Assembly: GCA_012295275.1 (NCBI GenBank)
Contig: CM022678.1
Location: 17,670,001-17,734,000 of the forward strand
Reading direction: 5' to 3'
Length of the DNA stretch: 64,000 bases
DNA from: Chrysomallon squamiferum
Lineage: Eukaryota > Animalia > Mollusca
Part shown: piece by piece, positions 1 to 64,000 of the stretch
Layout: each line of letters begins with the position of its first letter
How positions within the stretch are numbered: position 1 is the stretch's first letter
The notes under the pieces: generated by a model
The model's input: only the letters and a program-made list of their open reading frames with translations
Databases searched by the model: none
Told to the model about the DNA's origin: nothing
Translations under genes and position numbers: made by a program

Positions 1-176
1 CAGCATAACACACTAATACATCATCTTAATAGATAGACTGTACGCTTGGCTTTTTGATTATTTTCAGAAGCTACAAGGCAATGTTACTAACAAATAAATA
101 AAGTTCATCTAGGATGTGTCACCTGTGTAACACCTGTGTAACACCTGTGTAACACCTATATAATACAGGTAAGTAA

Positions 177-266
177 TTAATGTTCATTGTTCTCTGGCCC
201 ATCCTCTGTAGATGGTGCGATCACCCCAGCCATCAAACCTTCTTTTTCTAGACTAGCCAGTTGTCT

Positions 267-340
<74 letters not shown>

Positions 341-451
341 TAAAAATGTTAAGTATATGAGTATTATTATTTGTGACTGGAAAGTGTTAAGAAAAGAACA
401 ATACCAGAGATGATGATGATGATGATAAACATAATAATAACAGAGATGATG

Positions 452-490
<39 letters not shown>

Positions 491-828
491 TTACTAGAGA
501 TGTTTATAATAATAATAATAGTAATAGAAATGAATATAATAATAATAATAATAATGTTGCATAATGTTTTAAGTTTAAAGTAATACCTTCTCAATTTTGT
601 GACCTTTGACCTCAGCTCTTTATCATATTCCCTAATCTTTGCAATCTCTGACCAAGCCTCCTGTTCAGGTCGAAGGTCAACTTGGCTTCTGAGATATAAC
701 CCACTCCATAGGGTCTGTAAAAGAAAACAAAATGAAAAAGAACAGAAAGTCAAAATAAGGACATTTGTAACAGACATACATTGATATATCAGTGTACAAT
801 TGTATTTACACACATACAGATATATATA

Positions 829-898
<70 letters not shown>

Positions 899-964
899 GA
901 TATATCCATAAATGTTTCAACAAAAGATCTTAACTGTGAAAATATGTGGGAATTCAGTGACAAT

Positions 965-1013
<49 letters not shown>

Positions 1014-3712
1014 GGGGGAGAGGGGGAGACGTGGAGAGGGGGAGAGAGACACAGAGAGGGAAAGAGTATAAGAAATAAAAACAAAGACAGAGCCAGATAG
1101 AGAGAGACACACAGACAGACTGACATACCAAACTCTGAGGTGCCACAGAAGGCCAGATCACAGCTGGATTGGGGTCATACATTGGATTCAAATACTGCTG
1201 AATAATCTCAGGTCTGTTAATGTAAGACCTGAAAAACAAAAACATCTCCACAAACTTAAATCTTCATAATGTCCTGCATGAAGTGCCATGGAAACATAGC
1301 AATGGTTTTATTTAATTTTTAAATATTTATATTAACAGTTCACATACGTTTGGTTAAAAATGAGAATAATTAGAATAAAAACCTATTCTGTGTTTAATCA
1401 TCTATTCAGAATCATTACAACACTGGTAAAAAAATAATTATAAAATATTTCAAAAATTACTTTTAGTGCTATAAATAGAAAAGCATATCAAAATATTTAG
1501 CTATAATTAAGAAATATTTTGTCAAAGATTCTTACTTATCATTACTAGTATAATTATCATTAATGGTACTAAAATTTATCAATACTAGTACTAAAAATTA
1601 CCATTACTCGTATACTAAATGGCATCGTTACTGGTATTAGAATACATCTTTAAAAGTTATGATTATTTATATAAAAGTTATCTTGAAAATTTATCATTAT
1701 TGATACAAGATTTCTAAGATGGTCACATCTCTGTCACTCTTGAATACTGAGACTACAATAACAACTGGTTACTGGTTGTGTTTCTGCTGCTGTGTTTCCT
1801 GTCAAATGTTAAAATATTTTAATATTTACCACAAAGAGACAGTTCGCTTTGACAGTTTGTGTGATGCTCTGTCTCTTTCCGAATCACACATGAACGTTCC
1901 TGTAAGAAAATCACAAACATTTTATAACATCTTCATTTCATTTCAAACTCTTACTGTTTGACTTTTACAAGTGTTACTATTGTTAAGCTTGTTAAATTTA
2001 GGGTGCCAGAAAGCTGATGGTACATCTGTTTATACATAAGGAGAGACATATGGACTTGTTTTGTATAAACAGCTTAGATACATATACTATTATTATTATT
2101 ATTATTAATATTACTAAATAAAGATATAAATACAATTAACTATACTGTACATACACAAATACACACATACACAGAAACAGACACAAATATGCCTATCTAT
2201 AAAACACATCTACACAACACACACACACAGTACTACAAAACACAGAGAATATGTGAACTGTTTGTAACTGAATACAAGACAGCACTTACCATACGGAGAA
2301 GAGTATGCATGCTGAACCAGGAGAATAAGAAAATCTTCATTGAACTCAAATGAACAAGGAAACTGTTGCCAAATCTGAAAATAACAGATAATAATAATGA
2401 CTGAGCTTTTAGAATACAAATTAAATAAATAATTATTTAATAATAATATCAAAACTATTAATAATGAAAATATACCTGTTTTACATATTGAAATATTTTC
2501 AAATATTTAAAACATTTTTTTTTTTACTTTAAAGAAATAATTTTTCATATAATTGTACACAAGAAACAAGACAATATTCAGATGAAAAAATTCTGTTACT
2601 ATCTCAAACACACATTTATCTTACATATTAAAATGTATTCAAGGTAATTTTAATGTAATTGTACATACATGGACTCAGATGAAAATTCTGTTAATATCCA
2701 AACATATATCTGTTAAAAAAACAAAATGCATTTGGTACATTTCCTTAAATATTAAATAAATATCTTAAAATAACTACAAACACCCATGAAAGAGCTCAGA
2801 TTTTTACTATGTTTTGTTTTGTACAACATGCATTTAAACAAAATAACAAAAAGAAGACAATACTAAACAGAAGAAAAAAAATTAAAAATATTTCTTTATC
2901 ACATCTACATATCACACAAAAAAAGGTCAAAAAAAATAATAAAATTAACAAAAAAAAAATAAAATAAGTTTTTTTACTTTTATTTTATTTTAGAAAGTTA
3001 AAATATTTTTTATAACATTTACTTCTTTTCTACTGCATATAATCAAGAAAACAGATTTTTACTGTGGTTTCTATAGATTTCTTCTAAAACATTTATCATA
3101 TTTTTTCTTTGCAAAGTAACTGAAAACCTGAAAAACAGATTTTTACTGTGGTTTCTGTGGAGTGTCTTGTAAACTGTTTATCAAGTTTTTACCTGCCACA
3201 CACAGTCGAGGAAAAGTAAGAAGACAGGAGACTCTTGTCTGTGTTTTGTGATCATAAAAACGCAGATTTCGCACATCGACTTCGAAACGGATGTCCTGCC
3301 TGCAACCATTCTCTCTCAATCAGAGCTTCAAACCTTTAAACAACAACAACAACAACAACAATAACAGTAATAAAAGTAATAATAATCATTCAAACCTTTA
3401 AACAATAACAATAACAATGAATATGATAATAATAATAACCATTCTCTCTCAATCAGAGCTTCAAACCTTTAAAACAACAACAACAATAACAGTAATAATA
3501 AATAACAATAACAATCATAAACCTTTAAACAATAACAATAATAATAATAACAGTAATAGTAATAATAAATCAGATAAACCTTTAAAAATAACAATAATAA
3601 CAATAACAGTAATAGTAATAACCAGTCTCTCTCAATCAGAGCTTCAAACCTTTAAATAACAACAACAACAACAACAACAATAATAATCATAATAATAATG
3701 ATAATGATAATA

Positions 3713-3743
<31 letters not shown>

Positions 3744-4952
3744 ATTCTCTCTCAATCACAGCTTCAAACCTTTAAATAATTATAATAGCAACAATAATAA
3801 TAATGATAATAATATAAATAATTACAAGAGTAGTAATGACAACTTTACAGAATATAAACAGCAAAGTATCCACACATGATGTTTTAATTTACTGGGGTTG
3901 ACAACAACAGTGAAATTTGTGCTATTACTGAACACAACCCTTCCTCTAATGATTCACTGTCAAAACCCACAATGTCTGCCTTGAAATGTTGTCTTGTTTT
4001 ATAAAATAAATGACTATACTGATTACATACATACTTAATTTCTGCTTGAGTACATATTCCATTACCAATTACAACAGTTGTTACATTAGATTATAAAATA
4101 TCCACTGACAGTTATACTGCATCCATTAACAATTACTGTACCCACTAACAATTACTGTACCCACTAACAGTTACCTACCCACTAACAGTTCGACAGTCCT
4201 GATCTAGGATTAACTGAGACAGTGAACTGATCTGCAAAGTCGAATCTAATCCCTCAGATCCATGGACCAGCACCGAGGCTCCTAGTTAAAAAAATAAACA
4301 ACATAAATTTACAATTTTCATGAATGTTACAGAAAGATTATTGATTTCAATGCTGCCGTTCAACATCAGTCATTCAAAGATGTTTGAGAAGAAGTTAAAA
4401 CTAGTTTTCTTAACATTCATACTTTTTTTTTTTCAAAGTGTCTTTGAATCTAAACAAAAAGAAATGTTTAATTTCTTTGATGACTTAAAATCAGAAATAA
4501 GTATTAGTAATGAAGAAGTTTAAAAATGAAATAACGAAATGTAAAACTTGAGTTTTTGGTAAAACATAATATAAAATTAAAAAAAACAAAAAACAAGATG
4601 TAGTTTTTTTATTCAACCTTGTTCACAACATTTTTACACTTCTACATTTTAAAACAGTCATTCAGAAACCTTTGAAAACACAGAATTATCACACAAAACA
4701 CACATACAGACAGACACTCTGATATACACACCTACAGAAACACACACTCACACCTACCCTGACACACTCACACCTACCCACACACACACATTCAGACAGC
4801 CACTAAAAATTCACTCCACTCTCCAGACTTGTGAATCTGAAAACTAAAAACAAAACCTCACCCTCCTTGTCTATGCACTGTGCGACCACACACGCACATG
4901 TAAGAATGTCTTTGATGTGTGTCAGCCAGTTACTCACTCCAGCACACACAAC

Positions 4953-4983
<31 letters not shown>

Positions 4984-7900
4984 CACATTCAGACAGCTGT
5001 AAAAATACACTCCACTCTCCAGACTTGTGAATCTGAGAACTAAAAACAAAAAATTACACCAACTTGTAAACAAAACAAAACAATAATCTTATATGGTTAT
5101 AGTTTTTATATTACAGTTTAGAAATGAAGTGAAATTAATGGTTAATTATATCAATATTTTACAATTATATCAACAGTAAACAAAACCAAAAATATAATCT
5201 TATGTGGTTATAGTTTTTATATTACAGTTCAGAAATGTAGTGAAATTAAAGTTTAATGATATCAAAATTTTACAATTATGTCAACAGTGAAATTAAAGTT
5301 TAATTATATCAAATTTTACAGTAAACAAAAAAAAATAATAATAACCAATAATAATTCTTAGAGCAAATACAATTACAGTTGTTATATTATAATTCAGAAA
5401 TGTAGTGAAATTAAAGTGATTTTTTTCTAAATCATTTTTCAAAGTTCTATTCTCATGCTACAGAAAAATTAATAATAATACTTCTACTACTACTACTACT
5501 ATTAATAATTACTAAAAATTATTACTATAATAATATTAATAATTTTATATTACTACTAAAATATATAAAAATTAAAATATATTTTTACTGCTACTAATCA
5601 TGTGCATTTGCACACATACATATATCCATATGAACATTTTTTATAATGAGATACACAAACAAAAGATGAAAATATTGCATCCATAAATTTTTCCAAAGTA
5701 ATCAAAAAAACCTTCAACTATCTTGTTAAGTGAGTTGAAATCTATCTTTTTTTTGATGAATTCTTTTCCACAGTATCAAAATAATCGATATTTTAAAGAA
5801 TAACAATTAAAATTAAAAACAAATAATAATACCTTCGACCATTTTGATGAGTGAGTCATGGAAAGCTTGTTTTCTTTCTATCGGTTGATGAATTCTTCTC
5901 CACTGTGGGTAGTGAGCCTCAGGTTCATATCCTCCCCCTACAAAAATACAAATACTGTAAAATGTACAAAATAAAAATACAGTAAAATGTACAAAATAAT
6001 AATAAAAATACAGTAAAATATATAAATAAAAAATAATGAAAAATTTACAGAATATAAATACAGTAAAACAATATACAAAACAAACATATCGTAAAATATA
6101 TAAAATAAAAATACAGAAAAATATATAAAAAACAAAAAGAAAAGGAAAATATATAAAACAAAAAGACAGTAAAATATACAAAACCTAAATAATGTAAAAT
6201 ATATCAAAATAAAAATACACTGAAGTCAAACTAGCTGTGGCAGACTACTGCCCATTGGTCACACAGTACATCAAACTAACATTTTCACCACTGAAGTGAG
6301 GAGGGTCATCAAACTACTTCACTATGTAACAGTTGACAACTGACCAGTGGTCAGACAGTACATCAGACTAACATTTTAACTACTGAAATGAGGAGGGTCA
6401 TAAAACTACCTCACTATGCAAGAGTGGACAGCTTACCAGTGGTCAAACAGCACGGACTACTAACTAACATGTTCACTACTGAGGTAGAAAGACAGAAAGA
6501 CACAAACCTTTAGCCTGAGACATCTTAGCCACACTTTGAGCCCGAGTGTCGACGATGTAACCTTTTCTTCCAATTCCTAGAACTGAGTTTATCATCTTCT
6601 CATCGTCCTTGCATCGTCTGCCGTTCTGACCTGTCAGCGGCTGACTGCTTCGCAACATCACAGCCTGAGCCAGAACGAAAAATTAGATTTTGAAAAAATT
6701 TTTATAAAATTTTAATACGATTTCAACGATTTTCAAACTTCATTGATTAACTCTCCCATGACAACCAAAAATACAAGACAGAATTTAAAAAAATTGTTTA
6801 TTAAAATTTTGAATTAATATTTTCACTACTAAGATTAATATTAATTGTAAAAACACTTTACTGTGATAGAAACATAAAATTCCACAAAACTACTGTACTG
6901 GACTGACAAAAAAAGTATTAAAATTGTTAGATATTCTGATATATATATATAAATGTATCTGGATAAATAAAACAGTTGTTAAAGGCTAATAAAGGAAAAA
7001 TCAGTGTCAAAATTGCTGCATTTGACTGACAAAACTGTGACACAGTACACAAGAGATTGTGTTTTAATAAAATAATTTGACTTATAGATTATATGAAAAG
7101 CTCAACATCAAAATCACTCAACTGGAGTGACAAAACTGTACGAATGATTTGTTACAAGTTAATTTTGTTACATAGGTAAATGTAAATTCAAAATCACGAA
7201 GGTGTCATTAAAGATATTCAGAAAGTTAAAAGATGACGTTAACAAAGAGTAAACAGTTTCAATTATTCGAATATCCTCAAAACCAAAATTCCAGATATTA
7301 CAACACAGATAAAAAAAAAAAAAGAATCTATTTAAAAAATTATTATGTCAAAGAAAAAAACTATTAAAAAAAAAAAGAAAAAAGAAACATCAAAAACATT
7401 TTTAATAATTTTGTTCTCTTGATTAATATAACTTTATAATACATCCCAACTAATTTATGTGGATTACAATTATATATATATATTTTTTTTTATTATTATT
7501 ATCAACACATCTACTATAGAGTATCTACATTCATTATCTATACTACAGTATCTAAATCAACAGCTATACACCATAACCTACATGAAAAAGCTTATTCATT
7601 AAATTTATCGCTGATATTAAAATATTTTGTTTTAAAAAGTCACCTTGCTGTCTCTGTGGTAGTAACTAAGGACAGGAAATCGGCCATGTTGTCTGAATGC
7701 AGCTACTTTGATGATCATCTCGTCATCAATACATTTTGGCACAATCACTGCATGTGGGTAAGATGGGCAAATCTGAAACAAGTAAAAAAAAATAAATATC
7801 TTAATAAAATTTAAAATAAACTGAAATTTCTAAATATGTTAAAAGTGTAAAACAAACACAAGTGTATGTGGTCCAAATATTCATTTTCTGATTATGATAT

Positions 7901-10649
7901 TTATTTAATTTCATTAATGTTTGTACTGGTTATAGATATAAATATTTTTATAATCTGTACATCATCTGTTTATTATAAGACACAGCATTTCCCATTAATA
8001 ATACAAACATTAATTTTAAAAAATAATAAAATAAATAATAATTAAATTAAATCTATATACGTGTGTGTGTATATATATATATATATATTTAACAAAACAT
8101 TTCAGATATTCAAATTCTTAACTCTCTGACAGATCTCTGTATATAGAAATTATGTTGCTAGGATACACACTATGGCCCTGCCTACCTGGAAGTCACTGTT
8201 GACAGAACTAAGTCTCCATTCTTCAGAACATTCTTTGAACCTCGCAAATTCCCGTTCCGGCTGGAAAGCCTGCCAGCCGTCCTCCATTATTTCAAACTGA
8301 GGCCGATGAAAGAAAGGGTAAGCTAAGGTCACATCGTCTGAAAGGTCAAACCAACAAAAATCTCTCGTCTTAAAATTTCAATAATAATATTTTTATTTTT
8401 ATTTTTTTGTTTTGTTTTATTATTTAATATTTCTATTTTGTTTTGTATCATCCCAGTAATAACAGAGACTATTCACATTTAATTCTTTTCAAATTTCTTT
8501 ATGTTTTTTTGGTGTTTTATGAATAGAGGGACTGCAACAATAAAACCCAATTCTTAAATAAAATTTGATATCTAGGAGATGGGAATCTAGGAGATGCTAC
8601 TGAAAATTTGAATTATCTGGTGTGAAAATTCCAAACAAAATTGCTTTGCTTTGTCAGGGAACACCTCACTAACTTCAAATTCACTAAGTAAGAAAAAACT
8701 TAAATTATTTGCTGGAAAAATGTATTTAAGAATGCTACTGATTGCTGGTAAATTTGATAAAATGTAATTTAAAATATCAGTTTAAGCTTGTCCTTTCTGC
8801 AATTATTCTCTCTGAATCCGAGCTTCAAATCTTTATGGAAATAAAAATCGTAATAATAATAAATATAATAATATTAATAATAATATAATAATTATAATAA
8901 TATTAATAATCATAACACTGACATTTTTTTGTTTTTTCATACATAGCAACCTCATAAATAAAAAACATTTTTTTTTATGTAATGTGTGAAATAAAAAATT
9001 TAAAAAAATAAGTTTCAAGAAACATGTTTATCTTCAATGAGGCTGTTCAACCCTTTGTTATCTTTTCAGTGTGAATCCTGTTTAGAAAGACACCCACAGT
9101 GGAGTGTAAATTAAAAATAAAACACTCCTGTGATTCTGGACACCCTGTGTTTATTTCTGTTGTCACTCACCGATGTTGGACAGCTGTTCTATGGAGTTGG
9201 CGACGCTGATGCAGTCCTCAGCGTTTGGAATTTCCAGCTGGATGAAGATGAAGTCTTTACACTTGAGAGTGAGAGTTCCTCCAGAACCTGACAGTTTCTT
9301 CTCCACACTGTCCACAGCACTGTGTAACAGCTGAAACATAGACAGTAACAGGTGTAACATACAGTAACAGGTGTAACATAGACAGTAGCATGTTTACAGC
9401 ACTGTGTAACAGCTGAAACATAGACAGTAACAGGTGTAACATACAGTAACAGGTGTAACAGACAGTAACATGTGTAACATACAGTAACATAGTAACATAG
9501 ACATTAACATTGTTTACAGCACTGTGTAACAGCTGAAACATGGAAAGTAACATGTGTAACATACAGTAACAAATTTAACATAGACAGTTACATGTGTAAC
9601 ATAGACAGGAACATGTGTAACATAGTAATGTGTAACATACAGTAACATGTGTAACATACAGTAACATAGGCATTAACACTGTCTACAGCACTGTGTAACA
9701 GCTATAACATAGAAAGTAACATGTGTAACATACAGTAACAAATTTAACATAGACAGTTACATGTGTAACATAGACAGGAACATGTGTAACATAGTAATGT
9801 GTAACATACAGTAACATGTGTAACATACAGTAACATGTGTAACATACAGTAACATAGGCATTAATACTGTCTACAGCACTGTCTAACAGCTGAAACATAG
9901 TCAGTAACGTGTAACACAGTAACATGTTTACAGCACTGTGTAACAGCTGAAACACAGTAACAGGTGTAACATACAGTAACATGTGTAACAGTAGCATGTT
10001 TACAGCACTGTGTAACAGCTGAAACATAGACAGTAACATGTATAACATTGACACGTTTTCAGCACTGTAACTATATATAGCATTGAATAATAGCTGTAAC
10101 ATAGTAACAAGTGTAACATTAAAAACTGTAACACACGTGACTGTAACATCACGTAACAATGTAACAAAGAGAATAATAGTTCTAGAGCTTCGATAATGAA
10201 TGATTTGCACACACAGTCCTTTCTGGAAAAGAATCAGTTTTGCTGACTTTATTCAAAGTTTCAGTTTTTCTGCTAAAAACCTAAGAATTTCATCTGAGGA
10301 TACGATGCTTCTTTTATAATCTGATTAAAATATGTACAACAATAACAAATACAGTAACACTGTACAGAATATGCCCATAATTCTTTTCTCTAATTTGCAA
10401 GTGATGACTAAACTTTATAATTTAACAAACATTATTACTCGTAATTCTTTTCTCTAATTTGTAAACGATGCTTAAACTGTGTAATTTAATAAACACTATT
10501 ACCCATAATTCCTCTCTCTGATCTTTGCGAGATGACAAGATGAGGTGGTGACCAGAAACACACAGAGTTCCCTCCACCGGCTCGCAGAATGGTCGCTTCA
10601 TCACAACGTTGTTCACCATCGGAGTCTTGATAAACTCGGCAAACTCCAT
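177..10649 (-). CDS. MTMR9: Myotubularin-related protein 9 (catalytically inactive myotubularin), 14 coding exons
   Basis: Exons (minus): 10649-10503, 9330-9171, 8337-8186, 7772-7644, 6664-6508, 5937-5833, ~4996-4862 (5' part corrupted), 4281-4179, 3333-3193 (frameshift at 3256-3260), 2374-2290, 1899-1830, 1228-1129, 714-587, 264-177 (TAA). All GT-AG with consistent phases. Translation begins [10 protein letters not shown] and includes [52 protein letters not shown] (dead active site in place of HCSDGWDRT, as in MTMR9), [39 protein letters not shown] and a C-terminal coiled coil. Confidence 0.93.
3305..3776 (-). repeat. Tandem echoes of MTMR9 exon-9 acceptor and exon start, separated by (AAT/AAC)n
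   Basis: CTCTCTCAATCAGAGCTTCAAACCTTTAAA at about 3311 (true), 3445, 3627 and 3747; partial AAACCTTTAAA copies in between. Confidence 0.9.
6235..6485. repeat. Intronic tandem repeat, about 90-nt unit, about 2.5 copies
   Basis: TGGTCA.ACAGTACATCA.ACTAACATTTT..C.ACTGAA.TGAGGAGGGTCAT.AAACTAC recurs. Confidence 0.75.
9314..10160 (-). repeat. Minisatellite containing six extra copies of the MTMR9 exon-2 acceptor plus first 15-17 exon nt
   Basis: Plus-strand ACAGCACTGTGTAACAGCTGAAAC recurs near 9314 (true), 9396, 9516, 9685, 9873, 9930 and 10002, embedded in TGTAACATACAGTAACA-type repeats. Confidence 0.9.
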
Positions 10650-11040
10650 GATTCTCTAACTTGTTGTTACAGCCTAGCTTTGTAAATATAATAATACTTA
10701 TAAAACTGATGATGATGATAATACAAAATATAATTATAATGATGATGATGATGATGATGATGATAATAAAAAATATATTATAATGATGATGATGATGATG
10801 ACTGACAATAATAATAATAATAATAATAACAAAAGTAGTAGCAGCATACAGAAATAACACAGTTGTATGCTGTAGTAGTTGTAGTGACAGCTTTTTCGGT
10901 AGTTGTAGTAGCAGAAGCAATAGTAGTAGTCATACTGATACTAATATATATATTTTTTTATTATTATAGTATAAAAGTATTATGTAGTAGCAGTAAAAAT
11001 AATTTAGATAATAAATGCTGGAAACATATCACTGCATTAC

Positions 11041-11126
11041 CTGGATTTGATATATCAGCTGATTTGTATCAGCAGGTATAAATTAAACTCAGTTCTTCTG
11101 TGTTAACATCAGAAATCCAAAAATTG
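11041..11126 (-). other. Candidate non-coding 5'UTR exon of MTMR9
   Basis: Minus-strand acceptor ttattttcag ending at 11127 and donor CAG|gtaatg at 11040. Lies between the promoter region and the ATG exon; higher-complexity sequence among microsatellites. Confidence 0.45.
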
Positions 11127-11849
11127 CTGAAAATAAATATTAGAAAATTATTTAATTTGTCATTCACTGTTGTACACCTTCAAGATTTGCACTTAAGTAT
11201 GTTCTTTATACATTTTTAAAATCTGCTACTTTGTGTGTGTGTGTGTGTGTGTTTTAGTATTCAGAATGATAAGGTCTGTATTCATAACATATAACTTCAC
11301 ATGCACAAAAGCATACATTTTTGCTGTACCTTTACTGGGGAAATTAGTCAAATTGTTTCATTATGGTAAAATTTTAAAAAAGAATTCCAGCAAAACAATT
11401 CATGGTACTCCATATATAGGCTTACCTAAAGATTCCTTCACTATTTAACAAATAATTTTAATAATGAACTTACAAAATGTACCTTCAACCTATCCTATTA
11501 CTAAATATAATTTTCATGGTATTATAAACACACACAACAACAACAACATTAATAATAATAATAAATTCAAATGCCAATACAACTAAAATAATATTTTTTG
11601 TCATCTGTAGAAATGATTTAATCACTTATCATTAATTTACTCTTTTACAAGTATGAATGCGTCATCTACATAAAATTTAGTATAAATTTCTTATTTCTGA
11701 CATCTGTCATGAGTGTCTCGACTCAATGTCTGTGAACACGGACTGTCGAAGCATTTTTTATTTTATTTTTTTAATCACCTTTTTTCCTCCAGCATAATTC
11801 AGGAACCTAAATCAAATTACTAACTAAATCATTAAAAATTTAAAAACGT

Positions 11850-12175
11850 TTTCCTACCTACTTATAACAACCAGAATTACGATAAGAGATTAAAAACATT
11901 TGATAATATCTATCTCTTCTTGTCTCATGGGACAGACCGATGTTAATATTGACTTCCTAGTGTTACGGACTGAATGTTATTATTATTATTATTTTTAATT
12001 TGGATTTGCTTTTGAATAAACTTAGAAATCATACTGTTTGTTTCATTTAGTGCATTTTTAAAGACATGCATAACTACCTTTTCAATTATACCACAGTTCA
12101 AATAATATCGATTTTTCCTTTGGATGATTTACTGCGTTCCAGTTTCAGACAACAGACACATTCCAAGATGGCAGC
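11850..12175. promoter_or_regulatory. Probable bidirectional promoter shared by MTMR9 (-) and ZC2HC1A (+)
   Basis: Head-to-head genes. ETS-like ACTTCC near 11952; YY1-like CAAGATGGC overlapping the ZC2HC1A ATG (12164-12172); candidate MTMR9 first-exon donor GTAGGT near 11855-11861. Confidence 0.55.
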
Positions 12176-12471
12176 GAACGTAGGTAAACAAATTTATTCT
12201 CCGCTTAACATTATTTTAATGGTTATTTCCGAAAACACATTTTTATTGCTTGATTGAGATATAATGACTTTTGTCTTTCTCTGTTTGTATCTGAACATTT
12301 TTAGCATATTTATATTTTGTTTTTTAAAAACTCAAGTAAAAGTTTAGTTGTTAGGCTAGGCCATAAAAAACAATTGTTTGTGACGTTTATATGGGCGAAA
12401 ATTGAAACTTTTATATATTTTTAACACGTCCAAACCAGAACTATATATATATAGAGAGAGAGAGATATATA

Positions 12472-12505
<34 letters not shown>

Positions 12506-12652
12506 TGGTTTTGTTTTTGTATTATTACGCTGAAGATTTTTACCACAGTCAAAAGTTTTGATTCAATAAGTTTTTCATTATTTTGATTTTTTTAATATTT
12601 TGAGTTTTTAATATTTATTTCGTTAATTATTTTTATTGAGTTTACATACATT

Positions 12653-12696
<44 letters not shown>

Positions 12697-15600
12697 ATTA
12701 CTGTTAGCGTTATAAAATATTATTTTAATAAGTTCTTAATAAGTTACATTAATTAAATTATTTTAATAATTTTAATGAAATTTATAATTTGTTATCATAG
12801 CAACATAATAGGTAGAAATTAAAATATCAAAAAGTAATGCTGAAAATGAGGAACAATAATTATGTAATATTAATCAATGAAATAAAACAGATACAAATTT
12901 TTGAGTGTTATGAGGAATAGACATAATACCAAATTTATCTTTGGTAGATGCATTAAAAAATAGCTAGTTGTACTAATTTTAAATAATGTATATATTTTGA
13001 ATTTTCTTTCTTAATTAACTGTTTTATTTTAAACTGTTTGTTTCCTAAAGATTCAAAGTTTTCTAAATAATAATAATAATAAAAAAAAAAATAATAATAA
13101 CCTGCACTATTTCCTTAAAAAGTTAATTTACAGGTTTTTTTTATACTTGTGGCCATTTTGTTATGAATGCTGTTTTTTATTTATTTAATAAATCTATTTA
13201 TTTATTTATTGTATATACTGATTCATTAAACATTTCAGAAGGGTTGTGTTATTAAATAACAATCATAATAATCATAATAGTAATAAAATATTATTTTTCT
13301 TGGAGCAGATTAATAACGTAATTTTCAAAACTCATCTGTATTAATACATGTATAAACTTGTTTAGAAACATAACAATTAATATATTTTGCAAATTCAGCA
13401 AATTAAAAAATATAACAGTAACCAACAATAAATTGTGTTTTTTTAAGGAAGTTCATATTGTTTTTTATCTCACTGCCTATTATAATCAGTCTGAAATGAT
13501 AATTATTACAATATGTCTGCTTTCTTGACAAAAAAAAATGCCTGCAACAACACTAATAATTAATATGGATAGTAATAATTACTATATTTTTAACACTAGT
13601 AAATTAATAATTAAGAGGTCAAAAAATAGCATGAAAAAAAACAAAAAAAAACAACAACTTTTCTTTATAGTAACATTTTAAATTAACAACAGTTATTATA
13701 TATCACCATAGAAACACTTTTACAAATATGTGTGCTTCTCAGAATTTTCCTTAATTAGTAAGTTAAACTTTGTACAGTCCAGTTCAAACAAGAACAAAAA
13801 TGTAGAAAGAGTAAAAAAATACTGAACAGTTGATATTTTACTGTTTCTGTTTTTACTCCAAGTTGACTCACGTCTGAATGATGAATCGCTTACAGCAGCC
13901 GACTTCCTGTTTGTAATTGAGTTGTGAAAAGTCTATTTTTTATTTTCTTACTCCTTTATTATTTTATTTTTTTAATAAAAGTTTTTCTTTTTTTTCTTCT
14001 CTTGGAAATTAGATTTCTGTTTCAACATTTTAACTGAGTTAGTGTGAAATGTGCATTTTTTTTCTTTCTTTTTCTTTTTCTTTTTTGTTAAAAAGAAAAA
14101 TTACCTTCTGCTTCCCTTCTCTCAAATATTAAATATCTGTTCAGTTGCATTGTATATAGAATATACAGTGGTACATTGGATTTTGTGGGTTCATATAGTA
14201 TATAGTGTTTGTATGTACATGTGTATGTGTGTGTGTCTTTTAGGTGTGTGGAAAGAATACTAATATTATCATCATGGTAATTGTGTGTATTGCTACTTAA
14301 ATAAATTTAATTATATTACTTATTTTTGTTTACAGTTGCTAAGGTTGCATTGTTTCAAACACTGCATTCAGCAGTTACTTACAAGAAAATATTTGCTAAA
14401 CATTACCTAATGATCTTCACTAAATAAGTAATAATAATGCATGATAAATCAATTTACTGTTGGTATATCTTGTCACAAACACTTTAAACTGTACAGCTTA
14501 ATCAGACTCTTCTCACATGTGTTGTTCGTAGCTATGGATACGGTATAAACATAATTACTGAAGTTGTTGTAGATATTTATCTAGCGTAACTGTTTATCTT
14601 CCACACCCTCAGTTCAAACAAACAGTGGCAACCATCGAGCTTTTCCTAAAGAGATTTTTGAAACTTGTTTGATGTGCAGTGTACCCCGTATTCAAGCAGT
14701 TAACTGAACTGTAAAGAAACCTTTGCTGTTCTTTGTTATTGTGTACAATATAACTTACATGATTATATACACACATGCACTGCATTTGTTAATTAAACTG
14801 TTAACATTATTGTCAAGAAATCTTTGTGTTTCTTTGAGCGGAAGATTAAACCTCTGACGTTGTTGATAGGTCTTAGTTATTATGTATAATACGAGATTTA
14901 CATACATATATATATATATATACATTATGTACATTTATTTTACTGATTAATTAAAATACAATTAACATTAATGTAAAGAATGCTTTAAATTTCTTTATTC
15001 TTATGTGTAGTATAAAATACATATATGCATATTTATAGCACTACTTAATTAAATTGCAATTAGCATTATTGTAAAAACTGCTATAAATTTATTTATTCTC
15101 ATGTGTAATGTAAGATATATATATACATATTTATAGCACTACTTAATTAAACTTCAGTTAACATTATTGTAAAGAAACCTTTGAAGGTCTGTTTTTTTTT
15201 GATGTACAGTATATAGTGATAAATATTTAATGCACTGGTTAATTAAACTGTTAATTTGATTGTAAAGAAACTTTTCTTGTTATGTACAATGTACAACATA
15301 AGAAATTTTGCACTTGTTAATTACACTTAAAATGTTTTTGTAAAGAAAGCTTTGAAGTTCTTTGCTTTTTATGTGCAATATAAGATGCATGTAGCTGTTA
15401 GCTGATGTAAAATTAGTGTTGTAAAGAAATCTTTTTGACAACAATGTTAACTACAGTAAAATATTTCATACATTATTAATGTGAAAAAACATTTCTGAGT
15501 AGCTTTGATGTTGATAATAAAATATTTCTTATGAATTATTCCTGAGGTTAATTAACCTTAATGTTAAAAAGAGATTCAATAACAAATTTTGATTTTGGCC

Positions 15601-16080
15601 TTAAATAAAAAAACACAAGAGGTTAATAACATGAAATTTTGATCAGTTATGGACAATCTCCGTTTTATTAAACATGTAAAATTTGAGAAAGTTTCAAAAC
15701 GTGTTTTTTGAGATATGAGATGTCAAAGGTCAGTGTATTTTTGGGTTGTTTTGGGGTTGTTTGTGTTTGTTTTGATATATCAGTATCAGTTTAAATACTT
15801 TCTGTTGAATCCCATGATCCTTATGAGCTGATAACAAGCATTAAATTGGTCTAACAGTTTTTTTTATATCTGAAAGTGAACTGCAGGTAAATACTGAGCT
15901 GTATTACTTTAATGTTACAGAACTGATAACCTTAGTGGAGAAGTTAATATTGATTGATGGTAGAAATGACTTTAGAATAATCTGATTTCAATGTTGTAAG
16001 TGTATTTATGTTAATATTGACCAATGGTAGAAATGTGAAAGTCAAATATAGATAAATCTGAAGAAATAAGACAGTCTTTT

Positions 16081-16118
<38 letters not shown>

Positions 16119-18450
16119 GAAACAGAAACACACTCATATTTCCATACATACATACACAATCACACACATATACACTTAACTATGAGCTCTCAAAATAAAA
16201 ATCAGGCAAATACAGGCACATTCATGTTTATTTATTTTTTTGTATAATGATATAACCAATAAAATGATAATATAAAATATATATACATACAGACACCCAC
16301 ACACTCCACACACAAAATCTCACCTTCATGGACACACACACACAAAATCTCTAATTGGCTTTATCTAAACCATTCCAATAATGAATTGCAAAAAAAAAAA
16401 AGAAAAAAAAATAGACTACAAATGTAGCCGCAGGCTGAAACATCTTTTAATAATTAAACACATTCAATTTTATCCATTCATGTTAGGCCACACCAAATTA
16501 CAATCACATTGTGCGGACTGGTTACAAGTACACTCGTACTTCTTCCTGCAGTGGTCATGGTTGGTTGGATGGCTGCAAGTGTAACACTTAATGGTTTCCT
16601 TGGAAAATGAATATACCACACTGGCTGAATTATTGATCAAATGTTTTCCAGCACACGATGGCTTCCAATAAATTGTTTCATTCAGTTTAATTACTTTTTT
16701 TCTTACCTGATGGCTTAATGAGTTTCTCCTTGGACACATTAAATGTTGATCAGAATAAATTAACTGGAAAGTGAAAGGTATTAATATTCCAGGCTTGAAG
16801 AAATTAATTTGTGTCGTAACTCAAGAGCAAAGGTTAAAATGAAAAATGGTCATTTTGGAAGTATGTAAGATGTAAGATATGTTTATATGGAGTTTTTATT
16901 ATTTTTTTATTTTTTTGTTTATTTTTATTATTTTTGTTAATTTTTTTTTATTTTTTGGCTCCATCTAGTCTTGTTGCTTGTAAACTGAACTTCAGAAGTT
17001 CTGGGATTCATAATATATGTTATATGTCATCTGTCTAGTTGTCATTTTATACTTACATTCATGCATCACTCACAGACATTGCATATGCAAATATATATAA
17101 ATTTGCTTTCCTCAGGCACATATACATATACAGATAAATACATGCATAAAATATACAGAAACACACACACACACTAATACATATATTCGTGCATATATAC
17201 ACACATACATACAAACAAACTCAGTTGTCAAATATATATAATAATACATGCATCTATAAATATTTGTATAAACTTGCTTACATCAGCAAAGGATGAGACA
17301 GGACATTGTAAATGAAAGCAGTGAAAGTTGATGGAGTTTGAAGAGTCATTCAGTTCAGAGAGATGTTTATGTTTTATTCATAGCAGCAAGCTTGAAGACT
17401 ACAGTCAGATACATCCCAGCTAGCACTCACAGTGCCAGATCAATTTTTACCTCCACCAGTCAATTGTTTATTCATACATTCTCTTTGTTCTCAGAAAAAA
17501 AAATGTTGTTTACCTATATTTTCTTTAATGTCAACCATCGATCAACATTTTTCCCTTTTAATTTAATATTTCACACACACACACATAGATGTATACAGTT
17601 TCGTGGCATGTTTTTTAAAACTTTTTTCTTTTCTTTCAGTTGTATGAATTTTAAAAACAAAATATGACATGATTTTTTCACATAGAGATGCATTACATGT
17701 TAAAGTTACACTAAATGACACTAAATAAGTCCAGTCATGTTACAGTTCACTTTGTCAGCCACATTGTACTGATTTATAACAGGAATAATTTCTGTCCTGT
17801 CATGTTTTCATCTGTCTAGACCCATGCACATATTTTATCTGGTTTTTTTTGTCATAATATAACATTGTCAATTGTTAATTTTTTTTTTTTCTGTTACATT
17901 AACCCAGTTCACATTATATACATCATTTTAAAAAAGTGTTTCAGTTTGTTATTTTTAATTTTTTTTTATTAATTTTATTTTATTATCTTTTTTTTTTTTT
18001 TTTTTTAATTTTTTTTTTTTTTTTTTTTTTTTATTTTTTTTTTTTTTTTTTTTTTATTTATTTATTTATTTATTTTTTTTTTTTAAATTTCTTTATTTAT
18101 TTCTTCATTATTTCAGCTCTTCAATTGTACCCTTGCAAAATCTGTGGACGAAAATTTGTCCAGGAATCTTTGGTAAGTACAAGTAATATCTTTACCCACA
18201 ACTGATTTATCAAACGCTGTTGTATGTTTTCAAGTCACTGGGTAGTATTTAATATTTCTAAAACATGTTGCTTTAAATAACTTGCCTCATTTTCGAAGCA
18301 TTAAATTTCAGTGATTATTAATCAAAATGTTTAAAGCAAAATTTATTATTATTATATTGTTAGTACAACAACTAAAACTATGTTACTACCACTGCTGCAA
18401 CTACTACTACCACTGCTACCATTGCCATTACTACTTCTATCACTACAACA

Positions 18451-18489
<39 letters not shown>

Positions 18490-21400
18490 TTTGTCATTAT
18501 TATTATTATTATTATTATTGCATTATTATTATTATTGTTATTGTTATTGTTATATTATTATTATTATTATTGTTATTATTATTGTATTATTATCATTATT
18601 GTTGTTATATTATTATTATTGTTATTATTGTATTGTTATTGTATTAATATCATTATTATATTATTGTTATTACAATTGTTATTATTGTTGTTATTATTGT
18701 TTTTATTATTATTGTTGTTATTATTATTGTTATTGTTATTGTTATTATTATTATTGTTATTGTTATTATTATTGTTATTATTGTTATGATTATTTAGGAC
18801 AAGCATGTGAAGGCCTGTGCGAAGGTCAGTAAACCGAGGAAAGTGTTTGACTCAGCAAAACAGCGAGTGACTGAAGACCTTCCACTGAGACAAATCAAAC
18901 AGGCACAGAAAAAGGTGTGTATGAGTTAGTCTGAGTTTCAGTGAGTTAGTTTGAGTTTCAGTGAGTTGAGATTGAGTATACATGAGTTTTAATGACTGAG
19001 TGTGTGTGTGTTTGTGTGTATATGAATTATAATGAATTTTAATGAGTTAACATTGAGTGCATATGAGTTTCAGTGAGTAAAGATTGAGTATATGGGAGCT
19101 TTAATGACTGAGAGTGTGTGTGTAAAATAATATGAGTTATAATGAATTAAGATTGAGTACATATGAGTTTTAGTGAGTTAAGATTGAGCATACGATGTTA
19201 ATATTGCATGAGTAAGATTAAGTATTTATGAGTTTCAGTGAGTTAAGATCTAGTATACAAAAAAATATTCAGAGATTTTAAATTAATGAATTAAGGCATT
19301 TGGGTATTTTAATAAAAGGATATGAGTTTAAATGAATGAATGTAAGTTTTATATATTTTTTCATGAGTGAATAAATTTATATCAGTTTTGTCTGAGTTCT
19401 AATGAATTATAACTTAATAAATATTCATGAGTTTGTGTGAGTTGGTGTATGTAAATGAGGTTGTTTATATAAATGGATAAATGGAGATAAATAAGGTTAT
19501 TAATGTAAATATGTTTATATGAGTTTATGAGTGTAAATGTGTTTGTTTATGTTTGTGTAGAGTGTAGACAGTTTTATGAGTTTAGAAGTAGACAGGTGTA
19601 TACAAGTTAATGGAGTAGATGAGTGTCTGAATTTATTTCAGTTTGTATGAACTGAAATGAGTTAATGTGATGTTCTGTTCAGTATTTGATTAAATTTACA
19701 GTTTGTGTGAGTTTTTAATGAGCTGTTTATATGCAGATTTGAGTCAATTATTATTAAAGATTGCAGACAATTGTACGAGTTTTGAGTAAATTAATATGAG
19801 TTATGTGAACCAGATTAAAATGGTTTTGTATGTTGACACTGCTTGTACAGAAAAAATAAATACAGTATGTAAAAGTAAATATTACAGATAATATTTAAAT
19901 TTTAATAAATTTATACTTGCAGGAATTCAGTATACAAATATCAGTAAAAGCAATAAAATATTTGATTTTGGTATAAATTAATCAAATTTATGTTACAGGC
20001 AAAAATTATACACATTTATTACATGTATTACAATTAAAAATTATTAGAATTTATTACAGGTACAAATTATTAGAATATATGTTACAGGTAAAAATGTATA
20101 GAATTTATATTACAGGTTAAAATGTTAGAATTTATGTTACAGGTTAAATTCATTCATGTTTATAATGTAGATATTAATTATTATATATATATAGATAGAT
20201 AGTTCTTACAAAACTAATATAAAAAAATGAATGAATTAATGTTTAATGACATCCCATCAAAAAAATATATATATCAGCTATTGGATGTTAGCATAAATAA
20301 AATTTATTGTAAAGGTAAAATTAGTTAGTATTAATGACATAGGTTAAAAAAAAAAATCTAAATGATTTGCAACAGGTAAAACAAATATTTAATGTTTAAT
20401 GTTTATAACTGATGTAAATTGTTAATGTTTGCATACAGTTGTTATACTTCATAACACAGACAAAATTTATTAATGCTTATCTTACAGGTAAAATTAGGTT
20501 AGTATTAATAGTTCAGGTAAAATTATTTCCATTTGTAATACAGGTGAAAATGATTGACGTTAGTAATATGGATAAAATGTATTAGTATTAACAGATAAAA
20601 ACTAATGAAAATTACAACGTAAATCATTAGTATTAACAGGTTAAAAATTGTTTGTATTAATAGATTAAACTGTTAGTATGTAGTCTGTAGAACAATAAAA
20701 TTATTATTCTATACTGACAGGTAAGAATTACTTTAGTAATTGAATAAAATTTACAAAACTTTCTCATGTTTATATTACAGGTAAAATTACATTAGTGTTA
20801 ATAGTAAGGTATAAATTATCAGTATTAATAATTAAAAGTTATAAGTATTATGAGAAAAAAAATCTGTTAAAGATTCAGGTATAAATTTTTAGTATTTACA
20901 TAACATAATAATTATTATTCCATATCAGACAGGTAAAAATTAGTGTCCAACATGAATTAATATTTAAACAGGAGTTTTCCGAATCTTGGCCGCATTTCAA
21001 GCACAGACACAAAAGAACATGTTTTTTTTCAAAACTGTGTGCTTTGTTTTAATGGCATTTTGATTTCAAATGTGTGTTTTTGAATTAATATTTAGAGTCC
21101 TTTTATTTAAAAAAATACTTAAAAACATTTCATTTCAGAATGATAAAAAAGATGTGAGTATAAAATTATTTGGCCCTGATGCACAAGACAATCTTTATCA
21201 GTTCTAGACTGCAAGGATTTTTTTCTATTTTAATGTTTCAAAAATGCATGTAATAGAAAGAAAAAAAGGCTGTTTGTATGTATGTATGAATATGTAAAGC
21301 ATGATCTTTAAAGACTGCATCCCTGAAAATGTTGTCTCACAGTTTTTTAATAGTTGTTAGGTGTCTCTGTTATTCACATAATTGTTATAATTATTATTAT

Positions 21401-24400
21401 TACTATTTTAAAGCACAGATATTGTTTGTTGTTAACAGGGAATGTATTCATTCATCTGTCACTCTGTTAATCCATTTGTTTTTCTGTCACTCACAATTCA
21501 TCACAACCAATCACAATTTGCATGAATCTTTTTTTCTCAAACTCAACAAAGGAGGTGGAAATTTTTGTGTTTTGCTTTTCAGCCAGAATAAAACACTGAA
21601 GTCTTCAGTGATGATTATTACAAATAACAAAGATGATAATTTAGTAATTAAATAGCTGTATTATGAATATAATCTTAGATCGATTTTAATAAACCTACCT
21701 GTATTTGTATCACAGTGTTAAAACAGATGAAAGTGGAAATATTAGTAAATGGATAATACAGAATTTAATATTTAATAATTATAATTATGACCTTTATAAA
21801 CATTTTTTATAAATAGGCAGGTCCTTCCCAGTGGTTTTAAGCAAATGTAAGTGGTGATAAGTGAATAGGTATATAACTTAATGTTTAATTAGTATAATTA
21901 AGATCTTTCTAAACATTCTTTTAGCAAAGGATTAAATAAATTTATATTTAAATTTTAATAAGTTTGCAGGAATTCAGTAAACAAATATCTGTAAAGTCAA
22001 TAAAATATTTGTAGTGATTTCTAGAAATAACTACTTGATTTTGGTGAATGGTTTAGTTATAAATATATTCTGTGTAGTACTTTTTATTAATACTTGAGAT
22101 ATTTTATTAAATTAATAAATTTATAATTAATTTAATGTGGCTGTTTATTCTGCATTTTTTTAAATTAATCTATAATTATATTAATTAGAATCAGACTGGG
22201 TTTTTGGGTGGGGGTGTTTTTTTTTTTGAGGTGGGTTTAACTAGGTGACCAGAAAAACCCCATTAAAATAATAATTATTATTATTATAAGAACTCTTCAG
22301 TTCCTTACTTGGTTGTCTCCTCTTGTCATTAACATAATGATTTAATTAATCGTTATATACATGCATGACTGAATACTAGTTTTCTTCGCTGCTTTGTGTA
22401 TCTTCTCTTTACCAATGGCTTTGGAAGAGTTTTACCTATTTTTTTTTTTTTTTTTTAACCTTAAAAATAACAAAATAATGCATGCATTCTGCTGTGTACC
22501 TTTTGGCATTTGGTTGTAGTGGACAGTGCTTTTGCTTAATTCTACTCCTACCAGAGGAGCTATAGACTAAACTCTTAATGAAAGGATTTTATAAATAGTT
22601 CTTAGGAGCGACTGTAGATAGATCTCTATAGAAGGCGATTTTGTAAATAGTTCTACTTAGCAGGAGGGGTGTAGGTGCCTCCTTAGAAGATGATACAGAA
22701 GACACTCCTTAGATAATGTAGATAGTTCTCTTAGGAGATGCAGTACATGGATATCTTTAGGGCATATTGTAGATAATTTTCTTTGGGAGATATAGATAGT
22801 TTACTTTGGGATGAGAGAGATTGTATATAAGTACCCTTTAACAAGAGAGGTTGTTAATTGTTTTTCTAAGGAGAAGAGAGAGTAGATAGTTCTGCTGAGG
22901 AGGAGATGTTGTAGATGGTTCTTCTTAAATGTAGATAGATCTCTTTAGGAGGAGAAATTGTAGATAGTTCTTAGAAGGAGCATTTTTAGTTTAAAACTTC
23001 TTAGGAGGAGAAATTACAGATAGTATTCCATAGGAAACAGATGTTAAAGATAGATTATTCCTTTGAAGCGATTTAAATTTAAAACTTCTTAGGAGGAGAA
23101 ATTACAGATAGTATTCCATAGAAAACAGATGTTAAAGATAGATTATTCCTTTGAAGAGATTTAAATTGTTAATGAGTCATCTTTAGCAGAAAAAAAATTA
23201 GAGATAAATTACAAAAGTATATGGGTAATATATTATTATATATGAAATTACATAGATGTATTGGAGAGAATGTTATTTATGAACTGCATGAAATTTTATT
23301 CATAAAATTATAAGGTGAAAACACAGGTAGATTCATATAGGTGAAAGGACATAAGTAAAAGGTGTATATAGGTGAAATTATTCTTGTGAAGTTGTTTGTA
23401 AGTAATGGCATATGTGGCTCATGTGTCACAGGTAAAATCTGTGTGCAGTGAAGTGGAACAGGTGAGATAAAATCAGACAGGTGAAACCTGGTTTAATTCT
23501 ATGTATGAGAAATGACACAGGTAAAACTGTAAATAGGTATAATGCTGATATAATGAAATAAAGTCAACTGTTTAAATGAAACAAAACAGGTAAAAATTGT
23601 GTATTGAAATGAAATAGGTGTAATTCTATATAGTGAAATGAAACAAGTAGAACTGTTTAAATGAACTAAAAAACAGGTAAAAATTAAGTATTGAAATGAA
23701 ACAGGTAAAGTTGTAGATAAATGAAATGATACAGGTACAATTACATCTTATAAAGAATAAGGTAAAAGATAAAAAAAAAAAAAGTTAAAAAAAAACACAA
23801 AAAAACCTGATCTTACAGGTGACCCAATAACACTAAATAAAAACAAAAAAAACAAGATGAAAACGTGAAAAAAACAAAAAAAAACATAACAAAATAAAAA
23901 ATTTAAATAATCAACACTGGATCATGGACCAGAAATCTTCAGATGATGAAAAAAAAGCAAAAAACAGCCTCAGTGAGAACATTTTTGTGTAAAACAAAGT
24001 TTTGTGTTTGACGTGAGTGATGTTCTCTCTCTTGTTCTCTGCAGGTTGTGTCAGCCCCGAAGAGCAACTGGCGCGCCAAGCATGAGGACTTCATAAACAG
24101 CATTCGCGCCGCCCGCGACATCACCAAGGCCCAGAGTGAGGGCCGCCCACTGCCCCCTCCCCCACCCCCCTCAATTAATCCAGGTAAGCTGAGACAGTTT
24201 TGATTTCGTTTGCGATACATAAACTGAACCGGGTAGAACTGGTTTCATTTTAGTGTTATATTTATATATTTTGTTAATGATGTATTTGTTGGTTTGTTTA
24301 TTTTTATTTTATTTATTTATTTATTAATTTATTTATTTACTATAATGGTAATATTAGCTAGCTCTTGTTTATTATTGTTACTTTATTATTAGTGGTAGTA

Positions 24401-24720
24401 GTAGTAGTAGTAGTAGTAGTAGAATTAGTATTATCAGCATTATCATCATCATGGTTACTATGATTGTTATTGTTATTACTATTATTGTTATTATTATCGT
24501 CATTGTCATTTTATTATAACTGTTATCATTAACATTGCTACTGTTATTATAATTATCATTATCATCATCATCATCACCATCTTCATCATCATCATCATCA
24601 TTATTATTATTATTATTATTATCATATATCATTATTATTATCATCATAATCATCATTATATACTATTATTATTATTATCATTATATCATTATTATTATCA
24701 TCACCATAATCATTATATAC

Positions 24721-24765
<45 letters not shown>

Positions 24766-26459
24766 ATTATTATTATCATATTATCATAATTATTATCATT
24801 ATTGTTGTTATTATTACTATTATTACTGATGTTATTACTGATGTTATTACTGATGTTGTTACTGGTGTTGTTACTGATGTTACTGATGTTGTTACTGTTA
24901 TTACTGATGTTACTGATGTTATTACTGTTATTACTGATGTTACTGATGTTGTTACTGATGTTGTTACTGATGTTGTTACTCTTACTGACAGACTATGTGC
25001 AGTGCCCGTACTGTTCTCGCCGGTTCAATGAGAAGGCGGCAGAGCGACACATCCCGTTCTGCAAGGAGCAGAGTCTGAAGAAAGGCACCATACCACGCCC
25101 CAACCCTGCCGCTGTTGCCAAGCAACAAATCAGGACGCAGGTTTGTTCCGTTTTCAGTTTGTAACATGACTAGTTGAAGACAAAGTCATTGAAACTTTAC
25201 AAGTTTATCACTGGTGATTAAAACAGAAGAAATCTAAATATATTGTACATATCTTGAAATTTAAGTTTTGTTGTTGTTGTTTTTTTGGGGGCATAGGGCT
25301 AATTTGTTCATTATTTTTAATATAAAAATGTATTGTTTGTCCAATCTTTATTAATGATAAAGTATAAAAAGAAAAGAGAACAGTTTAAAAAAAAGTTTGA
25401 TTATGTCGGGGTTTTTTTCTTCTATAGTTATTATATGATTGCAAAGAATGCAAACCAGTTTGATGTAACATTTTTTTTCTAGTGGCAGAAAACAAACACA
25501 GTTTTAATAACAAATAAACATTTCATTTCATTTCAAAAGAAAAATTAATTCTGTATGCTTATATTAACCTAAAATACTTTTAGTTGAGAAATTCTATCAA
25601 TTTTGACAATTTTAAATGCCAAATGTTCTTTAAACCTTTTCTTTTTTTTTTTCTACCCACACCAGTAATTAATTTAATATGAAAAATAGCAAGTGAATTA
25701 TGTGTAACAATTGTGGATTGGTTGTTAAATTTAATTTTGTGTTGATAATGTTTAGTCTGACTCTAAGGATGGAGTAAGTATTTTTAGATAGTTTTTGTTG
25801 TCAGAGAGCATAATACACTGAAAAAATCATCTTTCTTCTATTTATTTGTTTATTTATTTATTTATTTATTTCGGCTGTTATCACAACATTGTGGTGAAAT
25901 GCTTCTATGGGGTTTTATTTAGCAAAATGGCATTGGTTTTTTTAAGTTGCCATGACAACATTGTGTATGATCTGTTTAAATTTTACTTATTAATTACATA
26001 CATAATAATTTACAATCAGTTATAGGTAATGCTTAGTGTATTATATTTAGTTACCATAGCAATATCTGTAAAAGTTTTTTTGTTTCGTACATGTACTGTT
26101 ATTTTTATTTTATTTTATTTTATTATTTTTTTATTATTATTATTGTTATGCAGTGACACTGATTAAATAAGAATACTTAGGAATTTTGTTAAAATGCATG
26201 GATTAATTTTAGATACTGTGTATGTTGTTGATTCTAGGTGTTTTGTACACACTTTCACTTGTCACAACAGCTGATAGGTGTTTGTATATTTTTTCTTCTC
26301 AGCTAGTTTTAGTTTAGTTTTAAGGTTTGGTGAATCGTAGATATTTACATCATATTTTATGCATGTTGTCTACGCAATCAATGTTTATTAATTATCAGAT
26401 GCAGAAAGAATGTGTTGTGTGTGTGTGTGTTTATGTGTCTGTATGTTTGTATCTGTGTA

Positions 26460-26497
<38 letters not shown>

Positions 26498-26790
26498 TGA
26501 ATTTAAACATATGTACATACATTTAACATCTACGATGGATAATTATTGAACTATTTATTTCATTTTATTAATATACTTTTTTCTTCTTCTTCTTTTCTAG
26601 TTTTCTTTTCCAGCCTTCAAGTTTACTTACCTAATTGTTTTTAATTAATATAATTTAAAATATAAGACAGATCTCTATATTAAACAATTGTTTTTTGTTG
26701 TTTTTTTAATGTTACTTTATTTGTTCTGTGATAACCCAGACTTACTTGTATTTATCATTAAATATATTCATAGATAGATGGATAGGTATA

Positions 26791-26822
<32 letters not shown>

Positions 26823-29398
26823 ATTTTTTTTTTTCTGCAGTACCAGGCACCGAGGCCTAGGGTGGCCAGTAACACCAGTGGAGGGACTCCCATGGCCTCA
26901 TCCTCAGGGAATCGGAGCGGGGTCAGCCGCACCCCGGCTGCTGGCATGGTAACGACTTTGTTTAGTTTTACTTAAAAACTGTGCATTATTAAGCAGTCCT
27001 GTCAGTGGGAGGGTGCATATATACAAAAACTCTTTGCTGAGTTTTATTAATGTTTACGACACTGAAAATTGTTTTGAGTGACACATTAAATAAAACTTAA
27101 AATTTTTTATTTATTTTAAATCTGACAGCAGCAGGCTGTAGTTATACTGCAGATCTGAGTCCCTGAATCCAACTAACTTCTCAGTCTTATTCTCTGATTT
27201 CTTTCAGTTTACTCACAGTTTCATTTGTCATTTGTACCCAGTATCTCTTGCTCACCTGTTTTTTTCATTACTCACTGCCTATTTCTTTCCTTTATTTATT
27301 TTGTTGACTCTCCAAGTCTCTGAGTGCTCTGCTTTTTAACTCTCCAGTTTCTGCTCCTCATCTGTTTTGTTTCTAATAATGATTTTGCTCTCTTCATTCT
27401 GTTCTCATTTTATTCATTGTCCCATTTCATTTGCTCTCCAAATTCTGTTCCCATCTTGTTTGCTCTCCACATTCTGTTCCCATCTTGTTTGCTCTCCACA
27501 TTCTGTTTCCTTTTTGTTATTCATTTTGCTATTTGTTATTTTGCTCTTCACTTTGTCTGCTTTCCCCATTTTTTTTTTTTCTGTTTTTGTTCTCTCCTAA
27601 TTGTTATTATTTCAGTTTACCCTGTTTATCATTCTATTTATCATTTTGCTCTCTGTTTTTCATATTTATATTTGCTGGCAGATATATTTTACTCTCAACA
27701 TTTCCTTCCCATTTCACTCGTACTCACCTATTCATAAATTTTGATTTTCCACATTTCAGAATCTCATTTTTACACATTTTCTATTTCCCATTTAATTCAC
27801 TCTCCTAATAACAACGATGCCGTCCACATTTCTTTTTTTATTTCATTTTACTCTCCTACTTACGTTGCTCTCCACATTTCTGTTTCTATTTCATTTTACT
27901 CTCCTGCTTACGTTGCTCTCCACAATTCTGTTTCTATTTCATTTTACTCTCCTACTTACGTTGCTCTCCACATTTCGGTTTCCCGTGATTTACTCACTCT
28001 CCTGTTTCTGGTTGTGCTCCAGGAGTCTCGTTACAGTGATTTTGAGTCTGGTGCGAGTTACGTGTCGCCAGTACCGCCAGCCGATGGTCAGCAGTTGAGT
28101 TCTGGCAAGGACTCAGCGTCCAGTCGAATACCTAAAAAAGAAAAGGGACAAAACAAATTAAAAAAAATGTCGTCTTTCCACATGAGGTTTGAGCCTTTCA
28201 GAGAACCCAGAGTTTTGAAAAAATTCATTTTGAATTGACTCTGAATTCATTTTGAATTACTTTGAATTACGTTTTGAATGACTCTGAATTCATTTTGAAT
28301 GTCTTTGAATTACATTTTGAATGACTTTGAAATCATTTTGAATTATGTTGAATTCCGTTTTGCTGATTTTTGAGTTATTGTTGAATGATTCTAAATTGCG
28401 TTTGGATCATTTTAAATTAATTTGTGACGGTTTTAAATTATGTTTTTGAAAATTTTTGTAAGTTATCTTAAAAAGTTATTATTATTATTATTATTATTAG
28501 ATTATTATTACATATTTGTTATTGTTGTTGTTTTTCCTAATTTCATGTTTTCAACTGAGTTGATTCTGATGGTGTTATTTTCTGGGTTTATTTGTTATGT
28601 TTTTTTTACAATTTTTCCTGTTTCTGTAAAGATAATTACTAAAAGATATTCACATAATTAAATGTCACAAAGTTTCATAAAGTGAAAAGTCACATTATAT
28701 TTTTAACACAGTCAGACAGTTAATTATTATTATTAACTGGTTATGATCAATTGCTTAAAACTGTCCTCAGCAACAAGAGGTTCCAAGATCAGTTCTCCTC
28801 TGTAGACTGCTTGTCTGTCTGTCTGTCTGTTATAAATGTCTGTTCTAAATGATAAAGAGCAGTGTTTGCTTCTCTCTATAAGAGAAAGTTTTGATAAAAG
28901 ATTCCCTGTTGCTGTGTTTTAAGAAAGTTAATCTTCCAGTCCTGTGATAAGTTTAAATAATTAAGCAGAGAGAACAAATCTAGTTTATTTAACTGTTTTG
29001 TTTGTTAGCTGATAGGGTTTTTTAATTTTGGGGGGATTTTTCTCCAGTGATTATTTACTCTTGTTATTTTATTTAAATATCTTTATTAATATTTTTGTAT
29101 ATTTCAACAGACTATTATCAAAACACATTTGATTTAATTATTCAGCTTGATATAAACAGTTTCTCTCTCTCTCCTTATATTTCTTTCTCTATTTCAGTAT
29201 GTTTCAAAGAATTCATTCAGTACATTCATTTATTCCTCCAATTAGGATTTATTTTAATCAGTAGCTCTATGTACTAGAATTATTATTAGTAAATAATTTT
29301 ACTGTTATGGTGGAAACTCTTCAAAGTGACAGAAATTCATTCTTTTTTCCCATTCCAGACTCTTCAAATAAACCATTTTACATTTCTTTCATTCTTTC

Positions 29399-29494
<96 letters not shown>

Positions 29495-31154
29495 TATAAT
29501 TTTTATAAATAATTTATTTTTTTATTTATTCATTTTTTTAATAGGGTGCACCATTTTTCATCAAAAAAAATTCTTTAGCAGTGAGAATGTCATTTAATAA
29601 ATAAATAAATTATAAGATAAAATAAAATTAAAGTTCATTACTTCATGAGAACAAATTGCATTTCAGAAATCAACAAAACCAACTGCTGCTGTAAGTACTG
29701 GGCTGCAGAGTTATCTCCCCTTTACCTTGTATATTACCTCCCCTTTGTACCGTCTTGGTGTATGTGTATTGTTTTTCCTGTTTTTCCTGTTGTTGTCTGT
29801 CAATATACATAAACCTTATATTGCTGCTTTAATGTCAGAACTGTTTCCCCTGTTTACCCTCGTTTTTGTGTATATTTTCTTTTGTTGTAAGCTTAAGTAT
29901 ATTTAATTTATATTGGATAATAAACCTTACCACATGGACACGGTTCTATAATTATCTTCCTTTATTGTATGAATTATATTCCCTGTATACCTTCATCAGT
30001 ATATTTAAAATATTATTTTTAATGTGACCTAAACCTTGTTAATGTTATTCTGCATTTATATATAGTCCTATTAAATCTTTTTTAATTCCTTTATTTAAAA
30101 TATTTTTACCTTTATATATAGTTATTATCTTTATTTTACATAATTTATGTTGTATGATAAACCTTGTATTGCTGCTTTGTGTACGGTGTTGTGTATTTAT
30201 CTCCCCTTTACTGTATAGATTACCTCCCCTGTGTACCCTCTTCAGTGTACCTTTACTGTTTTCCATTTTCTTGTTACTTATTTTTGAATTCATTGAACTA
30301 AGTGTTGATTTTGAGAATGTTGATAATATTGCTGTTGATGCTGATTATCAACAGTTGATTCTTACTAGTCGACATATTGATGTTTTGATCTGTAGTAAAC
30401 TGTTATAAAGCAATAGGAACTTTTTTATGGATTTAAACTATTTTGATTGATGCAATTAATTCATTTATTGATGTGATCATTATAAATATTGATAAGAATG
30501 TTGATATTATTAAAACTGTTCCAAGTTGATGATAAATGTAAAGGTTGATAATGGGGTTGTTGATGGAAAGAAAGTTGATGTTTTTAATTCTATTATTCAT
30601 GTAAAACAAGCAGAAATGATGATAAATGTAAAGGAAACTGAAGTTATTTAAATATAGCAGTTGATAATAATGTTGAGAAATGTGAAGATTATTAACAAAT
30701 ATTATGGATGTTAATGTTATTAAATATAGCAGTTGACAAAACTAGTAAATTTAAATTTAAAGATTAATAAGAAGAATTGATGACATAGATTTTAAGAAAA
30801 TTGATATTTTTAAGTATAGCAGTTGTTGGTAAGTGGAAATTTTGATAATGAGAATTCTGGGAGTTGATGTTATTGAGTACAAAAGTTGATGATGTTGATA
30901 ATTGTTACATTTCAGACATCATCAAAGAAACCAGTAAGTATGGAGGCTGTTGCCTAGCAACCTAATATTTATATATATTACCTGCTTTTGTACCTGTATA
31001 CAGAGAGAGCTTTAGTAATATCTTATCTCAATGCTTCAATTGTCATTTTAACATTGCTGCATATACTTTCCTTGTAATCTGAGTGAGTGTGTGTTGTTTT
31101 ACATACTCCTTTGCTTCAGTCACTTTTTGTTATTATGGAATTTTGTTTATATGA

Positions 31155-31203
<49 letters not shown>

Positions 31204-31835
31204 CTTTGTCTGTTTTCTAATGTAGTGGACATTTGTTTTGTTTATGTTTATATATATATTTATGTACATATGTATTTCTGTTCCAAAGTGTGTTCATGTA
31301 GTGTACATATTTTCTAAATGTATAGGTGTATTTATGTCTGTTTGTCTGGCTGTGTGTTTTTATTTCCTTTTATTGTATTTATTTACTTCATTTATCCTGT
31401 TAAAATGTTTGTATTTTGTTTAGTATCTGTTTGCATGTGCTGTCTTTGTATGTATGTATGTGTGTGTGTGTGTGTGTGTGTTTTGGGTAGATGTGTAGGT
31501 GTGTGTTGCATGTTTTGGATAGGTGTGTGTGTGTGTGTATGTGTGTGTTTTAAGAGAGTATCAGTTTGTTGGTGTGTTTGTTCTGTTTGTTTTTTTATGT
31601 ATTTATTTATATGCTTCAGCTGCCATTTTAACATCAAACTGTGCCTTCTGTAGCAGTGTCTGTTCAGCTGTATGTATTAACAAATATAATCAGTTCTTCT
31701 AAACCTCAGATTCGTACATGCTGCTCTGGGTGAAGTATCTGACATCTGTTTTATATAATGTATTTGTTTATGACATTCATTTTGTATTTTATAATTAATT
31801 GTTTATTTACTGCTTACTATTATCATTATTTCTGC

Positions 31836-31872
<37 letters not shown>

Positions 31873-33742
31873 TATTGTCCAATATTTTCTAAAAATACTT
31901 GTTACAAAATAAAAAATACACACACACATAGAATAAAAGACAGCACAAACACATACACACATTTAAAACATATACAATACAACACAAACACACTTTAAGC
32001 ATATACAACAAACAACAGATGTGAGTTGTCTAATATCTTAGCTCTTGTCATTATTCAAAAGGTATTTAACCCACTGTAAAGATCTAACTTTGATAAACTA
32101 CCTTGTTGAAACAGAGTAACAGAGCCCAGTAATGTATATCACTTTGTGTGAATTTGAGTACATGTGTTTGTCTTTTATCTGCCTCTAATCAAGATTCAGG
32201 TCCATTAAACACACACACAGATTAATCACAGATATGTCAGACTGTTACAGGTGTTCATGTCTGGATTGTTACACTTGCTAAAGTGACCACCTGTGTTTAG
32301 GGACCTCTTTTTGGTCATGCTGATCTATTCTAAACAACCATCTGTCAATAAAGACCACATTCGTAATGCTCCAGATATTCTAATAAACTTGCCCATATTA
32401 AACCATTACCTGTTCTGAGAGGACACTTTTTTTTTAAATGAAAAGATGTCTGTCTAAAAGAGACCTTGCTGCTAGGTGAAATCTGTAATGATGGAGGTAT
32501 TTATTTATTTATTTATTTATTTATTTACTTATTTATTTGTTTGTTTGTTTGTTTGTTTATTTATTTATTGAGGCAATATATTTAAAAAGTTATTCTACTG
32601 ACCTACTGCATTATTTCACATACCTTCCTTTATATTTTATTTATAGTTAATTATTTTGTTGGTGTTGTTGTTGTTATTATTATTGTTATTTTTAATGTTC
32701 AGAAATGGCTATATTTTATATTACTGCTTTTCAGACATCATCTAAAAAGCCAGTAAGTATGGGAGGACACATGACATCCCTGTCATTTTTACCTTTTGTT
32801 GTTGTCAGAACATTTCCTTTTGGTGTCTCAGTTTTAACCTTGCTTGAGTTTCATACATTTCATACATTGTCTGAATGTTACCCTGATTATATGAACTGTA
32901 CCCTAATAGGATAAAAAAAATAGCATTTTTCTTTCAATTTACCCTGATAGTATGTATTTCTCATTTCTGTTTGAATTGTTGACCTTGGCTGTTATATTCC
33001 GAAGCATGAATTTTCCTGTGCTTTGAATTTTGAGTCTGTCTGCATATGTTGTTTGAATTTGTCTGTATTGTCTGATCCAGTTAATGTCAGATCCTGCATG
33101 GTGACCTTTACCAATTTAATGTCAGATCCTGTACTGTGAGCTAAACCTAGTTAATGTCAGATCTTGCATGTAACCTCTACAATATTAATGTCAGATCCTA
33201 TAATGTGACCTAAACCTTGTTAATGTTATTCTGCATGTGACCTCTAGAATATTAATGTTAGATCCAGTCCTATGACCTAAATCCTTTTAATGTCAGATCC
33301 TGCATGCAAGCTCTACAATGTTAATATGGTATCCTGTACTGTGACCTTGACCCTGTTATCCTTTATGGTGACCCCTGCCAATTTAATGTTCAGTCCTGTA
33401 ATTTTACTTCTCTGTGTTATTGTCAGATCCTACTAAATTTATATCAGATTTGTACAAGTTAGCATTAAGTCCTTGACATTGACCTCCGTATTAGTGTCAG
33501 ATCAGTGTCATGACCTATGCATGTAATAGCTTTCTGAAACTTTGACCTAGAGCAGAAATAATGTCATGTTAATGTCAGTGCAGTATAATTATGTGAACTC
33601 TGTGAAAATAGATCAGATCTGCTTAAATTAAAAACATTGTAGCCAACATGTAAAATCTTTTATTTTATTTCTATTTTTATTCTTCTTTTTATTTACTTTT
33701 CTTATTAATTTGTCTTATTCTTCTTCTTTTTTTAATCATTTC

Positions 33743-33775
<33 letters not shown>

Positions 33776-34319
33776 GTGTTATTTTTGTTTATTATATTTA
33801 TTTGTTTGTTTATTATAGTACTTTATTTATTTATTTATTTATTTATTTGTTTGTTTTTTTTATTTTTATTTTTATTTTTGGCGTACTGAAATCTCCTGCC
33901 TACTGAATCTTTCAGAGAAACTACTTTTAGTTTGTCCTCTAGGGTTTCAGGTAAGACACAGTTTTAAAACACAAACATTCTGTTGTCAAGGTAACACCAG
34001 TTTCTTACAGATCAACATTGAGACATTTTTAAATTAGCTGCTAATTAAATCTGACTGGATTGTTAATTTTCAGACATCATCAAAAACTGCTGTAAGTACA
34101 CCTGTATGTGTGTCTGTCAGCACACATTTTGTTTTCACTGGTCTCGTAGTTGTCAGTGTTTTTTGTTTCTTTGTTAGATTATGTCTCATGATCTGTATGC
34201 ATGTTAAACATCGCTTGTTGGTCTGTAGGGAATAGAGAGCAGGTTTAGTCAACATTTTTTTTACTTTGTTGTTTTTATAATGTTTGAAAATTTTGATAAA
34301 AACTTAATCAGTGTAGTGT

Positions 34320-34366
<47 letters not shown>

Positions 34367-34496
34367 CTGCAAGTATGCATGAGTACATACATCCATACAA
34401 GCATGTGTTACAGTAATATTTAAAAAATTTAAAATTTATTTTTAATTTTAATTTTTTTTTTTTTTCATTTTTGTCTTATTCTCCACATTGCTGATC

Positions 34497-34546
<50 letters not shown>

Positions 34547-35409
34547 TTTTTTATTATTATTTTTTTTTTATGGTTTTTTTAATCACAAAATTCTTAGCTA
34601 TTTTTCACAAGCTTTCAGTAGATTTCTTACAAACCTCATTAATTAACCTTTACCTGTAGCTGCATGTAACCCTTCAGTGTACATTGTTGTAGTTGTGATA
34701 GTTTTTATCTTTGACCAGTTTCCATGAAAAGCACTAAAAGTCACAGGAACTGGGTGAAACATTTTCTAATATTTTAGAAATCGAGGCAATTTTTTTTTTT
34801 TTTTTTTAATTTTTTTAATTATTATATTTTGCTTTGGTAATTTGTATGTGGTTTTTATTTTTAGCTTTGACAATACTTATTTTTACAGACAGTTTTCTTG
34901 TTGAAAGTGAATTCAGTTTTTAAATAAATAATTTAATAAAGAAAATATGAAGAAAACGTAAGAATAAAAGTCTGTTGGTGTATATGAAATAGATATTACT
35001 TTATGAAAATTATGACATTTAAAATTGTATAAATATCAGTGTTAATGTTTATAAATTTTCTGTTGACATATTAAAATTCAAATCATATAATATTTACTTT
35101 AATGCTGTTATCAGAATGAAGTCTGTTTTTTGTTCATTGTCTAGTGTTTTGTTATATTTCACATTTATTAATCCTATTTATAAAAATAAATCTTTTAACT
35201 TTTTTTTTTTTTGCTTATGTTATTTTAAGTTTTCAGTTTCTGATTACAATTAAAAAAAATAGAACAATAGCTTTTAGAACAAATTTAACACAGATTGAGA
35301 ACTTCTTATACAAAAGTCACAAATAAAAAAAAAAAAAAAAAACTCTGAAATTGTAAATTCTTTTCAGTAGCCTCAACATTGATAGTTAACCTTTCTGTGT
35401 TCAGAACAC

Positions 35410-35466
<57 letters not shown>

Positions 35467-35775
35467 TGCCTTTTTTTTCCATTCAATCAAGAAATTATTA
35501 AAAATGATTTATAAATTACTGAGAGAAAATAAAGATAAAGAAATAAAGAAATAATTAATCAATACTAATAGTCGACTCATTTACATGAGTTACTGAATAT
35601 TTCTGATTAATAATAATAATTATTATTATTAGTAGTAGTAGTAGTAGAAGTAGTAGTAGTAGTAGCAGTAGTAGTAGTAGGAGTAGTAGTAGTAGTAGTA
35701 GAGTAAGAAGTAGTAGTAGTAGTAATAGTAGAAATAGTAGCAGTAGCAGTAGTAGTAGCAGTAGTAGTAGAAGGA

Positions 35776-35811
<36 letters not shown>

Positions 35812-35832
35812 AAAAGTAGTAGTAGTAGTAGT

Positions 35833-35871
<39 letters not shown>

Positions 35872-36199
35872 AAGTAGTAGAGAAGTAGTAGTAAGAGTAG
35901 ATGTAGAAGTAGTAGCAGTAGTAGTAGTAGTAGTAGTATTTATAACAAATAGTCGACGCCTGTTTATGTTTTTGAATTTCTCTCTCTCTAGGGAAGGCGC
36001 TAGGAACACTCTGTCGCCCATAGATGGACAGTCCCCTTCAAGAAGCAAGCGAACAAAATCAGACAGCATGATCAAAACTCCCACCGCACAGAACATCACA
36101 TCACTAGCGAAATTCTGTCACAACTGTGGCACCAGATACTATGTTGCCACAGCCAAGTTTTGTTGTGAATGTGGGATTGGTCGAATAGGGATTTCCTGA
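12168..36199 (+). CDS. ZC2HC1A: Zinc finger C2HC domain-containing protein 1A-like (about 318 aa via exon 28023-28186)
   Basis: Exons: 12168-12183, 18117-18172, 18798-18914, 24045-24183, 24992-25140, 26841-26948, 28023-28186, 35992-36199 (957 nt, in frame). Translation MAANVALQLYPCKICGRKF..KHVKAC..RKVFDSAKQR, SNWRAKHEDFI..IRAAR, PPPPPPSINPDYVQCPYCSRRFNEKAAERHIPFC and C-terminal FCHNCGTRY..AKFCCECGI matches the ZC2HC1A family architecture. Confidence 0.9.
16470..16763 (-). CDS. Candidate nested antisense Cys-rich exons (16763-16707 and 16598-16470) in ZC2HC1A intron 1
   Basis: ctttcactttccag|57-nt open exon|gtaaga, a 108-nt intron, then ttttccaag|ETIKCYTCSHPTNHDHCRKKYECTCNQSAQCDC...*. High-complexity island; no upstream exon identified. 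Confidence 0.3.
   Translation of the reverse strand, partial: LIYSDQHLMCPRRNSLSHQVRKKVIKLNETIYWKPSCAGKHLINNSASVVYSFSKETIKCYTCSHPTNHDHCRKKYECTCNQSAQCDCNLVWPNMNG
18385..18795. repeat. Compound (CTA)n/(TAT)n/(TGT)n microsatellite abutting ZC2HC1A exon-3 acceptor
   Basis: Direct inspection. Confidence 0.95.
18915..19810 (+). repeat. Degenerate TGAGT/GTGAGTT array immediately after ZC2HC1A exon 3 donor
   Basis: Dozens of ATGAGTT, GTGAGTT and TTGAGT words. Confidence 0.75.
19990..20940 (+). repeat. Degenerate ~28-nt array with ACAGGTAAAA core
   Basis: More than a dozen (T)ACAGGT words followed by A-rich sequence. Confidence 0.75.
21139..21153 (+). CDS. Candidate 15-nt in-frame microexon of ZC2HC1A (NDKKD)
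   Basis: catttcag|AATGATAAAAAAGAT|gtgagt. Symmetric phase 0, matching flanking exons 3 and 4; no stop. Confidence 0.6.
22550..23200 (+). repeat. Degenerate AGGAG/GTAGATAG array including an ~89-nt exact-like duplication (about 22990 and 23079)
   Basis: Repeated TTAGGAGGAGA...GTAGATAGTTCT words. Confidence 0.7.
23310..23825 (+). repeat. Second degenerate ACAGGT(A/G)AAA array
   Basis: Repeated TGAAATGAAACAGGTAAAA-like units. Confidence 0.7.
24822..24990 (+). repeat. (TTACTGATG[TTG])n array abutting ZC2HC1A exon-5 acceptor
   Basis: About 12 TACTGA words ending in CTTACTGACAG|. Confidence 0.85.
27820..27985 (+). repeat. 48-nt tandem repeat x3 upstream of exon 28023
   Basis: TTTCATTTTACTCTCCTACTTACGTTGCTCTCCACATTTCTGTTTCTA units. 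Confidence 0.85.
29359..29375 (+). pseudogene. Decayed microexon paralogue (no donor site)
   Basis: ttccag|ACTCTTCAAATAAACCA aligns 15/18 with the TSSKKP microexon, but has a 1-nt deletion and is followed by TT rather than GT. Confidence 0.45.
29667..29690 (+). CDS. Candidate 24-nt microexon of ZC2HC1A (KSTKPTAA)
   Basis: ttgcatttcag|AAATCAACAAAACCAACTGCTGCT|gtaagt. Consensus splice sites; TGC just upstream of the 3' splice site. Confidence 0.65.
30916..30933 (+). CDS. Candidate 18-nt microexon of ZC2HC1A (TSSKKP, copy 1)
   Basis: catttcag|ACATCATCAAAGAAACCA|gtaagt. Confidence 0.72.
32735..32752 (+). CDS. Candidate 18-nt microexon of ZC2HC1A (TSSKKP, copy 2)
   Basis: tgcttttcag|ACATCATCTAAAAAGCCA|gtaagt. 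Differs from copy 1 only at three synonymous third positions. Confidence 0.72.
33080..33570 (+). repeat. Degenerate TTAATGTCAGATCC...TGACCT array between microexons
   Basis: Period of about 35 nt, more than 10 copies. Confidence 0.75.
33943..33950 (+). CDS. Candidate 8-nt phase 0-to-2 microexon (GF+R) or recursive splice site
   Basis: tgtcctctag|GGTTTCAG|gtaaga. Restores the phase required by the terminal exon. Confidence 0.45.
34074..34091 (+). CDS. Candidate 18-nt microexon of ZC2HC1A (TSSKTA)
   Basis: aattttcag|ACATCATCAAAAACTGCT|gtaagt. Confidence 0.7.
34229..34242 (+). CDS. Candidate 14-nt phase 0-to-2 microexon (GIES+R)
   Basis: ggtctgtag|GGAATAGAGAGCAG|gtttag. Joins the phase-0 microexons in frame to the phase-2 terminal exon; the donor resembles other AG|gttt donors in this gene. 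Confidence 0.35.
35630..35938. repeat. Long (AGT)n microsatellite before ZC2HC1A terminal exon
   Basis: Direct inspection. Confidence 0.95.
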
Positions 36200-36259
36200 A
36201 AATTGTTTTTTGTTATTATTATTATTATTATTATTGTTATTATTATTGTTATTATTATG

Positions 36260-36295
<36 letters not shown>

Positions 36296-37794
36296 AGCAT
36301 TACAAGTATTGTTAGTTATTTTTATTTTACGTTTTCAAAATTATTATTATTATTATTACTATTATTAGTATTGTTCGTTATTATTATTATTATTATTTTA
36401 TACGCGAAATATGTTTTAATTAATATAAATAGGTATAAATTTGTAATAGTTAATGTTAATAATTTGTTATTTCTTTTATTTTATTTTTGTTGGTATTTTT
36501 TAAAAAATTTTGTTCTTTTGTTTGTTTGTTCGTTTTGTTGTTTTTGTGTTTTTAAATTATTTTTATATAATAAGAATATTATAAAATTTAATATATATTA
36601 CTGTAAATTAGCAACAATTAATGTTTACAATTTTCATGTTAATTGTTTTGGTTTTATATATATATTTATTTATTTTTTTTTATTTTTTTTTTTTTTTATT
36701 TATCTTTTTAAAACAAACCAACAAAATATAAAAGTAAATATAAATTCAACATTTTGGGTTACTGTTAATGTACTAAAACAAAAAGAAAATTTTCAAATTT
36801 CTTTTTATTTATTTATTTAGATATTAATATTATTCCTCTTCATAATTTATGTTAATCATTATTAATGTTAGAACCATTTTTTTAAATAATATTAATGTGA
36901 CTGATATAATAACTTCATTTCAGATAACCATTTATTTATTTACTTCTGTCTCCTCTTTTTTTTTTTTTATTTTATGTTTTAAATATTCTCGTTAAAATAA
37001 AAATTTCTTATACTCCACTTAACAGAAACCTTGAGCAAAAATATATTTTTTTTAATTTATTTATTTATTTATTTATTTATTTATTATATTTTTTCATTAT
37101 TTTTATTATTTAGTTCAGTAATTTATCTTAGTAATTTTTCCCAAACAGTGATTCCCAGATAACCTTTCCAAAATAATTTTCACCTGTATTAAATAATAAT
37201 AATAATAATAATAATAAGTTTTTCAGTTGTTACTAAGTGTATGTCTGTCTTCACCATCAGAATCAGCAGTTAAACCAGGCAAACCATAAAAACTACTGAG
37301 AAGTCCTTTTTTTAATTATTATTATTATTATTTTTTTTTTTTTTGAGATTTTACAGTTACTGACATTAATCTTGGCACATCCCGAAAACTGCAAAAGCTA
37401 TGGAAACAGGGATATTATCAATATGGACCACATCACACGAAGATTAAGAATATTTAAATAATTTTCAGTACACACCAAAATTTGATTTAATTGCTGATTC
37501 TGTTTGTTTTATGAGTTTTGCAAGAAAAATGTTTCAAAATATGTGATCCGAAAAACAAACGAAATACAAGATCTGAAAATATTTGAATTATTTGCCCAGT
37601 CAGAGTTTTCTTTTTGCTGTTGATGTTTTTTCCTTGTATGCTGATGTTGAGGCTGCTGTTGGTGTTGTTGTAAAGATGTGTGTGTACACAAATATATATG
37701 TAGAAACTGAGAGGTAGCATAAAGATAAGTGTTGTCAGAGTGTATGTGTGTATTGCTAATCAGAAAATTATTATACTTCGATATTATTTCCAAA

Positions 37795-37836
<42 letters not shown>

Positions 37837-37999
37837 CATTATTATTTTTATTATTATTATTACTATACATTTCAAATAACAGATTATCTGTTTCCAGTTT
37901 TCAAAAGAATGATACAAAGAAAAGATAACTAAATTTTCATATCTGTATTTCTAATAATTTACTCATCTTTTTTCATATTTTTTAAAACTGGTATTATTT

Positions 38000-38036
<37 letters not shown>

Positions 38037-38489
38037 CTAAATTATAATAGATTTTTAATACTTTTTCAAATCTGTTGATAAGTCTAATTTTCATAAAATA
38101 ATTCAGTATTTATCTTAACAGATATCTTTAAAAACTCTTATTTCTTTTTTATTTATTTATTAATTTATTTTATTTTATTATTTTTTTATTATATATTTTT
38201 TACTTATTTATTTCATTTATTTATCTTTCTTTTTTTGTCCTATTTACATAGCAGTAGTTGTAATCATCGTCATAGACGGAATAATTAAAATATTTTTTAA
38301 ACTGTATTGTGAACACATATACTGTTTATTCAGCATAATGGTGTTAACTATGCATGTATCTGCAAAACCACCGAGAATTTTTGAATTCATAAATATTTTT
38401 CTACACTAATTCTAGCTTAGATTTGCTTAGAAAAATTATTATTATTATTACAGTAATTATCTTTACTATCCGTTTTGTTTATTTTTCTT

Positions 38490-38636
38490 CAGGGGAGACC
38501 ACTCCCTATAAATCGAATATTTAAAGTACATTCTGAAGTGCCCTGTGGGGTTAATGACCCTTGAAACAGGAGCCCCACTCCTGCTGGGCCAGTCCTAAAA
38601 ATAGCATTAGGATGTCATTTAGAGTGGTCTCCCCTG
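38490..38636. mobile_element. 147-nt element with 15-bp perfect terminal inverted repeats (MITE-like or structured RNA)
   Basis: CAGGGGAGACCACTC (38490-38504) and GAGTGGTCTCCCCTG (38622-38636); GC-rich island; internal hairpins; no clear target-site duplication. Confidence 0.5.
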
Positions 38637-39888
38637 GAAGTTATTACAGTGAAGATTAATATATAATCTTAGATTAGGGCAGTTTTTTTATTTTTATTTT
38701 TTTTTACTACCTGTTTTTTAGTCATATAAATTTTTTTTTTTTTTTTTTTTCCCCACATTGTTTTATAATTGAATAATAATTATAATAATTTTTAATTAGT
38801 ATGTGTTGTGTGTATACTTGTTTTAGGTGTTTATTACAAATTTCATCACATTCTTATATAATTAATGATATATTAATTAGGTTGTTTCTTCATTGCGTAA
38901 AATATGTATCATATTAGATTAAGATTATTTAATCTTTTCTGTGATGTTTAAACTTTGTCTTATTTATTTATTTATTTATTTATTTATTTGGTTAATAATT
39001 AAAACAAGTCTTGTAAACAGAGGCTAATTTACAGTATATTAAATTCTTATTTCTAGTTCTTTTTATTAATGTAAATAGTTTAATTATTTTTTCGATGTAT
39101 TTTATAGTTGTAATCTCAATATTTATGGAGATTTTGGTTTGTTTTGTTATAATTTTATATAATTTTTAATTTTTGACATTATTATCAAAAATGATTATTT
39201 ATTGCTATTGCTATTATTATCATTATTATTTTAAAAATAATAGCATTTTTTTTTTCTAATGGAGAAATCAATATAATAATTATATATCATTAATGTAGTA
39301 ATTCTGAGATTGCATGGATTATGTTTTATTCATTGTTTTTCTTAATAACTGGCACAGTATTTATATATACATACATACATACATACATATATATATGTCT
39401 GTTAATTACATCTTAAAGTTCAATATATGAAATCCTTTTATCAATAAATAAATAAATCTAACAAAATATAAAGAGGAAATAAGTTTTTCTTAATGTATTA
39501 ATATTTTTCAGATTGTTTATAACAAATGTTTATATAACTCAAAAATAAAAAGGGGGCCAAATTTTTCATTGTTAACATGTCATAAAATTAATTTAAACTT
39601 CATTAATTCGTGGCAATGTTCAAAGCAACTTTTCATTTTTATAATCCCTTTTTACTGGGCATTTTTATTTTGAAAAATCCAGTCATCAGCAACAATATTC
39701 ATTTTTTTTTATATATTTCAGCTTTGCAAAATGTTTTTATCTGTACAGTATTTCAGTATCTGTCTCAGAATATTGCAATTAGTGTATGTGTGTTCATTAA
39801 AATAGGTTTTACTTCTGTTACAAATATCTATCATAGGCATACTCCATCTTTCTGTTTGTCTGTTTCCTATTGCTGTTTCTTGCTCATC

Positions 39889-39925
<37 letters not shown>

Positions 39926-40227
39926 CCTCTCTCTCTCTCTCTCTCTCTCCTCCCTCCCTCTCTCTCTCCCTCCTATATATTTATTTCTGTCAACTTCTTT
40001 GTCCTACTCAGTCAAAATAAAGGCAAAATTTCATTATCTTAAAGAAGCACATCGCAGACATTCAAACTGTTTACATTACTCTGTAGTAGACATGGAAAAC
40101 ACATCGTTGTGTGTTTGTGTGTGTATCATTCTCCCTGCTTTCTCAGAATGTTAGTTTCGCATTGTAACTCCAGTATATCCGTCCAGTGACGTTTCTTTTT
40201 GTAAAGTTGTGATAGCCATAAATTTAT

Positions 40228-40241
40228 GTTGCCATAGTAAC
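40228..40241. promoter_or_regulatory. RFX X-box
   Basis: GTTGCCATAGTAAC, a near-consensus X-box palindrome. Related sites at 12791-12804, 14528-14541, 25946-25959, 26050-26063 and 30949-30961. Confidence 0.5.
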
Positions 40242-42236
40242 CTGTAGCCAGAACAAATAAACTGGTGTAAAAAGATTTATTTTTGTGTTGCTTGTTTTGT
40301 TTTGTTTTTATTTGTATTTATAAAAAAATAATAATAATAAATAAAAATAAAAAGATCGTATTAATCACAAATTTCTTATATCATAATCAATCCTAGATTT
40401 TTACTGTTTTGATTATTTGCTGAGCAATACTCCAGATCATGAAGTAACTGAATATTAAATTACATTTAAATAATAATATTTCATAACATCAATATGGTAA
40501 CAAAAAACAAATATTTAAACAATTTAAAATGCATTTATTCATAAATGGATTTCAGTCTTGACCTGAAAATTGCTATAAACATACAGCGTTAATTATTAAT
40601 TTAATTTGATGATCAAAGGAAAGCAATGAACTGTATACTTATTAACATGGTTACTGGTTTGAAGAGAACTGTCAAGAACTATTTTACAATAAAACTAACA
40701 TTAATAAAATATAAAATTTCACTTTACAGTTTAAAAAAAAAGATAAAATAAACTTGTCTTCAAATAATAGATTCAGTAAATATTATCTTTAATGCTTACC
40801 AAAGAAATATATATACATATTATAATGTATGAAGATCTGTACTTGATCAAAATAAATATTCCACAAAATAAAAATTTTAAAAAAATTAAAAAAAAGAAGA
40901 TGCTTTACGTTATGTTTCAAATGGTTTTATGCTGCCCACTCTTAATTGATAATAATGTATATCAACAAAAGATTACAGTTTAAAAATAAACAATTCTGTC
41001 ATTGTTCTGTTGTCATGTTCTCACTGAATTCAGGATGGACTAAAGCTTTTTATCTAATAATACCAAAAAGCAAATAATTAAAAAAATACAGAACTACCAG
41101 TCAACCATGTATTCAATAAGGACAATTCCAGTTGTAAAGAAGTGAAATGACATTGTCATACTTTATTATTAATAATGGTATGGCACCTAAAATAATAAAA
41201 AAAAAAAATAAAAAAAATTTTTAAAAAAAAAAATGGAATTTTATTAGACCACTATTTCTTAATGCCATATGTACATTTAATTAATACATTATAAAAAATA
41301 CTTTGCTTTAAATGATGTTAAATTAACAATAATAACTTTCAAATCAATTTTTTTTATGAGACAATTCTTTCAATCTGCCAATGTACCATTAAATTAATAC
41401 ATTATTTATAAATAAGATTTATTTTTCCTTATAAATATTTCACTTTGTTACAACTGAAGCTAGGTTGAACAAAACAATAAAATAAAAATGTATAAGTATA
41501 AAGAATTTTACTAGATCATTTATTTGCATAGCCTTTAATTAATCTATTCAGTAAATATTCTAAGTCAATTTTAAAAACTTCAAGATATTTAGTCTAAAAA
41601 GTTTCTAAAAGGAACAGAATATTCAAATATTTCTTCTTCTGAGACTAAAAAATGCAGATTTTCAGTTAATGAAAATCATTATGCATTATTTGAAATATTT
41701 TACAATATTTCCATTAATACTGAATATTTATATATATATATATACATACATATATGTATATATGTTTCATTTTCAGGTAGTAAAATTTTTTTTTTTTTCA
41801 TTTTAAAGCTCATAATGGCAGCTCCTTAAATTAATTAATTAAAATAATAATAATAATATGAAAAAGTGTGTGTGTGTCTGTGAGTGTTTGTGTGTGTGTC
41901 TGTGTTTGTAACTAAAAGTTATAAACTAAAAATTATGAAACATTCAGTAAAAGTTTAGCAAGAAACGTATTCAATGATTTTGCTGAATTTAAAAACTGAA
42001 TATGTTAACACTGCAATGTACCACAGACACAAATGTGATTAAAATCTGACTGTTTTAATATTTTCAAAACACTCTGGAAACCATGAAAAACTGATCTCTC
42101 ACACACACACACACACACAAACAAACACAAACTTATTAAATGCATATGCAGTATGGACAGTAAGACAAATTGTTGGGGTTTTTTTGCCCAGAGATATTCT
42201 GGATTTCTATTCATAAGACTGAGATGATGCTGACAT

Positions 42237-42267
<31 letters not shown>

Positions 42268-42639
42268 CCCTCTTAAGAAATTCACCATTTTTATCTCTGG
42301 AATATGACCTAGCATTAACTACAAACACATTCTCATTCTTTTACTTTCTCTCCATCCACCCTCCCCCTCTCTGTTGGACTCATTCATCCCCCCTCCCACC
42401 TCTCCAAACATGCAAACTCTCAGGATGGACAGACAGACAGACAGACAGACCTTATTAACAAGAATAAAACTAACCTCAGTCACATTGTAGTCTGTTAATC
42501 CTGTGACAGCATACTGAACTAATCGTATTAACTCAAAGGATGATTTTTGAGTAAAACATCATTTCCATTAGTGATTTGTTATCTTTGAAAACAACTGCAC
42601 CGAGTTTGGTTAAACTTAATCAACAGAAATTGTAATCAT

Positions 42640-43180
42640 ACTTTCACTATCAAGTAAAGTATATTATAACTGCACTTTCATTTTCACTTTCAAATTAATA
42701 TAGATTTTTGATTCTGAAGTATTTTAAGATCAGTGCCTCACTTTGATATGAAATGTATAAGAGTAATTTCTTTTTTAATGTGAATTATGACTGGATTTTC
42801 ACTTTCAAAAAAGAAATGTATTATATATTTTCACTTTCTATTTCAATTAAAGTTCTTTTTATTGTATATTCATTTTGAAGCAATGAATATCATACTGTAG
42901 ATAGTTTCTTTTTTTTTTTTTTTGAAGTAAAGAGTGTTATAGCAGAACTTACACTTTCACATAAAGTTCAATTTGATTTTCCTATCACTTTCACTTTCTG
43001 ATTGTAATAAAACTTTACTAAAGTAAAAATTTATTAAGATTTTTGATAAACTACATTTCAACTTTTGTTTCATTTGCGTCTCAAGTAAATTTAAAATTCA
43101 CTTTCAAGGAATGTGACCATGTTTTCAGTTTCACTCTCAAGTAAAATATATTTTGGTTTTACTTTCACTTTCAGTTTGAT
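42640..43180. repeat. TTTCACTTTC array in the 3'UTR region of the BCLAF1/THRAP3-like gene
   Basis: About 10 copies of (T)TTCACTTTC(A). Confidence 0.7.
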
Positions 43181-43221
43181 TTGATTGTATTTTCTGCATG
43201 CTATGTCAGTAAAGTGCTGTG

Positions 43222-46200
43222 TTATGTGTCGTTTGTTGTACTGGATGGTTTTTCATCTTCAGTTTTCTCCCACAGGTAAAACATGTCGTGTTTCCAGTGT
43301 CCTCGCTCGTCTAAAGGTTTGTCTGGAAAAACAAATAATTAAAATGTTATTTTAATCTTCTCACATCATGTTAACATTTATTTGTATGTATGTTTGTATG
43401 TGTGTATGTGTATGTATCTATGTATGTATGTATGTATGTATGTATATGTGGCTGTCTGTGTGTTTATGTTTATGTATGTAATGTGTATATGTTGCACACT
43501 TTCATGCATGTTTCTATGTATATATAGGTTGATATGTGTATCGCACCTTTTTTTTTTACACATATTTCATAATATTTACACTCATTCTATCACAATACAG
43601 TTTCCCACACAAAATTCACAGAAGTAAAAATCAGAAATTAAAATGCCACTTAACTCTCTGTCAATCTTATTTTAAGTTTCATTTTTTTAATTTCCTGCCA
43701 ACAATGTAAATAAAACTAAATGAGAAATATGAATTTTTTAAAGACAATATCTTTAACATCACACTGCTTGGGTAACCTCACCTGCAGTGTTCATTTATGA
43801 AGGTAAGATTTTATAAAAGAACTTATGGCTGAATTTATTTATAACATTATCTACACCATTAAACAATTTATACATACCATTATCTACACCATTATACAGT
43901 TTATACACACCATTATACAATTTATACATACCATTATCTAAACCATTATACAATTTATTCATACAATTATCTAAACCATTATACAATTTATACATACCAT
44001 TATCTACACCATTATACAATTTATACATACCATTGTCTACACCTCTGGTTGAAGTGAGACCACCGCGGTTCGGGCGTGACAGAGAGCCCCTGCCCCGGGG
44101 CCTGTTGTCACCCTGGTAACCTCGTCTTAGTCTACCAAACGACTCCCTGCAATAATTTACAAAAATTTATTTCATGTTCTTCTCTCCCCAGTTTCACAAT
44201 AAAAACACACTTCAACAGATCTGTCTTATTTGTAGAAGTAATATTTAGACTAAAAAGAATTAGATTAAAACAACAATTGCAGCGATGGTGTATGTATTTA
44301 TGACATTTACTCAACTGTTACAAATCAAAAATAGATTTTAGAAAGTTTATTTACCACGTGCTAGATGTTACTTTAGTGTGTGTTTTAAAATTTTATTACA
44401 GTTTAGAATAATTATTTGTTTAATAATAATTTTTGTAAAATTACATTTATTTGTGCACCTGTTTGACAAGAAGTCGACTAAATATCTCATTTATTCCACT
44501 GTTTTATTAAAAACTATTTAAAAAAAATAATAATAAATAAATAAATTTCATTTTATAATCTCAATATTCTATCTTCTTCTTTACTTGTCAAAAAAAAAAA
44601 AATATATAAATAAATAATAATAATAACAATGTATTAGAAGTTGGCTGTTATAGAATCATCATCAATCTACAATGGTCCTTTTACTTTCCTTTAACTTTTT
44701 AAATTATTTCTGTCCAGTGATGTAAGGAAATCATGGAGAATAACAAATTTGTGAAGTCACTGTGTATAGAATCCAGACAGTCAGTTGAATGGTAATAATT
44801 TAATGTCACATGATGAATTATTTAATATTTGATTAATCTCCCAAACCCTGTGGACATTAGGCAAGATATTTCTCCTTACAAATCTAAAATATTCATTTAA
44901 CTGTTTTGAAATTAATCAGTAACAAATTAATGTCTGTGCTATCATATGATGAACTATTTTGTTTTGTTTCATGTTTATTCTGTGACAAATGTAAGAGTGA
45001 GAAATTTATGTCACCTCAATCAAGGTAAAAATCTTAATTAAAGCTTTCAAATGTCTGGTTTTTTGTGACTAGTAAGTAATAAATTTACCTCTGATAGATT
45101 TTATTGTCATACGAAGAAGTATTTCGTCTCTGTGATCTGTCCCAGGTTTGTGATTGGTTACCACGGTTACTGTCCCTTGCACGACCCCTGTTAAAGCCAC
45201 CACGCCTTCTTCCACGCAAACTCTGAACGGGAAAAACTTCTCTGTCATCATGCTGAAAAAAAAATTAAATACAAAATTTTAAAATGTGAAACATTAATTT
45301 AACATTAAAAAAAAAATTAATATTTAAAACAAACAAAATTATTAATTTTTATTTATTAGTATAATTACTATTATTTTTTCATTATTTTTATTTATTAATT
45401 TTTATTTATTGGTATTATTATTGTTTTTATTTATTTGTTTCTTTTTTGTTTTTGTATTTTAAAAGCTTTTTAATTACTTTATGTATGATGAGAAAATATA
45501 AAAAAAGTGCCATTTTTTCTTCAACAATAAACATGTACACATTGACGTCTGCTAATAAAAATAAAAATATATTATTTTATTTTATGACACACTGATAAAT
45601 TTAATAACATTCACCAAGTTTTCACTTGAAATAAACAAAAGAATAACTTCACAGAACTCATAATACTGAACTGGAACAGAAGTGTGTGGTGTTCTTAAAG
45701 TGAAATTCAAAGACAAATATTTAGACATTTGTATAAAAGTTTTATTCAACCACATATCGGCCATTTTGAATCAGTATCTTCCACCATCTTTGAGGCATTT
45801 TTATGATTCCATCCTCCCAGGCATTTTCATGATTCCATCCTCCCAGGCATTTTTCTGAATGATGAGCTTGTTTAACTGTTACAACTTCTGTTCCAACCCA
45901 GCATAATGAAATACTTAAATTGTTCGTTCATACCGTAACAAATTTAAAAAATAAATAAATATAAATAATTTTACCTCAAAATAACTCTCTCCTTTAGGAA
46001 TTATTTCTGGATTTTCCCTCCATGCTTCATATTTGTATTTGTCTAAAAATAAACATTCATAAAATGTTTTTTAAAAAGTCTCATAGCTTTTCAAACTGAA
46101 TGAACAGACAAATGTACTATGGGACAGATGGACAGAAACAGTAAACAGGTAGATCAGAAATACTTAGTATTCCAAAAGCAAAATACAGAAATTTCATATG

Positions 46201-47540
46201 GAATTATTTCAAATCTAGAATATAATTTTTTTTTTTTTTTTTTTAAATACTATAATACAGTACTTTCAAAATATATCAAAAGTAAATGATTTTTACAATA
46301 TGTAGTAAATGAAAATAAAAAGTGACTAAGATAGTACTGAATTAATAAAATATTTAACAAAAAATTATTAGAAAAGAATACATCACTGCAGCAAACATGT
46401 TTTTTTTTTTAAATTTGCTCATAAAAATGAAAATCAAAAAGCATCATTTGACATGATTTAAGATACACAAACATGTATACATATATACACACACACACAC
46501 ATACTTAAATACAGACAAACACTCATTTCTTTAGACATACTAACCTCACACAGTTATACATATTTATACAAAATATGTATCTATGTTCACATTTACTCAT
46601 TTACATACATCCACAAACACACACACAAACATTCACAAACACTTAACACACACACACAGACAGACAGACAGACACTCACCAACTCTTCTAGAAAAATCAG
46701 GTAACTGACGACCAGAATCACTTCTGCTTCGTGAACTGCCTGTAAAATAAAAAAAATCAGATCTTCGAATTTTGTAATTTTAAAACTAACTCAAACAATA
46801 AAACATTTTCCTAGCACAATGTAAAACAAAAAAACAATTCTATCTTAAAAAAATATAATAATAAAACAAAATAACACTTCACATTAATGCAATCCAGTAA
46901 ATTATTATTTTTATGTGGACTATTTTTAATTATGAATTTAGCTGTTAGAGTGAAATAAAATAAAATAAAATAAAATAAAATAAAATAAAATAAAATAAAA
47001 TAAAATAAAATAAAATAAAATAAATGCAACCCCAAATACCCCAAATTTATTTTCTCTTTAAAAAGAATATTTTTATTTTAATAAGACAGACAGATAAAAG
47101 TTAGTATTTCTAATTTTATTTTTTAATGAATAATTAAACAATTTCTTTTTCAGTTATTGTTATTTATTTTACTTCTTAAAATCATAAGATTTTATTCAAA
47201 TAACAAATCTTCCCCACACATAAAGCTTTTAAATTAATTTTCTAAAAAAAAAATAGTTTTCTTTCATCCCAAACAAACCTGACATTCTTCTTTCTCTCTC
47301 TACTATCCTCTCACTTCCTCCTCTGTCATCTGACCAGTTCTCTCTATCTCTGCTACTATCTGTCCTTCTGGCTTCTATTTTAGCCCTGCAGAAAACAAAA
47401 TAAAAATATGTGATCCATGAAGTGTGATATAATCAGTATTATTAATTGTTATTATTACTATTATCATTACTATTATCATTACTATTATCATTATTATTAC
47501 TATTATGATTATTATTATTATTATTATTAGTTATTATTAA

Positions 47541-47574
<34 letters not shown>

Positions 47575-50331
47575 TTTATTATTATTATTATTATTGCTGT
47601 TGTTGTTGTTGTTGTTAATGTTATCAGTATTCAGAAGTGTACTTTACCTAGCGTCCATCCTGTGGTCAAACTGGCCTCGGTGGACCAGGTTGTGTCGAAG
47701 GTCATTGGGATTGTTTTGTATTCGTTCCATTTTAATTTGAGTTTTGTAACTCTGTCGATTGTGTCCGAAGTTTGGTTCGTACTTGAAATCTGGCTCAGTA
47801 TCTAGTCTGAAAATGAAGAGATAATTAAAATAAAAAATAATAAAACCTAACAAAACCCACAGCCCATATAAAATATTATAAATAAATATCAAACTCAGTG
47901 TAAAACTAATATTTTATGAAAGTGAAAATCAAACATAACAATTACTTTTAGGTTTTGATATTAATTTTATTATAGACCTCATGTTATTTAGCAAATATTA
48001 AAAAGTCAGTAAACAATGCAAGAATACAAATAAACAAACATCTACTTCTTTCATTGCAGTTATTTCTTTTTTAAACATCTGTTTCTTTCATTATATTATT
48101 ATTAATTTTTAATTTTTGATTTAATTCCCATTCCATATCAACTAACTGTAAACTATTTCAGAATTTATATTTACCTGATGTGCACCGTCTGCCCAACATG
48201 TCTGCCATGTGGAGAAGGACTCCTCTGTCTTGTGACCTCAAGATATTTCTCTCTCCATGGCGACCGACTGACCTCTTTTCTAATAAATGAAATTTTTTCA
48301 TTTTAAAATCAAAGCCAGTGGATCATTTTTTAAAACTATTTTATTAAAAATCAAATAGAAACTGATGTTAAAAGTTCGATACTGTGCCTATATGAAACAT
48401 ACGAAATAAACTTTTAAAATATTAATTTAAGGAATATTTTTAATGTATAAAGGATTTATCGTCTAATAAAATACAAAAATAAATTTTAAAAAAGTAATTA
48501 ATAATTTCAATCACAGATAAGACTAGTAACTGTTTGAGTATATTCAGATGGCAGTTAAATCAACAACTTAGCAATATTTTATATAACAAAATCAAAATTA
48601 AAAAACAAAACAACATAATAGCAATTGGTGCATTTGTAAGAACACTGGATCCATAACTGAAAGTTTGCAGGTTCAATACCCTGGACCTGTGACACTGTTG
48701 TGTGGTGACTGCATTTCACTACAACATAATTAACAACTTGACAAGATGTGATGTTCTGTTTATGATTAGTGCATTGTGACATATGGCAGCATGGAGTGTA
48801 TGCTTTCCCAGATGTGTGTGTTAGACAGAAAAATGAGTTAGGGAAATAATAAAATATGGTGTTTTGAGTCTGCATTACCACTGGAATTATGTACTACCTA
48901 GGTGTCCAATGATGATGATGTTGAAGATAATAATAATAATAATAATAATAATAGTAACAATAATAAAAATAATAATAATAATAATATTAATAATAGCAAC
49001 AGTAACAAAAAAAACTAAAAATAGTAATAATACTAAATAATAATCTTAAATAAAACAGAATTAAAAAAATATTCTGTAAAAAAATAAATGTTTTTTCGTT
49101 AAATAAAGACCAAAATGAAATTCAAAAGATACCTTATTACACGAGGTGACCTCTGAGTCAGCTCATTATCATAATCTGATCTCTCGCGACTGCTTCCTCG
49201 CGAATGATTAGAGACATTTCTACTCCGGATCGGCTGAATACTGATGATTCTTCTTTCAAACACATCATCATCATCATCATCCAGCCTATCATCATGGTGG
49301 AAAGCTTTAATCTCTTCACGATCGAATATCGGTTTCTTTCCTTCGCCAGTTCTGTGCACCATGACAAAAAAACTCGGATCGAAAACATTAGAGACGTTTA
49401 CAGTACTCGACGGGATACAGTTGCGAGACCGCTGGATTCCAATGGTTATGTTTTCCTCGAGAATCAAAGGCTTCTGGTCAACATTCTTAAATCTCTGGTT
49501 GAGAGTCTGTCGCAGAAAACCCGGCGAAAACTCTACGTTTGAGTCCAAACTCAAATTTTTGTCGTAATATTTTGAATCTGCGGAGTGGGACTGGTTCAGG
49601 TGCATGCTGGGAGGTACATTCCGCACATCTTCTTGTTTCTGATGTTCGTAAACAACACTGCGAGAACTGAAAGTTTCGGTTTTTGTTGGCGATATATCTT
49701 TTTGGCTTTGCCATCTAACAATTTAAAAAAAATAAATGAATAATGTCCAACAATATTACTATGAAAAGAAAAATATTTATTTAATTGCATCTGCTACACA
49801 AATTTTTTAACTAATTAAATCCAAAGTAATTGCTGTTCCTTTAAAAATCCTTTTTAAGTGCAATACAGTTTCTTTTAATAAGAATAAATACTAACCACTT
49901 ATCATTAACAGAATCAAAAAAATAATAAAATAAAAATAACTAAACAATAAGTAAATAAAATTAATAATTACAAAAACAATTTTAAAAATAAAAAATAATT
50001 TAAAAAATAATTATAATAATAATAATAATAACAAATAACTAATTATTTTAGAGTAAATAATTTAGGCTATAATTATATACAACCAAAAATGTTTTTAATA
50101 AATACCTAAATATATATATAAATAAATAAATAAATGTGTTTCTGTGTTTACCGTTGTTTTTCTGGACTCAGATTCTGTTGCTGTAAGGAAGAATTATTTC
50201 TGTCATAAGTCTGAAAAGCTTCTTGTCTAGAAAAGTGAATTGGGGACCTAAAATTAAACACAACAAAGAGAGACAGATGAAATCTGATCTACTCACTCAT
50301 CTTAAATCCGAGAACAAGGAGACAAAGAATC

Positions 50332-50427
<96 letters not shown>

Positions 50428-51923
50428 AGAAAGACAGATACAGAAAAACAGTAACAGATGTAAAACCATCACTAGACAGATGACTAACAGAAAGATAATT
50501 AGACAAAATGGTAAATGAAAAAAAAAAAGCTACAGCTACACAGACATGTGAATGCACGCAAGTGACAAATAAATACACATATATACGTAAAGACATGAAT
50601 ACGCACGTACATATTCTCAGTGAGATTTCTCACCTGGGCTGTTTCTGCGGAGAAACGTACAACTGGTGACTCTGATTCGGAGAATGGCTTCTTTTCCTTT
50701 TTGGTGACACGTTCCTTTCGACACTTTCACTTCCTGGCTTTCTCCGATTTGATGACGGGGAAATTCTCCCCTCTCTGTTTTGCACTGACGAAGACCGTTG
50801 CTGTGGCGATGGAGACTTCTGTGCCAGTGATTTATTCTGTGTTCCCGGCGTCTGCGGTTTCCTCTCGGGTGATCGGTAACGTCTTTGAGGTGACTGTGAC
50901 TTTCGACTAGCTGATCTAGACTTCCGTCTTGGTGATCGCGACTTTGTGCCTGGTGATCTCGATTTCTTTCGGGGCGACCTAGAATACCTTCTGGGTGATC
51001 GAGATTTCTTCCTGGGTGATCTAGAATACCTTCTGGGTGATCTAGATTGCCATTTTGGTGACTTTATTCCTGGTGATCTAGATCTCTTCCTGGGTGATCT
51101 AGACTTTCGTTTCGGTGATCGGTATCGTGTTACTGGTGATCTTGACCTTCTGGTGCCTGATCGAGATGGTCTCCATGGTGATCGAGATCTTCTCCTTTGA
51201 TTGTCTGACTTTCCATAACCACTTGTCAATCGATGCCTTGGTGACTTTGACCTTGACCTTGACCTAGACCTTCGCTGGTTTCTTCGATAGTATGGTGATC
51301 TGGATCTGCTTCTACAAAACACAGATTGTTATTTTTAAATTACAAATTTATTTAAAATAAAATAACAAAGTATTAATACTGGCCATTCAAACATAAAACA
51401 AAATAACTGTTAAATTGTATCCTCGATGATGCCATCAACTATAATATAAGTTGTCTTTGCTTTCTTTTACTATTATTATCATTAATTGTAGTAGCAGTAG
51501 TAATAAGCAGGTAACATTTAATAAAATTAAGGTAAACTGATGCATATGCCTGTATATTTGTCTGGGTGGCTATATTTGTATGTCTGAGTACAAATACAGG
51601 TTTTGTTTTATTTTTCTATTATATTAATGATCAACAGTTGTTTTTAACATTAACCAATATTGATAATAATTATTATTAACTAATTTTTTTTTCTAAATTC
51701 AATTTCCTATGCATCGTCATAAGATATATCAACTGATTCATATATCTGCAACAGTATTCAACTGCCTTTTTAGAATTTCAACATTTGCATCGGGCTAGAA
51801 TGACAAAAATAACAAAAACAATGAAGTAATAAAACTTGTTTTAGAATCTAAGATCCCGTTTACATTTTATTTGCAAATTCAAAACAATCATTTACATAAA
51901 ATGCCAATAACTAAAAACCTCAT
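43222..51923 (-). CDS. RS-domain nuclear protein, BCLAF1/THRAP3-like, with C-terminal Btz-type motif (about 746 aa, 12 coding exons)
   Basis: Exons (minus): 51923-51919, 51311-50634, 50247-50152, 49714-49133, 48279-48175, 47806-47648, 47385-47279, 46739-46680, 46042-45975, 45252-45089, 44146-44031, 43322-43222 (2241 nt, in frame). Begins MRSRSRSP with a long SRSP-repeat domain. Motifs TLNQRF, RRIISI, PNDLRH, WRENPEIIPKGESYFEHDDR, an RGG-rich tract and WKHDMF resemble the conserved BCLAF1/THRAP3 blocks (TLxERF, RRIDIS, DLRHDI, PKSKKYFLHDDR, WxHDK[FY]). Confidence 0.8.
43843..44043 (-). repeat. 33-nt tandem repeat containing the exon-11 donor of the BCLAF1/THRAP3-like gene
   Basis: Unit GGTGTAGATAATG|GTATGTATAAATTGTATAAT (minus), about 6 copies, stop-free (GVDNGMYKLYN). 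Confidence 0.9.
48635..48710 (+). mobile_element. Decayed tRNA-derived SINE head
   Basis: B-box-like GCAGGTTCAATACC preceded by a degenerate A-box region; no complete cloverleaf. Confidence 0.3.
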
Positions 51924-52079
51924 ATTTCTTTCCCTTTGAGCAAATGATGTCTGAGTTGGTACAATTAAAGTTTTTCGCAAAAAAGCATTTACTTTCTTCT
52001 CATATTCAGTTTTCGCAAAATCTGTACCGATTTCACCAAAATTGAACCGCCACGTTAATAAGGTAAAGGAATCAGTCAA

Positions 52080-52360
52080 TTCAAAGTCGTTTTCGGGACT
52101 GATCGGAATATTTCCGACATTATCCGAATAAACAGATTATAATTTTATGGTTTAGAAGAGGTCACAATAAGCAATTTTGCCTTGCCCCCATTTGGGGTTT
52201 ACAAATAAATATTTAATGAAAACGTCCACAAATATTTAAAAATAGCAAATCTTCATCCAACATTGATAAACTTTTTTTTTTTTTTTTTTTTAATAATCGG
52301 AAATATGCATATTTTTTAATGCTTACAAAATGTACGAACGAAATTCCCGAATCGACAGTT
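52080..52360 (-). promoter_or_regulatory. Probable proximal promoter of the BCLAF1/THRAP3-like gene
   Basis: Local CpG enrichment with several CGGAA/TTCCG words just upstream of the ATG exon. Confidence 0.45.
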
Positions 52361-53675
52361 AATAATAAATACAAACAACTGGACCTACTTTTATAATTTA
52401 ATATTCATATTATTTATCATTTTTATTTAGGATCTGTTCTGTAACTGTTCTTAATAACGTTATAAATTAATGAAATAATAGTTGTGTAACATGGTTAGAG
52501 TGGGAAAAAGAATACTAAATTTTAAATTTTGCAAGACTGAGCACGAAACAAAATGCCTCATCTTTTTAACTACTGTATGAACTGTACGTAGCTTGACAAC
52601 GTTATATTAATAAAGAAAAAGAAAAAAAAGAAAGAAAAGCACAACAAAGGTGTGTATACATGAACACACACACACACACACAATCTCGCATAGAGCTTCT
52701 CTTTTGTAGCCGCTTAAATACTTCCGCCTGTCTTTATCTCACACGCTTTTACACTCATAACTATAAATGCCATTCTCCCTGCAGCACACGTTCTCACAAG
52801 CATGCATGCACGTACTTGTGTGAATGTATATATATATATAGATATTCAGAGATGTATAGATGGGTACATTTTTTTCTTCAGCACAACCATTACCCTGCAT
52901 TCCGCACCTGTCCCGTGTTATGCGCAGTCAATCGGAAATTTCACAATGGGACGTAACTCGGTCAGTCATTGTTACAGTACAAAAAGGTTTTACCCGCCTC
53001 AATGCACGAATAATATTTTAACTGGTTTTTTTTTTTTTTTTTTTTTGAAGAGAAATATACAGGACTATATTTCACGATTATGTTAAATTTGTTATTGTTA
53101 TGTGTTCGTTTTGTTGAGTGTATCCGGCTAATCATGTTTCAAGAAAGTCATCTCGACAGTACAGGCATCCATAGCAACAGAACTCTCATCTTAAACAATC
53201 CTCCAAGTTTTTTTGTGGCGTTTTTCATAATGTTATTTTTTATTATTATTTTATTATTCTTCTTTTTGTTCTGAAAATAGAATCTCATTGTAGCACGTGA
53301 GAGAGACAGAGACAGAGCGGGAAGTAATCAAAACGTACCGAATCGTAAAACTGCAGTGTTACCACTGCTACCATCAACAGCTAAATGAATAGGTGTAAAA
53401 CAAGGAGAACTTCCTTCTGTCAGGTTTTTTAACACTAAAATTAGAGATATTTTACTGGTCAGGCAAGTCATCATACCAAAGTCTGTGTGTCCAGGATATA
53501 TGTGTCTGAACCTCTTTTGTATGTAATTTCTAAGCATTTGAAATACAAATACTATAATAGTATAAAGTAAGGTAAATATCCAAAGAGCCCTGAACTTTTT
53601 CTTATCTGTACATAACGGCCAAAAACTGTATCTTTTTAGTAAATCTGTTAAATTATATATAACTACACACATTTT

Positions 53676-53729
<54 letters not shown>

Positions 53730-53854
53730 TATTATTATTATTATTATTATTAAGTTCCCGGCATGCCTAGGCCAAAATGTCAGGCTTAAGCATACATTTG
53801 CATAACTCAGATTTTAATTAAATCTTCCTTACATTAGTATGAGAATGTCGTAAC

Positions 53855-54065
53855 GAAGTGACGCAACTGGTAAAGGGACCAATCAGAAAAGAATCTTGCT
53901 TTGTTAAAACAACCAATCAGCGACCTTCCTTCACTGTCACCTGATGGTAGTAAATATTGACTTCAGTGCTTTCATAATTAGAATTGTTTTATACCGTTTA
54001 TATTAACGTGAAAGAACCCCCCTCAAAAAAAAGCAACAACAACAACATTATTACGTCACACGTGT
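53855..54065. promoter_or_regulatory. Promoter-like cluster: two CCAATCAG boxes 34 bp apart, CRE/ATF-like sites and an E-box
   Basis: CCAATCAG at 53879 and 53913, TGACGCAA at 53859, TTACGTCA at 54051, CACGTG at 54059. Confidence 0.45.
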
Positions 54066-54304
54066 TTTTAAGAACTATTTCGGTAAAATGTTAATCAGTA
54101 ATAACTCGAGTGCTACAGTTCAGTACCAGAGAGAGAAAACAAAACAAAGGAAATGAAAAAATATGTTTATTAACGACATCTATATAATTTTAACTTTCCA
54201 AGTGATATGCATATTAATTGATTTTTTTTTTTTAATTGTAAAATTAATTTATTACATCTACGTTATAACGAACAATTACTAGCATAAGCAAACTATAGCT
54301 ATGC

Positions 54305-54343
<39 letters not shown>

Positions 54344-54644
54344 TATTAACTAGTATAATATCTAGAATTAAATCTGGTCAAAAATGGCTGAACACAATTT
54401 TTTTTAACATCAAACTTCTGAAATAAAATTTAAAATTATAAAACTGACAGAGACAAAAAGATCTTTAAAGTTAAAATCTTTTTGAACTGGGATGATGAAC
54501 ACAAAATATAATGATATAAACCAATGATTATCTTTATGGTCTGTTTATAAGTAATCTAAATGGGGCTTTGTGCAAGAAAATATTTGAAAAAAAAAAAAAA
54601 AAAAGTTAAAAATACTAATAATTTCAAACAAAAGCAGCAGAAGC

Positions 54645-54686
<42 letters not shown>

Positions 54687-55836
54687 CCAACAAAAAAACA
54701 ACAACAACAAAAAAACAACATTTATGAACAATTCAGTGAAGAGATCATGTCTGAGATAATTTTGTTATTACAAATAATAGCACACAATTTATTTTTACTA
54801 CACCTTAACTGAATTCTCTAAAGCAGCAAGGCACACTGGCACACATTAAGAGTCTTTTTTAATAATTTTAAAATCTAAAAATAAGTTATTATTATTAATA
54901 TAATGAATATATTGTGAAAAATGAGACTGTTACACTGATGAAAAATCACTTATTTTCCAAGAATAATCCTGGAAATGTTATTATGAAGATTCAGATGGGT
55001 TCACCAAATTCATCTAATTCATTCTTGTTTAAAAATCAAGTCATGGTTTTAAAATTTATATATATATATATATATATAAATTAATATAGATATAGATATA
55101 CAGATATATATATTTAAAAAAGTACTGTATTTCTAAACTTTCAAAATTATAACAAAAATAGAACCTGAATTGGGAATAATGTGAGAACAAATTTTAAGTA
55201 CAAATATGCAATATGTTAAATATGTAAAGTAATAAAAGCAGCATGTGTATAAATATTTGTAAGTAGAGATTTCTGTAAATACTTGTCAGACAAAAATTAA
55301 CAAAATCATGGAATTATTTGACATATAATAAAAAATATGGATAACCAGAAAATTGAGGCATCTTCAGTTTACTAAAGTGTAAACATGTACACACACATAC
55401 ACACACAAACATAAACACATACACTGCAATGTATATGTATACATGGATACAGTTAATAAACCATGAACTGTAATGTATGTATAACAGTACCTCTTTGTTA
55501 CTATTATGCAAAGTATAATGTAAAAATGAATTTTAAAAATGTATATGAAATGGATCTTTAATATAAATTGTAACATATAACATGATAGTAAATTCTTAAT
55601 ATAGATTATAATATATAATAAGATAAATTTTATGTAAAACAAATTTCTCTAAGGTATAATAAACAGTATTTTTAAACAAAACAAAAATAATAATTTAAGG
55701 GTGCTCATGCACTGGATCTCATAATAAAGCTTTAAACTCTGCTATTTTAACAACAGGCAAGACAGAAGCAAAACCTAAATTTAATAATAATAAAGATATA
55801 TAAGTAATAAATAATAATGATTATAACAATAACTAA

Positions 55837-55867
<31 letters not shown>

Positions 55868-56140
55868 AATAATAATTAATAATAATGATAATGATAATAA
55901 TAATTATAATAAACAGAAAAATTTCACTAAGTTCTACAACAAAATTAAATCAGCTCTATAACATTAATTATGCAAATTAGGTGGTTTTCTTTGTGATTTT
56001 TTTTTCTAATTAGTCTGTTAATTTTTTGACAAATTCTTAATATTTTGATATAGGCTTTTTAATATTCAAAGTTTTTCTTTCTTTCTAAATAATCGGAAAG
56101 TTAATTATGCTAACATATCATCTCCCTTCACACATATCAG

Positions 56141-56578
56141 TTAATCAACATTTAGCTTTTTGAAAGTGCCAGGAAGTGTTTCTGTGGCATCTTGCTTCCC
56201 TTTATTAGGACTCTTCAGTGTCATGTCAACCATTCCATACTTCATGTCCTCTTCAAATTCCGCCTCACTTTTCAACAGCACCTCAGTCCATTCCTACAAA
56301 AAAAACGTATATGAAATTTAACTGAAAGCCAATATTAAATTGTGAACAGCCATGAAAGGATAACATATTTATGTGCAAGATTAGAAAAAATGAAATCATT
56401 AAAATGTCATGAAATAATTTTTTTTTTTTTTCATTAGAAATAAATGAATAATAGTTATAATAATGATATTTGAGGATAAAAAATATTTGTTTTGTTTGTT
56501 TAATTCTTCACAGAAATAAAAATAACATTAGTGATATCTTACAGATTAAATGCAAGTTAAATATAAAAAGAGACTGAC

Positions 56579-56662
<84 letters not shown>

Positions 56663-56822
56663 AAAATAAAACAAAAAATCACCTTGTTACTGTAAGGTGG
56701 AGCTTTGCCCCCATATTCCTGAGGCAGGTACTGTTCATCAACAAACTCTTTCAGTTCTTCATATTTTGTTCCATGAAAATATATCTAAATATACAAATAT
56801 AAATATACATACAAGCATGCAT

Positions 56823-56871
<49 letters not shown>

Positions 56872-56951
56872 AACACAAACACACACTCACACACACAAAC
56901 ACATACGCACACACATGCACACATGCACACTCACACACACACAAACACACA

Positions 56952-57003
<52 letters not shown>

Positions 57004-57452
57004 ACAAAAGTCTTTACAGGCTATTAACACTTTTATTTTTTTTTTTCAATGAAATGTTGAAAAACAGTAAAATTAAAAAAGAGAAGAAAATTTATAAATC
57101 AATTTACTGAAACCTATAAATAAAATTTAGAAACAATTTTTGGGGGTTTTTAATCTCCAATTAAAAATGAAATATTAATTAAAAAAAGAACATCGATTTA
57201 ATTCTTTGAATTTTAACAATTTAAGAACAATAAAAAAATAAAATAATAAAAAATGACAAAAAGAAGAAATTAAAGACAAAAATTCAGCAGAGACACTACT
57301 TACTCTTTTGATAATCTTTTCCTTGAGAAATACTTTCAGGACACTGAAGATGGAATCAAAGAAACCAGGTTCATTTACATAATGGATTCCTTTAAATCGA
57401 GCAGGAAAAGAATCCTATAAAAAAAATAATTAATACATATGACTGCTTATTA

Positions 57453-57529
<77 letters not shown>

Positions 57530-58003
57530 TCTATTTGTATGTGTCATTTCTGTCATTCTGTATGGGTGTCATATTTTTGACATTTTGCATGTGTGTCGTA
57601 TTTCTGTTATTCAGTATGTGTGTGCGTCATTTCTGTTATTCAATATATGCATGCGTCATTTCTGTTATTCAATATATGCATGCATCATTTCTGTTATTTA
57701 ATATATGCATGCGTCATATCTGTTATTCAATATGTATGTATATCACATTTCTGTCATTGACCATCTGTGTATCATATTTCTGTCATTCTGCATGTGTGCA
57801 TATCTGTCTGTCATTCTGTGTATGTGTCTGTCTTTGTCTGTGTGTAAATGCTTAAAGAAAAATTCCTGTTTAATATCTACCTGAAACAAACCAGTCATTG
57901 TTTTGGCGTATGAGGGTGTCAGCTGCTTCCCATGATTCCAGGTAAAGCCATCCATGTCAATGATAAACATTAACCCATTTACTTGTGTTTCTTCTTCCTG
58001 TTC

Positions 58004-58065
<62 letters not shown>

Positions 58066-58138
58066 TAATAATAATAGCAAAAAAAATAAATAATAAACAT
58101 CAACCCATTTATTTGTGTTTCTTCTTCGAGTTGATCAC

Positions 58139-58188
<50 letters not shown>

Positions 58189-58373
58189 TGACAAAAATAA
58201 TAATAATAATAATAAAAAAATAATAGCAAAAAAAAATATAAACATTAACCCATTCATTTGTCTTTTCTTTCTGTTTATAATACTAATACTAATAATAGTA
58301 ATAAATGCAACAACAACAACAACAATAACAATAATAATAATAGTAGTAGTAGTAGTAATAGTAATATATAATA

Positions 58374-58411
<38 letters not shown>

Positions 58412-59902
58412 TTAATGAAAATATTGAAATAATAACACAAATTACTTCACAACACAATAACAGTAACTGTAGGAATAGTAACTAATAATGATACTGATAG
58501 CACTGCTTTCAACAGTAACAGTCATTATAAAAACAACCATCATCAACATTATTACTTAATAACTATTCATTTCAGTAATAATAATGACAAAAAAAGTAAG
58601 GAAAAATTTATTAAAGAAATTTAATTTTAAAACTAAATAAATATTTAAAATTAAAAAAATAAAAATAAAGAAAAAAATATATATATATATATATATATAT
58701 TAGATATATCAAATACCAGTAAATATTTAAATGTATTTTTTAAATATTTCACTACTATATGAAAAAAACAAGATTTTTAGTTACAACTTACCTGAATAAG
58801 CTTGGAAAATGTCATGAAATTTACTTTAAACAAATTCCATATATCATATTTTTCTACACTCCATTTTCCTGAAGAAGAAAGTTATTTAAAACAGTTTTTT
58901 TTAATTTTATATTTTATTCTAATATACACACAGACACACACACACGTACACAGACACACACATGTACACACACAGATTCACACACAGACATTCACATAGA
59001 GATGTAAAAAAGAAGGAAAACAGACAGACAGAAAGACAGACAGTGATGATTTCAAAGGTGTTGTTAAATATATTTTGTAACTCATCAGTGAAGACTAACT
59101 GGTAAAACTAAATAAAATATTATACATTTAATTTGGAATACCACTGAAAAATGCAGCAAACACTAATTTCATTTTTAATATGTTCAGTGGAAAGCGAGCT
59201 AGCCTGAGATGTGTGGAAGACTGAAGGATCAATCCTCTGTCACATTTTGTCAGATAAATCCCATTCCAACAAATGCTCCACAATTAATTATCAATTACAG
59301 CAGTATGTGTCTAGATGCCCTTTGGGCAATATTAATATTAATACACAGTGGTGGTTGTGTTGTAACATGAAACAGGAGTATTACTGACATCTGTTCCATT
59401 TGATAATGTGGGGCATTAGGGCAAGTAAATAAGAGTTAATTAAAACAAGCAGCAAAATGGAGGAGATAAGCAAAGCTGTTAAAACCGCAGCTGGTTTGTT
59501 AGTATCACAGAGATCTGTTTCAGTTTGAAATTCAAATAATCCCGGACAGGTCTGTGTTATTCAAATCCAAAAATTCTTAAAAGATGCACAAAGATCGTAA
59601 CATTTTTAACATTAATTGCAAAAATTAAATAATAAAAAGTTGACATATTTAAAGATTTTTTTTTTTCAAATAAAAAAAAACTGTACAGATTTAAATATGC
59701 AGCCAACAAAGTGCATACCCAAAACCTTTGATAAACTAATAATGGAGCATTGGGTTGGAATTGGAAAAGCCCAATAGATTTCAGTTTCATATATTTCATA
59801 TGAATTAATTAATTATGGCAAAAACGTAAATATTTATCTTCAGATTTTCTCTTCTTTTTTTTTTAAATAAATAAAATTAGCATAGATAAATTTAGGACCT
59901 AA

Positions 59903-59942
<40 letters not shown>

Positions 59943-61615
59943 AAAAAAAAAAAAAAATAAAATAAAAATAAAAAATAAATAAAAATAAATAAATAAATAA
60001 ATAATATGTATCATTATTACTAATATTCAAATATTTAAATAAATCTATAAAATACTTCACAGGAAATTTTAAATTAAATATTTAATTAAATATTATAAAC
60101 TACTGAATATGTAGGTAAATATGATGAAGTATTTAAGTACAACTTATTGTAAGTACTTAAGTACATGTTATCAAATAGATATGCAAACCTATCACATACT
60201 TAAGTCAATTTTTATCAATTATATTTAGATCAATTACTATCAAATAATTTACAAGTAAATACTTTTAAGACATTTTGTATTCATGTTTTAATTAAAGTAT
60301 GTTGTATACAAAATATAACATAATAAAAATAAGAGTTATCCAGCATCAGCAGCTCAATTTGAGTGACACATATTCATAATTTGATCCAAGTTTTTGGTAT
60401 ATAATTGTTTATGAAATAATGTCTGGCACATTCAGACAGTATTTATGAATTATAAATCAATTAAAGACAACGTTCAGGAAATACATTCCTGGCCAGACAA
60501 AGTATATATTTATTCTTTTTTTTTTTTTTTTACTTCAAAAAACTTTGATTTATCTATACTTTGAAATTATATAGTATAAAAGTTCATGACTGAAGGGATA
60601 CTTTACTAAAACGATATCTGAAAGATGATTAAGAGAATCTAAAAATAACCCAAAACTGTTGTTACTGTTCCCTTTAAATACTGTCCTGCTTTACCTGGTC
60701 TGAATATTATTACTCTTGCGCCCTCTTTGTTTCTCTTGTCTAATACCCCTGTGACGCCATCTTCCATCGGCTGTTTGGTGTAAGATGGCTTCATCGTGGC
60801 AAACAGATCTGCATTTTCGAATTTGATTTTATAATAATTCATCACCAGCTCGAACGCTCTCTCCTGGTCGAACTTGCGAGCTCGCAAGAATCGTAGAAGG
60901 AAAGCATCGTCGGTACGTGCTTTTAGTCCTTAAATAAATATTACATATTTTATATTAAAAAAAAAAATAAATAAATAAATAATATATATATATATATGTG
61001 TGTTGTAAGTGTTTCTCATGACGTGCTGAAGCTCTGTAAAAAAAAAAAAAAAAAAAAAAACTCAATCAGTCAGAAAAAACGTCATTACGAAGCATTTTTA
61101 AAACAGATTTCTGTTTCAAGCGTTACGGCCCACTTAACATTATCAATGATAGTTAACAAAAATTCCATCACCTGTCTTAAAATTTAATAAGAATGATGCA
61201 ACTAATATAAACTACCACGAATGTTCACTAAGTTGTTGTGTGTTTTTTTTCGTTTTTTTTTTAGTTACAAACTTCGAAGAGTTTTCATTTGTTATTTGAA
61301 GCATAGAACCACCCGAAAACAAAAATAACTTGTTCCTCGGTCACTGGTTTTGAACAAGTATATAACCATGAATGAATACAAAAAAAATATTAAAAAAATA
61401 TAGTATTGTTACCTGTGCTATAATTGTTAGACCTAACTTTAAGAAGCTATCGTTAATATTTCTTTTCATGGAACACGTTAATTACCTGGAAATCTTACGA
61501 GTCTTTCTCTGAGAGCTTTAATTTCCTGCTTTCTCGTGTTAGGATCTTCTGACAGTTCTTCTTGGGCTTTCTTCAGAAGTTCGGGACTTAACGTACACTT
61601 GTATGTACCTGCCAT
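56141..61615 (-). CDS. CRAL-TRIO (Sec14-like) lipid-binding protein, alpha-tocopherol transfer protein-like/clavesin family (about 307 aa, 7 exons)
   Basis: Exons (minus): 61615-61486, 60928-60695, 58868-58792, 57997-57881, 57414-57304, 56784-56683, 56293-56141 (924 nt). Motifs RTDDAFLLRFLRARKF, EEETQVNG, QDSFPARFKGIHYVNEP, LPQEYGG and C-terminal GTFKKLNVD*. Confidence 0.93.
56582..57000. repeat. (AG)n and (CA)n microsatellites flanking CRAL-TRIO exon 6
   Basis: Direct inspection. Similar (AG)n at 50354-50423 and 57457-57526. Confidence 0.95.
57540..57820. repeat. 29-nt minisatellite in CRAL-TRIO intron
   Basis: CATTTCTGTTATTCAATATATGCATGCGT units. Confidence 0.8.
57965..58275 (-). repeat. 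Two upstream echoes of the CRAL-TRIO exon-4 start, separated by (AAT)n
   Basis: AAACATTAACCCATTTACTTGTGTTTCTTCTTC (57965-57997) is repeated degenerately at about 58095-58127 and 58240-58275. Confidence 0.8.
59190..59290 (+). mobile_element. Degenerate SINE-like remnant
   Basis: GGATCAATCC B-box-like word followed by TTCCAAC..ATGCTCCACAA, resembling mollusc SINE bodies from memory. Similar remnants near 26995-27040 and 28765-28980. Confidence 0.3.
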
Positions 61616-62085
61616 CTTCTCAGACTTGATTACTTTTGTCGCACCTGACCTGGGATTCAACACGTCCTTGACACGAAATGGTTAAGATCAATACACCGCG
61701 TTAAAGTTTGTTCGGAATACATCGCCACTTTTCGTTTTAAGGCAATCGTATTTCGTTTAATGCATGCCATTACTCGTTAACTTTACGAAATGTTCCGAAA
61801 AAGAACGAATTTATTAATAATTCTGCTATGTCACGATCACGTGAAATGTTTCAGGTTTCTGGTACCGAATTTAAAGTGGTTGATTGATTTCAGTGGTAGC
61901 CTGAACATATTTCAAATTTACTTATTTTACTCGTTCAGAAATAAGTTGACGTAGACTATATATTCTGAAAAACGTGATTAATCATTTTATCTTATTCCCG
62001 TTATTATTAATAGTTAAAGGTTGTTTTTTTTTTTTTTTTTTCAACTTTTCTTTGATAAATCGTTATCGTCTGCTTCTCACTCGAT

Positions 62086-62116
<31 letters not shown>

Positions 62117-63310
62117 TAGTAACTGAGTATTTGATTTTTAACCTGGTGGCACGTTCTACGTTTATATTTATTGCTTTATGTTAAAACGATACTGAACAGA
62201 AATAACCATCAGCTCCAGTTATGCTAGGACTAAAATGCGGACAGATGTGCCTGGTGGAAGAGAGAAAGTGTTTTTAACGTCTGGGGAACTTAGAGCGAGT
62301 CAAATTTGGAGACAGCGAGTTAAAATGGAGTGAGCTGAGATGAGTGAAAGTGGGTTGAATAATGATGAACACAGAATTAAGTAATGTCAGATGGTGTTAT
62401 TTTAGGTGTGATGAACAGAGAGAGAGAGAGAGAGAGAGATGTTAAAAAGTGTTTATATTCAATAATCTCTACTGAGGGGATTTGAACCAGGGTTTTAGAG
62501 TGCTAACAGTTAAGTTCTCACAAGCAAGTACAAGTAGTTATACCTAATACCACTAAATTATAAATAAATAAATAAAACCTTGTTTCTTGCCAAGTAATTT
62601 ATTCTTATGATGAAACTGAAATTTTGACATTTAATGTTGTTTTTCTTTTTTCTTTCACATTATGTATATGTGTGTAAATGTGTGTGTATGTGTATATATG
62701 TAAATATAGGTAAGTGAATGTGTGTGTGTTTCTGAAAATCGGGCATCATTCTAGACATTCTCACATTTTTCCACCACTCATTATGAACAGTATTTTATTT
62801 TTGAGTTCAGCTCTTACAAAAACTAATTTTCTGTTTGTTCTCATATACATGTACCTACATGAACCATTTGACTCAATACATATTCAGATCATTGTTTTTA
62901 ATTCAGACAAATCTCACATTCTTTCCAAATTCAGTTCACTCATTTTGAAGTATGCATGCGCGCACATGCACACATACACACACACACACATGCACGCATG
63001 CATGCATACATACTACATACCCCCTCACACACACACACATATATGTATACATACCTATATACTCATATACTACATACATACATACACATCACACATTTCA
63101 CTTGCTAAGACCATTGTAACAGGCACTGCTGAGGGAAGATTGACAGAATTAACAAGTTCTAGACAACATTAAGGTATGGACAGGGTTGAGTGTAGACACA
63201 CTGTTGTAAGGCAGAACAGAAAACTACATGAACATGCATCACCATTACCAGTTGTCATGGTGACCTGTGATTTGGGATCATGGTTTTACTTGACTTCATC
63301 CACATGTGTC

Positions 63311-63343
<33 letters not shown>

Positions 63344-64000
63344 AAACCATTTTTCTCTCTGATTCTTATGCACCTTTACATCCAGTAACCAAGACAAGAA
63401 AAAGTAAATATATTTTTTTTTTATTACAAAACTTTTTATGCTGGTAAATACTGAGCAGTTGAGATTCCCATGTTTTTCTTTTCTTTAAAAAAATAAGTAC
63501 ACAACAATATAACATGTCCTGGTTTCTTTCCTACACCCCAAACTCTCTGAACCACCTCTGTGAACTGCTGTTGTGTTTGCTATGTAGATAACTGCATGTT
63601 CAACTCTGTTGAATATCAATGTCCTTCCTCTGTATGAACAAAATCTTACAATCTCTTCACAGTATTCACATTTCAGTCAACCAGTCTAATGTTTTCGTCT
63701 CTGTTTATCAGAAGATTTTTACTTAGTTATTCAAGGATGTGATTGTTTTTACAGTGAAACAGTTTTCTAGTTTTGTGTATCATGATTCTCCTTTGTTGTC
63801 TATCAGTGTAACCAATGCAAAGGCCAAAGATTCCACTGGAAAAAAAAGAAATAAGAAATAATAATGATAATAAGAAAATAAAGTAAATAATAGTAATAAT
63901 AATGATGATGATGATGGTGTTGGTAGTATTAGTAGCAATGTTTATAACAATAACAAAAAAAAGTAATAATAATAATGATGATAATAAAATAGTAATAACA

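Follow-up and report, generated by a model that had tools for sequence, protein, structure and literature searches.

Tandem microexons and a last exon likely read in two frames may vary the tail of a ribbon-less ZC2HC1 form in Chrysomallon squamiferum

The 64,000-nt stretch of Chrysomallon squamiferum DNA analyzed here (the window) carries on its + strand a gene of the ZC2HC1 family, spanning positions 12168–36199 (Table 1). Exon 5 matches the C2HC finger model PF13913 at 33.2 bits (cut-off 27), and the top matches of its translation are mollusc ZC2HC1 proteins. A zinc ribbon lies in the last exon when this exon is read in its phase-2 frame, where 41 of 71 residues are identical to Gigantopelta aegis; the matches to Pfam ribbon models fall below cut-off. 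Among the proteins fetched, those of G. aegis were the closest both to the N-terminus and to the last exon, and we used G. aegis as a proxy for the snail gene in a tree built from 36 N-terminal regions. Nine molluscs fall outside both the vertebrate ZC2HC1A and the vertebrate ZC2HC1B groups (support 85/83), and they do not join vertebrate 1A alone in this 36-sequence tree. Thus, the preliminary description, made from the letters of the window, was right about the family, but its label ZC2HC1A does not hold as one-to-one orthology; because the molluscs lie outside both vertebrate groups, the gene is best named a ZC2HC1A/1B co-orthologue. ZC2HC1A is also known as Janusein or FAM164A, and the accessible part of PMC11317154 ties the gene to cilia. 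Two further searches have no bearing on the transcript: the last-exon translation matched none of seven candidates among longer proteins, and a scan of metagenome contigs returned 572 matched stretches, of which none was confirmed.

Table 1. Positions in the window of the exons, candidate exons, and microexons of the ZC2HC1 gene.
Feature	Position	Strand	Basis
Exon 1 coding part, start codon	12168..12183	+	Sequence; N-terminus matches G. aegis
Exon 2, C2HC finger 1 begins	18117..18172	+	Sequence, G. aegis match
Exon 3	18798..18914	+	Sequence, G. aegis match
Candidate 15-nt microexon NDKKD	21139..21153	+	Splice-site scan; placed like G. aegis SGKD cassette (position only)
Exon 4, helix and polyproline	24045..24183	+	Sequence, G. 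aegis match
Exon 5, C2HC finger 2	24992..25140	+	PF13913 above cut-off; homologues
Candidate 18-nt microexon SDSKDG	25756..25773	+	Splice-site scan; resembles G. aegis ANPKDG cassette
Exon 6, phase-0 end	26841..26948	+	Phases, alignment
Candidate exon X, 164 nt, phase 0 to 2	28023..28186	+	Phases; G. aegis long-form likeness
Decayed microexon copy, acceptor kept, donor lost, 1 nt shorter	29359..29375	+	Sequence
m1, KSTKPTAA, 24 nt	29667..29690	+	Final 12 nt joined to m2 in 3/3 RNA runs; resembles G. aegis KPTSKSTTV
m2, TSSKKP, 18 nt	30916..30933	+	Spliced to last exon in 3/3 RNA runs; resembles G. aegis APATKKP
m3, TSSKKP, 18 nt	32735..32752	+	m2 paralogue, 3 synonymous differences; skipped in RNA contigs
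Candidate exon Y, 35/20/8 nt by acceptor	33916..33950	+	Strong donor; skipped in RNA contigs; may be chance
m4, TSSKTA, 18 nt	34074..34091	+	m2/m3 paralogue; resembles G. aegis TTTKTT; skipped in RNA contigs
Last exon, two frames	35992..36199	+	Phases; RNA-fixed acceptor; 41/71 identical to G. aegis

Four segments of 18–24 nt (m1 to m4) lie upstream of the last exon, each bounded by TTTCAG and GTAAGTA, with start-to-start spacings of 1249, 1819, and 1339 nt; their positions and sequences, and the spacing of 1.2–1.8 kb, agree with those first reported. The pattern TTTCAG, a stop-free stretch of 9–30 nt divisible by three, and GTAAGT occurs four times in the intron that holds them, nowhere else on the + strand and never on the – strand, and shuffled controls gave no occurrence in 1968 of 2000 cases, one in 32, and two or more in none, for a search pattern that was picked after the copies were known. 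Other splice-site-like matches in our scan, many of them in simple repeats or unsupported, were set aside.

m2, m3, and m4 align with one another (82–91% over 32–40 nt, E 2e-7 to 1e-3), the alignments being limited to the exon and its splice sites. No alignment was obtained between m1 and m2–m4, so that the original claim of four clearly paralogous segments stands for three of them and not for m1. The flanks, also said to be related, are so downstream of m2 and m3 but not at the other copies; beyond position +6, 5–7 of 24 positions match. As the preliminary description had noted, m2 and m3 differ at three third-codon positions, all of them synonymous in phase 0; read in the next frame all three changes would be non-synonymous, and in the third frame one of them creates a stop. 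Conservation of the exons alongside diverged flanks counts in favor of the model set out below. The fifth copy reported at 29359 was likewise recovered as a relic: it is three edits from m2–m4, it has an acceptor and no donor, and a match within three edits was found at no other place in the window and in 0 of 300 shuffles. We infer that the copies arose by tandem duplication. Two pairs of intron blocks (29684–29775 with 30170–30262, and 30020–30053 with 33201–33234) were rejected as evidence of duplication because they are out of register with the exons.

PMC8797185 describes as marks of microexons that depend on eMIC (SRRM3/4, Srrm234) a UGC close to the acceptor, an extended zone free of AG, UCUC tracts, and a strong branch point. 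The snail microexons are like them in size, in frame preservation, and in the TGC found at –10 of m1 and m3 (two of the four), and unlike them (PMC8797185, same part) in having no long AG-free zones and no UCUC tracts. Their AG-free runs measure 15, 28, 30, and 34 nt, compared with 25–58 nt for six ordinary exons, UCUC tracts were found at none of m1–m4, and a branch-point-like CTAAT was seen only at –33 of m4. TGC is also common in the background, preceding 42 of 428 intronic YAG and 5 of 21 TTTCAG sites (m1 and m3 included), and exon X itself has TGC at –8. The two TGC motifs thus exist as first described, but the eMIC signature is weak and speaks neither for nor against eMIC control of the microexons; neither such control nor use by tissue, both raised in the preliminary description, is supported so far.

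Exon 6 ends in phase 0, whereas the zinc-ribbon frame of the last exon begins in phase 2. Because the microexons are all multiples of three, exon 6 followed by any of them cannot reach the ribbon, and the ribbon frame is reachable only through an exon of 3n+2 nt. Entered in phase 0, the last exon reads GRR and a stop; entered in phase 2, it encodes 68 aa with the zinc ribbon at their end. A candidate frame-switch exon, exon X, was overlooked in the preliminary description: its 164 nt would turn phase 0 into phase 2 and open the ribbon frame. In a pairwise comparison the peptide of exon X resembles part of the long form of G. aegis, with 13 of 47 positions identical (E 7e-7), a multiple alignment having put this peptide in the wrong place. 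The predicted protein measures 198–224 aa without exon X and about 318 aa with it, and the tail of the short form is predicted to carry a net charge of +2, rising to at most +9 with microexons. Exon X also encodes an SRIP motif, which we take to resemble the EB-binding SxIP motif. We did not retain it as an EB-binding site: G. aegis has no SRIP there, and the accessible text of preprint 10.64898/2026.10.26.761828 predicts a contact with the EB CH domain.

The last exon is present in five sequencing runs (four recorded as RNA, one study), and we compared it with three of the four RNA runs and with the fifth run. In the fifth, the sequence runs on into the intron, as DNA would. Each of the three RNA runs gave one contig, with a match starting at 35992 and a loose upstream end that reads as the last 12 nt of m1 joined to all 18 nt of m2. 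From this m1–m2–last exon junction, assembled in all three runs, we conclude that m1 and m2 are true exons that are used together, which bears out for these two the earlier suggestion that the segments are spliced into transcripts. m3, exon Y, and m4 are skipped in all three contigs and never seen included, in contigs that lose rare variants and say nothing about tissue. Exon X is not seen in the read part of the contigs, which covers 30 nt upstream of the last exon; because the RNA shows just these 30 letters, the frame of m1 and m2 in C. squamiferum is one that we infer. That X, Y, m3, and m4 are missing from these contigs does not count against their use. The loose end measures 255 nt, a length that suits either exon 6 or exon X as the upstream neighbor of m1.

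The isoforms of G. aegis, taken from 15 automated RefSeq models (X1–X15, XP_041361257–272), fall into two classes. Five models have a homologue of exon X together with the ribbon and carry no tail cassette, whereas ten end in GRR and have neither the exon X homologue nor the ribbon. Of these ten, two have no tail cassette, two have one, four have two, and two (X5 and X7) have all three. The cassettes (KPTSKSTTV, APATKKP, and TTTKTT) resemble m1, m2/m3, and m4, respectively, with the order kept; the models show five of the eight possible combinations, that of X6 corresponding to m1 plus m2 as in the snail RNA, and the tails have net charges of +2 to +7. The two species are thus alike in the two classes, the GRR end, and the three similar cassettes in the same order, and they differ in that the KKP cassette is single in G. 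aegis while the window has two copies and a decayed one. The G. aegis isoforms come from automated annotation rather than from a published description. None of the 15 models places tail microexons together with the ribbon. The proposal that the segments form a combinatorial set of cassettes gains partial support from the combinations of similar cassettes in these models and from m1 plus m2 in the RNA, but its second half, in which they sit in the linker before the C-terminal zinc ribbon, fails: the phases lead from the microexons to the GRR stop, and no G. aegis model combines the two.

We extended the comparison to other animals by asking whether the tail and stop of a short form can be encoded by the codons of the long form shifted to phase 2, using seven pairs from five genera. 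Mytilus gave one fitting site in each of two pairs, against 11 and 18 fitting shuffles out of 500, with a partial gene model as the short form. Dreissena gave one site in each of two pairs (86 and 80 of 500 shuffles), a result that is not significant alone. In both genera the sites sit where two long isoforms that differ further upstream come together, which is how an exon boundary should look. The G. aegis pair has its fit where one was predicted, in a test made weak by its three-residue tail (323 of 500 shuffles), the Littorina pair is uninformative for its three-residue tail (483 of 500 shuffles), and Tubulanus showed no fitting site in this test. Given the phases and the G. aegis models, a single last exon likely serves two reading frames in different isoforms.

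Among vertebrate matches picked by name, some of them partial, the ribbon motif is present in none of 29 proteins named 1B and in 30 of 38 named 1A. Vertebrate ZC2HC1B (FAM164B) is like the predicted snail short form in its length of about 200–250 aa, its two fingers, and its missing ribbon, and several ZC2HC1B proteins end in Arg-rich motifs as the snail short form does. The two differ in origin, ZC2HC1B being a separate paralogue and the snail short form a splice form. One shark protein named 1A clusters with 1B in the tree.

Work on the human protein offers a view of what the two snail forms may do. In the accessible text of preprint 10.64898/2026.10.26.761828, human ZC2HC1A tracks microtubule plus ends, with an N-terminal domain that acts together with EB proteins to bring about catastrophe and a C-terminal domain that binds microtubules; microtubule binding falls markedly once either the C-terminal domain or the disordered region is lost, while the destabilizing activity stays. 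The snail gene shares with human ZC2HC1A two C2HC fingers, a helix, a disordered region, and a C-terminal ribbon (10.64898/2026.10.26.761828; PMC11317154; accessible parts of both). Judged by spacing, the three contact residues that the preprint identifies in the C-terminal domain fall in the snail ribbon, where K313 and E317 are kept and the position of R321 is Gly. Unlike the human picture, the snail gene likely also yields ribbon-less forms with a variable tail.

With exon X included, the last exon would be entered in phase 2 and yield a ZC2HC1A-like protein of about 318 aa that has the zinc ribbon and both halves. With exon X skipped, the last exon would be entered in phase 0 and end at the GRR stop, yielding a ribbon-less, ZC2HC1B-like protein of 198–224 aa. 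In C. squamiferum exon 6 would then be joined straight to m1, and the microexons, placed just before GRR, would determine how long and how positively charged the ribbon-less Lys/Ser/Thr tail is. The model also supposes that m3, m4, and X are used in this species. Disordered tails with a basic charge bind to the acidic surface of microtubules, and by analogy with human ZC2HC1A the tail charge may tune the grip on microtubules, an effect that for the snail is a prediction. Together, the phases, the split of the G. aegis models, the missing ribbon of 1B, and the C-terminal binding of the human protein suggest that the array likely tunes the charge of a ribbon-less tail. On balance we favor, with some confidence, a model in which the microexons give the ribbon-less short isoform a variable Lys/Ser/Thr tail that is predicted to tune its microtubule grip, the two protein classes being made through one two-frame last exon.

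The same exon structure could exist with no regulated dial, the duplicated copies being kept only as a basic disordered tail of a generic kind, with splicing noise behind their skipping. A disordered tail may vary even when its single variants are not under selection. That the RNA contigs contain a single combination, that the eMIC signature is weak, that a decayed copy indicates turnover, and that the cassette sequences differ between C. squamiferum and G. aegis would all be expected on such a view. We nevertheless think it rather unlikely, because m3 holds the six residues of m2 through three synonymous changes while the flanks diverge, and because three cassette types seem common to G. aegis with their order kept. 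The microexons could instead lengthen the linker of the ribbon-bearing form if an 8-nt exon Y (33943–33950) restored the frame after m1–m3, and use of this exon would save part of the linker proposal of the preliminary description. Exon Y has a CAG/GTAAG donor, one of four on the + strand of the window, and may start at any of three acceptors (33916, 33931, or 33943) with its end at 33950; all forms are 3n+2, and the 8-nt form is stop-free. This arrangement is improbable, however, in that all three RNA contigs skip exon Y, none of the 15 G. aegis models joins tail cassettes to the ribbon, exon Y has no counterpart there, and m4, which lies downstream of exon Y, would be left in another frame.

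m1–m4 are stop-free in phase 2 also, and the RNA contigs as read leave the upstream neighbor of m1 unseen, so that the microexons might follow exon X in phase 2 and serve as Gln/His/Asn-rich inserts before the ribbon; yet all three m2/m3 differences would then be non-synonymous and the G. aegis cassettes match the phase-0 peptides only, which makes this very unlikely. We give hardly any credence to the idea of the short forms as unproductive transcripts whose sole effect is to cut full-length output: skipping of exon X does shorten the protein by about 100 aa, but a stop codon in the last exon, where that of the X-less form sits, is not expected to trigger junction-based decay, contigs from all three RNA runs follow the m1–m2–last exon route, the m2/m3 changes are synonymous in the short-form frame, and ribbon-less forms with similar Gly/Arg ends recur across molluscs and in vertebrate 1B.

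The preferred model, in which the microexons vary the tail of a ribbon-less isoform, leads to a wider and more tentative one. It is possible, though we hold it doubtful, that an old mollusc splice switch makes from one ZC2HC1 gene a ribbon-bearing stabilizing form and a ribbon-less catastrophe-biased form, that vertebrates fixed both as 1A and 1B, and that the snail lineage added a tissue-regulated microexon array setting tail charge stepwise, a splicing dial on catastrophe. Human ZC2HC1A has only just been shown to have opposed halves, one triggering catastrophe and the other binding and stabilizing, and the locus resembles a natural deletion series of those halves, made by splicing and fitted with graded tails. 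It would offer ready-made constructs for asking whether tail charge can replace a zinc ribbon, as well as a testable idea for the role of the little-studied ZC2HC1B.

A literature search with subscription papers outside its scope found, in the text accessible to it, no description of a ZC2HC1 microexon array or frame switch, and the accessible text of preprint 10.64898/2026.10.26.761828 contains no mention of isoform, splicing, microexon, ZC2HC1B, or paralog. The surprise is limited, because microexon arrays and frame-switch exons are already known kinds and the isoforms already stand, undescribed, in the automated annotation of G. aegis. The array is comparable with the tandem duplicated exon substitution events of PMC9741552, whose accessible part does not mention ZC2HC1, in that tandem paralogous exons vary a short homologous region; it differs from the events described there in that the snail copies are additive cassettes of 6–8 codons and not mutually exclusive. 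m1 and m2 are adjacent in the snail RNA, where more than one copy is thus used per transcript.

Several further isoforms of the ZC2HC1 gene are conceivable. Candidate exon Y is predicted from its sequence to act in a manner dependent on the acceptor used: inclusion of its 8-nt form would bring the ribbon frame back, and its 35-nt form would reach a stop after four codons. Read-through of the exon X donor is a possible alternative end, as the frame would then continue for 17 codons before a stop (28023–28238, +). Isoform X8 of the relative Gigantopelta aegis has no counterpart of exons 4 and 5, which encode the helix and finger 2, but retains the ribbon; because these exons total 288 nt in the window, an X8-type skip would stay in frame here also. 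Among the compared proteins from molluscs, one nemertean, and the vertebrate 1B group, many that lack the ribbon terminate in a brief Gly/Arg motif, either GRR, GRxGR, RRF, or RRN, and this motif may be a conserved end signal.

Two candidate microexons lie upstream of exon 6. At the site of SDSKDG, the G. aegis models carry two look-alike cassettes, PNPKEA and ANPKDG, the latter similar to SDSKDG; in those models the pair constitutes a second small array. The 15-nt candidate maps, by position, to the loop that connects finger 1 to the helix, which a preprint (10.64898/2026.10.26.761828) implicates in catastrophe.

Features of the window, with positions and strand
Feature	Position	Strand	Remark
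MTMR6-9-like (myotubularin-related) exons	about 8150–10655	-	oriented head to head with ZC2HC1
Candidate microexon, 15 nt	21139–21153	+	same position as G. aegis SGKD cassette
Candidate microexon SDSKDG, 18 nt	25756–25773	+	between exons 5 and 6
Repeated intronic blocks	29684–30262 and 30020–33358	+	inside array region
35-nt tandem repeat	33081–33358	+	
Candidate exon Y	33916–33950	+	single strong donor, 3 possible acceptors, every form 3n+2
Two long open frames	49099–51328	-	one Ser/Arg-rich, SRSP repeats
CRAL-TRIO domain gene exons	57175–60929	-	

No Pfam match was found for the two long open frames. The repeated intronic blocks of the array region include a 34-nt stretch that is identical to part of one 35-nt tandem repeat unit.

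Follow-up and report, generated by a model that had tools for sequence, protein, structure and literature searches.

The last coding exon of a gene in a 64,000-nucleotide stretch of Chrysomallon squamiferum DNA (hereafter, the window) is very probably read in two frames: a 164-nt exon leads to a long form with a C-terminal zinc ribbon, and microexons or a 35-nt exon lead to short forms, in what is likely a tissue-regulated choice between strong and weak microtubule binding. The element of regulation is suggested by a one-versus-three split of the RNA samples. Judged by its sequence, the gene is ZC2HC1A/Janusein, a microtubule regulator; the named entries among its 101 homologue matches all belong to the ZC2HC1A/Janusein family, and the remainder are unnamed gene models.

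The gene has in common with human Janusein/ZC2HC1A (bioRxiv 10.64898/2026.10.26.761828; PMC11317154, CilioGenics) two C2HC fingers around a helix, a disordered middle and a C-terminal zinc-ribbon domain. Both PF13913 fingers lie in the N-terminal domain, the one in exon 5 above the cut-off and the one in exon 2 partial (26.7 vs 27 bits), and the C-terminal FCxxCG...FCxxCG domain is present only in the large-exon form. In an alignment of molluscs and fish, 14 columns of the last-exon domain are invariant; Pfam zinc-ribbon matches to this exon are weak, every one of them below cut-off, and a weak homologue search that used just the last exon as query gave no match at E 0.001. The upstream junctions of exons 1-6 were placed by sequence, homology and arithmetic on RNA contig sizes (Table 1).

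Table 1. Features of the gene, with positions counted from the first letter of the window
Feature	Position	Strand	Basis
Exon 1, coding part (ATG, 16 nt)	12168..12183	+	Sequence; N-terminus agrees with Gigantopelta models
Exon 2, first C2HC zinc finger	18117..18172	+	PF13913 E 4.4e-6, 26.7 bits vs cut-off 27, partial domain
Exon 3	18798..18914	+	Sequence and homology
Exon 4, conserved helix and proline run	24045..24183	+	Sequence and homology
Exon 5, second C2HC zinc finger	24992..25140	+	PF13913 E 4e-8 (above cut-off); Gigantopelta identity 70%
Exon 6, phase 0 end, donor common to all routes	26841..26948	+	RNA joints from 26948 in 4/4 runs
Large non-triplet cassette exon, 164 nt, phase 0 to 2	28023..28186	+	A single contig of run X1 contains both joints
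24-nt microexon KSTKPTAA, phase 0	29667..29690	+	Spliced in X2, X3, X4; paralogous 3' splice site and first codons
18-nt microexon TSSKKP, copy 1	30916..30933	+	Exact 18 letters between 29690 and 35992 in X2, X3, X4
18-nt microexon TSSKKP, copy 2 (predicted)	32735..32752	+	AG/GTAAGT ends; 3 synonymous differences from copy 1; never seen spliced
35-nt exon with in-frame stops (RNYF*)	33916..33950	+	A 93-nt contig of X1 contains both joints; proposed 8-nt exon is its 3' end
18-nt microexon TSSKTA (predicted)	34074..34091	+	Paralogous; resembles Gigantopelta TTTKTT; RNA unspliced only
GGAATAGAGAGCAG, proposed 14-nt switch exon (probably not an exon)	34229..34242	+	AG/GT ends; background score; no joint
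Dual-frame last-exon start	35992..36003	+	GRR* in phase 0, (R)EGAR in phase 2; both entry frames in RNA; GRR* conserved in Gigantopelta
Last coding exon	35992..36199	+	Double CxxC zinc ribbon ~36113-36175, stop 36197-36199; Gigantopelta identity 61%

The RNA evidence consists of assembled contigs from four runs of one study (X1-X4), and contigs drop rare variants. Three routes connect exon 6 with the last exon, all with GT..AG joints: through the 164-nt exon, through the 24-nt and an 18-nt microexon, and through the 35-nt exon. Run X1 contains exon 6 > 28023-28186 > 35992 at a depth of 17.3 and exon 6 > 33916-33950 > 35992 at 42.8, two depths that sum to about those of the flanking contigs (52 and 58); X2, X3 and X4 each contain one contig, exon 6 > 29667-29690 > 30916-30933 > 35992. 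Long and short forms are thus both expressed, with spliced contigs of each in this one study.

A first-pass annotation had noted that exon 6 ends in phase 0 and that the exon at 28023-28186, running from phase 0 to phase 2, completes the last-exon frame by itself, and we confirm this arithmetic from the sequence. The exon has AG/GT flanks, restores the frame at acceptor 35992 and, among the contigs of the four runs, is the sole observed route that keeps the zinc ribbon, which is included in its translated product of 318 aa. It is 28% identical to the large exon of Gigantopelta (pairwise E 7e-7) and contains an SxIP-like SRIP motif, which a motif check found missing from the Gigantopelta long form. 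On the microexon route, 30916-30933 is joined directly to the last exon, which is entered in phase 0, and three recoded residues are followed by a TAG (GRR*), giving a product of 212 aa; the 35-nt-exon route gives one of 199 aa, and neither has the zinc ribbon.

The 24-nt microexon, seen in three of the four runs, is a fourth paralogue that had been overlooked. The three 18-nt microexons (30916, 32735 and 34074) are, on comparison of their letters, real paralogues: all three differences between the TSSKKP copies fall at third positions and are synonymous in phase 0, the phase assigned to the microexons earlier. The lack of RNA cover at 30912-31235 and 32532-32855 is uninformative because 18-nt pieces are not placeable alone; two unspliced contigs (X1 and X3) run across 34000-34251, and the libraries therefore contain pre-mRNA or DNA. 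A strict scan of introns 3 and 5 gave no strong candidates for the Gigantopelta-like microexons SGKD, PNPKEA and ANPKDG.

Gigantopelta offers 15 RefSeq XP models, which are predictions and may combine exons in ways that no full-length transcript does. Five combine the large exon with the zinc ribbon and lack microexons; the other ten end in GRR*, none of them with the zinc ribbon, and eight of these carry one to three phase-0 microexons. The models hold from zero to three microexons, and in none of the 15 is a microexon paired with the large exon or the zinc ribbon.

These routes bear on the proposal that microexon transcripts each carry one 8- or 14-nt exon restoring the zinc-ribbon frame. 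Both tiny 0-to-2 candidates exist with AG/GT ends, the 8-nt one being GGTTTCAG (33943-33950), but in the RNA contigs neither is used in the way proposed. Among 303 stop-free 0-to-2 AG..GT candidates of 3-60 nt in the same intron, ranked with hand-set consensus weights, the 8-nt candidate scores best and carries the intron's strongest donor; 28 of the 303 score as well as or better than the 14-nt candidate. A 20-nt candidate at 31710-31729, second in the ranking, was rejected for want of an RNA joint. The donor at 33950 is truly used, yet it is paired in RNA with an acceptor 27 nt upstream of 33943, at 33916, and no joint with the 8-nt acceptor or the 14-nt candidate occurs among the contigs of the four runs, assemblies that drop rare variants; within that scope, this is one of the outcomes that the first-pass annotation had named as refuting its model. 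The microexon path is instead closed by direct entry into the last exon in three of four runs, matching the ten Gigantopelta models that end in GRR*. Small frame-restoring exons do exist in the gene family, since the Dreissena model P0068 enters the zinc-ribbon frame via a short ~20-nt 0-to-2 segment, but against these joints, and with no Gigantopelta model combining a microexon and the zinc ribbon, we regard switch exons on every microexon transcript as very improbable. A minor 33943 splice variant in some tissue, itself unlikely, would not rescue them as the main rule.

Reading frame does decide whether the zinc ribbon is made, as the first-pass annotation held, but its loss is the normal product of the microexon route and not the mark of a wrong combination. 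The annotation had also described mutually exclusive routes enforced by frame. Here the exclusion holds as far as it was seen, the large exon and microexons occurring together in none of the five spliced exon-6-to-last-exon paths (contigs, which drop rare variants, so that exclusion is not proven) and in no Gigantopelta model. The enforcement does not hold: a transcript with both the large exon and microexons would retain the zinc ribbon, as no stop interrupts the microexons when they are read in the frame set by the large exon, and frame therefore cannot impose the choice. Inclusion of all exons at once fails, as 32735 has a phase 1 stop. Splicing regulators, rather than frame, would then separate the large exon from the microexons. 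In a Dscam-type mutually exclusive cluster, the exons are homologous and exactly one is included; such a cluster is ruled out, the large exon not being homologous to the microexons and two microexons being included together.

It could also be that the large-exon form alone is functional and that the short forms represent unproductive splicing that tunes protein amount. A skipped non-triplet exon often serves decay, according to PMC13247117, and the 35-nt exon, in which TAG codons stand in frame at 33928 and 33940, has no counterpart among the Gigantopelta models. However, the short route is the sole form assembled in three of four runs, the phase-0 synonymous constraint on the microexons is sensible only if the route is translated, GRR* is conserved, and vertebrates retain a separate domain-less gene, ZC2HC1B. 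By the 50-nt rule for nonsense-mediated decay, the short mRNAs would be expected to escape, their stops lying in the last exon or 20 nt upstream of the last junction, and short forms predominate among the contigs. We find the explanation improbable for the gene as a whole and more plausible for the 35-nt exon alone. Readthrough of both TAGs in that exon would land in the correct frame, its length taking phase 0 to 2, but we give the idea almost no credence: the two successive TAGs just mark where alternative in-register acceptors end, there is no sign of an altered code, and the animal's short route ends at a TAG.

The two-frame last exon that we favor appears, from sequence comparison, to be shared with other molluscs, the tails of Dreissena, Mytilus and Littorina fitting a dual-frame long/short design. 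For Dreissena, the short tail and the long forms have one compatible dual-frame site, exactly where two long models converge, although 183 and 175 of 1000 shuffles also give a site and the control is weak. Mytilus has one site (any site in 31/1000 shuffles; the pair comes from two species), as does Littorina (7/1000), where an automatic model may have put a single exon in the wrong frame and so produced the match; the control is uninformative for Gigantopelta (671/1000). All 11 oyster sequences fetched are long forms, and the short form is thus not shown for all molluscs. The GRR* stop appears conserved across gastropods, perhaps also bivalves.

Neural microexons that depend on eMIC/Srrm measure up to 27 nt and are multiples of three in length, and those of the snail, at 24, 18, 18 and 18 nt, fit both features. 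PMC8797185 places UGC near the 3' splice site of eMIC-dependent microexons; TGC stands at -10 in two of the four here, but also near ordinary exons. Literature searches gave no match for mollusc microexons with Srrm and only unrelated papers for ZC2HC1A splicing. The 164-nt exon changes the reading frame and displaces the stop while recoding few residues, like the "alternative C-terminal length isoforms" of Athavudeen et al. 2026 (PMC13247117), which gives 136 C. elegans events, with dhhc-4 as an example, in which a non-triplet cassette likewise yields long versus truncated C-termini. Unlike that class as presented there, inclusion in the snail produces the long form, what is switched on and off is a conserved folded domain and not a disordered tail, and there are two separate short routes, with a tandem microexon array only for the short route. 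Human dual-coding regions, counted in 1296 genes by Goubert et al. 2026 (PMC13160074), also have a short exon region in two frames, an early stop and a lost C-terminal region, whereas the snail's dual-coded stretch is only 12 nt, with an apparently conserved stop.

Human Janusein binds microtubules and acts in EB-dependent catastrophe; its NTD alone disassembles microtubules, its IDR-CTD bundles and stabilises them, and removal of the IDR or CTD markedly lowers binding (bioRxiv 10.64898/2026.10.26.761828). Those truncations are artificial, whereas the snail gene has a natural form lacking the C-terminal domain; "isoform", "splic" and "ZC2HC1B" do not occur in the preprint's main text. By analogy, the toggled domain is likely the counterpart of the human microtubule-binding and stabilising part, and binding is predicted for the snail protein. 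The short form would keep the destabilising N-terminal module and lose most lattice binding and stabilisation, and the Lys/Ser/Thr-rich microexons would lengthen and charge its disordered tail alone. Vertebrate ZC2HC1B resembles the short form in its length (~200-290 aa), its two fingers and its lack of a C-terminal zinc ribbon, although it is a separate gene and not a splice form. The zinc ribbon occurs in 0/20 chosen ZC2HC1B rows vs 25/30 of ZC2HC1A, and ZC2HC1B forms one clade with support 99/99 in a midpoint-rooted tree, in which nematodes fall among molluscs (long branches) and which was not used for the order of events. No ZC2HC1B function was found among the matches listed in the literature search.

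A wider reading, which we offer tentatively, is that molluscs make a long Janusein (stabiliser plus destabiliser) and a short, destabiliser-dominated one from one gene by way of an ancient exon that is read in two frames, the short tail being tuned by duplicated basic microexons, and that vertebrates make the same products from two genes, ZC2HC1A and ZC2HC1B. The splicing mechanism itself is of a common, already described class, and the value of the case comes from its target gene. It offers a compact example of how one gene separates a large exon and a microexon array without frame forcing, and its natural forms with and without the C-terminal module are ready-made test constructs. If the wider reading is true, the short form would act as a naturally occurring factor for microtubule catastrophe, and from it the function of ZC2HC1B could be predicted.

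We assign the plus-strand gene to ZC2HC1A/Janusein because Pfam profile matches place a PF13913 finger in each of exons 2 and 5 and an alignment of molluscs with fish shows 14 invariant columns in the C-terminal double-CxxC domain. Among named relatives, the peltospirid snail Gigantopelta aegis is nearest, with 70% identity in exon 5 and 61% in the last exon, so the window comes from a related snail. The divergent upstream neighbour has its likely start ~1.5 kb from the ZC2HC1A/Janusein ATG, and one of its exons has a weak myotubularin-like phosphatase match (PF06602, E 0.0013, below cut-off). The exons of the Arg/Ser-repeat gene, with an RGG-like stretch near 44100, have no match in Pfam.

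Coordinates of the ZC2HC1A/Janusein gene, its alternative exons and other features of the window
Feature	Position	Strand	Remark
Divergent neighbour gene	about 370-10660	-	
ZC2HC1A/Janusein gene	12168-36199	+	
Exon 3	18798 (start)	+	
Exon 6	26841-26948	+	common donor of all routes
Large exon	28023-28186	+	164 nt; contains SRIP motif
Microexon	29667-29690	+	
Microexon	30916-30933	+	TSSKKP copy
20-nt candidate	31710-31729	+	AG..GT, stop-free, 0-to-2
Microexon	32735-32752	+	TSSKKP copy
Degenerate intronic repeat	32923-33525		
35-nt exon	33916-33950	+	in-register acceptors 33916, 33931, 33943
8-nt candidate	33943-33950	+	
Microexon	34074-34091	+	
14-nt candidate	34229-34242	+	
Last exon	35992-36199	+	C-terminal zinc ribbon
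Arg/Ser-repeat gene exons	43795-51328	-	
RS dipeptides, SPR/SPK repeats	50630-51328	-	within Arg/Ser-repeat gene

Exon phases computed from the sequence agree with the first-pass annotation: exons 1-6 sum to phase 0, and the zinc-ribbon reading of the last exon requires phase 2, which the large exon supplies. Five sequencing runs contain part of the region, and the four recorded as RNA, all from one study, were mapped. Ten joints are listed, six of them GT..AG exon joints of this gene, three with other ends and one GT..AT and intronic. One RNA run holds two routes from exon 6 to the last exon, through the large exon (depth 17.3; 318 aa with the zinc ribbon on translation) or through the 35-nt exon (depth 42.8; 199 aa ending RNYF*); their summed depth is about that of the flanking contigs (52, 58), contig depth being a poor measure of expression. 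Each of the other three runs yields one contig, joining exon 6 to the 29667 microexon, the exact 18 letters of the 30916 microexon and then 35992. The predicted product has 212 aa and ends KSTKPTAA-TSSKKP-GRR*, the last exon being read in phase 0 for its first 12 nt, up to a stop. The first-pass annotation had proposed that a tiny frame-switch exon closes the microexon path; these direct joints contradict it, and since the route stops at GRR*, a switch exon is unnecessary. In the two-route run, the main upstream contig (513 nt) is by arithmetic exactly exons 3-6, which hints at a branch just 5' of exon 3, from either an allele or alternative splicing. The intronic repeat, matched at 90-97% identity by unspliced contigs from several runs, is probably a dispersed repeat or an allele.

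The microexons are apparently real, as four sites have an acceptor and first codons in common (the pattern was derived from those same sites, making the chance figure of 0.14 post hoc) and the three differences that separate the two TSSKKP copies are all synonymous in phase 0, the phase earlier proposed. Their lengths are multiples of three and they are stop-free in the phase-2 reading, so that the large exon plus any microexon still yields the zinc ribbon. The supposed incompatibility of the two, and the mutual exclusion it was thought to enforce, thus fall away: reading frame sets the output, zinc ribbon or none, but not exclusion between routes. Alternative routes with a frame-set output survive from the earlier interpretation.

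This intron contains 303 AG..GT candidates of 3-60 nt that are stop-free and 0-to-2. When these were scored for splice sites with hand-set weights rather than a trained model, the 8-nt candidate ranked first, and 28 scored as well as or better than the 14-nt candidate, its own score counted. The 20-nt candidate, with fair splice sites, ranked second, above the 14-nt one, and is without RNA support. Contigs of the four RNA runs, which prove presence and not absence, contain no joint at 33943, 34229-34242, 32735 or 34074. The 8-nt site was correctly located in part: its donor is used, as the 3' end of the 35-nt exon, and neither tiny exon as such has a joint. The three acceptors of the 35-nt exon have one strong donor in common; 33916 is in use, 33931 and 33943 are unseen in the RNA contigs, and the inner TAG acceptors are in-frame stops. 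Splicing into the innermost would make an 8-nt exon free of stops, and the resulting 266-aa form would have a short linker as well as the zinc ribbon; such a rare variant may exist alongside the main routes.

The long/short splice toggle of Janusein's C-terminal domain is conserved, in mollusc comparisons that rest on predicted models rather than full-length transcripts. Five of 15 Gigantopelta RefSeq models have the zinc ribbon, no microexon and a large exon homologous to ours (28% identity, E 7e-7); the other ten end GRR*, none with the zinc ribbon, and eight of these carry one to three Lys/Thr/Ser-rich microexons before the end. Gigantopelta models P0108-P0114 and P0137 show extra microexons after exon 3 (SGKD) and exon 5 (PNPKEA, ANPKDG), and one skips the helix and second finger; a strict scan of the window found no counterparts of these three microexons. 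A dual-frame test asked if a short tail can be a shifted reading of the long form, with any-site matches in 1000 shuffles as control. It found one fitting site in Dreissena (GRTGR*, at the very point where its two long models come together; 183 and 175 shuffles), one in Mytilus (GRYGR*; 31 shuffles, in a comparison of two species) and one in Littorina (GYQSRR*; 7 shuffles). The Littorina site ends R-AGAR, resembling R-EGAR in our gene and R-AGAK in Gigantopelta, although a mis-framed model may lie behind this short tail. In Gigantopelta the tail has too few residues for the test to be informative (671 of 1000 shuffles match). Models from Biomphalaria, Bradybaena and Candidula terminate in GRRF* or GRRN* and lack a long partner among those compared; all 11 oyster sequences compared are long. 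One Dreissena model reaches the long frame via a short 0-to-2 segment, a precedent in another lineage for the switch-exon idea.

That exon choice is regulated is suggested both by the one-versus-three split of RNA samples and by how cleanly the Gigantopelta models divide. Two of the four microexons have TGC 10 nt before them, too weak a sign for assigning a regulator; the accessible part of PMC8797185 describes TGC near the 3' splice site as a feature of eMIC targets.

As a class, the splice mechanism is already known, and the snail toggle is an added case. Going by the accessible parts of two papers, it has the same mechanism as the 'alternative C-terminal length' class of non-triplet splicing (PMC13247117), and the start of the last exon belongs to the same type as a short dual-coding region (PMC13160074); the arrangement differs from a classical mutually exclusive cluster. 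A literature search, whose coverage left out most subscription journals, found no papers on ZC2HC1A/Janusein splice forms. In vertebrates, the C-terminal domain is present in 0 of 20 ZC2HC1B rows versus 25 of 30 named ZC2HC1A, the 50 rows having been picked by name among 120 matches listed (108-345 aa only, most partial or fragment rows omitted). Of the five ZC2HC1A exceptions, the domain is variant in one, two stop within it, a fourth is partial and the fifth groups with ZC2HC1B. In a 38-row tree the ZC2HC1B rows fall into a single clade (99/99); no order of events is drawn from it.

The ZC2HC1A/Janusein gene is also described as ciliary in human cells and worms in the available part of PMC11317154. 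Of 12 homologues checked, 7 have S/TxI/LP motifs downstream of the second finger, and Gigantopelta has none there; we give them and the SRIP motif little weight because the Janusein preprint, as far as available, assigns contact with EB to the N-terminal helix. The same portion reports that the N-terminal domain of human Janusein takes microtubules apart and cooperates with EB, that the IDR-CTD binds, bundles and stabilises them, and that removal of the CTD markedly lowers binding. Judged from their predicted proteins, the snail short forms resemble this human CTD deletion.
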